A DNA stretch of 63,590 nt, the filler included, from Collodictyon triciliatum (Eukaryota): the NCBI GenBank assembly GCA_043381765.1. It is 5 parts of 5 records of this genome, joined end to end, with 100 filler letters (N's around TTAATTAATTAA, not from the genome) between each part and the next. Parts side by side here need not be neighbours in the genome. Positions count along the whole stretch, not along the records: positions 24,289 to 48,426 come from JBHJMP010001100.1; 4 more parts are not named here. One strand, given 5' to 3'. Under the pieces are notes generated by a model. The model ran no database searches, had not been told where the DNA came from, and saw only the letters and a list, made by a program, of their open reading frames with translations. Each line of letters starts with the position of its first letter. Positions within the stretch are counted from its first letter, which is position 1. Shown in pieces: positions 1 to 63,590 of this stretch. The position numbers and the translations under genes were made by a program.

Positions 1-93
1 TTGTTTGTTTGTTTGTTTGTTTGTTTGTTTGTTTGTTTGTTTGTTTGTTTGTTTGTTTGTTTGTTTGTTTGTTTGTTTGTTTGTTTGTTTGTT
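1..93. repeat. (TTTG)n microsatellite
   Basis: Perfect tetranucleotide array at the window start; the MFVCLFVCL ORF is a translation artefact of it. Confidence 0.97.
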
Positions 94-339
94 TTTAAAA
101 AATATATATATAGTTTTATTTGATTCAAAGGAAGGGAGTGGTTACATTGTCGCATGTCACCTAACTAGCCCCTTGTGGCCTTTGGCCGCAGTTATTTTGA
201 ATCTGAATGGGGCAGAGACCCAACCTTGGACATGAAAAAGTTATTGTTGTGGGTTTGAATAGTAAATGGCGAGCCCGCTTTTGATGATGACATTATGTTT
301 ATCTATTAATGGAAAATATTGTCATTATACTTTTTTTAG

Positions 340-3300
340 GGTTCAGAGTCCCTTATAACGTGTTTAGACGATTATTTAGCTGTTATAATTAATTTCACAT
401 ATTTTTATATGGCAGGAAAGAACCTTCTTACTGAAGGGCATAGGACTGGACTAAGAGAGAGCAGCCCGCGTGCGTTGATTTGTGTGGTTTTCTGCTTCAA
501 CTGCCTTTGTTGGATTCTTACTTCGAGGCATTTATGCCATAAAGAACTCTCAAAACGCTCTGTACATCACAGAGACCAATTATTGTGTAAGGTAAGGGAG
601 ATAAATACACAGAAGTCATGCCTGTTCGACGAAAATAATACAATTTGTGCAACGTAATTTATTTTCCAGAATATATCACCGTTGAGCCCATTTGTGGATT
701 AGGTCGGACAAGGGCAATAAGACGATCGCCACCCTTTGGCAAAGAATCAAACACGGCAGCACAGACACGACCAAGTACAACCGATGAGCAAGCGGGAGGC
801 GAACACTTTAAAGTATGGTTTGAAACCAGTTAACAAATACATATTGTCTTATTATTGTCCTATCTTTTGGTTGAAAGCAGAATGTATCGCCTCCTTCAGA
901 TTATTTTCTTGCAGGAAAGAAATCTCTTTCAGCTACGGAGGGGAATACGACGAGGTTTCAAACATTCCTCGGCGTGCAACTAAAAGCAGTGATTCTATCG
1001 TGAGTTTCATCTTTGATTTCTCACATTCTTCAAAAAAAAACCATGAAAACGACCTAGTCCACTGTTTTAAGATAATGTTCTCCATCCCTTTGCAATTATA
1101 AAACCTCACAAGCAACTTTGGATGTTGCCAGCAGCAGTAATAAACTGGCTATATACGTCCTGTTTCTAATGGCCATCCTCTCATATTTATCTACAAGGAT
1201 GTTTCCGAGATACTTAAAGTCGACGATATCGATCCACGATCCTTTCGGGCCCAAAAAACCGCCATTAACCGTGTCAGAGAGGAAAATATATTTTATCAAC
1301 AAGTCATGAAATGCAGTTACTTGGTAAAATGGTTATTTTTATAAAAAAAAATCAACAAAACTACGAATATTTGCTACTTTTTGCATTATGTTGGCAATAT
1401 GTGTTTGAAAGTTGAAAGAAATGACACATTTCTGTAATTTAATTGATTTCTTGATTTTTTTTCCTTTTCGATTCGAAGAATATACTTTTTCGTTTATTTG
1501 TTGATAACCCAATAAAATTTAGGATTTCAAGTATGACGATAGTTTTTTGAAGCCGGGTTTAGAATTCTACAAGTGGATATCTAAAAAATCAGAATCAAAC
1601 ACTGATGATGGGAAGGCTGCAGGGTAATTACATACCTTATAAAACGAGATTTATCGATATAATATGACATCGCTTCATACTCGAAAATAGATTGCAGATG
1701 AATATTCCAGATACGCTCGTATATGGGCAACTCGATGAACCTGTATGGATTTTTACTGGGAAGAATGGATTCGTACAAAGGTTTGGTTGTTTCTATTTTC
1801 CATACTTTTGCCTTATTAATTGTGAATTGAATAGGATTGATGGATTTCCTGAGACTACTGTCATCAAAAAGTTCCGATCGATGGTATCCAAGGATGGAGA
1901 CTATACCGCAGTTGTAAAGAAGGTAAGTTTGGCTCCTCATCTTATCAAATACATATTGAATTCTCCCTAAATTTCATGTACACTATCTCATAGCTGTTAT
2001 TTGACAAGAATATATAGTTAAAAATATAGGAAAATATCTGTTAACGATGAAAACATAAACCGATTATTAGTGGTTGTGGTATGTACAATTTATTTGCATT
2101 TCGTATAGCCTGACCCGAAGTGGGAGGGAAAGGTGAATATCTCCTCTCTTGTCACCCTGAATGAGCTTCGCTCCATGATGAATCCTCTGTTATACCCCAG
2201 TAAGCAGCAATTTTGAATATTTTCCTAAAAATTAAAAATTAAGAAAAAAATATCTTTGGTCTAAGTGATTTGTACCATACTGGTGAATATTACGTTGCGG
2301 TTTAAGCTTCCTTTTATATTAGACAAGAACCAGATGACGGCCCAATTATACATAAAGCCAAAAGGGCCGAAAGCCTTTATAATTCGATTGGAATGGGACA
2401 GGTCGCGTCCTGCTTCCGCGTGGAACATATCTAATAAGGTTTAAATACATCGATAATTAATCCTAATCTCGCCTAGATTTACAGAAGTTGATGTGTCTGG
2501 TTATAATCCGAACATCTCGAAAGAAAAATATAACAGATGCTTCTGAGGGGGATGCCATGAACTATTGCCTTGACCTGTCCACTCCAAATTCAGCCTCCAT
2601 TGTTCGGATGCATGGTAACGCTGTTGTTGCTGCACTTTTCAATCCCCATAATGAAAGAAAAAAAAAGCTTAGTATTGAAATTTAGTTGTTTGTATCACTT
2701 GTACTTTATTTTACGGTCTTTTGAAATTAAACTGGTTTCAAAATAAAATCAGGGCGTTCCGTGGAAAACTTGGCACAGATCACCGCAAAATTTGTTCACT
2801 ATTTGGAGAAATCAATCCGCCCGATTGTGAAATTCCAAAACATAGTTATTGACTATATCAAGGGTAATTTTTTGACACACAAATTATTATTTTTTAAAAA
2901 AAAAAATTATTCTATCTTGTGACCTTATTTCGTGCTGTGTGATTGTGGGAAAATGGATCTAAGTCCCACAAGTCAGTATGATATTTTTGTTTCCTTCTCA
3001 TAGATGAATATGATCGTTGGTGGCTTATTCAAGTAAAGGCATTCAAACTCGACTCAAGCACTATTTCACTCTATCGTTCCGTTACTGCAACTCCTTCAGA
3101 AGAGACTCCTACTTCCATTCTTGATATGTTGACTCCGGGTATATCCCGGTCAGAATCCGCACCAAAAGTAAGGTTCCTGATAGAAACAGCCATTACATTT
3201 GAATTCCAAAGAATTTTCAGCTGAAAAAAAGGGCCAACTTAGTCTAGAGTAGGTATCGTTTCAAAATCCTACATCCGATTGGCCCAATGTCGAGCATGCA

Positions 3301-6187
3301 GAGCTAGATTTCCAAATCATGAACTGCAGCACACCATCAGCACCCACATGCTTCTAGAAACAGTAGAGCACTTAAAGGTATTTGTTCATTGCCAGACTTT
3401 TTCTCTTTGAAATGGGCTCTATATCGAAATGGTTGCTTTAAATCACCTTTTAAGGATAAAATTCAATCGCCTCCTTCCATTTTATATGAATAATGAGTAA
3501 ATAACCCTTAATTATGGAATTTAGTCCCGTGGAAAGATACTTCCATGGTTTCATTTTATCGAATCCGATATTGTTCATGAAGGAGTCATTGAAACATATG
3601 ACAGTCTCAAAATTTGTATCAGTTGGTACTTTTTTTCTTCTATAACAACATATGAAGTCTTGCGAATTAAAAAAACAAAATACCACTTTTTTTTTTTTAA
3701 CAATAACAACTACCCCCTCCTCTAATTCATTCGTCTTCCCGATGACAGCTACAACTTATATGTTTTGGAGCAAAAACTTATGCACATTGAGAAGCAATTT
3801 TCGACGGCAATAAACATCCCACAGCTTTCGAGCGCTGAGGTGAGCCAACCTTTAAACTTCTTGCTCATATCTTATCTTTAAATTCTCATCTGAATTTAAA
3901 AAAATTTTTAAACCCCTCCCCTTATGATTGTATACGACCGCATCTATTTGCGACAAAAGCCAAAAGGTATAAAACTTATAAAAATTGAGCTAAGGGGAAA
4001 AAATCACATTCTCTAATTGTTTTATTTTTCCTTTCAATATGGGTAACTGAAGTTTTTATTCTTGAAGTTTATATATTATGACGCTTTTTCTCATTTCTCT
4101 CATGTATTGTTAGGACTGTGTATGACAAATCTTTGATCTATTTAGATGAGCAGTCAAGAGTCTTTCAACAATATGAGGTTCCGGCAGGATTGAAAGGATA
4201 TAGACTAATGGTTTTTCTACGATGTAAGAGAACTCCTGTTTGGAGAATATGTATCTGTTATAATATGACATGTTTTGTACAACTCTATAAGATACCATCT
4301 CGACACAGTCTTGATAAATGAAAAAAAAAATTATTTTTTTTTAGCTCTTGAGGGCTGCCCTAACCTAGAGAAGCTGTTTGGGGTGGCGTCCTATTCTCTT
4401 GTGTATAAATTGATGGGGAGAGTTATAAAGATTCCTCTTCCAAAAACTCATGGCTCTCAGATAGAAATATCCAATTTAAGGATATTCCATTTTTTTGTGC
4501 CCGACCCTGCTGGGATAAAGGAGTTCTTTAGAAGGGCAAAGGTTGCTTCTTCTTTCATTTTAACATGTACCCAAACAAAACGCTTTTTTTTTTTGCCTTG
4601 AAGTAGTAATTTGTATGTATGATAATTAAAAAGTAATAATGACATTGGTCTCTCTTTTATTCAGCCTTTTGATTTGTACTTGAGCTCTTCTCAGCTTCCC
4701 GTCCCTTGTTTATCTGTTCCGGTCCCACTTCAACACTTTGCGACATCTAATTTTTCACACATTGACTTAACACCTATACTGATGGCCAGAGGCGACTCTC
4801 CTTATTTTTGTGCCCATGTATGTATGAGAAGACACAAAGAACATAAGACGTGACCAATTTTTTATTTTAAATTTTGATCAACATTCACATAACCCTTTAT
4901 CTTACCTCTTTTTTTCTGCCTTATCATAACAAAAAAAACGTAATTCAAATGGAGCATCCAAACTTAACCTAACATGAAAATCGTCTCAGATAAGCATTGC
5001 GTATGCCCCCTGCAAGTATGTGAACCCTCAAATGTCCGGATCGCTGAAGTTTATATCGGGGGCGTATATTCCCTCGGCAGAGTTTTACACATGTGACCCT
5101 CTCCCAGATGAATGGGTTATGTCTATTCTGTCATTCAAGATGGAGCAAAAAAGTACTTATTATTTTTTTAAAAAAAATTTTTTAATAATATCCAATTCAT
5201 CAAGTGTATTTGTTGGGGAAAGGGAGAAATGGTGTGTTTAATTAATTATGCGACATATTCTACCTATGTAAAATAAAGCCTTTTCCTAGATTTCATTCAA
5301 TTATTTTCACTTTTTATGATGAATTAGGTGAGCCATCAACCTCAAGGTCATCGATGTCTGAGGTAATCGACCCCAGTAACAGCTTTATTATTTCGCATAT
5401 ATGATTTATTCATTTTGATAGATTCATGAGGGGGGAAATAATAAACTTGTATATCAATTTATTATATGAAGACATTCAGAAATAAGAAACTCTATGTAGT
5501 AGCACCCCAATTCAACCTTTTATCCAAACAATTAGAAAAGAAGAGAATTTGATCGCTCTGGAACTCCTAGGTGATTTTTTTTAATCTGCTGTTGATTCCC
5601 TTTATTCTATTCAAGGGATGAATTTGAGTATTTTTTTTTTATTGTGTTGTGATATTATATTATGCTGCAATATCTTGCTATAAAAATCTGGTAGCTTGCA
5701 AAAAAAAAAAAAAATTCATATAAGAACTATGGCATTATTATTTTGTAATTTCTACCCTTTTTTTTTTTTTTTTTTGCATCACCATGAGTTTAGTAAGTAG
5801 GTTCTAATCAATTATATACACCGTTGAGTAGAACAGCCGTTGTGGATAAACTTCAAGAGATTTGCTTATGGGTGATAAAAATACAGGTGAGAATATATAT
5901 ATGTTAGTGGCGATTTGATACTAGGGTTTTATTGAATGGATAGCTTATATATTTGATCTGGTGCGCTCTTTGCATTCATTACCACTATAAATTTTGAGAT
6001 TAATTTTTCATAACTGCTCTTCTTTAGCTACGTCGTATCGAGAATATTAATTTAAGTACGACCCAACCTGGATGGTCAGTTCAGTTTTCTATGATGGACG
6101 CCCATTACCGATTTCAAGTGGTATATTTTCAATATGAACAAAGGCTATTACAATTACAAAAAAAAATCCTGTTTCTCATTTATTTCT

Positions 6188-6224
<37 letters not shown>

Positions 6225-7189
6225 TCGGATTATCATCACCAGTCAGTCCCAAAAGAAAAATAAACATAAATAATGTATTGTAAGACTCCTTTCTTCTTTT
6301 TTTTTTTTTTTTCCTTTGAAAGACGTACGAGCAATATGGAATCGGAAGTTTTCAAGAAGAGCCTGTTCGGCTATATTTTCGTGCATCTGGTGCTTCGATG
6401 CAACAATTGTTGATGGAACAAGAGCCTTTGAACTTTCTTTTAGTTCGGGTATTAACTAATCGTTTAAGAACATAAAATGATTCTAATAATAGTGATATCA
6501 TAAAATTAAAAATTAACCACGAGGTAAAATTATCCAGGGGAATGCGCTAATTTCAAAGTGTTTTGTGAAATACAACAATCTGTTCCATGTTAAATGCATC
6601 GATGGTAAACATGTTATGCATTCCCCCTACGCAACGAATGAAGAAAGACTCAACTATGACCCAAAGGTTTCTTTGTGATTTAGTTTGAAATGGAGAGGGA
6701 AAAAAAGAAGAAGGAAAATGCTATTTGATTATTCATCTAAGTGAAATGAAATGAAATGAAATGAAAAGAGTAATCATGTAAAACTTCGAACATGTCCTAT
6801 GCCAGAGAGTGACTAAATGTATCAATTTGAAGGAGACATGAAAGTGATAGAATCTAAACATCTCAAATATATTGTCAACCTTAGTATAGCGATTCTGCTC
6901 AGCTCTCTGTGTCTATGTTTTTATCAACCTTGGCTATCGAGGAATCGTGGCGCAACGAAAGTGTCTCGCACTCATTCGACATGGATGTCTGTCCATTGCC
7001 ACCAGACATGGAGTTGGATAAAACTCTTGACTATCAAGTCCAACTCCTTCGTTTCCGCACTTCGGTGGATGGTGATTAGCTCTGTTCTTACCATGCCATA
7101 CCGTTCCAAAAAAACATATTGAAGTACCGATGCCTTGTGCATTTCTATATATTGTTTCAGTTGTTGCCCCTGCGCTTTACCTCCTATAA
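340..7189 (+). CDS. Uncharacterised multi-exon protein (probably 5'-incomplete) with two CxxC motifs
   Basis: GT-AG exons chain in frame, e.g. QLYIKPKGPKAFIIRLEWDRSRPASAWNISNK (about 2323-2438), LAQCRACRARFPNHEL (about 3280), KICISC|YNLYVLEQKL across an intron (about 3610-3780); last exon VVAPALYLL-TAA ends at 7189. Confidence 0.7.
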
Positions 7190-7725
7190 CCCCTTCCATT
7201 TTGTGAAACTCCCCGAAATAAACGATGCTGGTTTGATATAAAGAAAAAAAAAGGCCTTATCTCGCAATCCGAATGGTGGACAAATGCATGGACTATTATG
7301 GAATTTAATTATATTTGTATTTAATTGTGCAACATTCGATTAAATACTGAGTAGATATTTAATACTGATCTTATTCAATTATTATTTATTCAGATACCCA
7401 TGAATTAAGATTCTCGGCTGTCTATAGTGTGTGATTAAATATCTGTATGATGTTAATGTTTGAAGGTATAGGTTTCTTTTCTCAGAACAATTTCCTCAAG
7501 GCGCATATTTTATTGAAAATACGCAAAAATGTATTGAATGGTCTATTGTTCCATGTTCCACTTTTGAAAGGAACATTCGATTCCCAACTCTGAATTATTC
7601 ATTGAATTCCCATCACTTTGGATGAATGGTGATATATAATGCTCATGTTAGTTTTTTTTTCTTCAATTGCGCGTCTCTCCCCAATTAGCCAATCAATCTT
7701 CACACGAAAGCCAAAGTCCACAGGC

Positions 7726-8154
7726 NNNNNNNNNNNNNNNNNNNNNNNNNNNNNNNNNNNNNNNNNNNNNNNNNNNNNNNNNNNNNNNNNNNNNNNNNNN
7801 NNNNNNNNNNNNNNNNNNNNNNNNNNNNNNNNNNNNNNNNNNNNNNNNNNNNNNNNNNNNNNNNNNNNNNNNNNNNNNNNNNNNNNNNNNNNNNNNNNNN
7901 NNNNNNNNNNNNNNNNNNNNNNNNNNNNNNNNNNNNNNNNNNNNNNNNNNNNNNNNNNNNNNNNNNNNNNNNNNNNNNNNNNNNNNNNNNNNNNNNNNNN
8001 NNNNNNNNNNNNNNNNNNNNNNNNNNNNNNNNNNNNNNNNNNNNNNNNNNNNNNNNNNNNNNNNNNNNNNNNNNNNNNNNNNNNNNNNNNNNNNNNNNNN
8101 NNNNNNNNNNNNNNNNNNNNNNNNNNNNNNNNNNNNNNNNNNNNNNNNNNNNNN
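7726..8154. other. Assembly gap (N run); another at 19554-19963
   Basis: N characters. Confidence 0.99.
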
Positions 8155-8773
8155 TTTGTCGCCTTCTTTCTTCCTTCTCCGTGCTCCCCAACCTTTTTCT
8201 CTCGTGGGTGTCGCTGAGATCGGCTCCATCGTTTGACCGGGTTGATGCAGACGGGTTCGTGGAATTGCGGACGACACACGAACTCAACTTTCTCGTCCTG
8301 CTCTCCCTTCTTCCTCTTACTACTCTTCCCCTTCCTCTTCCTCCACCCTTTGCAACACGGTGCCAAGTGGGAAAACCCCAGTCGAGAAGCCGAAGCAGAA
8401 ACTTTAAGGAAGGGGAGTCGGGGGGAAAGAGTCCCGAATACCCGAGCCAGCTGCATCCAGTCAGAAAGAGCGGCATGAGATCGGTGATCCATGAGAGGGA
8501 CAGAGAGAGAGAGGGCTGGAGGGTTGGGAATCACTGAATCGGCAGCCGCTCACACGTCAATCAAAGCGGGGTGGGAGTCGAGATGGATCAGGCTATGGCT
8601 GACGAACCAGAGACACACACCAAAGAAAAATGAGAAAAAAAAAAAGAAAGAAAAAGGAAAAAAAAGCAGAAAAAAACCTTCCCCTCCTTTTTTTTTTTTT
8701 AACGAAAGGGAAACACCCACCTCACCCGCAACACAGCCCCCTCCCCCAGCAGCAAGCAGCAAGCAGGACGAGA

Positions 8774-9921
8774 ATGAGCAAAGTGCGCGCCTCCAAGTAC
8801 CGCCACGTGTTCGGGACGGAATCCAAGAAGGAGCACTGCTACGACAACATCCGGGTGACCAACTCTGCGTTCGACTCCAACTTCATCAAGGCGAACAGCA
8901 GCTTCTTTGCGATCCAGTGGCAGTCGGCCGGGGGCGGCAGCTTTGCGGTGGTGCCGTACGGGCTGTCGGGCAAGCTGCCTGCGGACTATCCGCTGGTGAG
9001 CGGGCACTCGGGCAACATCCAGGACCTGGACTTCCATCCGTTCCACGACCAGCTGATTGCGTCGTCGTCCGAGGACTGCACGGTCAAGCTGTGGAGCATC
9101 CCGGAGGGCGGCCTGACCCAGACGCTGTCCGAGCCGCTGGTCACGCTGTCGGGCCATCAGAAGCGCTGCGGCGTCCTGCAGTTCCACCCCACCGCAAACA
9201 ACGTCCTGGCCTCCACGTCCGCCGACGGCGTCGCAAAGTTCTGGGATGTCGAGGCCGGCGCCTGCCACAACGAGGTTGCCGACCACCCGGATCTCATCCA
9301 GTCCTTCTCCTGGAGCTACGACGGCGCCCTCGCCGCCACCTCCTGCAAGGACAAGAAGCTGCGCCTGCTTGACCCCCGCACCAACCGCAGCGTCATGGTG
9401 CGTGCCACAGCCACAGCCACAGCCACATAACCACAGCCACATAACCACAGCCACAGCCACATAACCACAGCCTCAACCACATAACCACCCAGGAAACCGA
9501 GGGCCACGCCGGGGCCAAGGGCTCGCGCATCATCTTCGCGGGCAAGCAGAACCGCCTGGTCTCGGTCGGGTTCAGCAAGAGCAGCGAGCGCCAGTTCAAC
9601 GTGTGGGACGCGCGCAGCTTCACGGAGCCGATCGGCGTGTGCAACCTGGACAACTCGTCCGGCATGCTGATGCCCTTCTACGACGACGACTCCAACGTCC
9701 TGTTCCTCGCCGGCAAGGGCGACGGCAACATCCGCTACTACGAGATCATCGACGAGGCGCCCCACTACTACTTCCTCAGCGAGTACAAGACAAACGTCCC
9801 CCAGAAGGGCATTGCCATGCTGCCCAAGAAGGCCGTCAACGTCTCCAAGTGCGAGATCACCCGCCTCTACAAGGTCTCGGGCACCGCCGTCATCCCCATC
9901 GAGTTCACCGTGCCCCGCAAG
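8774..9921 (+). CDS. Coronin (WD40 actin-binding protein), exons 8774-9397 and 9493-9921; 3' end missing
   Basis: MSKVRASKYRHVFG N-terminal coronin signature, WD40 repeats, LMPFYDDDSNVLFLAGKGDGNIRYYE and FTVPRK motifs; GT-AG intron 9398-9492. Confidence 0.97.
9404..9490. repeat. Degenerate (GCCACA/ACCACA/CCACAT) hexamer array filling coronin intron 1
   Basis: Seen directly. Confidence 0.9.
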
Positions 9922-9934
9922 GTAGCCCCCTCGT

Positions 9935-10149
9935 TCTTTTCTTTCTTTTTTTCTTTCTTTTCTTTTCTTTTTTCTTCTCTTTTCTTTTCTTTTCTTTTCT
10001 TTTCTTTTCTCTTCTCTTCTCTTCTCTTCTCTTCTCTTNNNNNNNNNNNNNNNNNNNNNNNNNNNNNNNNNTTCTCTTCTCTTCTCTTCTCTTCTCTTCT
10101 CTTCTCTTCTCTTCTCTTCTCTTCTCTTCTCTTCTCTTCTCTTCTCTTC
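9935..10149. repeat. (TTTTC/TTCTC)n pyrimidine microsatellite interrupted by an N gap
   Basis: Seen directly. Confidence 0.95.
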
Positions 10150-10380
10150 AAGTATATTATCTTTTCGTCATATGGCCCCAATAAAATAGAGTGAAAGCTG
10201 TGATTCTATTACTCTTATGGATTTCTTCAGGGGCTTTTGTGGCGTCTGAATCGGGGTAGAAATCCAATTCATGACGACGCTTCGCCAGAGCTCTAACCCA
10301 AGATATCCTTTTATTTCTTTTTATATGTATAGCTGCTACTGACATAATTACCCAGTCCATCGACGGCATACGAGACATAA

Positions 10381-13300
10381 ATGAGCAGCTCAGCATACTT
10401 TGCCTTTCCACCGCAACCAAGCGTGCTTCTGAACCCTACTGACTGGCTCGACTTTCTCTATCAACCTTCCCGGCTTATGGAATACGTTAGTTTGACTTAT
10501 CTCGTTTTACTTCTTCGTTTTTATCTCGTTTTTACATATATTTTTTTATCTCTTCGTCCGGGTTTCTCTTTTCTCAGATAATCCCCTTCGTCTCATTATT
10601 TCAAGACGAATAATTGAGTATGGATTTTACTGGTATCCTCCAGATATTTTTTATTTTTGCTTTATTTTCTAAAATAAATGAGCAATAGCAGTCATGTTTT
10701 TTCCCTCGTACCTTTATTTTTTTCCTCTATTCGATTCAAAGCTCCGTCGTATCTTTATAAAGTTATTAAGTAGTAATAATAATAAAGACACAATTGATTG
10801 TTGACTAAATACAACGTTGTATTATCAAAGTGCCAGAAAGTGAAACAAGATTCAGATATTCAGCCGAGACCATCAGAGATTGCAAGACAAATACTGTTTC
10901 AATACAGGCAGACACATCTCACACAATTTAAGCGGCGCAATTCATTAATGACCCTTCTAGCAAAGGTTGAACCATTAATTAGTTGTGAAACAATCTATAT
11001 TAACGTAATAATTCATGAAGTTGTTCTACTTTGGAGTTATCTTCCTTTTTAATACAAATTTTTGAGGGGACAACATTTGCTCCAATCTCTCTTTTCGCTT
11101 GCTGACGATATCATTTATCTATATTAGGTTTGTCACGGATGTGATATTCCTCCATACGAAATAGATGCTATCTTGGAGTTGACAGAACAAGGTAGGTTAT
11201 ATTATGAGATGACAATAATCCATCAGGACATGTCCTACGAGAAAAGGTACAAGATTAAAAAGTGTGTAGGATATTAAAGTGCATCAACTCATTGGAATTT
11301 TCATTTGTCCTTCCGTCACAAACTCATCTGTTACACCCTTTCTTCCCGTTCATTTTTTTTTGGAAGGTACATATCTGTAAAACTTAGTTACATTTATTTC
11401 AACTATTCATGGCAGAGGAGGATCATATTAATATTAATAGTATGACATCTCTCCAAGAATTGCACAGGTCCATCTTTATCGCTGGGCATTAAGATCTGAA
11501 ATAGAGGGAGAAAAGCCGTCCATCCGACTGACCTCTCCCAGCCACGGTTCTTCTTCAATCGGCAATCAAACACCGCTACCTCCAACACCAGGTTACGATA
11601 CCCCGAAGGAATCAACCGAAGAAATGGAGGTAAATAAAGCTGCTATCATTTTTGTACAGATCGTGATAGCTCTATATATTGCTTTTGCTTTTGCTTTTGC
11701 TTTTGCTTTTGCTTTTGCTTGGAATATAGAAAAGTTGTTGTTAGTCATGCTTTCTCTATTATAAGTGTATGTTAAGCATTCATATGTATCTGCTTCTTTT
11801 CGGATTCTCATAGCACATTGTTATTTCGCTGGAATCCGCTATCGATTTAATTCAAGATTTGATGCAATTACCTGATTTTGTAATACCTGTCGATTACCTT
11901 ACACTCACACACTATGATATGGCACGTTCACATATGTTGAGAGGTAATGTATGCAGAGCCCTACAAGAGTTTGAAGAGTCTCTGAATTCTTTTCAATCTC
12001 TAGGAGAATCAAATCCGATAAAAAGGTGTTGCTATTCCTCTTTTTGGCCTGTAAATTTATTACTCTTTCTTGTTTATTTTCTTTGCTATTAATTGTTTAT
12101 TTTTCTAATGATTTCATATTATCCGTGGATGATACACGACAGAATAGTGAAACCAATTGATGTCCAATTTTTTTTCACCTTAAATTAGCGTTTTATCAGA
12201 GGAGCTTCTGATAAGTAGTATAGTGTCGTGCTGCAAAATTAGCAATACATCATCTAAATACATACCTGAAAATGTTTTGGATCGATCAAAAAAATTATTG
12301 CTTCCGCCGTCCGAAACCCCATCAGATTACACGAATTTCATTCAGCTACTTTCGTAATATACTGTTATTGTAATATTATCAAACACTTCATCTCTTCAAT
12401 CGAATAAAGGAATTAAAAATCAAATTATTAATCTCCTTAATTTTTTTTTTTTTTACTTTTCTTACAGGGATAGTGTTTTCCATGACCAAAATCAAATCAC
12501 ATCTATTTCAAGGCTATCCTTTGAACTACATTCCGTTTTCCACACTTCCCCTCAACTGAAGCACATTTTGGATCAGATAATTTTATGCAACGCCGTACAT
12601 AGTATATTAAGACAAGGTTTTTCCTTCGGATCGTAGTTGTGATATTCAAATATTATGGTATTAATTTTTTTTTTATAATCGCCCATGTATTGAAAAAAAA
12701 CTGTATCCATAGAGATAATTGATTTCAATAAGATTCGCCTCCTTGATTTTGAAAACATGATATTTTTTGAGTTTGCCGGAAATTTTTTCAAAAAGGTTGG
12801 TTGTCACGCTCTTTTCTATTCTTTTTCTTTTCTTTTCTTACTAAACTATCATGCTTCATCCTGCTTCATCCTGCTTCATCCTGCTTCCTCCTGCTTCCTC
12901 CTGCTTCCTCCTGCTTCCCCTTTTATTTCCTCCTCTCTTTTCAAATATCATTTGTTACTCTATCCGTAGACATCCTTTTAGATTATTATTTTTTTTGTGT
13001 CTCTTGGTTATGCTCGAAATGTTTTTCAAGATAAATCTATTGTTAGGTTGAAGATTTTATTTCTGAAAAGAAATCGTCTGCGAGCACAGATTTCGATTAT
13101 TCTAAAGTGGAAGAGCTGTTCGCTAGTTTGCTTCGCAGGATACTTATCGCCCACCCAGGTGCCAATCGCGGCTTTTTATCAAAGTATTCGAAAGGTGGTT
13201 TTTTTAATCGCACCTTTTAGATTCATTTACCCTAAGCGTCATGATCGTAGTGCTTGTGTTATTATATATGCATATGTCCGACTTTATCTTCTAAATTTTT

Positions 13301-27400: not shown

Positions 27401-28941
27401 TTCGTTTTCTATTATGGCTCATGAACCCTTACTTTAATATCAATTATCTGATATCTAAACTGTTGAAAAGAAACCAAAAAAAATCAATTATCTGATATCA
27501 TCACTGTTTATATGTTCATGTGTTACTGTCAACATATTCAATTTTGTCCCTTTTTCATCCTTTTCATACATACTTCAGGAGGGAACTGAAGAAGAGAAGA
27601 AGAGACTCCACGCTGTCCGCAAGCATGTCCTTTACAAACTGCGCACATATATGAGCTTCATCGAAACTCGTGGCGATACTCACATTACCATGCTTTCGTA
27701 ATACTTTTATCACTTCCTCCAATTACAAAATTAAACTGGCATTCTTTGGCGTTTTATTCGTGATATCTAGCTGGGAAAAGGGAATGAGAAATACGACAGC
27801 TCATAAAAAATATGTTATTCTCACTTAGGTTCTTGCACATGTTTCCAGGCCTCGTCCATTTCATATTTGTTGATCGAACCAACAATACCGTAATGATTTG
27901 GGAGCAATAAATGCAACTAGTTCTCCAAATTAGCAAACATATGAACATATAAGCTAATTAATTATTTGCACCTTTTGACAACAAAGGTGATTGCCCCAGC
28001 CATCATCCCACTTCATGGTCAGCAACATGATATGCAAGGTATAAGCGGAATGTTTATTTTATGAGGTTTTCCTCCGTTTCTTTTTAAACGCTCACATTAA
28101 TTAATTGTTCTTCATACATTAGACCCAGCCGCAATCCAATCTGTAAAACTCATAAAAGGAAAGGTCGCCATTTTTTCTGTTGACTTATTTTTCGGTATTT
28201 TCAGTATTTTCAGTATTGAGGAATATTTATTGGGGATTTACTATACGTTCCTTTTCAGACGTCACAACAACCATGAGTGTCTCTTTATGTTTCACTTCAT
28301 ACACTCTTCACAGGTTTGGGATATGTGTTACAAAGCACAAAGGCAGCTTTCCCTTGGCTTCACGTCCACTATTATGAAGGTCGCTTTTATGCTGTTGCTT
28401 CAAATGTCAAATTATGCAAAGTCATTCGCTATTTTTTTTCTTATCTCTTTTCTCTATATTTTATTCCGAATTCATATTTCAAAATCTAATCACTACAATA
28501 CCCACTCTAGCTCGGGGACTTCCAGTACTCGTACAAGCTTTGGGTGGAGGATGCTGAAGGAAATGAGCTCCCACTTCCTAACCCAATACCTTCCTCGCAA
28601 ATACCAATAGAGTCGTAAGTACTACTACAACTTCGTGGGAACAGAAAGAAGAAATGGCCAGGAAAAGGAGCTTGACAAATAATATAACAATAATTTCTTC
28701 CTACTTAATTTTTTCAAATGACTACACACTGTCAGTTTGTAATTATGGTTGCATTCAACCCCTCTGATGATACACGTATCCTAGCTCTAGTTACACCGAG
28801 CTGATGAAGCGCTTGTTTCCCAACCAACGTGGTTACAAAATGTTTGAGCTCTATGCTCTTTATGTTGGAATGCTCCCTTCAGCCGCAGTCGTCAGCCACA
28901 ACAAGCGCCTCTACACTCACATCACAAGCAAAGCCCGATAA
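24407..28941 (+). CDS. HPS1: HPS1 (BLOC-3 subunit, tri-longin Rab32/38 GEF family), multi-exon
   Basis: LILIVVSNGGESEHFLRRQL (first longin), QSHLVQSIEWL, FLHMFPGLVHFIFVDRT..VIAP (hallmark FPGLVHFIxVDR), FELYALYVG near the C-terminus; TAA at 28941. Start codon is tentative. Confidence 0.9.
26128..26209 (+). mobile_element. 52-bp 5'-truncated non-LTR retroelement insertion with A-tail and 15-bp TSD in an HPS1 intron
   Basis: TTGTACGAATTGTGA at 26128-26142 and 26195-26209 flanks a sequence nearly identical to the reverse complement of 57996-58047. Confidence 0.9.
27439..27499 (+). mobile_element. 27-bp A-tailed insertion with 17-bp TSD in an HPS1 intron
   Basis: ATCAATTATCTGATATC at 27439-27455 and 27483-27499 flanks TAAACTGTTGAAAAGAAACCAAAAAAA. 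Confidence 0.75.
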
Positions 28942-29494
28942 ATGCTTTCCTTTTTTTTTTTTCCTTCTATTTTTCTTATCCTTTTGATTCTCATCATCTT
29001 AAACTTTTCTTTTATCTTTCCTTTCTTTTTCTTTCTCATTCTTTTTTCTTTAGTGGCGCACATTCGGCCCACAGACAACCCAAAACGCTTTCTCATATGC
29101 CTTCTTGCATTCCCAAAACATGTCACCATTGGACGTGGTAGTGGAGCAAATGTGTGCCATGAACAGAGGAAACACGCAAAAAATAAAAAATAAAAATACA
29201 TGGAATGATAAAATATAAAGAGCAGAAAATAAAAATATAAGAAAAGTGGCTCATAATATTTTGAGATGGGACAACAAGCTTGCACTTGTGCTTTACATGA
29301 AAATTTATTCAATCCACATAAGACCAGGAAAAATCGATGTATTCTTAACTAGATAGAATTAACCCATTCGTACGTTTGCTGTCAAAGTTGGTAGCAGTTC
29401 GTAGCAAATCGGAATTTATCTACACAGGAAGAGTGATGAAAGTGTTGCGGAAACATGAGCCAGCTCTTATACGCGAGACACTGCACTGTTAGCA

Positions 29495-32400
29495 CTAAAG
29501 GTCTTCCATCGCGGGCACATAAGGTATCTTCACGACACGCCTTTCGAAGGTGAAACAGCGAGAAGGGTCGTTATAATACGACCAGAGACGACGACTGTTG
29601 ACCACCAGGATGTTGAACACAGCTAGTCGAAGCCCGCCCTCAGATTGCCACTCTCCTATCGGTGATTGTACCGTGCGGGGATATACGTCATAAATACAGC
29701 GCATCTCGAACAAAATCCAGAAGAGCAGAAGCCAAATTATCCCACTTAATACCGTCATCCAAACGATATCAGAAAATATCTTTGATAGCTTTCGTGCGCG
29801 TTCCCAGAGAACTTTCCATTTTAACTTTGAACGATGTTCCATATCAACAGCCCCTTTGCACAGGGCAGACTGGTGATTGGAGGGATGGTGATTTTGGCTG
29901 TTACTTGCTTGTGCTTTTTCGCTGAACAACTGACTCTGGTACATCTGAAATATCATCGAATAGCTCTTCATCAGTGCTCCCTCTACGTCATCAGTTAATC
30001 GTTGTCGTGTTTTCAGGGCTTCTGCAAGTTTTTCGACCTGACGATTATATGCTCCAAAAGGAATCGGGTTCGCATCAACCAAGCAGAATGTCAGGAAGCA
30101 GGAGTAAAGAGAAGGGAGGCACACAAAGACTCTTACACCTTCCCAACCTAGGTAATCAGCCAACAAGACGCAGAATAGTGTGCAGTTTCCCAAAAGGAAA
30201 CAGGTTTCAAAACTTCCCATTGCTCTAAAGACACTATCCTTCGAATATAGAAGTAATACCAACATTCGTTGGGCAAATAACCCGACAATAAGCGGCGTAG
30301 CAAGGAAATCCAATATAGTACTTTTGATACACAACTTAATGGAAACTGACATACCTCCCAGGAATACAATAATAACCAGCCTGGAACTCCATCTTCTTAA
30401 AGTATTTGACTTTGAGTCTGACCAATATCCCCCGAAAATGGCAGAAGATAAATTTTTACCCGAATCACATATAATACTCTCATGCAGAGGTGTTGAAATG
30501 AAGACCGGGCGACCTCTCATTAAAATATGTGGTTGGGAATCATATGATGCAATATTTTTCTCTTCTAGTTCTGTGTTTCCTTGATAATGAATGATGTTAT
30601 CACGGCTGTGGTTGTTGAATTTTCCGACGTGAACCGCGAGAGTAGACCTACGAGGTGAGTGTGAGTATGTGGGATTCCAGCCACGTTCATCTTCGTCAGC
30701 AGGAGATGTCGAAGTAATAGATAAGGAACGATGCCGTTCATGCTGAGGATTGGGATTTGCCTGTAATCCATTACTATCGGAATCACTGTTTTGCTCCTTG
30801 ATGTTTTTGTATAACATCGGTTTCACTTGCAAAGCTACTGATTCTTTCGGTATGTTCTCTGAATTATGAAAAACCGGTTGATTTGGAAGTGGAATTTCCA
30901 GGGCGCAGGCCATTTTCAGTTCATCTTCACTAAAATTGCATTTTACTGGATTATTTTTTGATGCAGTATCACCTACACCAGGCATATTGACATTTGTCAT
31001 GTCTTTTTGTGTGTCATCGCTATTTGAACACAAGGAGTGAGTGTGATTCATTTGTTTGGCTTCAAATGATCCATGCACTTGGTTAGTATAATCCATACAA
31101 GGCTGTGGGTCTGATATTGAATGAAAATCTGCTTCGGGGTCTAAAATCTCAAGCTTTTGATGCATATTGCCTGATGAACTATCTAGAGACGTCGACACCG
31201 GGCGATTTTGGTGTATTTTACGCGTAGAGATCTTGAAGTTGTATTGGGGAGTTGGAAGAGAAGACGTATGCGAAATTTCTTGGTTGGTTAGAGTATCTAG
31301 AGTGTCCCCACTTGCCTCCATTGCCTTGGGTATATCCTCTGTAACCTCAAAAATTGACTCTAGATTAGTTACCAAGTTTTCTGATTTTGAGGTGCGTCTC
31401 TTTCTGTAAGAAGGAGAATCGGGAAGGTAGTTATGGATACGAACTGATAGTGATTTATTTTTCGAAGCTCCTATCCCACTTAAACCATCGATGGATGATG
31501 ATTGAGAGAGCAAATCAATTCGATCATTACTTTGAGCACAAGTTGAAAGGTTGTATAAACTTTGCATGGATGGAAGTGATGAAGTTATGCAAGGGGCAGG
31601 AAAGGCTTCACCCGATTCTTGAAGTTGGCCTTCCAATTGGAGAATAGGAATCCAGGAGGCTACTAATGGAATACGAACCATTCTCCTGTTAATACAATGT
31701 ACTTTGAGGGGATAAAGAATATTTAGGACGAGCCTACGAAAGCTGAATAGAAGCACGTTAATGCAACACGCGCGGAAGATACCAAGGGTACTGATTTCGT
31801 TTCGGAATAAGTAGATTGAGCGAGGATAGATTGCGGGAATGACGCCGCATTCGACAAAAAAGTACATAAGGGTGGGAGTAGATGTAGCCATCAAAAATAC
31901 TGCGACTGTGTTAAGGCCAAGACTGTGTAAAAGTTCGATCCGGCGGTAAAGGAAGGTGAGAAACCCACGACCAGCTCGCGGATAATGAAGCATGAGTCTG
32001 TAAAAATTACGGCAGATACGCACATATCGCGACGGATGGCGGATTGGGCCGGTCTCTGGGGCATTATGTCGGTCATGATTCTGGGGCGACTTTTGTTCTT
32101 GAATGCGATTGAGGATTCGTTGTACCTGCCCAAAGCTCACTGGCCATGCGTCCATAAAAACGATATTGAAATAGCAGAGACAAAACATAGGGACCATGAA
32201 GTAGGCCTCGAAGGACCAATCAAGTAAGTCCCCGAAAGTTAAGACGGTAAGTGCGATGTTGAATAGAAGAAACAAGGATTCAAAGTGGGCCAAGGCGAGA
32301 CGAAATATCTTTGGCTGGAAGGTCAGGATTGAAATCGTGTTGTAGAGCATCCCACATATGGCGAACGATGCATACAGAATTCGAACGTGCACTCGAGGGT

Positions 32401-32785
32401 CTGGCTGGTGGATTGCCACAAAGAACCATAACACAGAAGCAAAAAGCGCCAAAAACAAAAAGTTTCCAAAGCGGCGAAAGAAGTAGCGGATGAGCCAGCG
32501 AGAAAAATGATGTCCAAACCATTCTGATGCGAACGTGACAGAAAAGTCGACGGGCATCAGGAAATCAACGTCACTAAAGAGAACAAGCCTTTTTCGAAAA
32601 TCATCTTCCTCCACTCCAGCTCGCAATATGTCTGCACTTGGACATTGCCTCTCCCCACCAATACAGCTCCCATGCTCGATAGGGTTTTGATTTTCCTCAG
32701 GTCGATCACTTACGCTGCTGGAACCAGCTTGGTGGTTGGGTGCAAAGCCATGGTCATCTCCGTTGTCCCCTCCACCGTTCTCCAT
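29495..32785 (-). CDS. Intronless ~1100-aa polytopic membrane protein with two homologous ~6-TM modules separated by a long disordered linker
   Basis: Single ORF (ATG MENGG at 32785). Module 1 FESLFLLFN..FGDLLDW..FMDAWP..IYPR..NVLLFSFRRL..RRMVRIP aligns by eye with module 2 FETCFLLGN..LADYLGW..LVDANP..VYPR..NILVVNSRRL..RRVVKIP. Confidence 0.88.
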   Translation of the reverse strand: MENGGGDNGDDHGFAPNHQAGSSSVSDRPEENQNPIEHGSCIGGERQCPSADILRAGVEEDDFRKRLVLFSDVDFLMPVDFSVTFASEWFGHHFSRWLIRYFFRRFGNFLFLALFASVLWFFVAIHQPDPRVHVRILYASFAICGMLYNTISILTFQPKIFRLALAHFESLFLLFNIALTVLTFGDLLDWSFEAYFMVPMFCLCYFNIVFMDAWPVSFGQVQRILNRIQEQKSPQNHDRHNAPETGPIRHPSRYVRICRNFYRLMLHYPRAGRGFLTFLYRRIELLHSLGLNTVAVFLMATSTPTLMYFFVECGVIPAIYPRSIYLFRNEISTLGIFRACCINVLLFSFRRLVLNILYPLKVHCINRRMVRIPLVASWIPILQLEGQLQESGEAFPAPCITSSLPSMQSLYNLSTCAQSNDRIDLLSQSSSIDGLSGIGASKNKSLSVRIHNYLPDSPSYRKRRTSKSENLVTNLESIFEVTEDIPKAMEASGDTLDTLTNQEISHTSSLPTPQYNFKISTRKIHQNRPVSTSLDSSSGNMHQKLEILDPEADFHSISDPQPCMDYTNQVHGSFEAKQMNHTHSLCSNSDDTQKDMTNVNMPGVGDTASKNNPVKCNFSEDELKMACALEIPLPNQPVFHNSENIPKESVALQVKPMLYKNIKEQNSDSDSNGLQANPNPQHERHRSLSITSTSPADEDERGWNPTYSHSPRRSTLAVHVGKFNNHSRDNIIHYQGNTELEEKNIASYDSQPHILMRGRPVFISTPLHESIICDSGKNLSSAIFGGYWSDSKSNTLRRWSSRLVIIVFLGGMSVSIKLCIKSTILDFLATPLIVGLFAQRMLVLLLYSKDSVFRAMGSFETCFLLGNCTLFCVLLADYLGWEGVRVFVCLPSLYSCFLTFCLVDANPIPFGAYNRQVEKLAEALKTRQRLTDDVEGALMKSYSMIFQMYQSQLFSEKAQASNSQNHHPSNHQSALCKGAVDMEHRSKLKWKVLWERARKLSKIFSDIVWMTVLSGIIWLLLFWILFEMRCIYDVYPRTVQSPIGEWQSEGGLRLAVFNILVVNSRRLWSYYNDPSRCFTFERRVVKIPYVPAMEDL

Positions 32786-33452
32786 ATTGTGAGCGCCTGT
32801 CCTACAACACACTCGATCAGTGCTCTGAGTAAATTATTTTTTGGGGAGCGAGCATCTTCTGCGTGTTATCAATGACTTGGTGCATTTGTGCTTAACCATA
32901 GCCTGATCTATTGCGTGTTGTTGACTGTGCTTTACAAAAGGATGGAAGAAAACTAGTTGTTTGTCAACAGCTCCTGTTTCATTTACGAACGAGTGCTATG
33001 CGACAGGCGAACGACGCAAAGAAGCACATTTCGTTTGTGGGGCACACTGGCGCAAATGAGAGACTAAAGTGGAAATTTTGAAGCGGTAATCCTTTAAGAA
33101 TCCATCCATTTGCGGAAGCGATGCTGGGCAAAAAACTACATAAAAAATGTTTCTCAAAAAGGATGCCAGTCCAATTCACGCGTTTCTCTTAACAGGGGCA
33201 ATTCTCCGTTATTTTCATGCGCTCTTAAACATGTAGAATATATAAAAAAAATCAAACAATTCACGAACTATTCCATTTTCTTCAAAATAGCTTATCAAAC
33301 ATATTTAAATTATATTCCGCATTTAGATGAGGAATTCTCGTACTTTTGCCGCAAATCTGGTATGGTGAATTAAAAAAAAAAGAAAGATAAAGATGATAGC
33401 CGTCGCTTGTTGTGGGGAAGTTTATTGGGTTGGCCACAGTCGGGCGAGGGCA

Positions 33453-35157
33453 TTAATGCAAGACAGACAGATAGACAGGTCGGTAGATGACTAGGTTGCA
33501 ATGTAGTTCACGCACGGCACGATGAGCTTCTTCCTCAGTCTCAAAGGCAATGAGAGTACGGTTCAACCTAAAACAACAGAGAATGATTCGATACGGCAAA
33601 TAAAAATCATATATACTAGCCGCCGAGATATGTATCAAATTGGGTCGGTTATGTTGACCAGTTCTATCTGTATTACAACTCACGCAGGAATGGATACGCT
33701 GGAGCCTGGGATGGTCTTGAATCCTTCCAGAAACTTGCCCACCAAGGAGAGCATAAGAGCAGGATTGCATCCTTGGAATGCAACAGTCTTACCAGGGTGT
33801 TCAAGGAATGTTTTGTGCTGAAGAAGCTCTTTAAACTTTGTTTCTGTTGCCTACAGGAGAAAGATGCGAAAACGATGACGGTCATGCGATATTAAGTAGG
33901 GCATGGAAAGTTACGGCCGCGGTTTATGTGTCTGTCCAGGGAGTCAAAGCTGGGTATTTCCAAATGATTTGTGAGGCCTAAAGCATACGTACCAAAATGA
34001 CTTTTCCCATCGAGGTTCCAATAGAACTTTGCTTCAGTTTGGTATTTGCGTCAGTTTCAAGCTCCTTACCAAGTTCGACAAACCATTTTCCTGTGGGGAG
34101 GAAGTCCTCCTGTATATACATGAATCCATAAATTTAATTTATTGACCCGCATTTTGTTCGCCGCTGATGATATCATTCGCGTATATCTCTACAACTTTTT
34201 TTTTGTACATATCATGGAATGGAGGTAAAGATATGTAAACGCAAGGAAACACACTCGAGCATAAGAGTGTTGAGCCTTGACAACTTCTAGACCAGCATTC
34301 TGGAAATATCGCACGACATCACCATGTGTCAGGGTGCGAGACGTCGATGCGTATATCACATACTTGGATGGGGTGATTGGGGGTGATGGTCCTAATATGT
34401 AGGGTGTATGTAAAGTCACCGCACAAATCGTACAGACAAGATGGAGTTGGTTTGTTGAGATAGACGCGGCAAACTTCTGTCTAGGAGAGGGGCTCTTGAC
34501 TTGTTGAAGTTTGAGAACTGGGGCCCTGAAGATCTTGAGGAGCCGTTCCGGTTGGAAGGGACGAACGATCCTACTCACAAGAGAGAGAGTAGTTATTCAT
34601 GATAAGAGGACTATTTCTGGTGTATGTATGCACCAGAATTCTAACAGGAGAGACATAATTACTCCGTGTGGGTGCGGCAGGGGCTCTCTTGTTTGGCGCA
34701 GTTGTTGGGGGAGCCTCCACTGAGGGGGTAACCTGATAGAGAATCGAAGATATGCTATAAATGATGCCTTCGATCGCTAATATTTTGTTATGCTTTGGCT
34801 GCAGCAAAGTATAAATTACTCAAGGAAAGCTTACCTCTGAGCTTTCATGCTTTGCTGCTTGAGGCAAATCGATTAATAAAATATTTAAAAGGCCAATGTT
34901 GACCAAAAAAAAGGAGGAAAAGAGGAAAGCAGGAAAATAATAATAAAAAAATAAAAAAGGAATAGAAAAATAACAGCCTTCTTCCTCCATGATTCATACA
35001 AAGCAGTAATAGAAGAGTGGTTAAATATGAAGCTGAGATCACCTGCGTGTGTGGAGACAAACTTGGAAAAAAGAGAGGAGCGTGCATGGAAAAAGGAGCC
35101 AGCCTGCAGCGCCTGCAACGGACTTGAGCCCAAGGTACGGTTGAAGAACAAACTCAT
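33453..35157 (-). CDS. Putative mitochondrion-targeted RRM-like protein (multi-exon)
   Basis: N-term MSLFFNRTLGSSPLQALQAGSFFHARSSLFSKF lacks acidic residues (presequence-like); C-term RTLIAFETEEEAHRAVRELHCNLVIYRPVYL is RRM beta3-alpha2-beta4-like. Confidence 0.6.
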
Positions 35158-35893
35158 TTTTTCGCCTGCGCTTCTAAACAAAAAGCAGGGGGTCGCGCTT
35201 CATTCTAGTTTTTGTCTTTATTTTTTGGGACATGCATATTCACACTTTTCTCTCAATGACAAACGCGATCCCAGATTAGTTTCTATTCACTCTTGGTCTT
35301 GTCTCCCTCGCATTCGTGTTTCTCTCACTGCTTTTTTTCTCGAATCCTTTTGCTTCGAAGCAGACAGGATTTGCCAAACAAGCAGAGCGGAATCAAAGTA
35401 GCCACAAAGTTAGCCGACATAGCCCAAACAAATTCCACATCAGGAATGGAGATGTGATCTATCAAAAAAAATTCGTGCGTTTTGCACAAATGATACACAC
35501 TGTCATGCTAATTTATTCTCCACTTATTTTGATAGTATATATATTTTTTTTGTCTATTTTTTTTTTTTTGCTTTGACTCCCGCTGTCGCTCTTGCTTATC
35601 TTCTCTTTTTATTTTGGCTGGGAAATACACAAGAAGAAAATAAAAAACACATCGTTAAAGGAAAGGCTTGAGGAGTCGTGTTTGCTCCTTCCGCTGCACG
35701 AGTTACCAGTAAATCAAACAGCACATCTCATCCTCGCGCTGCTGCAGACTTTCACGCGCCATTATTGTGCGGTCATCGTCTTTTTTTTTCGATCGCTTGC
35801 AACTCGAGTGTTCAAAAAGGACACTCCAAACGACCGTCCGATGCATCAGAGTCACCACCTGATTTTCCCGTCAAACAGCAGACCTTGCGACAC

Positions 35894-38800
35894 ATGGACG
35901 CCCTGCAGAGCGAAGGAAGGGATCGGGCCAGCGCAGAGTTGCCTCCAGGTGCATCCGCAGAGCACAAAGAGCAGCCATCGCAAGAGTCAAACAACTGGGA
36001 TCCTTTGCCGGATGACCATTACACACTTGCAGAAGCAGAGACGGAGGCAGAGGCAGGGGCAAAAAGCCACTTGCACGGGTTTGGGTCTCATCAAAGACAC
36101 TTGAACGCCGGGCCTCTGGAAACTCCGCCGATGCAGAGGGCCACAGCAGTGGAGCTGGCTGACATCCTTTCGTGCCCGCAAGGATTGCCCCTGGGCCAGA
36201 CAATCAGAGAAGGCCATCCTTTGTCGCTGCCCGCTGTGCTATTCTCGTCTGATGAGCGCTCTTCACTGCTCGGCGATGGTTTAACTTCTGCTAACGGCTC
36301 CAGTGAGTTGCGTATTTGTCCTGCTAAGAACGCACCAAGAATCGTGAATCGTACTATCTTGATATTTATACAAGTGATTTCTAATTATGATGTGATTCAA
36401 TTTTTTTTCTCTTGAACTGGTTGAGGTAGCACGGTTATATGTTCCTATATAAAAGAATTATGTTGAATTTATGTCAGAGATTTCCTAGTACTCGCCGTCA
36501 TTTCCTTTCTAACTATGCTTGCTCCAATCACCCACTAAATGTTTCCAACAAACAATCTAGACACAGACCACTTCAAGGAATTTTGGAGAACCATATCCCA
36601 CCCAGATGCGGGTGTTCTTGATGTGCCAGTTCACGTTATTCCACAAGGCGGAAGCCACACACCAACGGGGCAGCCTCTATCCGGCCTCTTGGTACCCTCC
36701 GATGGGAATATACGCACTCCTCGTTTTCCAGCCCCTCGTTCGCTCTCTAAACGGCTTGACGACTGCTTGAAGCTGGGTGATAGTGGTTCCGACTTCAGTC
36801 CTCTCCATTCAGACTCTTCAGGTGTCCAAGAGACCCATGACCGAAGAACTGGACTTTCGACTGATATTCAAGTACATACCTCACTTAGGTACTGATTGTT
36901 CCCCAATCATAATTCATCTTTATTTCATGAGGCTATCCCAACCATAGCATCCAGTTATATACAATCTTGAAAATTTTTTCTATATTCGATTGCAAGCATT
37001 TTCAAATGAAAGCTATTAACAACTTTATTTGACCTTTCTATCAATCTATATTTTTTTTTCGAAACTACAACTATCTTAAATGAAAGCATGCACACAAACG
37101 CACCCTCTTTTCCCATTCATATGTCATTTGTACAAGCCATCAATATGACCTATTCTATTTTCTTTCTTCAGCGAAGCATCTTCTGGTACGGAGCCAATAA
37201 ATAATGATACTGCCTTTGCTGCATTCAGCCAACATCCAAAACTTAAAGTCCCTAAAGGTATAGAAAACATCGCTTTTAAAATATATTTGACCTAAGAAAA
37301 TTAGCTTATTGTTTGTCACTTTTATAGAACTTTATGAGTCACCAGCGACTCGTAAGGAAGGTTTAAGCAAGTCTTTGCGGCCTTCTATTTATACTGATCA
37401 ACCTTTATTTAATGACGAGGGTGATTCTGATTGGGATATAATGAGGTGGCTCCTATTTTTTTTCTCTTCTTTTCTCTTCTTTTCTCTTCTTTTCTCTTCT
37501 TTTCTCTTCTTTTCTCTTCTTTTCTCTTCTTTTCTCTTCTTTTCTCTTCTTTTCTCTTCTTTTCTCTTCTTTTTTTGGGGGACTATCTATACCCAAATAT
37601 GATTCTTAATGATGAAAACACATATTTTCTCTTTAAGATATAAATGGTTTGTTATAGTCGTCCCCTTACCCAATATGATATAGTTCTGCACCCAAATCAC
37701 CAAGCGGTCCTGTAATCAATAGTGATATGCCCTCATGTATGTATTTTTTTCTCTGTTTGCCTTTGATGGACAATTTAACGAAATATAAAAATGTCATTCA
37801 TCGTGTTTTATTCGATTTTTCTTCTCTTTTTTTTTTATTTGTCTCCAGCCATCATCCAACAGCTTTAAGATAATAAAATTTTGATTTTTTCTTGAATTCG
37901 CTAAAAATGATTAATCTAAAGCGGCAGATGTACCGTCGTGGATTTCTGAACTCCGTTCTGCATGGCAATCAGAATACGAAGCCATGGAGGTCTGCCTCTG
38001 CACTCACTTACATTACTCTGCAAATTTCATTTAAGAAGATAGAAACCCAATATATCGACTCATATGTCTATGGTGTAAGTTCTTTTGAGTTTGCCAAATG
38101 AACTAAAATCATAAAAACTATATAATAAACAAATTGGTAGCGCCAAAGTACAGTCACCACACCAAAGGAACATAGCTCTCGTCGAGAGGTAGTAATTTTT
38201 TTATTTTTTTATTTTTGCTCCTTTTATTCTTGAATTGGAGCATTCTACTAACGCATCCATCTAGAGCATTGGTCGCTTTCGGATGATGCTCAATAAAATA
38301 CACGATCGAGATGTAATTACCATTAAAATATGATTTTTATCTCCTACTTTTCCATTCTTCTCCATCAGAGTATCATGAAACTAAGTAATCATAATTCGAA
38401 AACAGCTCTCTTATATATAAGATGGCCATAAATAATCATTAAAGCAAGTAAGGCATAGGCTACACATTTTTATTTTATATACCAATTGTAATTCGTCCCT
38501 GTTTTTTTTCTCCGTATATTGTCATTTATGTGTATCAGAACGAAATGAGCCGGGCAACTGTTGAAAAGCTAAGGACACGATACAAAGATTTCATAGCCAA
38601 AAGGACCATCGTGATGATAAATACAGCAAAGGAAGCCGCTGCCCTCAAAGTTCAAGTATGTTGATTATCAAAGTGTATGTTTTAAGTCAGCGTAAACTAA
38701 CCAATTAAACTTAATACTATTAAAATCACTTAGTCAAGCAAGGAAATAAAGTTTATGATGTGCCACGGACAAAAACCACTTGTTCCTATGTAAAAAAAAA

Positions 38801-39314
38801 AAAATGCCTAAAATGAATTATGAAATAAAGAAAAGCTTTGCAATTTTTTATGTGAGAACCTCTCGATATGTCAAAAGTATGGTGCAGCAATTATAACTCA
38901 TATAATTTAACACGCGCTTTCTTTGATATGTCGCAGGTATAGGAGACTAGGAATGTACAAGAATGCCAAGTTTGAATGCCTAGATTCTACAGAAGAGCTT
39001 TTTATTCTCCAAATGAACCATGCTGTTGCACTTATGAGCGAATTTCTTGATATTGGATTATCAGTAACCTTAAGTTCTAATTTATTTTAAACTAAATGAA
39101 GGGAAAGGGGAGAATTAGAAAAAAAAATTATAATCTATATTGATAAATATAATTGTGAGAGTCCATTAATATGCTCGTATAAAAATATTGTAAGGTTTAT
39201 CGAGGACAAAAATTCCTTGACCCACCCTTGATAATTCAAAGTCTACCAGAAGGTAGGTCGTACCTGCGGCAAATCAAGGTATATACTGTGATTAACCCAT
39301 GTATTGTGCAAAAA

Positions 39315-39353
<39 letters not shown>

Positions 39354-41334
39354 TAACGCTTTGTGAAATGGTTTGATTCTAATGAATTCTACATTCTAAC
39401 AATAATTAGTGGCTTGAATTGAGAATAAAAGAACTGGAGAGACAGTTCACGGCCATTCGAAAAAGCGTACCGTCGCTTTGTCATGAAGACCGAATAAACA
39501 TTTTTCGGTAGTTCATTAGATATGAATGATTATAGTCAATACGTTACAGAAGGCTTAGATATTATTCGACGAGATATCACCCTGAGAGGTTTTTAAAATA
39601 GGAGCTTGATTGGAGGTACTAAACACAACCCTGAGCTGGGTTACCATGAAGAAGTGGAGCATCACCAAAGCACATTCAGAGATTTACTTTGTGATGAAAG
39701 ATACCACAGTGGTTTGTTCATATGTTTACATGTATCGCCTGGTTAAATTATCTTTTCTATTGTAAACTATATAAATATTGGGTGTGTACAAATAGTTCGA
39801 GAGCCATGATTCAATCCTCTGAATTCGATTTTATTTAATTTTATCTATGCAGGAATGAAAGTGCGGCAGTTCTTGCACATAGTAAACGAGGAGTCGAATG
39901 GAAATAATCCTGGGGATATCACAGACTTTATTCAGGTGGGTTGATTCTCTTTTACACTTTCCTCTCAATTTACACGTCCGCTACACATACTGTCTTGGTA
40001 CGGGATATACAACTATAAATGCTGATGAAACAATTTAATTATCGCGAAGGAGTACTCTCAAGAGTTATGCAACGAATGGAACCTACAAGATACCATTCAT
40101 ATTTCAACAACGAATGTTTATTTGTCAAGAATAATATTTCCGAGAATTCAGAAATTCGTGTCTCGCTTTGATAGGTAACCCCACGGATTTGATTGATATA
40201 CATATTTTGCCTTTATATTTCCTTTTATTATACTGTGTAGGATTTTAGTTTTTTTTTTTTACAACAGCGGCGAAGAAAAAATGCATGACATGCTTTACCC
40301 AAAGCTCATGAAAATGTACTTTGAGGAACAACTGGTCGAAAGTAAAGCAACTTACAAGGTGATATTGCTTTTATGATCTTTTCTTTTCTTTTCTTTTTTT
40401 TTAAAAAAACCCTTACCGCACACGGTTTAGTTCCTCCCACCTGGGAGAAAAATAGATGATGTGGTTCTTCCTGCATCCTCAATTTTGTCTGAGATTGGAC
40501 TATATTGCGTAAACAAATTAATAAAAATTGTCTCGTAGATTTCTACTATAAGTAATCATTTATACTACTATCTTAATTATGATTTTTGGATCTTTTTTTT
40601 AAAAAATAAATCAAAAGGTTCCGTGCGACATTTCTTACTGTATTTTGCGTGCTGGCCGAAAGCTCGCTCAGGAAATTCATCAACTAGCCGGAAAGTCAGT
40701 AGAATTGGGTTTGTTTTTTTAAACCCAGAGGATGTCATACTCCACGCTTACCTCTCAGTGTAACATGCTCTTCATTAGGCTTTATTAGAACATAAACATT
40801 TTCATACTTCAAAATAGCTGCAGATGATATTTTGCCCCTATTCACCCAAGTAGTGCTTAACGCTGATTTGCCCTCAGTAATTTATCCTCCCTCGATAAAA
40901 CCATGCTTTAACCCCTTACCAATTACAAGTTTTTTTCTATTTTTTTTTTTAAAAAAAAGTCACCCATCTTTACATTTCCGAATCAAAAAAATATGATTTA
41001 GCTTACAAAACATATTAGAAAGATATCATGGATTTGATTTTTATTTTGAAAATACGAGTAAGCTCTGAATCAAACACACAGGTCAATCAGTGCCTTGGCT
41101 TCTTGGATAGATTTTCCACAGAGCATGATGACATATCAGAGTTTGGGTACTGGAGGGCCACCCTTCGAGGTCTCGACTCGTTTCTTTTTATGATTTAAAT
41201 GACATTAACTTCGTAGACGCCAAATATTATCGTGTGCAACTCTGTCTTGTATTTTTATATATGAAGCCTCCTCACTCCCAACATCTTTTATGATTGCAGC
41301 GTCCGTCTCTCACATCGCATCCCTGGGTAAGTAA
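35894..41334 (+). CDS. VPS9-domain Rab5-family GEF (multi-exon; start approximate)
   Basis: C-terminal AADDILPLFTQVVLNADLP...LGFLDRF...SEFGYWRATL is the VPS9 catalytic signature; last exon ASVSHIASLGK-TAA at 41334. Confidence 0.85.
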
Positions 41335-41674
41335 GATGAATCACACAGTAGCCAATCAAAGAGGCAAAGCAAAGAAATTCAATTCGCAGACCTATCCTCA
41401 TCTTTTCTCTTTTTCTTTTTTTCCGCAACCTTTTACATCCTATGTACCGAATAAAAATGATAGTGATGGACAATCGCCTACAATACTACGAAGTGAAGCA
41501 AAAAGTGTCTCGTTAACCGAAACAATAAGTATGTGATGGAAAAACTGGTCACTTATTCAATAACGCAGCATAAATAATGTAAATTATACAAAATTCAGTT
41601 TATTGGATTCAGTTTGAAATGTAATTTAAAGAACCGGTCTACCATCAAAACCTCAATAAAATTGGCGAGAGAAA

Positions 41675-43536
41675 TCAGTTTTCGTCCAGAGGTGCCCAAA
41701 AGAACGTATTTGGAATATCTCCATTATTGGGTGACTCACCCAACCGAAAAGATATACGAGAATCACCCAAACCTGCCCTGGTCTGATCGATTTCGGCATT
41801 CCTAGACTTTGTCAAGTCTAGTGCGAGGTCTGCATACCGCTGACGAATCTCACAACTAGACAACTTCCATTCGATAGATGTTTCTCTTACAAATGCGTGG
41901 TTGTTAAAAGCAATCCCATCCTTTTTTAAGGCACTTCTTTTCTCGGTCAAAAAGGCCATGAATCCATTAATTGGTCTTTTCTTCTTTGGCTTCGTAGATT
42001 TGCCAACTCTATTTCTTTTTTCGAGGAGAGGATCTAATACTGGTGAATGGATACGAATTGAAATCAGATTGAAGGGAACCGTAAAATGATAATGCAATTT
42101 CCATATGCGACTGCTTTTTTCAATTCCTAATGTTTTTTTTTTTTGGCTTTGTTCTTTTTCTTTATTTGCCTTTTTTTTCTTTTTTGTAAAATAATATATA
42201 AATAGAGAAAGATAGAGGTATAATAACACAGGCTGCAGAGGTGTTTGGGTGGTTAGTAAAATATCTTGTCACCAAAATTTGAGGAGACTTCATGTACCTT
42301 TAGACTCACTAGGACTGTCACCTCGGTCAGATGAGACCTTCCCATTACACGTTGGGGTAGCGTCTGTTAATTCTTGTTCTTCAAGCTGATAGTCCTTCGG
42401 CGAGTCCTCGTCATTCCGTCTAGGTCTTCGTTGGTCACTATTTTCTGAACTCCCAGAAAGGGAAGGAATGTCGGGATTTTTGTCCCTGCTGCATAATTTC
42501 TTTGATTTTCGCATGGACGGATCTACAAGGATGAAATTTGGAGAATTACTGGAGTTTGGAGTCAGCAGAAAGCTTTCGGTGAGGTGTCCGTGCTTGTCAT
42601 ACTTTGCAGTATGAGATGCATCCTCGGCTGATTCGCACCCTGCTTTACCCTCATTGAACTTTGTGTGTGTTTGTGGATGGAAGGAAGCATCCATGTCATA
42701 GGGATTCTTTTTGAAATCTTGTGCTGGGTAACTGAATGATGAATTTGGTGTTTTTCCAAGGAAAATTCTCATTTCTGACCTTTGGCTGGAACTGCTGTTG
42801 GTAGATTCAATTCGCTGCTCTTCCTGATTCATCTCGAGATATTCCTCGCCACAGAAAGCACTGGTCTTTGTTAAGTTCACTGGGCAAATAAAGTCATTAA
42901 ATTTGGTATCATGGTGTGTTTGCCGTGCACCATCAAATGATGTGATATCCACATATTTTGCACCGGCATTGCAGCACAAGCTGTATAATTCATTATTGGA
43001 GGCTTTTGTTAGACTAACAAATGGTCCTGTCTTGATTGCTGAGCATCTTTCTTGCATGTGATAAAGCGTATCAAAATCTCTATCGTAAATATCCGAAGTC
43101 TTCGACTCTCTAGGCATTTGGGGAAAAAAAAAGTACCGTCAGTGCAACCAGTCATTCATAAAAAAACAAATAAATAATTGTTCAACTTATAGGAACGGCA
43201 ACTTTTAATTTAAAAAAGAGAGATCATGTATTCATAATTACAAACAAACAACAAACCATCACATATTAGAATACAGATAAATCTATGATTTAAATTAAAT
43301 TGTATCATTTACGTTTGCTGCCTTTGTTCAAAATGTACAGAATGGGCTACATCAAAATCTGAAAATAAGCTATTCACAAAATCGATCATCTCTTCTTGGT
43401 CCTCAGAAATATCTCTAAAACGATTTATGGACTTGAATCAACCCATGACATTTGCGTGAGTGATTTACACGCAGAAAAAAAGAAGGGCACTCAAGTAGGG
43501 GGAAAAAAAAAGAAGGGAGAAGTACCTTCCCGACAT
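41675..43536 (-). CDS. HMG-box transcription factor-like protein (may have further upstream exons to about 44520)
   Basis: Last exon KKKRPINGFMAFLTEKRSAL...NNHAFVRETSIEWKL..EIRQRYADLA is an HMG box; large exon about 42296-43110; upstream exons MSGR|DISEDQEEM...EQRQQT join in frame. Confidence 0.75.
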
Positions 43537-44538
43537 ATCTTTCAGCTAATTTTATCAATTTTATTTTAAATCCTGTGACACCTTAATTTATTAAAATTGT
43601 CAGAATATTCGAGCTTTTTCACAGTGTATGATGAGTATAATTAAAAATTGTATTAGGACATGGAATAAGTGTTTCTGAATTAATCACTCTCTTTTATCTG
43701 CCTTCAATAGCCTCTCGTCATTTGATAAGATCAATAATTGCATATTGGATTTGAAGACTAAACAAAATGTCTCTGTAAAGGCAGGTAGGGGCACTAAGGG
43801 ATGAAATGTAATGACAGTTGTAATAAATAACAGAAAGGAATTTTTTTGGAGCAAAATGAAGGACAGGAGGATACAACATTACAGATGTAAAAGTTGAGTT
43901 TTGTTTGAGAGAAATGTAAAACGTCGTTGAAAATTTGTAGAAAACATATTCGACGCTTAACCACCTTGCGAGGGTGAGATTGAAGCGTGAAGTAATATGT
44001 GTTTCATTCGTGGTGCTGATGATGTTTGCTTCAAGTCCTCCCTTCTCGCGGATGGTGTAAGGTAGAATATATGTGGCTGGTGGTATGCGGACCATTCGTA
44101 ACAGTAGTTGATTTGAAAGCGAGATAAAAAATTCCGACATTGCTACTTGTGACACGGAGCCTCGTTCTTCCAATCAGTGATTATTATTTTTTTGATGGAC
44201 CCGTGGTGGTTTGGGTTGCTTTATACCAACAGTTGCTCCAATACGAGAGGTACTGCAACCCGGGTACTTTAACCAGGTGGGTTATAAGGGTCTTGTGTGT
44301 CCTGTTGAAGGGCATGGTGGTTATGCTGCTGGACTTTTTGTGGTTGGGGTTGGGAAAACATGTGGTCGCTGGTCGCCAGGAACAGAAATCGCGTGGTGCG
44401 ACCAACATCTGAAAGAGGAAATAATTTGAATTTCAAATGCTAACAATGCTGCAGGGGGTGGTAGACCAGAAAAGAAATGTCGTGGTGCACTTGGCGCGTA
44501 CGCAGAGCAAACACTCACCCATAATCACAACTTACTCG

Positions 44539-44541
44539 TAC

Positions 44542-44614
<73 letters not shown>

Positions 44615-44677
44615 TANNNNNNNNNNNACACATACACATACACATACACATACGCATGCACATACACATACATATTC
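44539..44677. repeat. (CATACA)n microsatellite with a small N gap
   Basis: Seen directly. Confidence 0.95.
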
Positions 44678-44705
44678 AATAATGTGAGAATGTAAAAATC
44701 TAAAC

Positions 44706-45657
44706 ATGGCTTTGTTTCAAGAGGAAAAAATCAAATGGCGCTCACGCAGACCAATCTTAGACGACATCCCGTCGCCATTCTTTTTCCACCTCAAGAACGA
44801 AAGCTCGTCTAACGGTGTGCAGTCTATGCAGTTCTCGATGGCTATGGCCTACTCCAAATTCTTTCGATACAAAATATCGCCGCCGACAACTCTACAAAAA
44901 GTCAAAGCATCAACGGTGGGGAGAAACGCTAGGCATCACCCACACCCCGCTCACCGCGAGCTGGAGACAAGCACGAACCCCGCAAGTCCTTTCAAATCAC
45001 CGCTCTCTAATGCATAATATCACCAATAGGTAGCTATGGATAGGCACACGCGCGACAAAAGCTGGCAAGGTCTCCCAACAATGCACACTTTGCAGCAACA
45101 GTGATGAGTCCATTGAGCATACATTTGTGCAATGTCCCTTCGCTCAAAACCTGCGCGAAACAGCCGGTGTGATTCTTCGACTGACACTCAAGACGGCTGC
45201 AGCTATTGGCCCAATCCAGGTGATATTTGGGCCTCTGCAACTACTGCATCCAGATGCGAAAACATTCTGGGCATTGACGCGAGGCCATTTGCTATGGACT
45301 ATGTGGATAGCACGCACGTACTCTCGCAAAGCAAGACTCAACAACCAGCCACTCATTCCTGATAACAGGCTGAATGACATCATACAATTCTCTTTCCTCA
45401 ATAGCTTTCTTCGCCACCTGCACGTTCTCTACTACTCGGACGCTGTGAGAAGAAACATGTGGATAGAGGCTGAGAAAGATATATAACCTCGCCTTGTATC
45501 TCTCATGCAAGCACAAGACCCAGGCCACAGGCCACAGGCCAAAGCGCAGGATGCAATTCCTGATGGTCGTCCACTCCGCCACACGGCAGACAAGAAGCAT
45601 TCGTACAAACAGAGATTACAAAACTATACTGCCTTGTACAAATTCAAGATAAAAAAA
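44706..45657 (+). mobile_element. Degenerate 3' fragment of an L1/Tx1-like non-LTR retrotransposon ORF2 (family B)
   Basis: zf-RVT-like CTLCSNSDESIEHTFVQCPFA...TRGHLLWTMWIAR motif with in-frame stops/frameshifts; A-rich end near 45657; homologous to 57996-58391 (minus). Confidence 0.82.
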
Positions 45658-45919
45658 CGTATATGACCATCTTTTCATAATACTAGTGTTTAGACGTAAG
45701 CACCACGGTTTCACTGACGTAAATACCTGAACATCTTACAACACCCCCCCCCCCCCTGACATGAAAGAGAACAGAATATTGTCCATATACCATCTTTTTT
45801 TCTTTTTATTGCTTAGAGTAAAGTCTCATCTTATTGTTGATACGAGCGCTGACTTTCCAAAAAAAGAAAGTTGACACAAGTGACAAATGAGCGGCACAAC
45901 AAATCCCTGACTTTGCACC

Positions 45920-47971
45920 TCATCGAAACCTAAGGTCACCAAGAATACTGGCCCACACCTCTTCCTCAGACCCATACTTTCCGATGAGATTGCGGTATCG
46001 ATCTCTGCAGTCGAGATTGTTTCTGTCAAACTTTTTCAATTTCATGGAAATGTATTTCCAGGAGGAACCTTTTTTACGTTCGGACACTAATATGAAATCT
46101 TCCTGTGAATGCCACACAAATCTTTGGCGGTGTCCAGATGTCAAGTAAATCGGACGAGTTTTAGACTCTTCGCCTGTTGCCTTTATCTTTGGCAAGGATC
46201 TATGTTTCTTGGGCAGGCGAACACGCTCTAGAATATCTCTAAACACCTCAATATAATGCTCCAGTTCTGAGATATCTCGTCCGAGATGTTCTCTAACGTG
46301 GGCTCTTGCAACCTGGCACACTATACTTATTTTTGTGCGTGTGGCCATTCTTTTTCTATCCCTGCTAAGTTGCTTTCTTACCTGTTGCTCTAACCCAGGA
46401 GTAGACTTTACAAACATCGAAAAGCAATGACGCATGACAAATGGGAAATCTATCTTTTCCTGACTTTGGTCATCCATTTTGTTCTTTATTAGGCCCTTCA
46501 TTCTTGCCAAAAAGGATTTGTAATTAACACCAGCTTCCCAAGATGAAGGCTTCAGTTTTATCTTGTGAATTTTTTCAGAGTTGGATAAGCCGTCAACCTG
46601 GTTGTCATAACCAGACCATTCCTCCTCATCGATTTCGATGGGTGGCGGGACTGTTCTAATGATGTATGAGTCTTTTGATAGATTCAACTCCGATTTACTT
46701 TTCGGTTCCCATCCAGAACAGTCGAGATCATTCTTTGAATAGGTTTCCTTTTGATTAGCAGCATAATTCTGCTGAATCACAGCCATTTTTTGAAAGCCAG
46801 CGCGAAAGCTATCAAAAGAGAACATGTTAGGAGGAAAACCAGCTTGGACAGCTCGAGTTTTTATATTTTTACTCATCGCGGCAGACTTCATACCCCATAG
46901 ATACGTTTCTTGGAGCTCTTGCGATAGATTCCAGTTTTTAAAATTGATAAGCTCCAGAGAAAACTTTTCGCGAAGGTATAGCTCAAACCAATAGAGAATA
47001 TTCAGAGAGGATTTTAATCCGATGTTACCTTCTAGAGAGACCATTTGGTTATGTTCAGGATTCCCTTTAGCAACTTTTAAAAGAATATGTATGCAGTGAG
47101 AATCTGAGGAGCTCCTGGGTAGTTTAGAAAAACTAAGGATGTGGCCAATTTTCATGTGCTGAAAGGTAATAGACCTTGCCCCCGTCGATAAAGCCATTAA
47201 CCAGAGGCTTGCCTCTTTGGCTTTGGATGAGAAACCATCCGGAATGCAGTCTATGATTCTTGCTATATCAGATATTAAAATGGGCTCTTTTCTCGTGGGA
47301 GTTTCTTGGTCAAAAGCTAAATTGCGTAATGTATCAATAGTCTCTTTAATTGTGGGACCGATATCTGGCGAAAGCTCTGATGGATATTGAATTTTATTAA
47401 TTCTTCTTAAGCCAGGAATAATTATAAATTTAACACTATCTATGGCATAGCCTGCATCCCTGACCAAAAAAATAATGAATTTCTCGATTGTTTCAGGCTG
47501 TAGAGGCCATGGCTCTCTGGATGACTTTTTGCAAAATTCTTGGTACATTTCTTTTGACCAGCTATCCTTTCGGACAGTCGACTTTGAGTGGCTAGTTGGG
47601 GAACTGTATGAATGATCCACTGGATTCAACTCTCTTATATCAAGAGCCTGAAATCCCATAGAAATTTTCCGCAATCTTTGGGATAGGTCAAACAGGGGTT
47701 CGCATGGTGTAGGGTTCATTTTTCTTTTCTTTTTAGACTCTTTACTATCAACATATTCTTCAGCACTCCAGTCGGGGTCTAAATCGCTGTCGGATGAAAT
47801 ATAGTCTTGCTCATAGTCCATATCGTCTCCAATATGAACGTATGTCTCAGAGTCAGACACCTCGAGGGTAGTCGAACAGCAATTAAGTTCCCAATCCCCC
47901 TGGTCTTCAACAGTTATAGGAATATAGCAGTTGGTTGCCAGACCAACAACATAGAATACATCCTCTTCCAT
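45920..47971 (-). CDS. Tyrosine recombinase (Crypton/DIRS-like YR fold) fused to a C-terminal Myb/SANT domain; catalytic residues apparently altered
   Basis: Uninterrupted ORF from ATG 47971. Integrase core-binding-like helices (MYQEFCKK..PWPL..IEKFIIFL), LMALSTGAR, KVAKG, FSFDSFRAG, GWEPKS; C-term WHSQEDFIL..GSSWKYI..RNNLDCRDRYRNL is a Myb repeat. Confidence 0.85.
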   Translation of the reverse strand: MEEDVFYVVGLATNCYIPITVEDQGDWELNCCSTTLEVSDSETYVHIGDDMDYEQDYISSDSDLDPDWSAEEYVDSKESKKKRKMNPTPCEPLFDLSQRLRKISMGFQALDIRELNPVDHSYSSPTSHSKSTVRKDSWSKEMYQEFCKKSSREPWPLQPETIEKFIIFLVRDAGYAIDSVKFIIIPGLRRINKIQYPSELSPDIGPTIKETIDTLRNLAFDQETPTRKEPILISDIARIIDCIPDGFSSKAKEASLWLMALSTGARSITFQHMKIGHILSFSKLPRSSSDSHCIHILLKVAKGNPEHNQMVSLEGNIGLKSSLNILYWFELYLREKFSLELINFKNWNLSQELQETYLWGMKSAAMSKNIKTRAVQAGFPPNMFSFDSFRAGFQKMAVIQQNYAANQKETYSKNDLDCSGWEPKSKSELNLSKDSYIIRTVPPPIEIDEEEWSGYDNQVDGLSNSEKIHKIKLKPSSWEAGVNYKSFLARMKGLIKNKMDDQSQEKIDFPFVMRHCFSMFVKSTPGLEQQVRKQLSRDRKRMATRTKISIVCQVARAHVREHLGRDISELEHYIEVFRDILERVRLPKKHRSLPKIKATGEESKTRPIYLTSGHRQRFVWHSQEDFILVSERKKGSSWKYISMKLKKFDRNNLDCRDRYRNLIGKYGSEEEVWASILGDLRFR

Positions 47972-48374
47972 GGCCTTCTGCGATATTCTTTGAGAGAAAA
48001 TAACCTTAATAAAAAGAAGGCACGACTTAAAAATAAGAATGATAATGAAAAGGCAGAGGAAGCCAAGGGAACCTTGAGGAACAATACAAAAAAAAGCTGG
48101 TGACGGGCGGCTGCAGAAGCGTTGATCAGAACGCTGATGGTCTGTTAAGGATGGGTTAGGGATTTTTATTAGGGACAACTGCTTTCCGCTGGATGATAAA
48201 ACTATCTTGCTTTTCTGATTCACGCAATCATCTACGCCCCAGTACCCAGAGTTTCCTAGTTATTTTCTGCTTCGTTTTTTACTTCTTTTTTTTTTTTTTT
48301 CAGTATATTCCAGGGTTTTTTTGTTTGGGTTTTATTATTGTGATCTCTCCACTGAATATATTCTGTTTTGTTTA

Positions 48375-48426
<52 letters not shown>

Positions 48427-48573
48427 NNNNNNNNNNNNNNNNNNNNNNNNNNNNNNNNNNNNNNNNNNNNTTAATTAATTAANNNNNNNNNNNNNNNNNN
48501 NNNNNNNNNNNNNNNNNNNNNNNNNNAAAAAAAAGTGTTTTTTATTGTGTGGAGAGGAAAAAAAGGAAAAAGA

Positions 48574-48617
<44 letters not shown>

Positions 48618-48631
48618 ACAAAAAGACTCAC

Positions 48632-50232
48632 TGATGACCAGGAGCTCAAGAAGCCCATTGCCAACAACCAGCCAACACATGGTACCAAACTTCTTGCAGT
48701 TCCTGTGAATAACATTGTTTCAGATGCAAAGGGAAAAATAATCCAGAACGGAAAAGAACGACAGGGATAATCATGGATAAAGATTCGTAATCGGATGGAA
48801 AGCCAACTTGTCTGTGATGAATTGCCAATACTCGCGGCCAGCAGGGCATCCGAACATAAACCAGAGAATCAGGCGGTAGGAATTGAGAGGGTTGCGCGGA
48901 GGCACCCACAAAACATACCTTTATTTTATTGACAGAAATTATGACATAAATCAATACCGGTAAGGTATAGATATATGTATGTATTTTATTATCCTTTTCT
49001 CAAAAATAACAAATGTGAGACAGTACACAGTAGATAGGAATGAGATTGGATATCGTCGGGAAATGTACAGACAATGGCTCTTACTTTAGAAAGAAGGCAT
49101 TTACTTCAAGAATGGCAAACTGAAGGTAGCAGTTAATGCAGGTCAAGGATATAATTCAGAGATATGTATAGAGATGCTCTTAAATTAAAGCGAATGTTTT
49201 CTAGATAGTTCATTGATGCATAAAGGGGGAAGTGTACAAGCTTTTTCTGTGGATACGACTATCAGGAACAAAAGAACATAGCAGAATCTCTTGAAGCTGG
49301 AGAACACTTCCCAATTATAAGGCTCCCAGGAATAAGGAGTGAACTGAAGCACTGCGCGCTTTATGTATGCTGTTGTGCTATTGAAGTCGTCCATTCCGCC
49401 CCAATTGTAAGTCTGAAAGCAACATTAGTCACTCAGCCATACACACACACGGATTAATATCACAGTTCTTCATATGAATTGATTAAGGCTAGATGTGCTT
49501 CCCTGATATTCTACAGCATTTTTCTATGAAAAATAAAGCCGAAAGATTGCCGTCAAACCTTCATTTCAAAGTATTTACACGTTTGCATTCCAAGATAAAT
49601 TCCTGCCGCGTTGCACACAAGAACATCGACGATGACGTGGTCCCACCAGCATTCCTGTGATGCAAGCGAATGAATTCAAGAGTTCTTATTACATATACAT
49701 CAATAGAATCGAAATCAGAATCAAAGTCAGAGCAAGAGAGATATTTCAAATCAAATCGGGGGATACACATCGTTTTATGTGTGATTGAACCTTGAAGTTT
49801 GGAAGCATGTGTTGGAACGAAAGCTCTAGAAGCTCAAACTGGATGCTAACAATCCAGCAGAGCCAAGTGTCTCGAATGATGAGAGTCTTTCCCCACCAAC
49901 CGAAAAAGTGAGCGAGGATAAACTCATCGTTTACAGTGTCCTGGGATGCAAAGCATAGCGATTAGATGTCGTAGAAAAGATGAAGGGATTCAAATCGAAG
50001 GCCGTCCAACCCATATATTACGGAAGCTTGAAACAGGGTCATCAGGCGTGTACAAATCACAGTTTTCGGCGTAAGAGCGCTCGGGAAGAGGAACGCCCAG
50101 GGATGGATACAAGTGCGTGAGTAACTGGCGGGCATCGTCCACACTCTAGAGACAGCAAACAGAAAAGCGTAAGCCAAAGAGCAAAAGCAGATGGGGCACA
50201 AAAGAATCACGGCCACGATGATAATGATGACG

Positions 50233-50304
<72 letters not shown>

Positions 50305-50874
50305 GAAGGGGAGCTACTGACGCACAATACGATATAGATGAATAAAAATGAAAGTAATATCATAGATAACATCTTAAGTAATGACAACATCCAGATAAAT
50401 CGATATTCAAAAAACGTGAATATAAATAAAGAATATAATAAAAAAAATAAAGATAAGCAAAACAAGGCAAGGCAAGGCAAAAGCAGAATGAAGCAAAACA
50501 GTCCGGCCGACCTGGAAGAGGAAGAAGACAAGGGTCATCATGTAGAGAACGGCCATGCCTGTGATCAGACGCCAGACAGCAGGATGCGGCCGCGTGAAGA
50601 TCGTGTCGCGCAGCTGGACCATGGAGAACATGAGGAAGGCAAAGATGCCGGCCACAATGCCGTTCTTTGTGTTGCCCACAAGGCCGTCCTCGCGGAAAGC
50701 AGCGCGGAACAGAAAGTAGAGCGTCACCACAAGCAGCGTCACCGTGTGCGGGCGGTAAAAGAGCGTCATGTACAGATCCTCCTGCTCCTGCAAAACCTCC
50801 GTCGCTTCCTTCAGCGTTGCGGCCCGAGTGCTCGAAGCCTTTGCAGACGCCCCAGGCGAGGCTTTTGCGCTCAT
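48632..50874 (-). CDS. PTDSS: Phosphatidylserine synthase (base-exchange PTDSS1/2 family), 3'-truncated by the contig end
   Basis: [73 protein letters not shown] motifs across GT-AG exons. Confidence 0.95.
50234..50303. repeat. (AAT)n microsatellite in a PTDSS intron; similar arrays at 39315-39352 and 59874-59956
   Basis: Seen directly. Confidence 0.95.
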
Positions 50875-50903
50875 CTTGTCCGTAGTCTCCTGCTTTATTA
50901 TTT

Positions 50904-50934
<31 letters not shown>

Positions 50935-51599
50935 GGCTGTGGTTGTTGCTGCAAGTATGGTTATTTCGCTCGCTTGGTCGTCTCAACATGCCTCGGAGAT
51001 AACCGGGTAATGCTAGGCATTGTATCCGGCTTTGCTGCTTTGCACACAACACAAGAGCGTGTTCGTCTTTTATTTTCTTTTTCTCTCTTTCTTTTTCTTC
51101 TTTCTTTTTCTTCTTTTTTTTCTCTTTCTTTTTCTTCTTTTTTTTTCTCTTTCTTTTTCTTCTTTCTTTTTCTTCTTTCTTTTTCTTCTTTCTTTTTCTT
51201 CTTTCTTTTTCTTCTTTCTTTTTCTTCTTTCTTTTTCTTCTTTCTTTTTCTTCTTTCTTTTTCTCTTCCTTTTCTCCTTCTTTTTTTCGAAGCCCGCTCT
51301 GACTGAAAAGCAAACTGCAACTTGACCACATGTCGAAAAGGCCGAAGGATCGGAAGGAAACGACATCGCAAAAACGGATCGCACAAAACACAAACGTGGA
51401 TTAGAACGCATCACCACAAACGCGTTTCTTGATGAACATTCGAATAGTTAAATAATATCTGGAAATTATAATTCTGTGGTGTTATTTAGCACTTGTTGTC
51501 ATATTAATGGTCACCCATGCATAAAAGTGATTCAACATATCTCCAATCATGCATTTTATTGACTAATTTTCTAAACACCAAACCCTTGTTGAGTCTGGC

Positions 51600-52442
51600 T
51601 CTTTCTACATTTCATCTACAACATGAAAGGCACTTTGCTGAATCTCAGAAGGCTGAGCGAGCTGGAAGACACCTGCCGCAGATTCATCACTACCAATAAT
51701 CAAAAATATAAAATCAAGACACAAGCCCGCGTATATCAGTTACTCCCGAAACACCGCGCCGTACCTCTCAATATCTCCAACAGAGAGCTGTGGATAGGTG
51801 CGCGTGTAGTCCATGCAGCAACGACTCCTCCAGAATGCGCCATGTGCCATAGTGGAGATGATTCTATCAAACACACTTTTGTGGAGTGCTCCCTTGCTCT
51901 AAAAGTGACAGAATCTACCCACAAGATGCTCTCTGAGCTTGATTATGCTCCCAACCGACTCAGCGCGTCCGACATCTTGTTTGCCCCACAATACCAAATG
52001 ACCTACGACTCTAGAATACTTTGGACAGTCACAAGGGGACATATGCTGTGGTTATTATGGAGTGTGCGCGCATTCTCCCGCTCTAATGATTCACCCGAAC
52101 GAGAAATCAGTGTATCCAGGCTTGAAAGCCTCGTGCAATACAGCTTCCTGAGCAGTCTGCTGAAACACGCTCGCATTCTTCGCTACTCTGACCGCAAACG
52201 GAGAGAGATGTGGGAATATGTCGTGAGATATCTCCCAAAGCATATCCAACCCCTGCTGCCCACGCAACCAATCAACCAGTTGGGACGCCCACCTGACCAG
52301 CTCGCTATCACTGATTTCTTTCCAGTGCTACCTTCCCAAAAGTGTCGTCTTCTATTCGCGTTTGCTCTCTCCTATGCGCTCCCATCCCGCCCCTTTGTAT
52401 GGCATAGCCTCGCTGCACTTAGAATCGAATAAAGGAAAAAAG
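51600..52442 (+). mobile_element. 5'-truncated L1/Tx1-like non-LTR retrotransposon ORF2 3' end (family A), frame still open
   Basis: CAMCHSGDDSIKHTFVECSLA (CCHC zf-RVT), TRGHMLWLLWSVR; AATAAA plus A-rich tail at about 52428-52445; second copy at 57772-58650. Confidence 0.85.
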
Positions 52443-52644
52443 AAAGTGAAAAAGGTGTTCTCACACGCAAACTATTCTACCCCAGGTGAATCAGCTCCAA
52501 CGCGATTTCTGGTTGTATTTATAACTGACAGAAGAGCGGATAAAGTTGTTGGGTCGATGAAAGTACGCACATGACAGTTACTTATAAAATCGATTCTGAC
52601 GAGTCCTTTCAACCATCTATCTCAGACAAGGTTTACATCCTATT

Positions 52645-53985
52645 TCATTCCACAGGATGAGTCTTTTGAGGGGACAACGGGTCACTTTCCTTGCGTTTCT
52701 TGCTGGGCGACTCTGACAAAAAGCGATACATCGTTGTTTGTCTGGAATTATCGAAAGTGGCGCTTGACCGTCCCCTGGTTTCGGAACTATGCGTAGCTGG
52801 CAGTGGACTTTGCTTAACCGGAGTATGGATACGCGTTTGTGGTTTTAGAAACACACGCTCCTGCTTGCTCGGACTGTCTCTAGTGTGAGGAGTTCCAAGC
52901 TTGGATTCGACTTGTGGTGTTTGCTCTTGCTCCTTGGTTCTCGGTGCGACGGGCTGGGGCAGGATAGACGGACTATCTTTGGTGGGCGCTGGTTCTTGTG
53001 TTGCCTTCGCTTTGGAGTATCCTTTCGGATATGTAACGAAGACTGCCTTGATGCCTCCTATGTTGACCATATTCACGTCAGTCTGAATGGGTAGTTTAAG
53101 GGGGGATTTCTTTCGGGATTAGGAGATGCGCTGCTCTTGGGTCTTGCGATGTGCGGGCTTGTCCGGTGTTGGCGGTTGGATGGGCTCGAGTGCGAGGATT
53201 CTGAAGAGGAACCGAGACTTCATCCCATGTCATCGTCGCTGTTGCTGTATGCGCGTATCTGCTGTGAGTCATGTGGAATCTGTTGTTGCCTGGCCTTGGC
53301 TTCCTTGACCCGTTTCTGCTTGTCTGCTTGGCAGGTGTATTCTTTTGCGGAGCTTTCACTTGTCGTTCGTTGTTCGCGGCTGGCGGACACTTTTTGAGGA
53401 TGCGCTTTGGACACTTCTTACCCATGACCGTAAACTTTGCAGGGAGCTGGTTCTTGTGACAAAGAAGCTTCACCACGGCCGTGTCTGTGAAGAGGCATTT
53501 GTCCTTTTTGATCTCCACGTGGGTCGGTCTGAACGGCTTCAGCTCTTCACGAAGGAGTTGCGGCCACACGTCCAGCGGTAGTTGGTAGAGCATCACCGAG
53601 GTCTCTGTTGGTTTACTTCTAGCGAAGCTGATTGCAATGTCGCTCAAACTTATCTGCTTCAGTTCTAGAAGCTTTCGGGCGTTCTCTGCAGTGCGGAAGG
53701 CAATCAGGCAAAGGCCTTCGCTTCATGGTAAGTGCAGTTGGATGGGCTCTTCCCAAAGTTTGTTCGCTTTCAAGGAGGAGGAGCGCATCTGTGAACCTGC
53801 GGGCGTTGTTCTTGTTATAAACGACTTGCTCGACCCCGTGCAAAAATACTTTCCGCTCTGACAGACTTGCAGGTGGCTTCTTTGCACGGATTTTCCTAGA
53901 CTTACGTGTAACTCGGGGTTTTTCCGCGCCAGTGTTGGAACAGAAGAACTGGCTGCTACTTACAAAGCCTTCTGTGCTGTCGCAC
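52645..53985 (-). pseudogene. Decayed non-LTR retrotransposon ORF1 (tandem RRM-like, gag-like)
   Basis: LCLIAFRTAENARKLLEL..SVMLYQLPLDVWPQLLREELKPF..DTAVVKL..LPAKFTVMGKKC resembles L1/Tx1 ORF1; broken by frameshifts and stops, no introns. Confidence 0.65.
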
Positions 53986-54703
53986 TATTATGAGAGCTTT
54001 CTACTTTTGCTTATGTTTTCCTAAAGACACGGGTTTGAGTAGAGCCGAGATAGAGACAGCTTCTCACGAACGCGCCATTTATTTCGCACGCCCATAGTTA
54101 GTGACGCTTCGCTACACAAATACGAGTGAGAATATGACAGAACAAAGGAAACCCACAAGAAAACAAAAACAAAACAAAAAGTGAACTGCAGGCCTGATTC
54201 CTTCACGGCTCATTTGCAAAGAATATTCATTCGTTTATTGGCTTATTTATTGGACTGCAATGGTTTATTCATATGTTGCAATATGCTGCTGTAGTTTGAT
54301 ATATACTCTGCAGACACTCGTCAAAATTACGGACATGTTTTCTTCTCTCCCCAACTCAGAGAATATGAGGAAAGGGATAAAGGAGAAAAAAGAAAAAGAA
54401 AAAAAAGGAAGATGAGAATTAAGCGAGAAAAGGTCGAACAGTTTTTGCCTGGCAACAAAGACATCAACAGCAAACACACGGCCCAAAAGAGAAAAGGCGA
54501 AAAAAATGATGAAAAATGAAAAGGAAGGAGGTTGGAGATTGGAGGGCTGGAGAATTCAAAAACATATTCGTCTGTCAAATAGAAATGGTGTTTGCCTCGT
54601 CTGATGTTTTTGTTTGAGTTCCTTTTTCAACTTTGTCTCTTATCTTCATGACTGGTTTTCTTTCTTTCTATTTGGTTGGGTTCGCCGAGTGGTTGTCCTG
54701 TAC

Positions 54704-55131
54704 TTAAACAAAGCCGAACCCAACGTTTCCTTCGTGGATTGCGAGCATAATTGCCTTTTGGAGCTGCTCGAAGCTTTCGTAGGCGGGAAGGTCCAGTTGG
54801 TTGAGGCTGATGAAATATAAATGAGTCTGGGTTCGAGCTTACCATGTCATAACGGTGATTAGTTTTTTTTTTCTTTAAATAAAAGAAAGCCATTGAAAGA
54901 AGAAAAAAAGACCACTGAACAACATAGAGAAGAAAGAGAAAAATAAACATATTCGAGTATCGTGTCGGGTGAGTGCAGGGCAAACCATGTATGTGCAGAC
55001 GGGAGATGGCTCGATTGATATGCTTTGTGGATGCTGAATTTCTGTTCTCCGTTCATTCCGTGGAGTGCGCGGAATCCTTCCAGAGGTACCTTTGATGTTC
55101 CCGTAGCAAATTGCAGCAGCTTTGCTCGGTC
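54704..55131 (-). CDS. HECT E3 ubiquitin ligase, last two exons (HUWE1/UPL1/Tom1-like)
   Basis: [55 protein letters not shown]; catalytic Cys codon split by the intron. Confidence 0.95.
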
Positions 55132-55256
55132 CTGTGGGAGGGTGAAGCACACCGTGTTATGGCTAATATCACCACCGATTTTCATATAAAGAGAAAAAAA
55201 GAGAGAAAAAAAGAGAGAAAAAAAAGAGAGAAAAAAAAGAGAGAAAAAAAAAAGAG

Positions 55257-55297
<41 letters not shown>

Positions 55298-55400
55298 NNN
55301 NNNNNNNNNNNNNNNNNNNNNNNNNNNNNNNNNNNNNNNNNTTAATTAATTAANNNNNNNNNNNNNNNNNNNNNNNNNNNNNNNNNNNNNNNNNNNNTAT

Positions 55401-55471
<71 letters not shown>

Positions 55472-55640
55472 TTATTGTAAATCTTTGGGTGCGAGGAACA
55501 ACAGAGAATATTTGGAAGGAGAATCCCCGGTTTATAAAGTGATAGCAACACAAATGTGGTGCATTCTTTTTGATTGGCTATGGTACAGGTAAAGTGCGCA
55601 GAACACAGTTCAATTATTTATCATCCAAATGAGATCCATA

Positions 55641-55820
55641 CAACAAGCCGCTTTCCTCCACAAAACGCAATCGTTGCGGTACTTCCGGAGCGACATATCT
55701 ATTCATCTGAAGCCCATGAGGACGAGTCTCGGTTGTGGATTCATAACGACGGGGGGATGACTGCGGTCTCATACGCGACGGCTGTTGCGAGTACTCCGAT
55801 CGACCCCCTGAATAATCCAT
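55641..55820 (-). CDS. Possible first exon of an uncharacterised gene truncated by the contig end
   Basis: ATG-initiated GC-rich ORF MDYSGGRSEYSQQPSRMRPQSSP... ending at a GTATGG donor-like site. Confidence 0.35.
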
Positions 55821-56798
55821 CGGCCTATTCGCACTGGGGCGGAGCGGTCGCCTGCATGTGAGGGATGTCTTTCTGTCAGTGAGCTCTAATGTCCTCTTCT
55901 TTCACGAGAAAAGGGAGGAAACTTTTGCGCGAGCAGGCCTGGTGGGCGCCCAGAGAACACGCAATAAAAGAGTAAATAAATAAACATAAATAAACATAAA
56001 TAAATAAATAGTTTACGTCTCCATAGTTTCAAGCGAGCTATTCCTCTCCTATGGGAAAAGAAGCTGCATTATAGACAGGGTGTCACGGGTTTCTACTGCT
56101 TTGATGAATGGACGCGTTATGGTTCCATGGCTGCTTGAGGACTTTACGGCACACTCGTTGATGCTGCGCAAAGCACCTTCGATCAAAGAGTCGCGCCTAG
56201 TACCGTAACTATGTTACCATATAGTATTTACGAAAAGGTACTTCTGCTAGTTTTCCGAACCACACACAGAAACTTTCCTTCGAGAGCTCAATACGAGAAT
56301 CGGGCATCATGCGACGCTCTTGAAAGCACTTTCTTAGAATGGTATTTTTGGACGCCCTCGTGTTCGGTGATTGTATGTCCATATCAGGTTTAGCTTGATT
56401 AGGATTTTAGCCTTAACAAGAAGTGGGGTGTGCTTTACAACAAAGAAATAAGGCAGAAGTCTAGAAATAAACCGGAAGGGCGGTGGCCGCTTCGTCGGAA
56501 GTACTTCAGAATCCGGAGAAATTATCAAGAACAGGTTGAACAAGGCGAGACCAGCGGGTGCAGAATTCCGCAGGAAATCCAGAAATACATAGGAAGGCTT
56601 GTGAATACCGATTCGGCAATTTGGCAGTCAAATGCGGACGATGCCATATGTATAAGTATCGCGAGTCCTTGAAACCAGGCGTCCTCTGGATGAAAGTATC
56701 ATAGGCATCAATTGTTTTCCTACAAGCTCGTTCACCTCGCCCAAGACCCCGCAAGAACCCTGTGTTCAACCGCAATCGATTACCTCACATCACCAACC

Positions 56799-57428
56799 AT
56801 GTCGAAAACATCAGTATTCACCCGGCAGGTATCATCATATCTGCAGTCAATCACCCAACGCCAACCCCTTCAACAAACTGCATTTGATGCAGTTGCTCCC
56901 TACAACAAAAATTCACCCAATCCATTCATAATGGTTGAGGACGTTGCACAGCTTCTCCAAAGAAACGAACAATATGATGTGATTTCCTCAACAGTCATAG
57001 TCAATGCTGTTCTCTACACGCATCGATTTCTGCGGATGACCCAATCACAACTCACCGCAGAGAATACCATTCCCGTACTGACTGTGGCGATGTGCATTGC
57101 AAACAAATACCACGAGGATATCCCCTACGACAACCGAACTTTCTCGCAACTGTCCGGCATTCCTGTCGATATCCTGTGTAAACTGGAGCTACATTTCCTT
57201 GCTGCGATTCGCTTCCGCCTTGGTGTTGAGAGCGAGAGTTTTCAGCAGCTTTACGATGCATTCCACACGCCTCTTAGGACAAACAGTGAACCTATGAACC
57301 TCCACATTCATGCCACGCCCTCCCCCTCCCTCTACAATCCCCTCGTCTGCGAAGACTCCAAGCTGAGCCTGCAAAGCTCTTCTCGGTCCTCTGCACCCTC
57401 TCGCTTCAGAAACGGCGCATCTAGATGA
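56799..57428 (+). CDS. Cyclin, PHO80/U(P)-type; intronless
   Basis: Cyclin box AVLYTHRF..LTVAMCIANKYHEDIPYDNRTFSQLSGIP...LELHFL.AIRFRL. Confidence 0.9.
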   Translation: MSKTSVFTRQVSSYLQSITQRQPLQQTAFDAVAPYNKNSPNPFIMVEDVAQLLQRNEQYDVISSTVIVNAVLYTHRFLRMTQSQLTAENTIPVLTVAMCIANKYHEDIPYDNRTFSQLSGIPVDILCKLELHFLAAIRFRLGVESESFQQLYDAFHTPLRTNSEPMNLHIHATPSPSLYNPLVCEDSKLSLQSSSRSSAPSRFRNGASR

Positions 57429-57771
57429 CCTACACAGAGACCATTTCGCTATACCACAAGCATTTTCTATTATAACTTATCCCCATCCGGGTGGCTGCTT
57501 CACCCCTCACAAACTCCGATATACACCTCATCTCGGTTACCTAATTGTGATGATACCCTAACCCGCACCCTGCCTTTCTAATTGTATCGATGTTATCTCT
57601 ATCCTGATAAGACCTCCTTCATCACTTTTAGTAGAGTAAGATTATATATCTATCTTGTTGGAGCTTCTGAGTCTAAAATAAATAAATAAAAAAAAAAACA
57701 ACTTCCACTAGCTTCTGATGGATACACATCGCAAAATCATTAATATTTCAAGCTCATTTTTTTACCTATGT

Positions 57772-58650
57772 TCACACAAGATGCTCCCTCCGAGGTTGAC
57801 TATGCCCCAACCGACTCAGCGCGTCCGACATCCTATTCGACCTGCAATACCAAATGACCCATGACTCTGGAATACTCTCGGCGGTCACAAGGGGGCATAC
57901 GTTGTGGTCCTTACGGAGTGTGCGTGCGTTATCTCGCTCTAATGATTCGACCGAAAGAGAAATCAATCTATCCAGGCTTGAACGCTTTATCCAAATTTTT
58001 TTTTTATTCTTCCTTTCAATTTTTTGCAGGATGGTGGAGATGTTGGCTTTGGTTCGCTAGCCATCGTTTGCATGGGCGCTACTTGGTGACCGGGTGGCGG
58101 AGAAGTAGTCGGTAATCAGTAATTGCATCCTGCGGTTTGGCCTGTAGCCTGGGTCTTGTGCTCGCATGAGAGGTACAAGGTGAGGTTTAATCTCTTTCTC
58201 GGTCTCTTTCCATATGTCTCTTCTCACAGGGTCTGAGTAGTACTGAACGTGCAGGTGGCGAAGGAAGTCATTGAGGAAAGAGATTTGTATGGTGTCATCC
58301 AGTCTATTATCAGGAGTGGATGGCTGGTTGTTGAGCTTTGCTTCGCGTGAGTATGTGCGTGCTATCCACATAGTTCATAGCAAATGGCCTCAAAGCAATA
58401 CAGCTTCTTGAATGGCCTGCTAAAGCACATCCGCATTCCCTGCTACTCTGGCCGCAAGCGAAGAGAGATATGGGATAGTGGTGAAACATCATCTCGATAT
58501 ATTCAGCCCTTACTAACCACCGAGCCTATCAACCAGTCATTTCACCCGCCTGACCAATACGCCATCACTGATTATTTCTCGTAATGCCGTATCCCTGTTT
58601 ATGTCTTACCACTGCGATTAAGCCAAATCCCGTCGCGCTTCTGCTAGTCA
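57772..58650 (+). mobile_element. Decayed family A LINE 3' fragment, interrupted by a family B insertion
   Basis: 57772-57994 and 58395-58650 are colinear with 51918-52400. Confidence 0.88.
57996..58391 (-). mobile_element. Family B LINE 3' fragment with poly(A) tail, nested antisense in the family A copy
   Basis: Begins with a T run at 57996 on +; the minus strand encodes MWIARTYSREAKLNNQP..., homologous to 45280-45590. Confidence 0.9.
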
Positions 58651-59222
58651 CCCAATCTACCTTCATGTGTAGCTCTTTCGCAAATGCACAGCAAAATTAC
58701 AAATATGAAATCGCACATATATAAAATTTAATATATATCAATAATAATGCATTTTTAAGAATGCCATAGAGTATGAAAAACATTAGCATATAAATTCCAC
58801 AATCAAATGTAGTGCGCAAACACAAACCGATTTTCAATTTCCGTTGAACTAGACTCCATATGTGGAATCCATTTTTGGTGTCGCTCAACCAACAGCAACA
58901 TCCATCCTTCTGCCCGCATCACCTCCCATTAGCACAAACACGCCAGCCTATTTCCCGTCGCACTGACCAGACCATCCAACAAACAAGCGAGACGCTAAAT
59001 AACGCCAAGACAAAGAGGAATGAAAAAAGAATAGAAGTGAGAAAAGCATTGCCTTTCACAACTTCAAGATGGCTTCTTTCCTACCACTCCACGCAATCCT
59101 CCTGAGAGAACAGTCCGACGTCAAAGTCCTTTTTTATTTTTATTTTTAACTACTAATTTATTTATTTATTTAAAAAAAAAAAAAACAGCTTCCAAAAAGA
59201 CACAGAGACGTGACTCAGTCCC

Positions 59223-59874
59223 ATGGGCTGCGGCTGCTCCAAAGTAACCCCGGTTTCTGCACCTGCGGCTATCTCGAAAAGCCCCTCCAAGGAGCGAGTG
59301 GAAAGCAAAAGCAAGAGCGGGTCTGCACCGGCTCCAGCTTCAGCAAAGGAGGCGATCACAGTTCACAAGTCTGCGCCCACAGAAGCCCGAAGTGAAAGTT
59401 CCTCCGAGATCATTGCAAAGACGCAGCATCCAAACACAACGCGCGGGTCGCTGCAAATGCCGGAGCCGTCTGAGCAGATTTCCGCGGCGAATCCTGCGCT
59501 CAAGACAGAGGGTGAGTCGAAGCCGTTTGAAGAAGATGTGCTCCAGGCAAAGTTGTTGCAGCTGCAGCGACAGAGGGAGGCTGAAGAGAGCAAAGAAAAG
59601 GAAAAGGCTGTTGAAGCAGAGCTGAAAACAGAGCCGAAGGATGTGAATGGTGATGAAGAAGAGCAGGCTTTGCTGGAAGTGACCTCGGGAAATATAGTGG
59701 CTGAGGTCGATATTGAAGTGGAAGGATATCCACAACATGATGAAGAAGAGGAAAAGAAGAAAAAGAAAGGTTGGTGTGCCTTAAATCTGTCATCAAATGA
59801 TTGATTCGTCTTTCTTCGTTCACTTTTGGATTTATTTTAGGTTTCTGTACTTTCCTTTTGTCATCGCTTATGAA

Positions 59875-59956
<82 letters not shown>

Positions 59957-60315
59957 TTAAAAAGTTTATAATAATCACTAAATGATATCTAAATGACAGA
60001 GTCCAGTGCAAAGAAGAAAGGAAAGGTAACTTTTACTGGACTTTCTGATATTTATATTCCATTTTCAGATAATGATTTGAGGAGCACAATACCGATGTAT
60101 AAATCAAACTTTACCGCTACACAATAAATCTATTCTTCGTTCCAGATATTGATTCAGGTGCAGTTGAAGAATAATCCAGAGTATATGGAGATGAAGATGA
60201 AGCCAGATCAAGTGTATTTGGAGGATTTGACTAGATGGTCTGATGCATTTTGGGGGGTTTCAAATCTTGACTTCTCTATCGTTGAAGATGAAGAAATCGT
60301 CCAAGTTACTGAAGA
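59223..60315 (+). CDS. Uncharacterised acidic protein with N-terminal dual-acylation motif (3'-incomplete)
   Basis: MGCGCSK (Gly2 myristoylation plus Cys palmitoylation consensus); exons at about 59223-59769, 60001-60024 and 60147-60315. Confidence 0.7.
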
Positions 60316-60458
60316 GGTTTGCATCATGGCATTTACTTTGAAAATAAGACACCATACTTCTAAAAGGGACGGACAAATATAATTTACGTATTTTAATCAT
60401 TTATTAATTAGTGGTTATATTGTCGGTTCACGAAGGGAAAAAACATCAATATTTTGTG

Positions 60459-60491
<33 letters not shown>

Positions 60492-60657
60492 TTTAAATCT
60501 TTTTAATTTATTTTTTGTAATTTATTTATTTTGTGAAGAATCCTATTTTTTTTATTTNNNNNNNNNNNNNNNNNNNNNNNNNNNNNNNNNNNNNNNNNNN
60601 NTTAATTAATTAANNNNNNNNNNNNNNNNNNNNNNNNNNNNNNNNNNNNNNNNNNNN

Positions 60658-60915
60658 TTTTTCTCTCTTTTTTCTCTCTTTTTTCTCTCTTTTTTCTCTC
60701 TTTTTTCTCTCTTTTTTCTCTCTTTTTTCTCTCTTTTTTTCTCTCTTTTTTCTCTCTTTTTTCTCTCTTTTTTCTCTCTTTTTTCTCTCTTTTTTCTCTC
60801 TTTTTCTCTCTTTTCTCTCTCTTTTTTCTCTCTTTTTTCTCTCTCTTTCTCTCTCTTTCTCTCTTTCTCTCCCTCTCTCTCTTTTTTTCCCCTTTCTTCC
60901 TTTCTTTCTCTCTTT
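60658..60915. repeat. (TTTTTCTCTC)n-type pyrimidine minisatellite at the contig edge; purine-strand equivalent at 55190-55297
   Basis: Seen directly. Confidence 0.9.
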
Positions 60916-61030
60916 CTATCGACCCTATCTTTTATTCTCTTTTTCTCTATAATTGTCTTGCACAACATCCATTTTATTCCTTTCATTATGTACATGCTTC
61001 CCGCTTGTAGCAGGTCAATAAATACATATC

Positions 61031-61915
61031 ATGGACGGAGCACACCAGCACGCCTTCTGGAAGCAACGCGTATACAAGGAGGAAAGGTAGGCCCCTTCTC
61101 CATGCTAGTTGTATCTCTTTAGACACAACTGCTCCATCTTTCTACCAAACCCAACATCGAATATCTTCGAGGCAGAGAAATAATAATAATATTAAAAAAA
61201 AAAAAAAGAAAGATCATTTTGTTAATGCGTCCTTTGTGGGAGCATAGAGACCGCTACTTGCTATTCACCAGACTGCAGGACGAAGGAGTGATACCGCGTA
61301 GTAGCATGGTGGGTTTCTCAATCACAGGTCATACCTGCCCATCCATAATCGTGGGTTTTCTCGTCCTCGCTCTGGAAAACATGATGCTTTATCATTTCCC
61401 AAACGCAGCCGATTGCAAGTCCGTCCAGTTTCAAGCCTAATCACTCCAATCCGGCCGTCTTTGATCGCAGCAAACTCCCGCCACTTCGCACAGGCGACCT
61501 CCATAAAGTGTACTGTTTCCCAAACAAATTATCACACTCCCTTGATTGCAATCTCATTCGAGGGTGCATTCGTTTATGCTTTCCTTCGACGACCTCATGC
61601 TCTATTTTTTTCTTATCTGCAAATCAAATCCCTCTGCTCAGCGGATCTCAAACGTCACCAGTCTTGACAAATGCCAGCCCCAGCAAGATTCCAACAAGCA
61701 ACTCAAGACCATCCACACAACCAACGACAAGTGGAGGAAGTCAGAGAATGAGTTCCAGTAAGATCTCTTTATTTTCCGTTCCCATTTTCTTATCCTTTTT
61801 CCAATATCTGGTGCTGCTTGCACATCATTATATATAACACATTACAAAGGTAAAAAGAAACATAAACCTTCTCGCAGCAAACAATCTAATCATGGAAGAA
61901 TACATCCATATCAGG
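61031..61915 (+). CDS. Small uncharacterised multi-exon protein
   Basis: MDGAHQHAFWKQRVYKEE|SRLQVRP...|GSQTSPVLT...RMSS exons join in frame via GT-AG introns; 3' end uncertain. Confidence 0.5.
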
Positions 61916-63034
61916 TGCTCCAAAGATGAATGAGTCCAGTTCGAATGCATACCACGTCTCTTACCGACCCCGCGGCCCACCTGCTTCAAGAAATGGAGTT
62001 CACCAGGGATATCATACATTTACCTATCAGGTTCTTCTCCCTTCTGTTCTGAAAGTTGTTATTCCCATCTGTGGCAAATGTAAATTAAAAGAGTGCGTTG
62101 TCTTGAGTTATACCAATTATCTGCTTATTTGGTAACAGGGTCGCTCATTCTTGGAAAACACGAGTTTCTGAGGTGAAACACCACCTCATCTTTATCGCCA
62201 GTTGCCTGCTGCCTTCGGGACGTCGATTTCATTGTTGTGTCCATCGCCCAATTTTTTCTCCTCTTTTCTATACCCCAGACATATCTTGGTTTGTGGGTGG
62301 GTTTATGTCAGTGTGATTTTTCTTCTTTCTTGTTATTGGTGGAATTCACTTGCAAAGGATGTATGGCTGGCGAACAACAGGGAGAAACAACAGCTTCGAG
62401 AGAAAGAAAAAGTAGAAGAATCTCTGCGCGTTGGTACCACACCCTTTTCAATCGGTATCGTTGCAAATTGGAGTGGGCTATCTGGTTGGTCATCCTGGTT
62501 ATTCTGCTTGGTTGAGTTTTGGTCAGAGTCATGGTTCAATAAATAACAAATGAACAAACCTGGATAAGCGTGGATGGCAAGTTGCCGAGATGATGTGACA
62601 CCTCCTCGCTGCACCTCTGCCTCCACCGTTCCCTCTTCAGCCCCCGTATCAACGAGGCGCTACCTGATGCCTTTATTAGAATATTATTTCTGGAATAAAT
62701 ACTAATACATACTTATCTTGTTAAAAGTCAACTCAAACTTATAATGTTGACATGAATATGTATTACATAATATATATGTGTAGTAGATGTATTGCAATCT
62801 TCTCTCCTCTTTTTAGGTATAGATCAACTGACGTCCACGCCACGAAATATAATCACTGACGCTGTCACATTTACCGCGCATACCCAAATCCCAAACACCA
62901 TCCAACCAAGCTGTGTTTCACGTCCCAACGAGAAGTCACCGACATTGGCAAAGCACGAATCTCTCGTTCCAGGCCGTTTCTTGCGTGCCGCTTCGTGCCA
63001 GTATGTTCACATTCCCAATACTAAAGGAGACGTC

Positions 63035-63446
63035 ATGATGAATCGGCCGAACCTGTCATTATCGCTGCCATCTTCGGCCTTGGCCGCGTCCCCGTCGAGC
63101 GCGTCCCCGAGCGTTGGAGACAAGGTCTCTGTCTTTGTCCGTGTGCGACCTGTCAGAGACTCCGAGCCGTGCCTGCTGATATCCGATATGCGATCCTTGT
63201 CGATCAAAGGGGACGAGTTTGTTTTCACATACGGTATGGGTTGAGTTTGTAGATGCGAGAATGTCTTTGCTGGAGGGGTATCACCCGTGCTGTGAAATGA
63301 ATAGACTTTTTCGTATGTCTCTTTCATTTTTCTTTCACTCTCTTTCTCGCGAGTAGATAGGGTTTATGCTCAAACGTGTCTCACACGGGATATATTCTCG
63401 GAAGCTGCCGCGCCTGTCATTCGTAGGGCCATGGATGGGATTCACG
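63035..63446 (+). CDS. Kinesin motor domain N-terminus (continues beyond the window)
   Basis: KVSVFVRVRP...FVFTYD|RVY...IFSEAAAPVIRRAMDGIHG. Confidence 0.92.
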
Positions 63447-63590
63447 GTGAGTGTGAAGCAAGAAATGGCACAAAATCGGATGATTCAAAGAGATATTCAA
63501 TATGAACTCTATCATGAATCAATGTCGAGCCAAAATAACATACACTTTTTTTTTTTAAAAAAAAACAAAACAAAAAAAACAAAACAAAAA

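Follow-up and report, generated by a model that had tools for sequence, protein, structure and literature searches.

A minus-strand open reading frame (ORF) in the freshwater protist Collodictyon triciliatum joins what resembles a tyrosine recombinase (YR) to a Myb/SANT-type repeat. The question that it raises is whether such a gene is a transposon that still moves, a host gene derived from one, or the remnant of a copy that has died.

The locus and its surroundings

The window, by which we mean the whole 63.6-kb stretch of DNA analysed, is a pseudo-molecule of contigs with N44-TTAATTAATTAA-N44 linkers at its joints. An earlier note had described an ORF of ~680 aa, free of coding introns, and had discussed its neighbourhood as one contig. 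The position of the ORF was right, but the contig in question spans only 24289-48426 of the joined molecule. Translation of the ORF (Table 1), which we refer to as P0001, gave 683 residues with zero internal stops, and the homologous part is uninterrupted, its relatives being colinear with it, so that the length and, over that part, the lack of introns were borne out.

Table 1. Features of the ORF and of its flanks, in window coordinates.
Feature	Position	Strand	Remarks
Whole ORF (P0001)	45920..47971	-	683 codons and stop; relatives colinear over residues ~122-675
N-terminal region, residues 1-125	47597..47971	-	Acidic, predicted disordered; KKKRK at residues 80-84
Core-binding (N-terminal) helical domain of YR fold, residues ~128-225	47297..47590	-	Aligned with Cre N-terminal domain; 16/23 conserved columns
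YR catalytic-domain fold, residues ~226-450	46622..47296	-	Arg266, Lys302, Arg390, Trp421 present
Decayed active-site segment, residues 387-440	46652..46813	-	9/27 conserved columns; lower pLDDT
Asp387 (codon GAT)	46811..46813	-	Column of catalytic His (FHSLRSGF motif) in 47/47 aligned relatives
Leu431 (codon CTA)	46679..46681	-	Column of nucleophile Tyr (RYVK motif) in 47/47 aligned relatives
Family-specific helical middle domain, residues ~460-595	46187..46594	-	pLDDT mostly >80; 9/11 conserved columns
C-terminal Myb/SANT-type repeat and terminal helix, residues 612-683	45923..46138	-	Pfam, fold and profile matches; 17/19 conserved columns
Dispersed repeat outside the gene	44733..45600	+	Copy at 58090-58391 with 83% identity; resembles zf-RVT ORF at 51722-52327 by tblastx
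Artificial contig linker	48427..48526	.	N44-TTAATTAATTAA-N44; genuine sequence 5' of the ORF stops in poly(A/T), at position 48426

The dispersed repeat outside the gene has numerous copies, 84-96% identical, across four metagenome runs, and is probably what remains of the 3' end of a non-LTR retrotransposon. Since this relic lies ~320 bp downstream of the ORF, the 3' flank of any putative element could measure at most ~320 bp. The zf-RVT-like relics of the window either lie on a different contig or occupy the opposite strand; they form part of this separate dispersed repeat. A microsatellite occupies 44520-44690; the relic, the microsatellite and the contig break in poly(A/T) give the vicinity of the ORF a repeat-rich look that is not gene-like.

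No match to reverse transcriptase (RT), RNase H, a DDE transposase, capsid or polB came from the window's ten longest stop-to-stop ORFs, of which three lie on the ORF contig, or from nine of the 19 ORFs of at least 90 aa at 33000-44400 and one adjoining ORF. The earlier note's statement that the contig carries no RT, RNase H, capsid or polB gene holds for the ORFs scanned. Crypton termini carry short (4-6 bp) direct repeats, with no TIRs or LTRs; a repeat search of the flanks of the ORF for terminal repeats or target-site duplications returned low-complexity and chance-length matches only. A viral or virophage context is unsupported, as 30 pattern matches in IMG/VR viral contigs included 0 relatives.

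Pieces of the ORF of 151-257 nt, located between 46604 and 47713, were present in the reads of four freshwater metagenome runs. In no sequencing run did the share of sampled words exceed 0.10, and no RNA run was listed among those containing them; this is silent on expression.

Domain architecture of the predicted protein

Residues 1-80 contain 23 Asp and Glu against two Lys and Arg, and directly after them comes a KKKRK cluster which we take to be NLS-like. AlphaFold2 assigned pLDDT values below 50 to residues 1-102 and 113-125.

Beyond this region, residues 120-450 of the predicted model superpose on residues 28-341 of Cre/Tre with a Z of 17.2 and an rmsd of 4.0 Å over 283 residues (VIA-align), and Foldseek returned Cre/Tre at E 7.7e-6 with a target-normalised TM of 0.62. 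Fold-match Z values were 17 for Cre, 14.8 for XerH and 12.9 for lambda Int, and the predicted model includes both the core-binding and the catalytic domain of the two-domain tyrosine recombinase fold. At the level of sequence, the similarity of the family profile to Cre is marginal (E 0.069). Weaker matches of the model, with Z of 10-12 at 6-8% identity, were to the phage proteins MrpR/YopR of SPbeta and SroF of phi3T.

The C-terminus is recognised by Pfam Myb_DNA-bind_6 (PF13921) over residues 620-663, with an E of 7.9e-4 and 20 bits, short of the cut-off of 22.9 bits; the Myb matches of its relatives exceed the Pfam cut-off, and we class the repeat as a three-helix Myb/SANT DNA-binding domain. 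The family profile matches c-Myb at E 1.8e-21. When folded separately, the C-terminus of P0001 matched repeats of Reb1, Cdc5, TRF1 and c-Myb with Z of 6-7.6 (Reb1, Z 7.6; c-Myb R2, Z 6.1 at 28% identity). The architecture given in the earlier note, namely an acidic N-terminus, a YR core-binding and catalytic region and a Myb repeat at about 45985-46125, is therefore upheld.

Two sets of other matches were discarded. Weak RNase III-like helical matches of the middle domain had Z of 6-7.3, which falls below the chance level for helical bundles, and P0001 gave no RNase III Pfam match. Sequence matches of P0001 to SPATA9 and to an immunoglobulin light chain were at chance level.

Loss of catalytic residues

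A tyrosine recombinase with a complete catalytic set reads R-K-H-R-(H/W)-Y, the Tyr being the nucleophile, and P0001 reads R-K-D-R-W-L. In the alignment of 48 family members (A2), Arg266 is present in 46 of the 46 sequences with a residue at that column, and Lys302, Arg390 and Trp421 in all 48. The His and the Tyr are each found in 47 of 48, with P0001 as the sole exception at both columns (Asp and Leu). A wider set of 206 HMM-aligned rows contains 129 that read RKHRWY, P0001 with RKDRWL, and one truncated row with --HRWN; in the other rows, at least one of the six catalytic columns is missing. Judged from these alignments, the window copy is the exception in an otherwise catalytically intact family. 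The R-K-H-R-W-Y hexad of the family is common to it and to recombinases such as Cre, XerH and lambda Int, and the Trp at the fifth position is shared with Cre.

A sequencing error is unlikely at Asp387, because a piece of a metagenome contig, 257 nt long and spanning 46806-47062, shows 0 differences. The region of Leu431 is covered by a 151-nt piece over 46604-46754, with one difference at an unstated position.

The two substitutions fall within a segment, residues 387-440, whose retention of conserved columns (Table 1) is the lowest of the 48 sequences; the others have a median of 0.85 and a minimum of 0.58. The first catalytic part keeps 43/57 conserved columns, and the middle and Myb domains are kept at or above the level of the median member. 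Relative to the remainder of the protein, the segment is strongly depleted (9/27 vs 85/110; Fisher p=3.5e-5). Sequence comparison thus places the divergence of P0001 within residues 387-440, with the frame and the Myb domain intact. A compensated frameshift was considered as the source of this divergence and rejected, since stops interrupt both alternative frames and neither carries the family motif.

A quick maximum-likelihood tree gave P0001 a terminal branch of 2.47, compared with 0.93 for its sister P0005 and a median of 1.15. The branch is the third-longest of 48 and was flagged as long, which makes its placement unsure; it could reflect simple decay, or close relatives missing from the databases.

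The parent family

An exhaustive HMMER search recovered relatives of P0001 in 337 clusters (50% identity) at E≤1e-3, and in 78 at E≤1e-30. Word-based homologue searches had returned two matches and one match, and the exhaustive search was needed to reveal the family. Its closest members are at most 35% identical to P0001. Among the 150 matches listed, 53 extend into the Myb region, and for 34 of these the alignment runs there unbroken from the core. The family has no dedicated Pfam model; the Pfam Myb models (PF00249/PF13921) match 30 of the 48 aligned members and Phage_integrase matches seven.

Members are located chiefly on environmental contigs of 2-8 kb. The named hosts are oxymonads, the remaining ones being uncultured environmental eukaryotes. 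In the oxymonad Monocercomonoides exilis, the family is multi-copy: one 90%-identity cluster consists of five members on five contigs. Head-to-tail pairs, with copies ~3.2 kb apart, were seen at six of 25 metagenome loci; all six belong to a single series of contigs from lake metagenomes, which may represent a single organism. The ends of one contig (L002) overlap by 155 nt, which defines a unit of 3412 nt; the sole ORF of at least 120 aa in this unit is intact and encodes 574 aa. The unit may be circular or tandem, as the overlap could have arisen when a tandem repeat was assembled and need not mark a circle.

Pfam scans of ten, nine and 48 family members detected no RT, RNase H or DDE transposase. 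The members scanned therefore code for a YR in the manner of Cryptons, and do not show the RT and RNase H beside a YR that distinguish DIRS, Ngaro, PAT and VIPER elements. GCR1_C (PF12550) was found neither in P0001 (E≤10) nor in ten relatives (E≤0.1) or 48 members (E≤0.01), and DUF3504 (PF12012) and DUF3435 (PF11917) gave no Pfam match in P0001, the ten relatives or the 48 members. With RT, DUF3504, GCR1_C and DUF3435 missing from the tested members, the family has the look of a mobile element of Crypton type that codes for a YR only, with a Myb tail attached to it. As a lead only, the three nearest ESM-Atlas feature clusters, with scores of 0.91-0.92, are commonest in Oomycota, Oomycota and Bacillariophyta; a feature lead to DUF3435 appeared at rank 18 only.

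Interpretation of the window gene

With the His and the Tyr nucleophile absent, P0001 cannot transpose autonomously through the standard chemistry of a YR. The earlier note had offered a Crypton-like transposon or a host gene derived from one. The former suits the family, which looks mobile given its 129 RKHRWY rows, the copies in M. exilis, the pairs and 3.4-kb unit, and its lack of RT; for P0001 itself, the loss of both residues together with decay of the active-site segment only makes the derived gene the better fit. We lean, with modest confidence, towards P0001 being a catalytically inactive, DNA-binding derivative of a Crypton-type YR with a Myb repeat, either domesticated or repressor-like.

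The parent would be a YR-only, single-gene mobile element of ~3-3.5 kb which, by analogy with Cryptons, may move through YR-mediated excision and integration. P0001 still has the YR DNA clamp with its two lobes, the Lys, the Trp and the two Arg of the active site, along with the helical domain and the Myb repeat, and has lost the general-acid/base His (to Asp387) and the Tyr nucleophile (to Leu431). It probably now only binds DNA, possibly at sites resembling recombination sites, and leaves it uncut. The fold, the family, the lost residues and the regional divergence are shown; we infer binding without cleavage, a nuclear location and selection for a new role, the last on the basis of one sequence set against distant relatives of at most 35% identity. 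Such a protein might serve as a host-recruited DNA-binding or chromatin factor, by analogy with Gcr1/Ndc10 and the DUF3504 proteins, or might, without cleaving DNA itself, compete with active relatives or repress them.

We tentatively entertain a bolder version of this account, which we consider possible though short of probable. A Crypton-like transposase of the YR-Myb type would have been taken over by a freshwater protist to bind specific DNA sequences without cleaving them, in a domestication independent of those in animals and fungi. The parent would then be an unnamed, widespread Crypton superfamily (YR, helical domain and Myb) that propagates, in a wide range of protists with oxymonads among them, in the form of circles of ~3.4 kb or of head-to-tail arrays.

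P0001 might be an inactivated YR-Myb copy that is decaying neutrally and whose frame is still open by chance, and the repeat-rich setting (the relic at 44733-45600, the microsatellite and the poly(A/T) at the contig end), the two absent catalytic residues, the third-longest branch and the failure of homologue searches to find orthologues more than 35% identical all agree with this. Neutral decay, however, is expected to be even and to break the frame, whereas here only residues 387-440 have diverged, the domains past them are kept at least as well as in the median member, and all 683 codons are open; we therefore regard a relic as rather unlikely.

Loss of chemistry with conservation of the DNA-binding parts is also what an element-encoded regulator would display, that is, an inactive paralogue kept in the element population which represses or competes with active copies in the genome. 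The YR-fold repressors of mobile elements among the fold matches, MrpR/YopR and SroF, offer an analogy, and the diverged head-to-tail pairs of the family suggest that active and putatively inactive copies could adjoin. No second copy of the gene, and hence no active one, was seen within the window, and we consider this explanation improbable. The absence of a second copy likewise speaks against P0001 as a still-active autonomous recombinase of a new Crypton-like family with a non-canonical active site. That explanation could appeal to the intact ORF, to the presence of Arg266, Lys302, Arg390 and Trp421, to the apparent mobility of the family overall, and to Tyr436, which sits five residues past the canonical nucleophile column and may be a substitute nucleophile. 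Yet among those of the 206 rows that are complete at all six columns, P0001 is the only one to depart from RKHRWY; that other members conserve the His and the Tyr so strictly is an argument that neither is dispensable, and the helix-rich segment around the lost residues is diverged and was modelled with lower confidence. Continued activity is accordingly the reading to which we give least credence.

Novelty and significance

An earlier claim that the YR-Myb combination was new proved too strong. The nearest described arrangements are CryptonF, with a YR and GCR1_C (PMC3212892), and the DUF3435/MYB hybrids of Starships (PMC12256816). Our literature search returned no paper on protists in which a canonical Myb domain is fused to a YR of Crypton type; Repbase and supplements lay outside this search, and the family may bear a Repbase name. 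Of the classes of DNA transposons in eukaryotes, Cryptons are the one that is understood least, and it is largely by accessory domains that their known groups are defined (PMC13465315). A large family with a canonical Myb, comprising 337 clusters from oxymonads and uncultured eukaryotes and having no Pfam model of its own, would add a Crypton group and widen the host range. The window gene would illustrate cleanly how recombinase domestication begins in nature, with the chemistry lost and the clamp and Myb kept; the same route led to the DUF3504 genes of animals and to Gcr1 and Ndc10 of yeasts. Compact intact relatives, such as the 574-aa protein of the 3.4-kb unit, are candidate new eukaryotic site-specific recombinases.

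Comparison with known systems

CryptonF elements were reportedly treated by Goodwin in 2003. [quoted passage not shown] The YR-Myb family resembles them in having one protein with an N-terminal or central YR followed by a C-terminal DNA-binding domain, as well as in its small size and lack of RT. It differs in that its tail is a canonical Myb repeat (PF00249/PF13921) and not GCR1_C, and in its hosts, those named being oxymonads and the others environmental eukaryotes, in contrast to fungi and oomycetes. CryptonS elements of oomycetes and diatoms are, in the same study, YR-only, without GCR1_C and with a conserved, unnamed C-terminal region, and have TATGG termini and C48 peptidase partners (PMC3212892). 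The YR-Myb family is likewise YR-only and without GCR1_C; the comparison is by description, with the ESM-Atlas lead to oomycete and diatom clusters as the one further pointer, and the family may be CryptonS itself.

Starships have been reported to include DUF3435/MYB hybrid genes (PMC12256816), and the Starship Captain is, like the protein considered here, a YR of a eukaryotic element with which Myb/SANT domains are associated, sometimes fused to the recombinase (PMC12256816). Unlike it, the YR-Myb family has no DUF3435, consists of single-gene units of ~3 kb as opposed to giant cargo carriers, and has hosts outside the Pezizomycotina.

The predicted structure of P0001 shares the two-domain C-clamp fold with Cre, XerH and lambda Int, from which it differs by an extra helical domain, a Myb tail and the missing His and Tyr. 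MrpR/YopR of SPbeta-like phages and SroF of phi3T employ a YR fold as a DNA-binding repressor without recombination; these are bacterial phage proteins, and the analogy is one of function only.

Crypton YRs that lost catalytic residues gave rise to host genes, namely the DUF3504 genes, Gcr1 and Cbf2/Ndc10, and dead CryptonF derivatives to the host DNA-binding proteins Gcr1, Msn1/Hot1 and Cbf2/Ndc10 (PMC3212892). P0001 is like the DUF3504 genes in having a Crypton-type YR fold from which residues of the R-H-R-Y tetrad have been lost, a fold that in those genes serves DNA-binding and regulatory proteins. The DUF3504 genes KCTD1, KIAA1958, ZMYM2-4, QRICH1 and WOC are domesticated CryptonA recombinases and are conserved across species. 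P0001 is unlike them in that it has no PF12012 match and has lost only the His and the Tyr, with both Arg still in place.

The open frame and its surroundings

The earlier note had described an intron-free frame encoding a tyrosine recombinase (YR) with a C-terminal Myb repeat, and both the uninterrupted frame and its layout, Myb coordinates included, proved correct. The first ATG lies at 47971, while the open frame itself extends upstream to 48223. Residues 1-80 contain 23 Asp and Glu against two Lys and Arg and are followed by KKKRK at 80-84. The window joins contigs artificially, and neighbourhood across its linkers is not real; given the linkers at 24189-24288 and 48427-48526, the real contig of the frame is 24289-48426, and sequence past 48426 is no neighbour. 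The contig junctions fall mostly within homopolymer A/T runs.

Features of the window, with position, strand and basis
Feature	Position	Strand	Basis or remark
YR-Myb ORF	45920-47971	-	Translation; 683 codons + stop, uninterrupted
Myb repeat, residues 616-662	45986-46126	-	Residue-to-window conversion
Family-specific helical domain, residues ~460-595	46187-46594	-	C-terminal model
Retrotransposon relic beside YR gene	44733-45600	+	Dispersed repeat copy
Dispersed repeat copy	58090-58391	-	83% identical to copy beside YR gene
zf-RVT copy	51593-52432	+	Pfam zf-RVT, E 1.3e-5
HMG-box ORF region	41675-43138	-	PF00505, E 5e-7
P0004 open frame, 1112 codons	29495-32833	-	Intronless like YR gene; no Pfam match
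Cyclin-domain ORF	56694-57428	+	PF08613, E 2.1e-12; different contig from YR gene
GC-rich island	7600-10200		Up to 61% GC vs ~35% around
Contig linkers N44-TTAATTAATTAA-N44	24189-24288, 48427-48526, 55298-55397, 60558-60657		Six-frame-stop

Immediately upstream of the HMG-box ORF, and in the same orientation, is an open frame of 282 codons; the two are probably exons of one gene, the recognisable host-type gene nearest to the YR ORF. P0004 seems to carry two similar hydrophobic multi-helix modules at its ends, separated by a long Ser/Asn-rich low-complexity middle. The three repeat copies are related to a non-LTR retrotransposon, in its C-terminal zf-RVT part, and four freshwater metagenome runs contain many copies at 84-96% identity. 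The GC-rich island has two N gaps and shows long open frames in several frames of either strand.

Fold of the protein

An AlphaFold2 model built with a 48-sequence alignment reached a mean pLDDT of 77.9; values fell below 50 in residues 1-102 and exceeded 90 over most of 130-400 and 470-680. Foldseek against the PDB ranked Cre/Tre first (E 7.7e-6; TM 0.62, normalised to the target), and VIA-align placed model residues 120-450 on Cre 28-341 (Z 17.2, rmsd 4.0 A, 283 residues), with further matches to XerH (Z 14.8), lambda Int (12.9) and Tn1549 Int (12.4), as well as to type IB topoisomerases and Flp (about Z 10). These matches to Cre, the comparison proposed in the earlier note, confirm a two-domain YR fold in the predicted structure. 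The tie by sequence is marginal: Phage_integrase is absent from the Pfam matches of the window protein and matches 7 of 48 relatives (E<=0.01), and the family profile reaches Cre at E 0.069 only.

The proposed Myb identity was likewise borne out. Modelled alone, residues 455-683 gave a pLDDT of 88, and residues 615-683 structurally match Reb1 (Z 7.6), Cdc5, TRF1 and c-Myb R2 (28% identity); the family profile matches c-Myb at E 1.8e-21. RNase III/Dicer endonuclease domains were weak structural matches to the helical domain between (Z 6-7.3 over about 100 residues), which we do not consider meaningful and which probably reflect a generic helical arrangement.

A widespread family with signs of mobility

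A word-based search returned two relatives. With HMMER, 1.84 billion representatives were scanned exhaustively: 337 clusters passed E<=1e-3, of which 197 reached E<=1e-10 and 78 reached E<=1e-30. The closest relative is 35% identical. Among the 150 matches listed, the matched stretch extends into the Myb region in 53, and one single stretch spans core to Myb in 34; Pfam Myb models match 30 of 48 aligned members. Pfam scans of 10, 9 and 48 members found no RT, RNase H, DDE, C48 peptidase, DUF3504, GCR1_C or DUF3435, and the viral contigs of IMG/VR yielded no relative. A chromodomain (PF00385, E 1.1e-8) occurs in one of the 48 aligned members and a C2H2 finger in another; at one metagenome locus (L004:1271-4834) the relative's open frame runs more than 500 residues beyond Myb, off the contig end, with no Pfam match there.

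Source and name were looked up for 30 members. Most lie on 2-8 kb contigs from metagenomes or Logan; the named hosts are the oxymonads Monocercomonoides exilis and Blattamonas nauphoetae, and one member labelled as a Rhizomicrobium MAG is, we would guess, on a mis-binned contig. Five M. exilis contigs each carry one member of a single 90%-identity cluster, and the family is thus multi-copy within a genome.

Twenty-five metagenome loci were compared. The two 155-nt ends of L002:1-3567 match each other with one mismatch, giving a circular or tandem unit of 3412 nt and 38% GC. Its sole ORF of at least 120 aa is an intact 574-aa YR-Myb protein, and about 1.7 kb of the unit is non-coding; the unit is a candidate for a complete element or an excised circle. 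Each of six loci (L012, L015, L016, L017, L020 and L021) has a pair of diverged copies in head-to-tail order at a spacing of about 3.2 kb, and all six belong to a single series of lake contigs. These pairs may represent circles integrating beside resident copies or a tandem gene array. In a single cross-locus comparison of two copy positions, L015 265-1224 and L017 3520-4476 share about 65% DNA identity. Judged from sequence, the family looks like a small mobile element that codes for a YR alone, with putative transposition.

A probably inactive copy

Arg266, Lys302, Arg390 and Trp421 are conserved in the 48-sequence alignment. The His of FHSLRSGF and the Tyr of RYVK are present in all 47 relatives and are replaced in the window protein by Asp387 (codon 46811-46813) and Leu431 (codon 46679-46681) respectively. 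An HMM alignment of all collected proteins has 206 rows: 129 with RKHRWY, the window protein with RKDRWL, one truncated row with --HRWN, and others that lack at least one of the six columns. The Asp387 codon is independently confirmed by a metagenome contig piece that matches 46806-47062 exactly; the Leu431 codon is covered by a piece of 151 nt that differs at one position.

Counted by region over family-conserved columns in the 48 sequences, the window protein keeps 16 of 23 in the core-binding domain, 43 of 57 in the first part of the catalytic domain, 9 of 11 in the middle domain and 17 of 19 in Myb. Residues 387-440 keep 9 of 27, the lowest of the 48 (others: median 0.85, minimum 0.58; Fisher p = 3.5e-5 against the rest). 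A compensated frameshift was rejected as the cause, the other two frames having stops and lacking the family motif. In a quick ML tree a family relative, P0005, is the sister (SH-aLRT 84, a long-branch placement of which we are unsure), with terminal branches of 2.47 for the window protein vs 0.93.

Without its Tyr, a YR is unable to form the covalent 3'-phosphotyrosyl intermediate. An active enzyme with its nucleophile shifted to Tyr436 is unlikely. That the copy is a neutrally decaying relic is a serious rival, if a doubtful one: its flanks are repeat-rich and include the retrotransposon relic, whereas decay is limited to the active-site segment, the frame is open and the domains on both sides are well kept. 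Neutral pseudogene decay does not give this pattern. It is, by analogy, the pattern of recombinases kept for DNA binding, among which Kojima and Jurka (PMC3212892) include DUF3504 genes, Gcr1 and Cbf2/Ndc10; YR-fold phage repressors (MrpR/YopR, SroF) are also among the structural matches. Tyr loss, localised decay and these precedents together lead us to favour, with modest confidence, a non-cleaving DNA-binding derivative. Such a protein would bind DNA without cutting, serving as a recruited host factor; alternatively, it would repress or compete with active relatives, a role that taken separately is improbable.

The earlier interpretation, a Crypton-like transposon or a host gene derived from one, thus holds in part: the family looks like a Crypton-type YR with a Myb tail, and the window copy appears catalytically dead and possibly domesticated, the latter claim resting on a single sequence. 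The finding is a solid one for transposon biology and recombinase discovery.

Comparison with known YR systems

CryptonF shares the layout of a YR with a C-terminal DNA-binding domain, but carries GCR1_C where this family has Myb and lacks GCR1_C in Pfam searches. Pfam likewise separates the family from CryptonA (DUF3504) and from Starships (DUF3435). CryptonS, of oomycetes and diatoms, has a conserved unnamed C-terminal region; compared by description only, it possibly includes this family, and Oomycota and Bacillariophyta are the groups in which the three nearest feature clusters of the ESM-Atlas occur most often, which we treat as a lead only. The earlier suggestion that no YR class with Myb had been described fits our literature search, which, with Repbase names outside its scope, found no account of this family; the suggestion needs qualifying for Starships, where PMC12256816 reports DUF3435/MYB hybrid genes, so that a YR-Myb fusion is not unprecedented in principle. 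Crypton, in its original sense as used in PMC3212892 and PMC13465315, covers small YR-only mobile elements. By its profile the family would therefore be a Crypton in that sense; Crypton-type YR elements are already known, and what would be new is a family of them with a predicted Myb tail.

What the first reader, a model, noticed from the sequence alone, without database searches (positions are those of the whole stretch)
46660..47180. YR active site looks disabled while the ORF stays intact
Seen: the first Arg (TGAR, 47174-47176) and a Lys (KVAKG) are present, but the H-x-x-R box reads D-S-F-R (GAT at 46811-46813, one base from CAT). After GW (46709-46714), the position where the nucleophilic Tyr is typically expected (GWxxxSxxxxxY) is Leu (46679-46681). 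A Tyr five residues later (DSY, 46664-46666) could substitute. Inference: catalytic loss with 2 kb of preserved frame, next to visibly decaying LINE fragments, suggests selection for DNA binding only, such as a transcription factor or a dominant-negative repressor of active relatives.
Basis: partly seen in the sequence, partly recalled or inferred. Interest (0 to 1): 0.72.

Follow-up and report, generated by a model that had tools for sequence, protein, structure and literature searches.

The report
Dead telomere-transposon recombinase kept by host
A freshwater protist keeps an intact gene for a DNA-cutting recombinase whose cutting site has decayed while its DNA-gripping parts have not; its working relatives look like small mobile elements that sit in telomere repeats, so this may be a jumping-gene enzyme tamed into a telomere-type DNA-binding protein.

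Summary
Among 151 homologues the His column is H in 132 of 132 and the Tyr column Y in 121 of 123; here they are D483 and L527. The DSY Tyr column is not conserved. Contigs from two other freshwater studies carry both codons. Erosion is confined to residues 483-545 (11 of 18 conserved columns changed, against 5 of 55 elsewhere), which neutral decay does not reproduce. The intact relatives form a protist family that I found in no paper: single-gene units of about 3 kb beside TTAGGG or TTGGGG repeats (17 of 25 loci, about 6 independent cases), some in reshuffled tandem arrays. Best reading: a catalytically dead, selectively kept DNA-binding derivative in a Diphylleia-related (CRuMs) host, probably reading TTAGGG-type DNA. 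Expression, copy number, orthologues and binding are untested. Earlier notes of this scan saw recombinase-telobox fusions in other genomes, without a tested telomere link.

The parts
45920..47971 (-). Probable coding sequence of the dead YR-Myb protein, 683 aa from M97 (context GCC-ATG-G); the open frame extends to 48259
   Evidence: start codon inferred
47660..47971 (-). Acidic N-terminal extension with a basic NLS-like stretch (SKKKRK); not modelled
   Evidence: sequence; function inferred
47315..47587 (-). Core-binding (SAM-like) domain, residues about 225-315, as family-typical as in intact homologues
   Evidence: (0 of 7 conserved columns changed)
46655..47287 (-). Cre-like catalytic domain, residues about 325-535
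   Evidence: Z 17.9, rmsd 3.9, 283 aligned to 2hof_B
47174..47176 (-). R362, first catalytic Arg, kept
   Evidence: R in 144/144
47066..47068 (-). K398, catalytic Lys, kept
   Evidence: K in 145/145
46811..46813 (-). D483 in place of the invariant His of H-x-x-R
   Evidence: H in 132/132
46802..46804 (-). R486, second catalytic Arg, kept
   Evidence: R in 132/133
46709..46711 (-). W517 (His/Trp-III position), kept
   Evidence: W in 121/121
46679..46681 (-). L527 in place of the nucleophilic Tyr
   Evidence: Y in 121/123
46664..46666 (-). Y532 (DSY), not a conserved position
   Evidence: A47, T20, V16, L11, Y1
46625..46813 (-). Eroded segment, residues 483-545 (H-x-x-R helix to the helix after the Tyr), in frame with the family profile
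46145..46624 (-). Family-specific helical linker domain, residues 546-705
   Evidence: no Atlas hit
45974..46129 (-). C-terminal Myb/SANT domain with an N-x-D-C-R-D-R-Y-R recognition helix
   Evidence: 0 of 9 conserved columns changed
48153..48174 (+). Two TTAGGG hexamers 13 nt apart, about 180 nt upstream of the ATG; the only such cluster in the window; possible relic junction or self-binding site (weak)
   Evidence: 13 of 5000 shuffles; junction likeness not significant (238 of 4000)
45034..45486 (+). Neighbouring LINE 3' fragment (zf-RVT), context only

Best explanation
The gene is a catalytically dead descendant of a Crypton-like, single-gene tyrosine-recombinase element whose intact relatives sit in telomeric repeats. 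Its Diphylleia-related host keeps it under purifying selection as a sequence-specific DNA-binding protein. Inferred for the parent element: a Cre-like clamp plus a Myb domain recognises a junction made of telomere repeats and a short conserved motif, excises the roughly 3 kb unit as a circle and re-integrates it at such junctions, building head-to-tail arrays. Inferred for this gene: the core-binding domain, the N-terminal catalytic lobe with both Arg and the Lys (which can still grip the phosphate backbone) and the Myb were kept. The His, the Tyr nucleophile and the following subunit-linking helix drifted, so it binds but neither cuts nor synapses. Its likeliest target is TTAGGG-type DNA: telomere or subtelomere chromatin, interstitial telomere motifs, or the junctions of active relatives, which it would block. 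Shown: residue loss, localised erosion, fold, the family's link to telomere repeats. Inferred: mobility mechanism, expression, target and role.
For: His and Tyr are nearly invariant in the family and lost here, and the codons recur in other samples. Conserved columns changed: 11/18 in 483-545 against 5/55 elsewhere, Fisher p=2e-5; 0 of 112 homologues are as eroded there. Profile score there is -0.9 bits/residue against 1.97 +/- 0.48, while the other four regions score within the homologue range. No other frame matches the family profile, so a compensated frameshift does not explain it. Neutral simulation: the implied extra change of about 54% needs about 0.4 substitutions per site; from 0.1 per site upward 0 of 2000 runs kept the ORF open. 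Cre-like fold, nested inside the family. 17 of 25 homologous loci have 2 or more tandem telomere units against 0 of 1000 shuffles. One array unit has three different downstream neighbours and another has two. L002 closes as a circle or tandem. Monocercomonoides holds several near-identical members. The gene lies on an internal host scaffold among host genes, with no tandem telomere repeat. Precedents: DUF3504 genes (PMC3212892), MrpR (PMC10516654).
Against: No orthologue with the same dead site was found, so there is no dN/dS and no synteny. No genome was available for copy number or for active relatives. The Myb scores as well or better against c-Myb-type repeats than against TRF1/2, and the window's own Myb search listed no TRF among 8 hits, so TTAGGG binding is not shown. 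The host telomere repeat is inferred from Mantamonas (PMC10492846). 8 of 25 loci lack tandem repeats, among them L004 and L008 with more than 800 nt of upstream flank. The 11 TTGGGG loci are probably one host, and array orders could include mis-joins through shared ends. The loci were collected with a pattern that requires the intact His.
Confidence: 0.62

Rival explanations
1. The protein is kept by selection on a mobile element, not on the host. It is the accessory or repressor gene of a non-autonomous or two-gene element mobilised by an active relative, like MrpR in prophage SP-beta.
For: The family is mobile. A telomere-hexamer pair lies about 180 nt upstream. Dead YR repressors are known in phages (PMC10516654; YopR, MrpR and SroF appear).
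Against: No second YR in the window (tblastn), no tandem telomere repeat, junction likeness not significant. No family member among 151 shows this dead state.
Confidence: 0.12
2. It is a dominant-negative subunit that joins tetramers of active relatives and poisons them.
For: The core-binding domain and N-terminal catalytic lobe are as conserved as in active members.
Against: The helix after the Tyr, which links subunits in Cre (recalled), is eroded here, gains prolines and is modelled with low confidence. Active relatives in this host were not shown. Relatives found are at most 41% identical.
Confidence: 0.08
3. It keeps partial chemistry. R362, K398, R486 and W517 activate the scissile phosphate, and the nucleophile comes in trans from a partner (Flp-like, recalled), from water, or from Y532.
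For: Four of the six catalytic positions examined are intact, more than in DUF3504 proteins, which lost the Tyr and the second Arg (PMC3212892).
Against: The His is also lost and the surrounding helices have drifted. The Y532 column is unconserved. The ends of the structural alignment put model 327 (L527) at Cre 324 (inferred from ranges, not residue by residue). Arg and Lys also serve DNA binding.
Confidence: 0.09
4. It is a recently killed copy decaying neutrally, and the open frame is luck.
For: GAT is one base from CAT. No RNA evidence and no orthologue were found. LINE debris flanks the gene.
Against: CTA differs from either Tyr codon at all three positions. 11 of 18 conserved columns changed in one segment and 5 of 55 elsewhere. 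0 of 2000 neutral runs stay open at 0.1 substitutions per site or more.
Confidence: 0.06
5. The substitutions are sequencing or assembly errors.
For: The scaffold is a gappy short-read assembly; the confirming contigs are shallow and GAT lies near a contig end.
Against: Contigs from two other studies match both codons, and the erosion spans about 60 residues.
Confidence: 0.02

Closest known systems
Crypton DNA transposons, especially CryptonF (YR + C-terminal GCR1_C) and CryptonV (microsatellite-targeting) (PMC3212892, PMC8869645, passages read; GCR1_C recalled)
   Same: Single-gene eukaryotic YR element, no long terminal repeats, proposed circular intermediate; repeat-specific insertion in CryptonV.
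   Different: The C-terminal domain here is Myb. None of 65 members hits DUF3504, DUF3435, NDC10_II or GCR1_C at E<=0.01. The flanking repeat is telomeric, and units form head-to-tail arrays of divergent members.
Domesticated Crypton (DUF3504) genes KCTD1, KIAA1958, ZMYM2-4, QRICH1 and WOC; Ndc10 (PMC3212892, PMC3537659, passages read)
   Same: YR fold kept after loss of the catalytic Tyr; likely DNA-binding regulators. WOC colocalises with telomeres according to PMC3212892.
   Different: Independent origin from another YR family, in CRuMs. Both Arg and the Lys are kept, the core-binding domain is kept and a Myb is fused. No orthologues are known yet.
Telomere-associated YRs of endogenous nimaviruses (PMC10871703, passages read)
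   Same: YR-mediated insertion into telomere repeats, with concatemers or episomes.
   Different: Those are viruses of about 280-400 kb in crustaceans, and the paper never mentions Myb. Here the units are about 3 kb and single-gene, and no relative was found in viral contigs. Relatedness of the two YR groups was not tested.
Starship DUF3435/MYB hybrid captains (PMC12256816, passages read)
   Same: YR fused to Myb/SANT.
   Different: No DUF3435 hit, no cargo, non-fungal named hosts, telomeric flanks.
MrpR/YopR and SroF phage repressors (PMC10516654, passages read)
   Same: Recombinase fold turned into a pure DNA-binding protein.
   Different: Bacterial. MrpR keeps Tyr and Lys and lost the Arg and His residues, nearly the opposite pattern.
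TRF1/TRF2 telobox proteins
   Same: Single C-terminal Myb with a K/R-D-R-x-R recognition helix (telobox motif recalled); the family profile hits TRF1/2 at about 27 bits.
   Different: No TRFH domain was seen. c-Myb repeats score about 30 bits per domain, so the match does not discriminate.

Membership tests
Tyrosine recombinase superfamily (fold) | Core-binding plus catalytic domain with the Cre/Int fold | tested here: met
   Foldseek E 2.8e-6 to Tre/Cre; Z 17.9, rmsd 3.9, 283 aligned; model pLDDT 86
Active tyrosine recombinase | R-K-H-R-H/W-Y catalytic set | tested here: not met
   R, K, R, W present; H is D and Y is L
YR-Myb telomere-repeat element family (defined here) | Homology over the YR, linker and Myb, nested in the family tree | tested here: met
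   (quick tree; nearest sister unresolved)
YR-Myb telomere-repeat element family (defined here) | Gene flanked by tandem telomere repeats and a junction motif | tested here: not met
   No tandem repeat in the window; only two spaced hexamers; junction likeness p about 0.06
Crypton (parent family) | YR is the only enzyme, no reverse transcriptase | tested here: met
   Array units of about 3 kb carry one long ORF; no RT family among Pfam hits of members
Crypton (parent family) | YR falls in a described Crypton clade (A, F, I, S, V) | tested here: inconclusive
   No DUF3504, NDC10_II or DUF3435 hit in 65 members; no Repbase sequences available for a tree; Atlas neighbours are unnamed or Phage_integrase, ALOG and NDC10_II clusters at about 0.92
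Crypton (parent family) | 4-6 bp terminal direct repeats and empty sites | not testable with these tools
   Ends lie in telomere repeats; no host assemblies could be fetched
DIRS/Ngaro/VIPER YR retrotransposons | RT/RNase H and gag ORFs with split or inverted LTRs | tested here: not met
   Complete units between successive repeat tracts hold only the YR-Myb ORF
Starship captain | DUF3435 domain at the edge of a large cargo element | tested here: not met
   0 of 65 members hit DUF3435 at E<=0.01; units about 3 kb
Domesticated transposon gene | Purifying selection after loss of catalysis | tested here: met
   Indirect, one lineage only:
Domesticated transposon gene | Single copy, syntenic orthologues, expressed | not testable with these tools
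   No genome held; no orthologue found; no RNA run listed
Telobox (TRF-like) Myb | Recognition helix closer to TRF than to other Myb repeats | tested here: inconclusive
Telobox (TRF-like) Myb | Binds double-stranded TTAGGG | not testable with these tools
   Needs EMSA or ChIP

The most novel reading that the evidence does not exclude
A widespread, undescribed class of minimal protist DNA elements uses a Cre-like recombinase fused to a telomere-reading Myb to integrate into telomere repeats and build shuffled cassette-like arrays. In a CRuMs lineage one such enzyme has been disarmed and recruited as a host telomere-binding protein, a shelterin-like factor born from the telomere's own parasite that may also shut out its active relatives.
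Probability: 0.3. Interest if true: 0.9.

Novelty: new variant of a known kind. Interest (0 to 1): 0.74.

Why it matters
There are two things of value. First, the parent family: sequence-specific DNA transposons are rare in eukaryotes (PMC8869645), and YR-based telomere targeting is in the papers I saw only for giant nimaviruses (PMC10871703). A 3 kb, one-gene YR-Myb unit found in oxymonads, an amoebozoan and uncultured protists would be a minimal, testable system for integration into TTAGGG or TTGGGG arrays, with bearing on subtelomere turnover and possibly on site-specific integration tools. Second, this gene: an independent recombinase domestication caught with a clean signature (only the cutting and subunit-linking segment eroded) in a deep-branching, little-studied lineage. 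It makes the question of whether telomere proteins can arise from telomere parasites directly testable.

Tried and rejected
Own-genome search: no genome is held, so copy number and paralogues are open. Orthologue hunts gave no dead-site orthologue: 1 hit, intact; top 150 of 343 listed; the other 193 not seen; 0 of 854 short candidates. No RNA holder was listed; this is no evidence either way. No relatives in viral contigs or prokaryote genomes. A compensated frameshift was rejected. Y532, Y499, Y507 and Y551 as substitute nucleophiles were rejected on conservation. The likeness of 48175-48198 to the L007 junction looked striking by eye but was reached by 238 of 4000 random 24-mers and 209 of 4000 shuffles, so it is not claimed. 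A QRFCSR match to the homologues' N-terminal zinc finger upstream of M97 (E 0.81) is not claimed. The three variants in other samples (V537I, S220S, D215N) are too few for a selection test. The Atlas gave no hit for the linker plus Myb. The tree is the quick one, on 107 rows (window residues 225-482; homologues P0002-P0100 with at least 215 residues there, plus locus ORFs), and does not resolve the sister group. No complex prediction was run. Literature searches that showed no description of this family. Repbase Reports, subscription journals and supplements were not searched and could hold it.

Full report
OBSERVATION. The window is eukaryotic (coronin, an HMG-box gene, LINE pieces and other host-like ORFs). 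Its coronin exon is 84% identical to a Diphylleia rotans protein and 60% to Rigifila ramosa, so the host is most likely a diphylleid (CRuMs); this rests on one gene. The minus-strand frame 45920-48259 is open for 779 codons, with a likely start at M97 (47969-47971, context GCC-ATG-G).

PLACING THE ACTIVE SITE. The word-indexed search found one homologue, P0002 (33% identity over 576 columns). It aligns without a gap through HSLR...GW-x9-Y against DSFR...GW-x9-L. The exhaustive search found 343 relatives at E<=0.001, of which the best 150 were listed. In a MAFFT alignment of these and P0002 (151 rows), counting rows with a residue in the column: R362 is R in 144/144, K398 K in 145/145, D483 H in 132/132, R486 R in 132/133, W517 W in 121/121 and L527 Y in 121/123. 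The two exceptions show run-off sequence, and 119 of 120 rows covering both columns have H and Y. The Y532 column is A47, T20, V16, L11, Y1. The query itself carried D and L, so the search did not favour intact sites. The AlphaFold model (pLDDT 86) is Cre-like: Foldseek E 2.8e-6; Z 17.9, rmsd 3.9, 283 residues, model 14-344 on Cre 24-341. The range ends put model 327 (L527) at Cre 324, the nucleophile named in PMC13465315; this is an inference from ranges. Contigs from two other freshwater studies carry GAT (X2, 257 nt, 0 differences, codon 5-7 nt from the end) and CTA (X4, 151 nt, one difference elsewhere) (4 of 7 listed runs laid).

IS THE REST UNDER SELECTION? Among columns at least 70% conserved, the window protein differs at 11 of 18 in residues 483-545, where the homologue mean is 15% and 0 of 112 homologues are as bad. 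Elsewhere it differs at 5 of 55: core-binding 0/7, N-terminal catalytic lobe 4/37, linker 1/2, Myb 0/9 (Fisher p=2.2e-5). Leave-one-out profile scores are -0.9 bits per residue in that segment (homologues 1.97 +/- 0.48, 0 of 111 lower) and ordinary in the four other regions. No other frame matches the family profile, and the segment aligns in frame. The extra change implied in the segment is about 54%. Random point mutation of the ORF reaches that at about 0.4 substitutions per site, yet 0 of 2000 runs stay free of stops from 0.1 upward, and 2.4% at 0.05 (indels were not modelled, which makes the test conservative). So the catalytic end of the domain was released from constraint long ago while the rest was not. 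This is a one-lineage argument: no orthologue was found and no genome was held.

The protein ends in a Myb domain (Pfam E 0.001, below the curated cut-off); 36 of 65 aligned members hit Myb_DNA-binding and 8 hit Phage_integrase. Named members come from Monocercomonoides exilis (several copies within 90% clusters), Blattamonas nauphoetae and Balamuthia mandrillaris (20 proteins looked up, plus 5 unnamed). No relative was confirmed in viral contigs or prokaryote genomes. A metagenome scan gave 25 loci (its pattern required the intact His). 17 of 25 carry two or more tandem telomere units, against 0 of 1000 shuffles.

Six of these loci, five distinct elements, have TTAGGG: L001/L003 (three units upstream and a tract of about 20 units at the downstream contig end), L005, L007 (opposite orientation), L020 and L021. 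Eleven have TTGGGG, read with genetic code 6, and probably come from one host. There, divergent units of about 3 kb (around 70% identical), each with one ORF and intact H and Y, lie head to tail. Each starts with a TTGGGG tract and a short CAACT/CTACT-type motif and ends in a shared tail of about 45 nt. One unit (L013, L016, L017; 99.9% identical) has three different downstream neighbours and another (L019, L024) has two. L002 has a 155-nt terminal repeat inside its ORF (circle or tandem) and a degenerate repeat plus the motif. Against: L004, L006, L008, L015, L023 and L025 show no repeat (L022 is an internal piece of an array unit); some are short, but L004 and L008 have over 800 nt of upstream flank. 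Mis-joins through shared ends could inflate the variety of array orders. The Myb helices of two TTAGGG-flanked loci (L001, L002) read N-x-D-C-K-D-R-W-R and those of the TTGGGG clade mostly V-R-E/D-R-A-R; the window's N-L-D-C-R-D-R-Y-R resembles the first group, but L007 and L020 differ. Searches of solved structures rank c-Myb-type repeats as high as or above TRF1/2, so telobox identity is not established.

THE WINDOW LOCUS. There is no tandem telomere repeat and no second YR in the 63.6 kb. The gene sits between a LINE 3' fragment (45034-45486) and an assembly gap at about 48.4 kb, among host genes. The only pair of close TTAGGG hexamers in the window lies at 48153-48174, about 180 nt upstream of the ATG (13 of 5000 shuffles of that 400-nt stretch; noticed after the fact). 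Its likeness to element junctions is not significant. Mantamonas, another CRuMs member, has TTAGGG telomeres (PMC10492846, one passage read); the host's own repeat was not seen.

MECHANISM. Parent (inferred from anatomy and from the YR chemistry summarised in PMC3212892): the Cre-like clamp and the Myb bind a telomere-repeat junction, excise the unit as a circle and re-integrate it at such junctions, so arrays grow and reshuffle. This gene (inferred): the DNA clamp, both Arg, the Lys, the Trp and the Myb are kept; the His, the Tyr and the subunit-linking helix (role in Cre recalled) are lost; it binds but cannot form the phosphotyrosine intermediate. I put 0.62 on a host-kept DNA binder, most likely for TTAGGG-type DNA; 0.12 on an element-level accessory or repressor; 0.09 on residual or trans chemistry; 0.08 on heteromer poisoning; 0.06 on neutral decay; 0.02 on error.

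COMPARISON AND NOVELTY. Dead YRs reused as regulators are known: DUF3504 genes (PMC3212892, PMC13465315), Ndc10 (PMC3537659) and MrpR (PMC10516654). YR targeting of telomere repeats is known for nimaviruses (PMC10871703), microsatellite targeting for CryptonV (PMC8869645), and YR-Myb fusions for Starships (PMC12256816). For each of these papers, and for PMC2868851 (TRF1 Myb recognises TTAGGGTTA), I read keyword passages only, not whole texts or supplements. Searches showed no description of single-gene YR-Myb elements in telomere repeats; Repbase Reports were not searchable. Earlier notes of this scan report YR-telobox fusions in three other genomes with no tested telomere link; I did not test whether they belong to this family, and sequence look-ups returned nothing. 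One note (e1-7415845) pointed to the Starship hybrids, which I then read. Verdict: a new variant of known kinds (Crypton-like element; domesticated recombinase), interest 0.74.

Noticed in passing
L009-L014, L016-L019, L022, L024: Head-to-tail arrays of divergent YR-Myb units of about 3 kb separated by short TTGGGG tracts, in a host that reads TAA/TAG as Gln; the order of units varies between contigs, like a cassette array.
   Followed up: yes
L002:1-155 and 3413-3567: A 155-nt terminal repeat inside the YR ORF: a possible excised circle of about 3.4 kb, with one degenerate telomere-repeat junction at 2114-2132.
   Followed up: partly
L021:7356-9248 and L023:3-593: DDE_Tnp_1_7 (piggyBac-like, recalled) transposase pieces next to YR-Myb genes; other elements share the niche.
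   Followed up: partly
L007:3599-3671: A tRNA-Met gene about 250 nt beyond the telomere-repeat junction of this element.
   Followed up: no
alignment A1 members: 3 of 65 family members carry a Chromo domain and 1 a C2H2 finger.
   Followed up: no
window 41675-43138: An HMG-box gene (Pfam E 5e-7) probably split by an intron near 42270-43140, 3 kb from the YR gene.
   Followed up: no
window 45281-45586, 51593-52432, 57775-58573: Several LINE 3' fragments (zf-RVT) of two subfamilies, copies about 83% identical, one nested in inverted orientation inside another near 58.1-58.4 kb.
   Followed up: partly
window 29495-32833: An intronless ORF of 1112 aa with two hydrophobic blocks and no Pfam hit at E<=1.
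   Followed up: no
window 8774-9400: The coronin exon has GC3 of 0.92 against 0.34-0.52 for the five other stretches tested: strong codon bias in this host.
   Followed up: no
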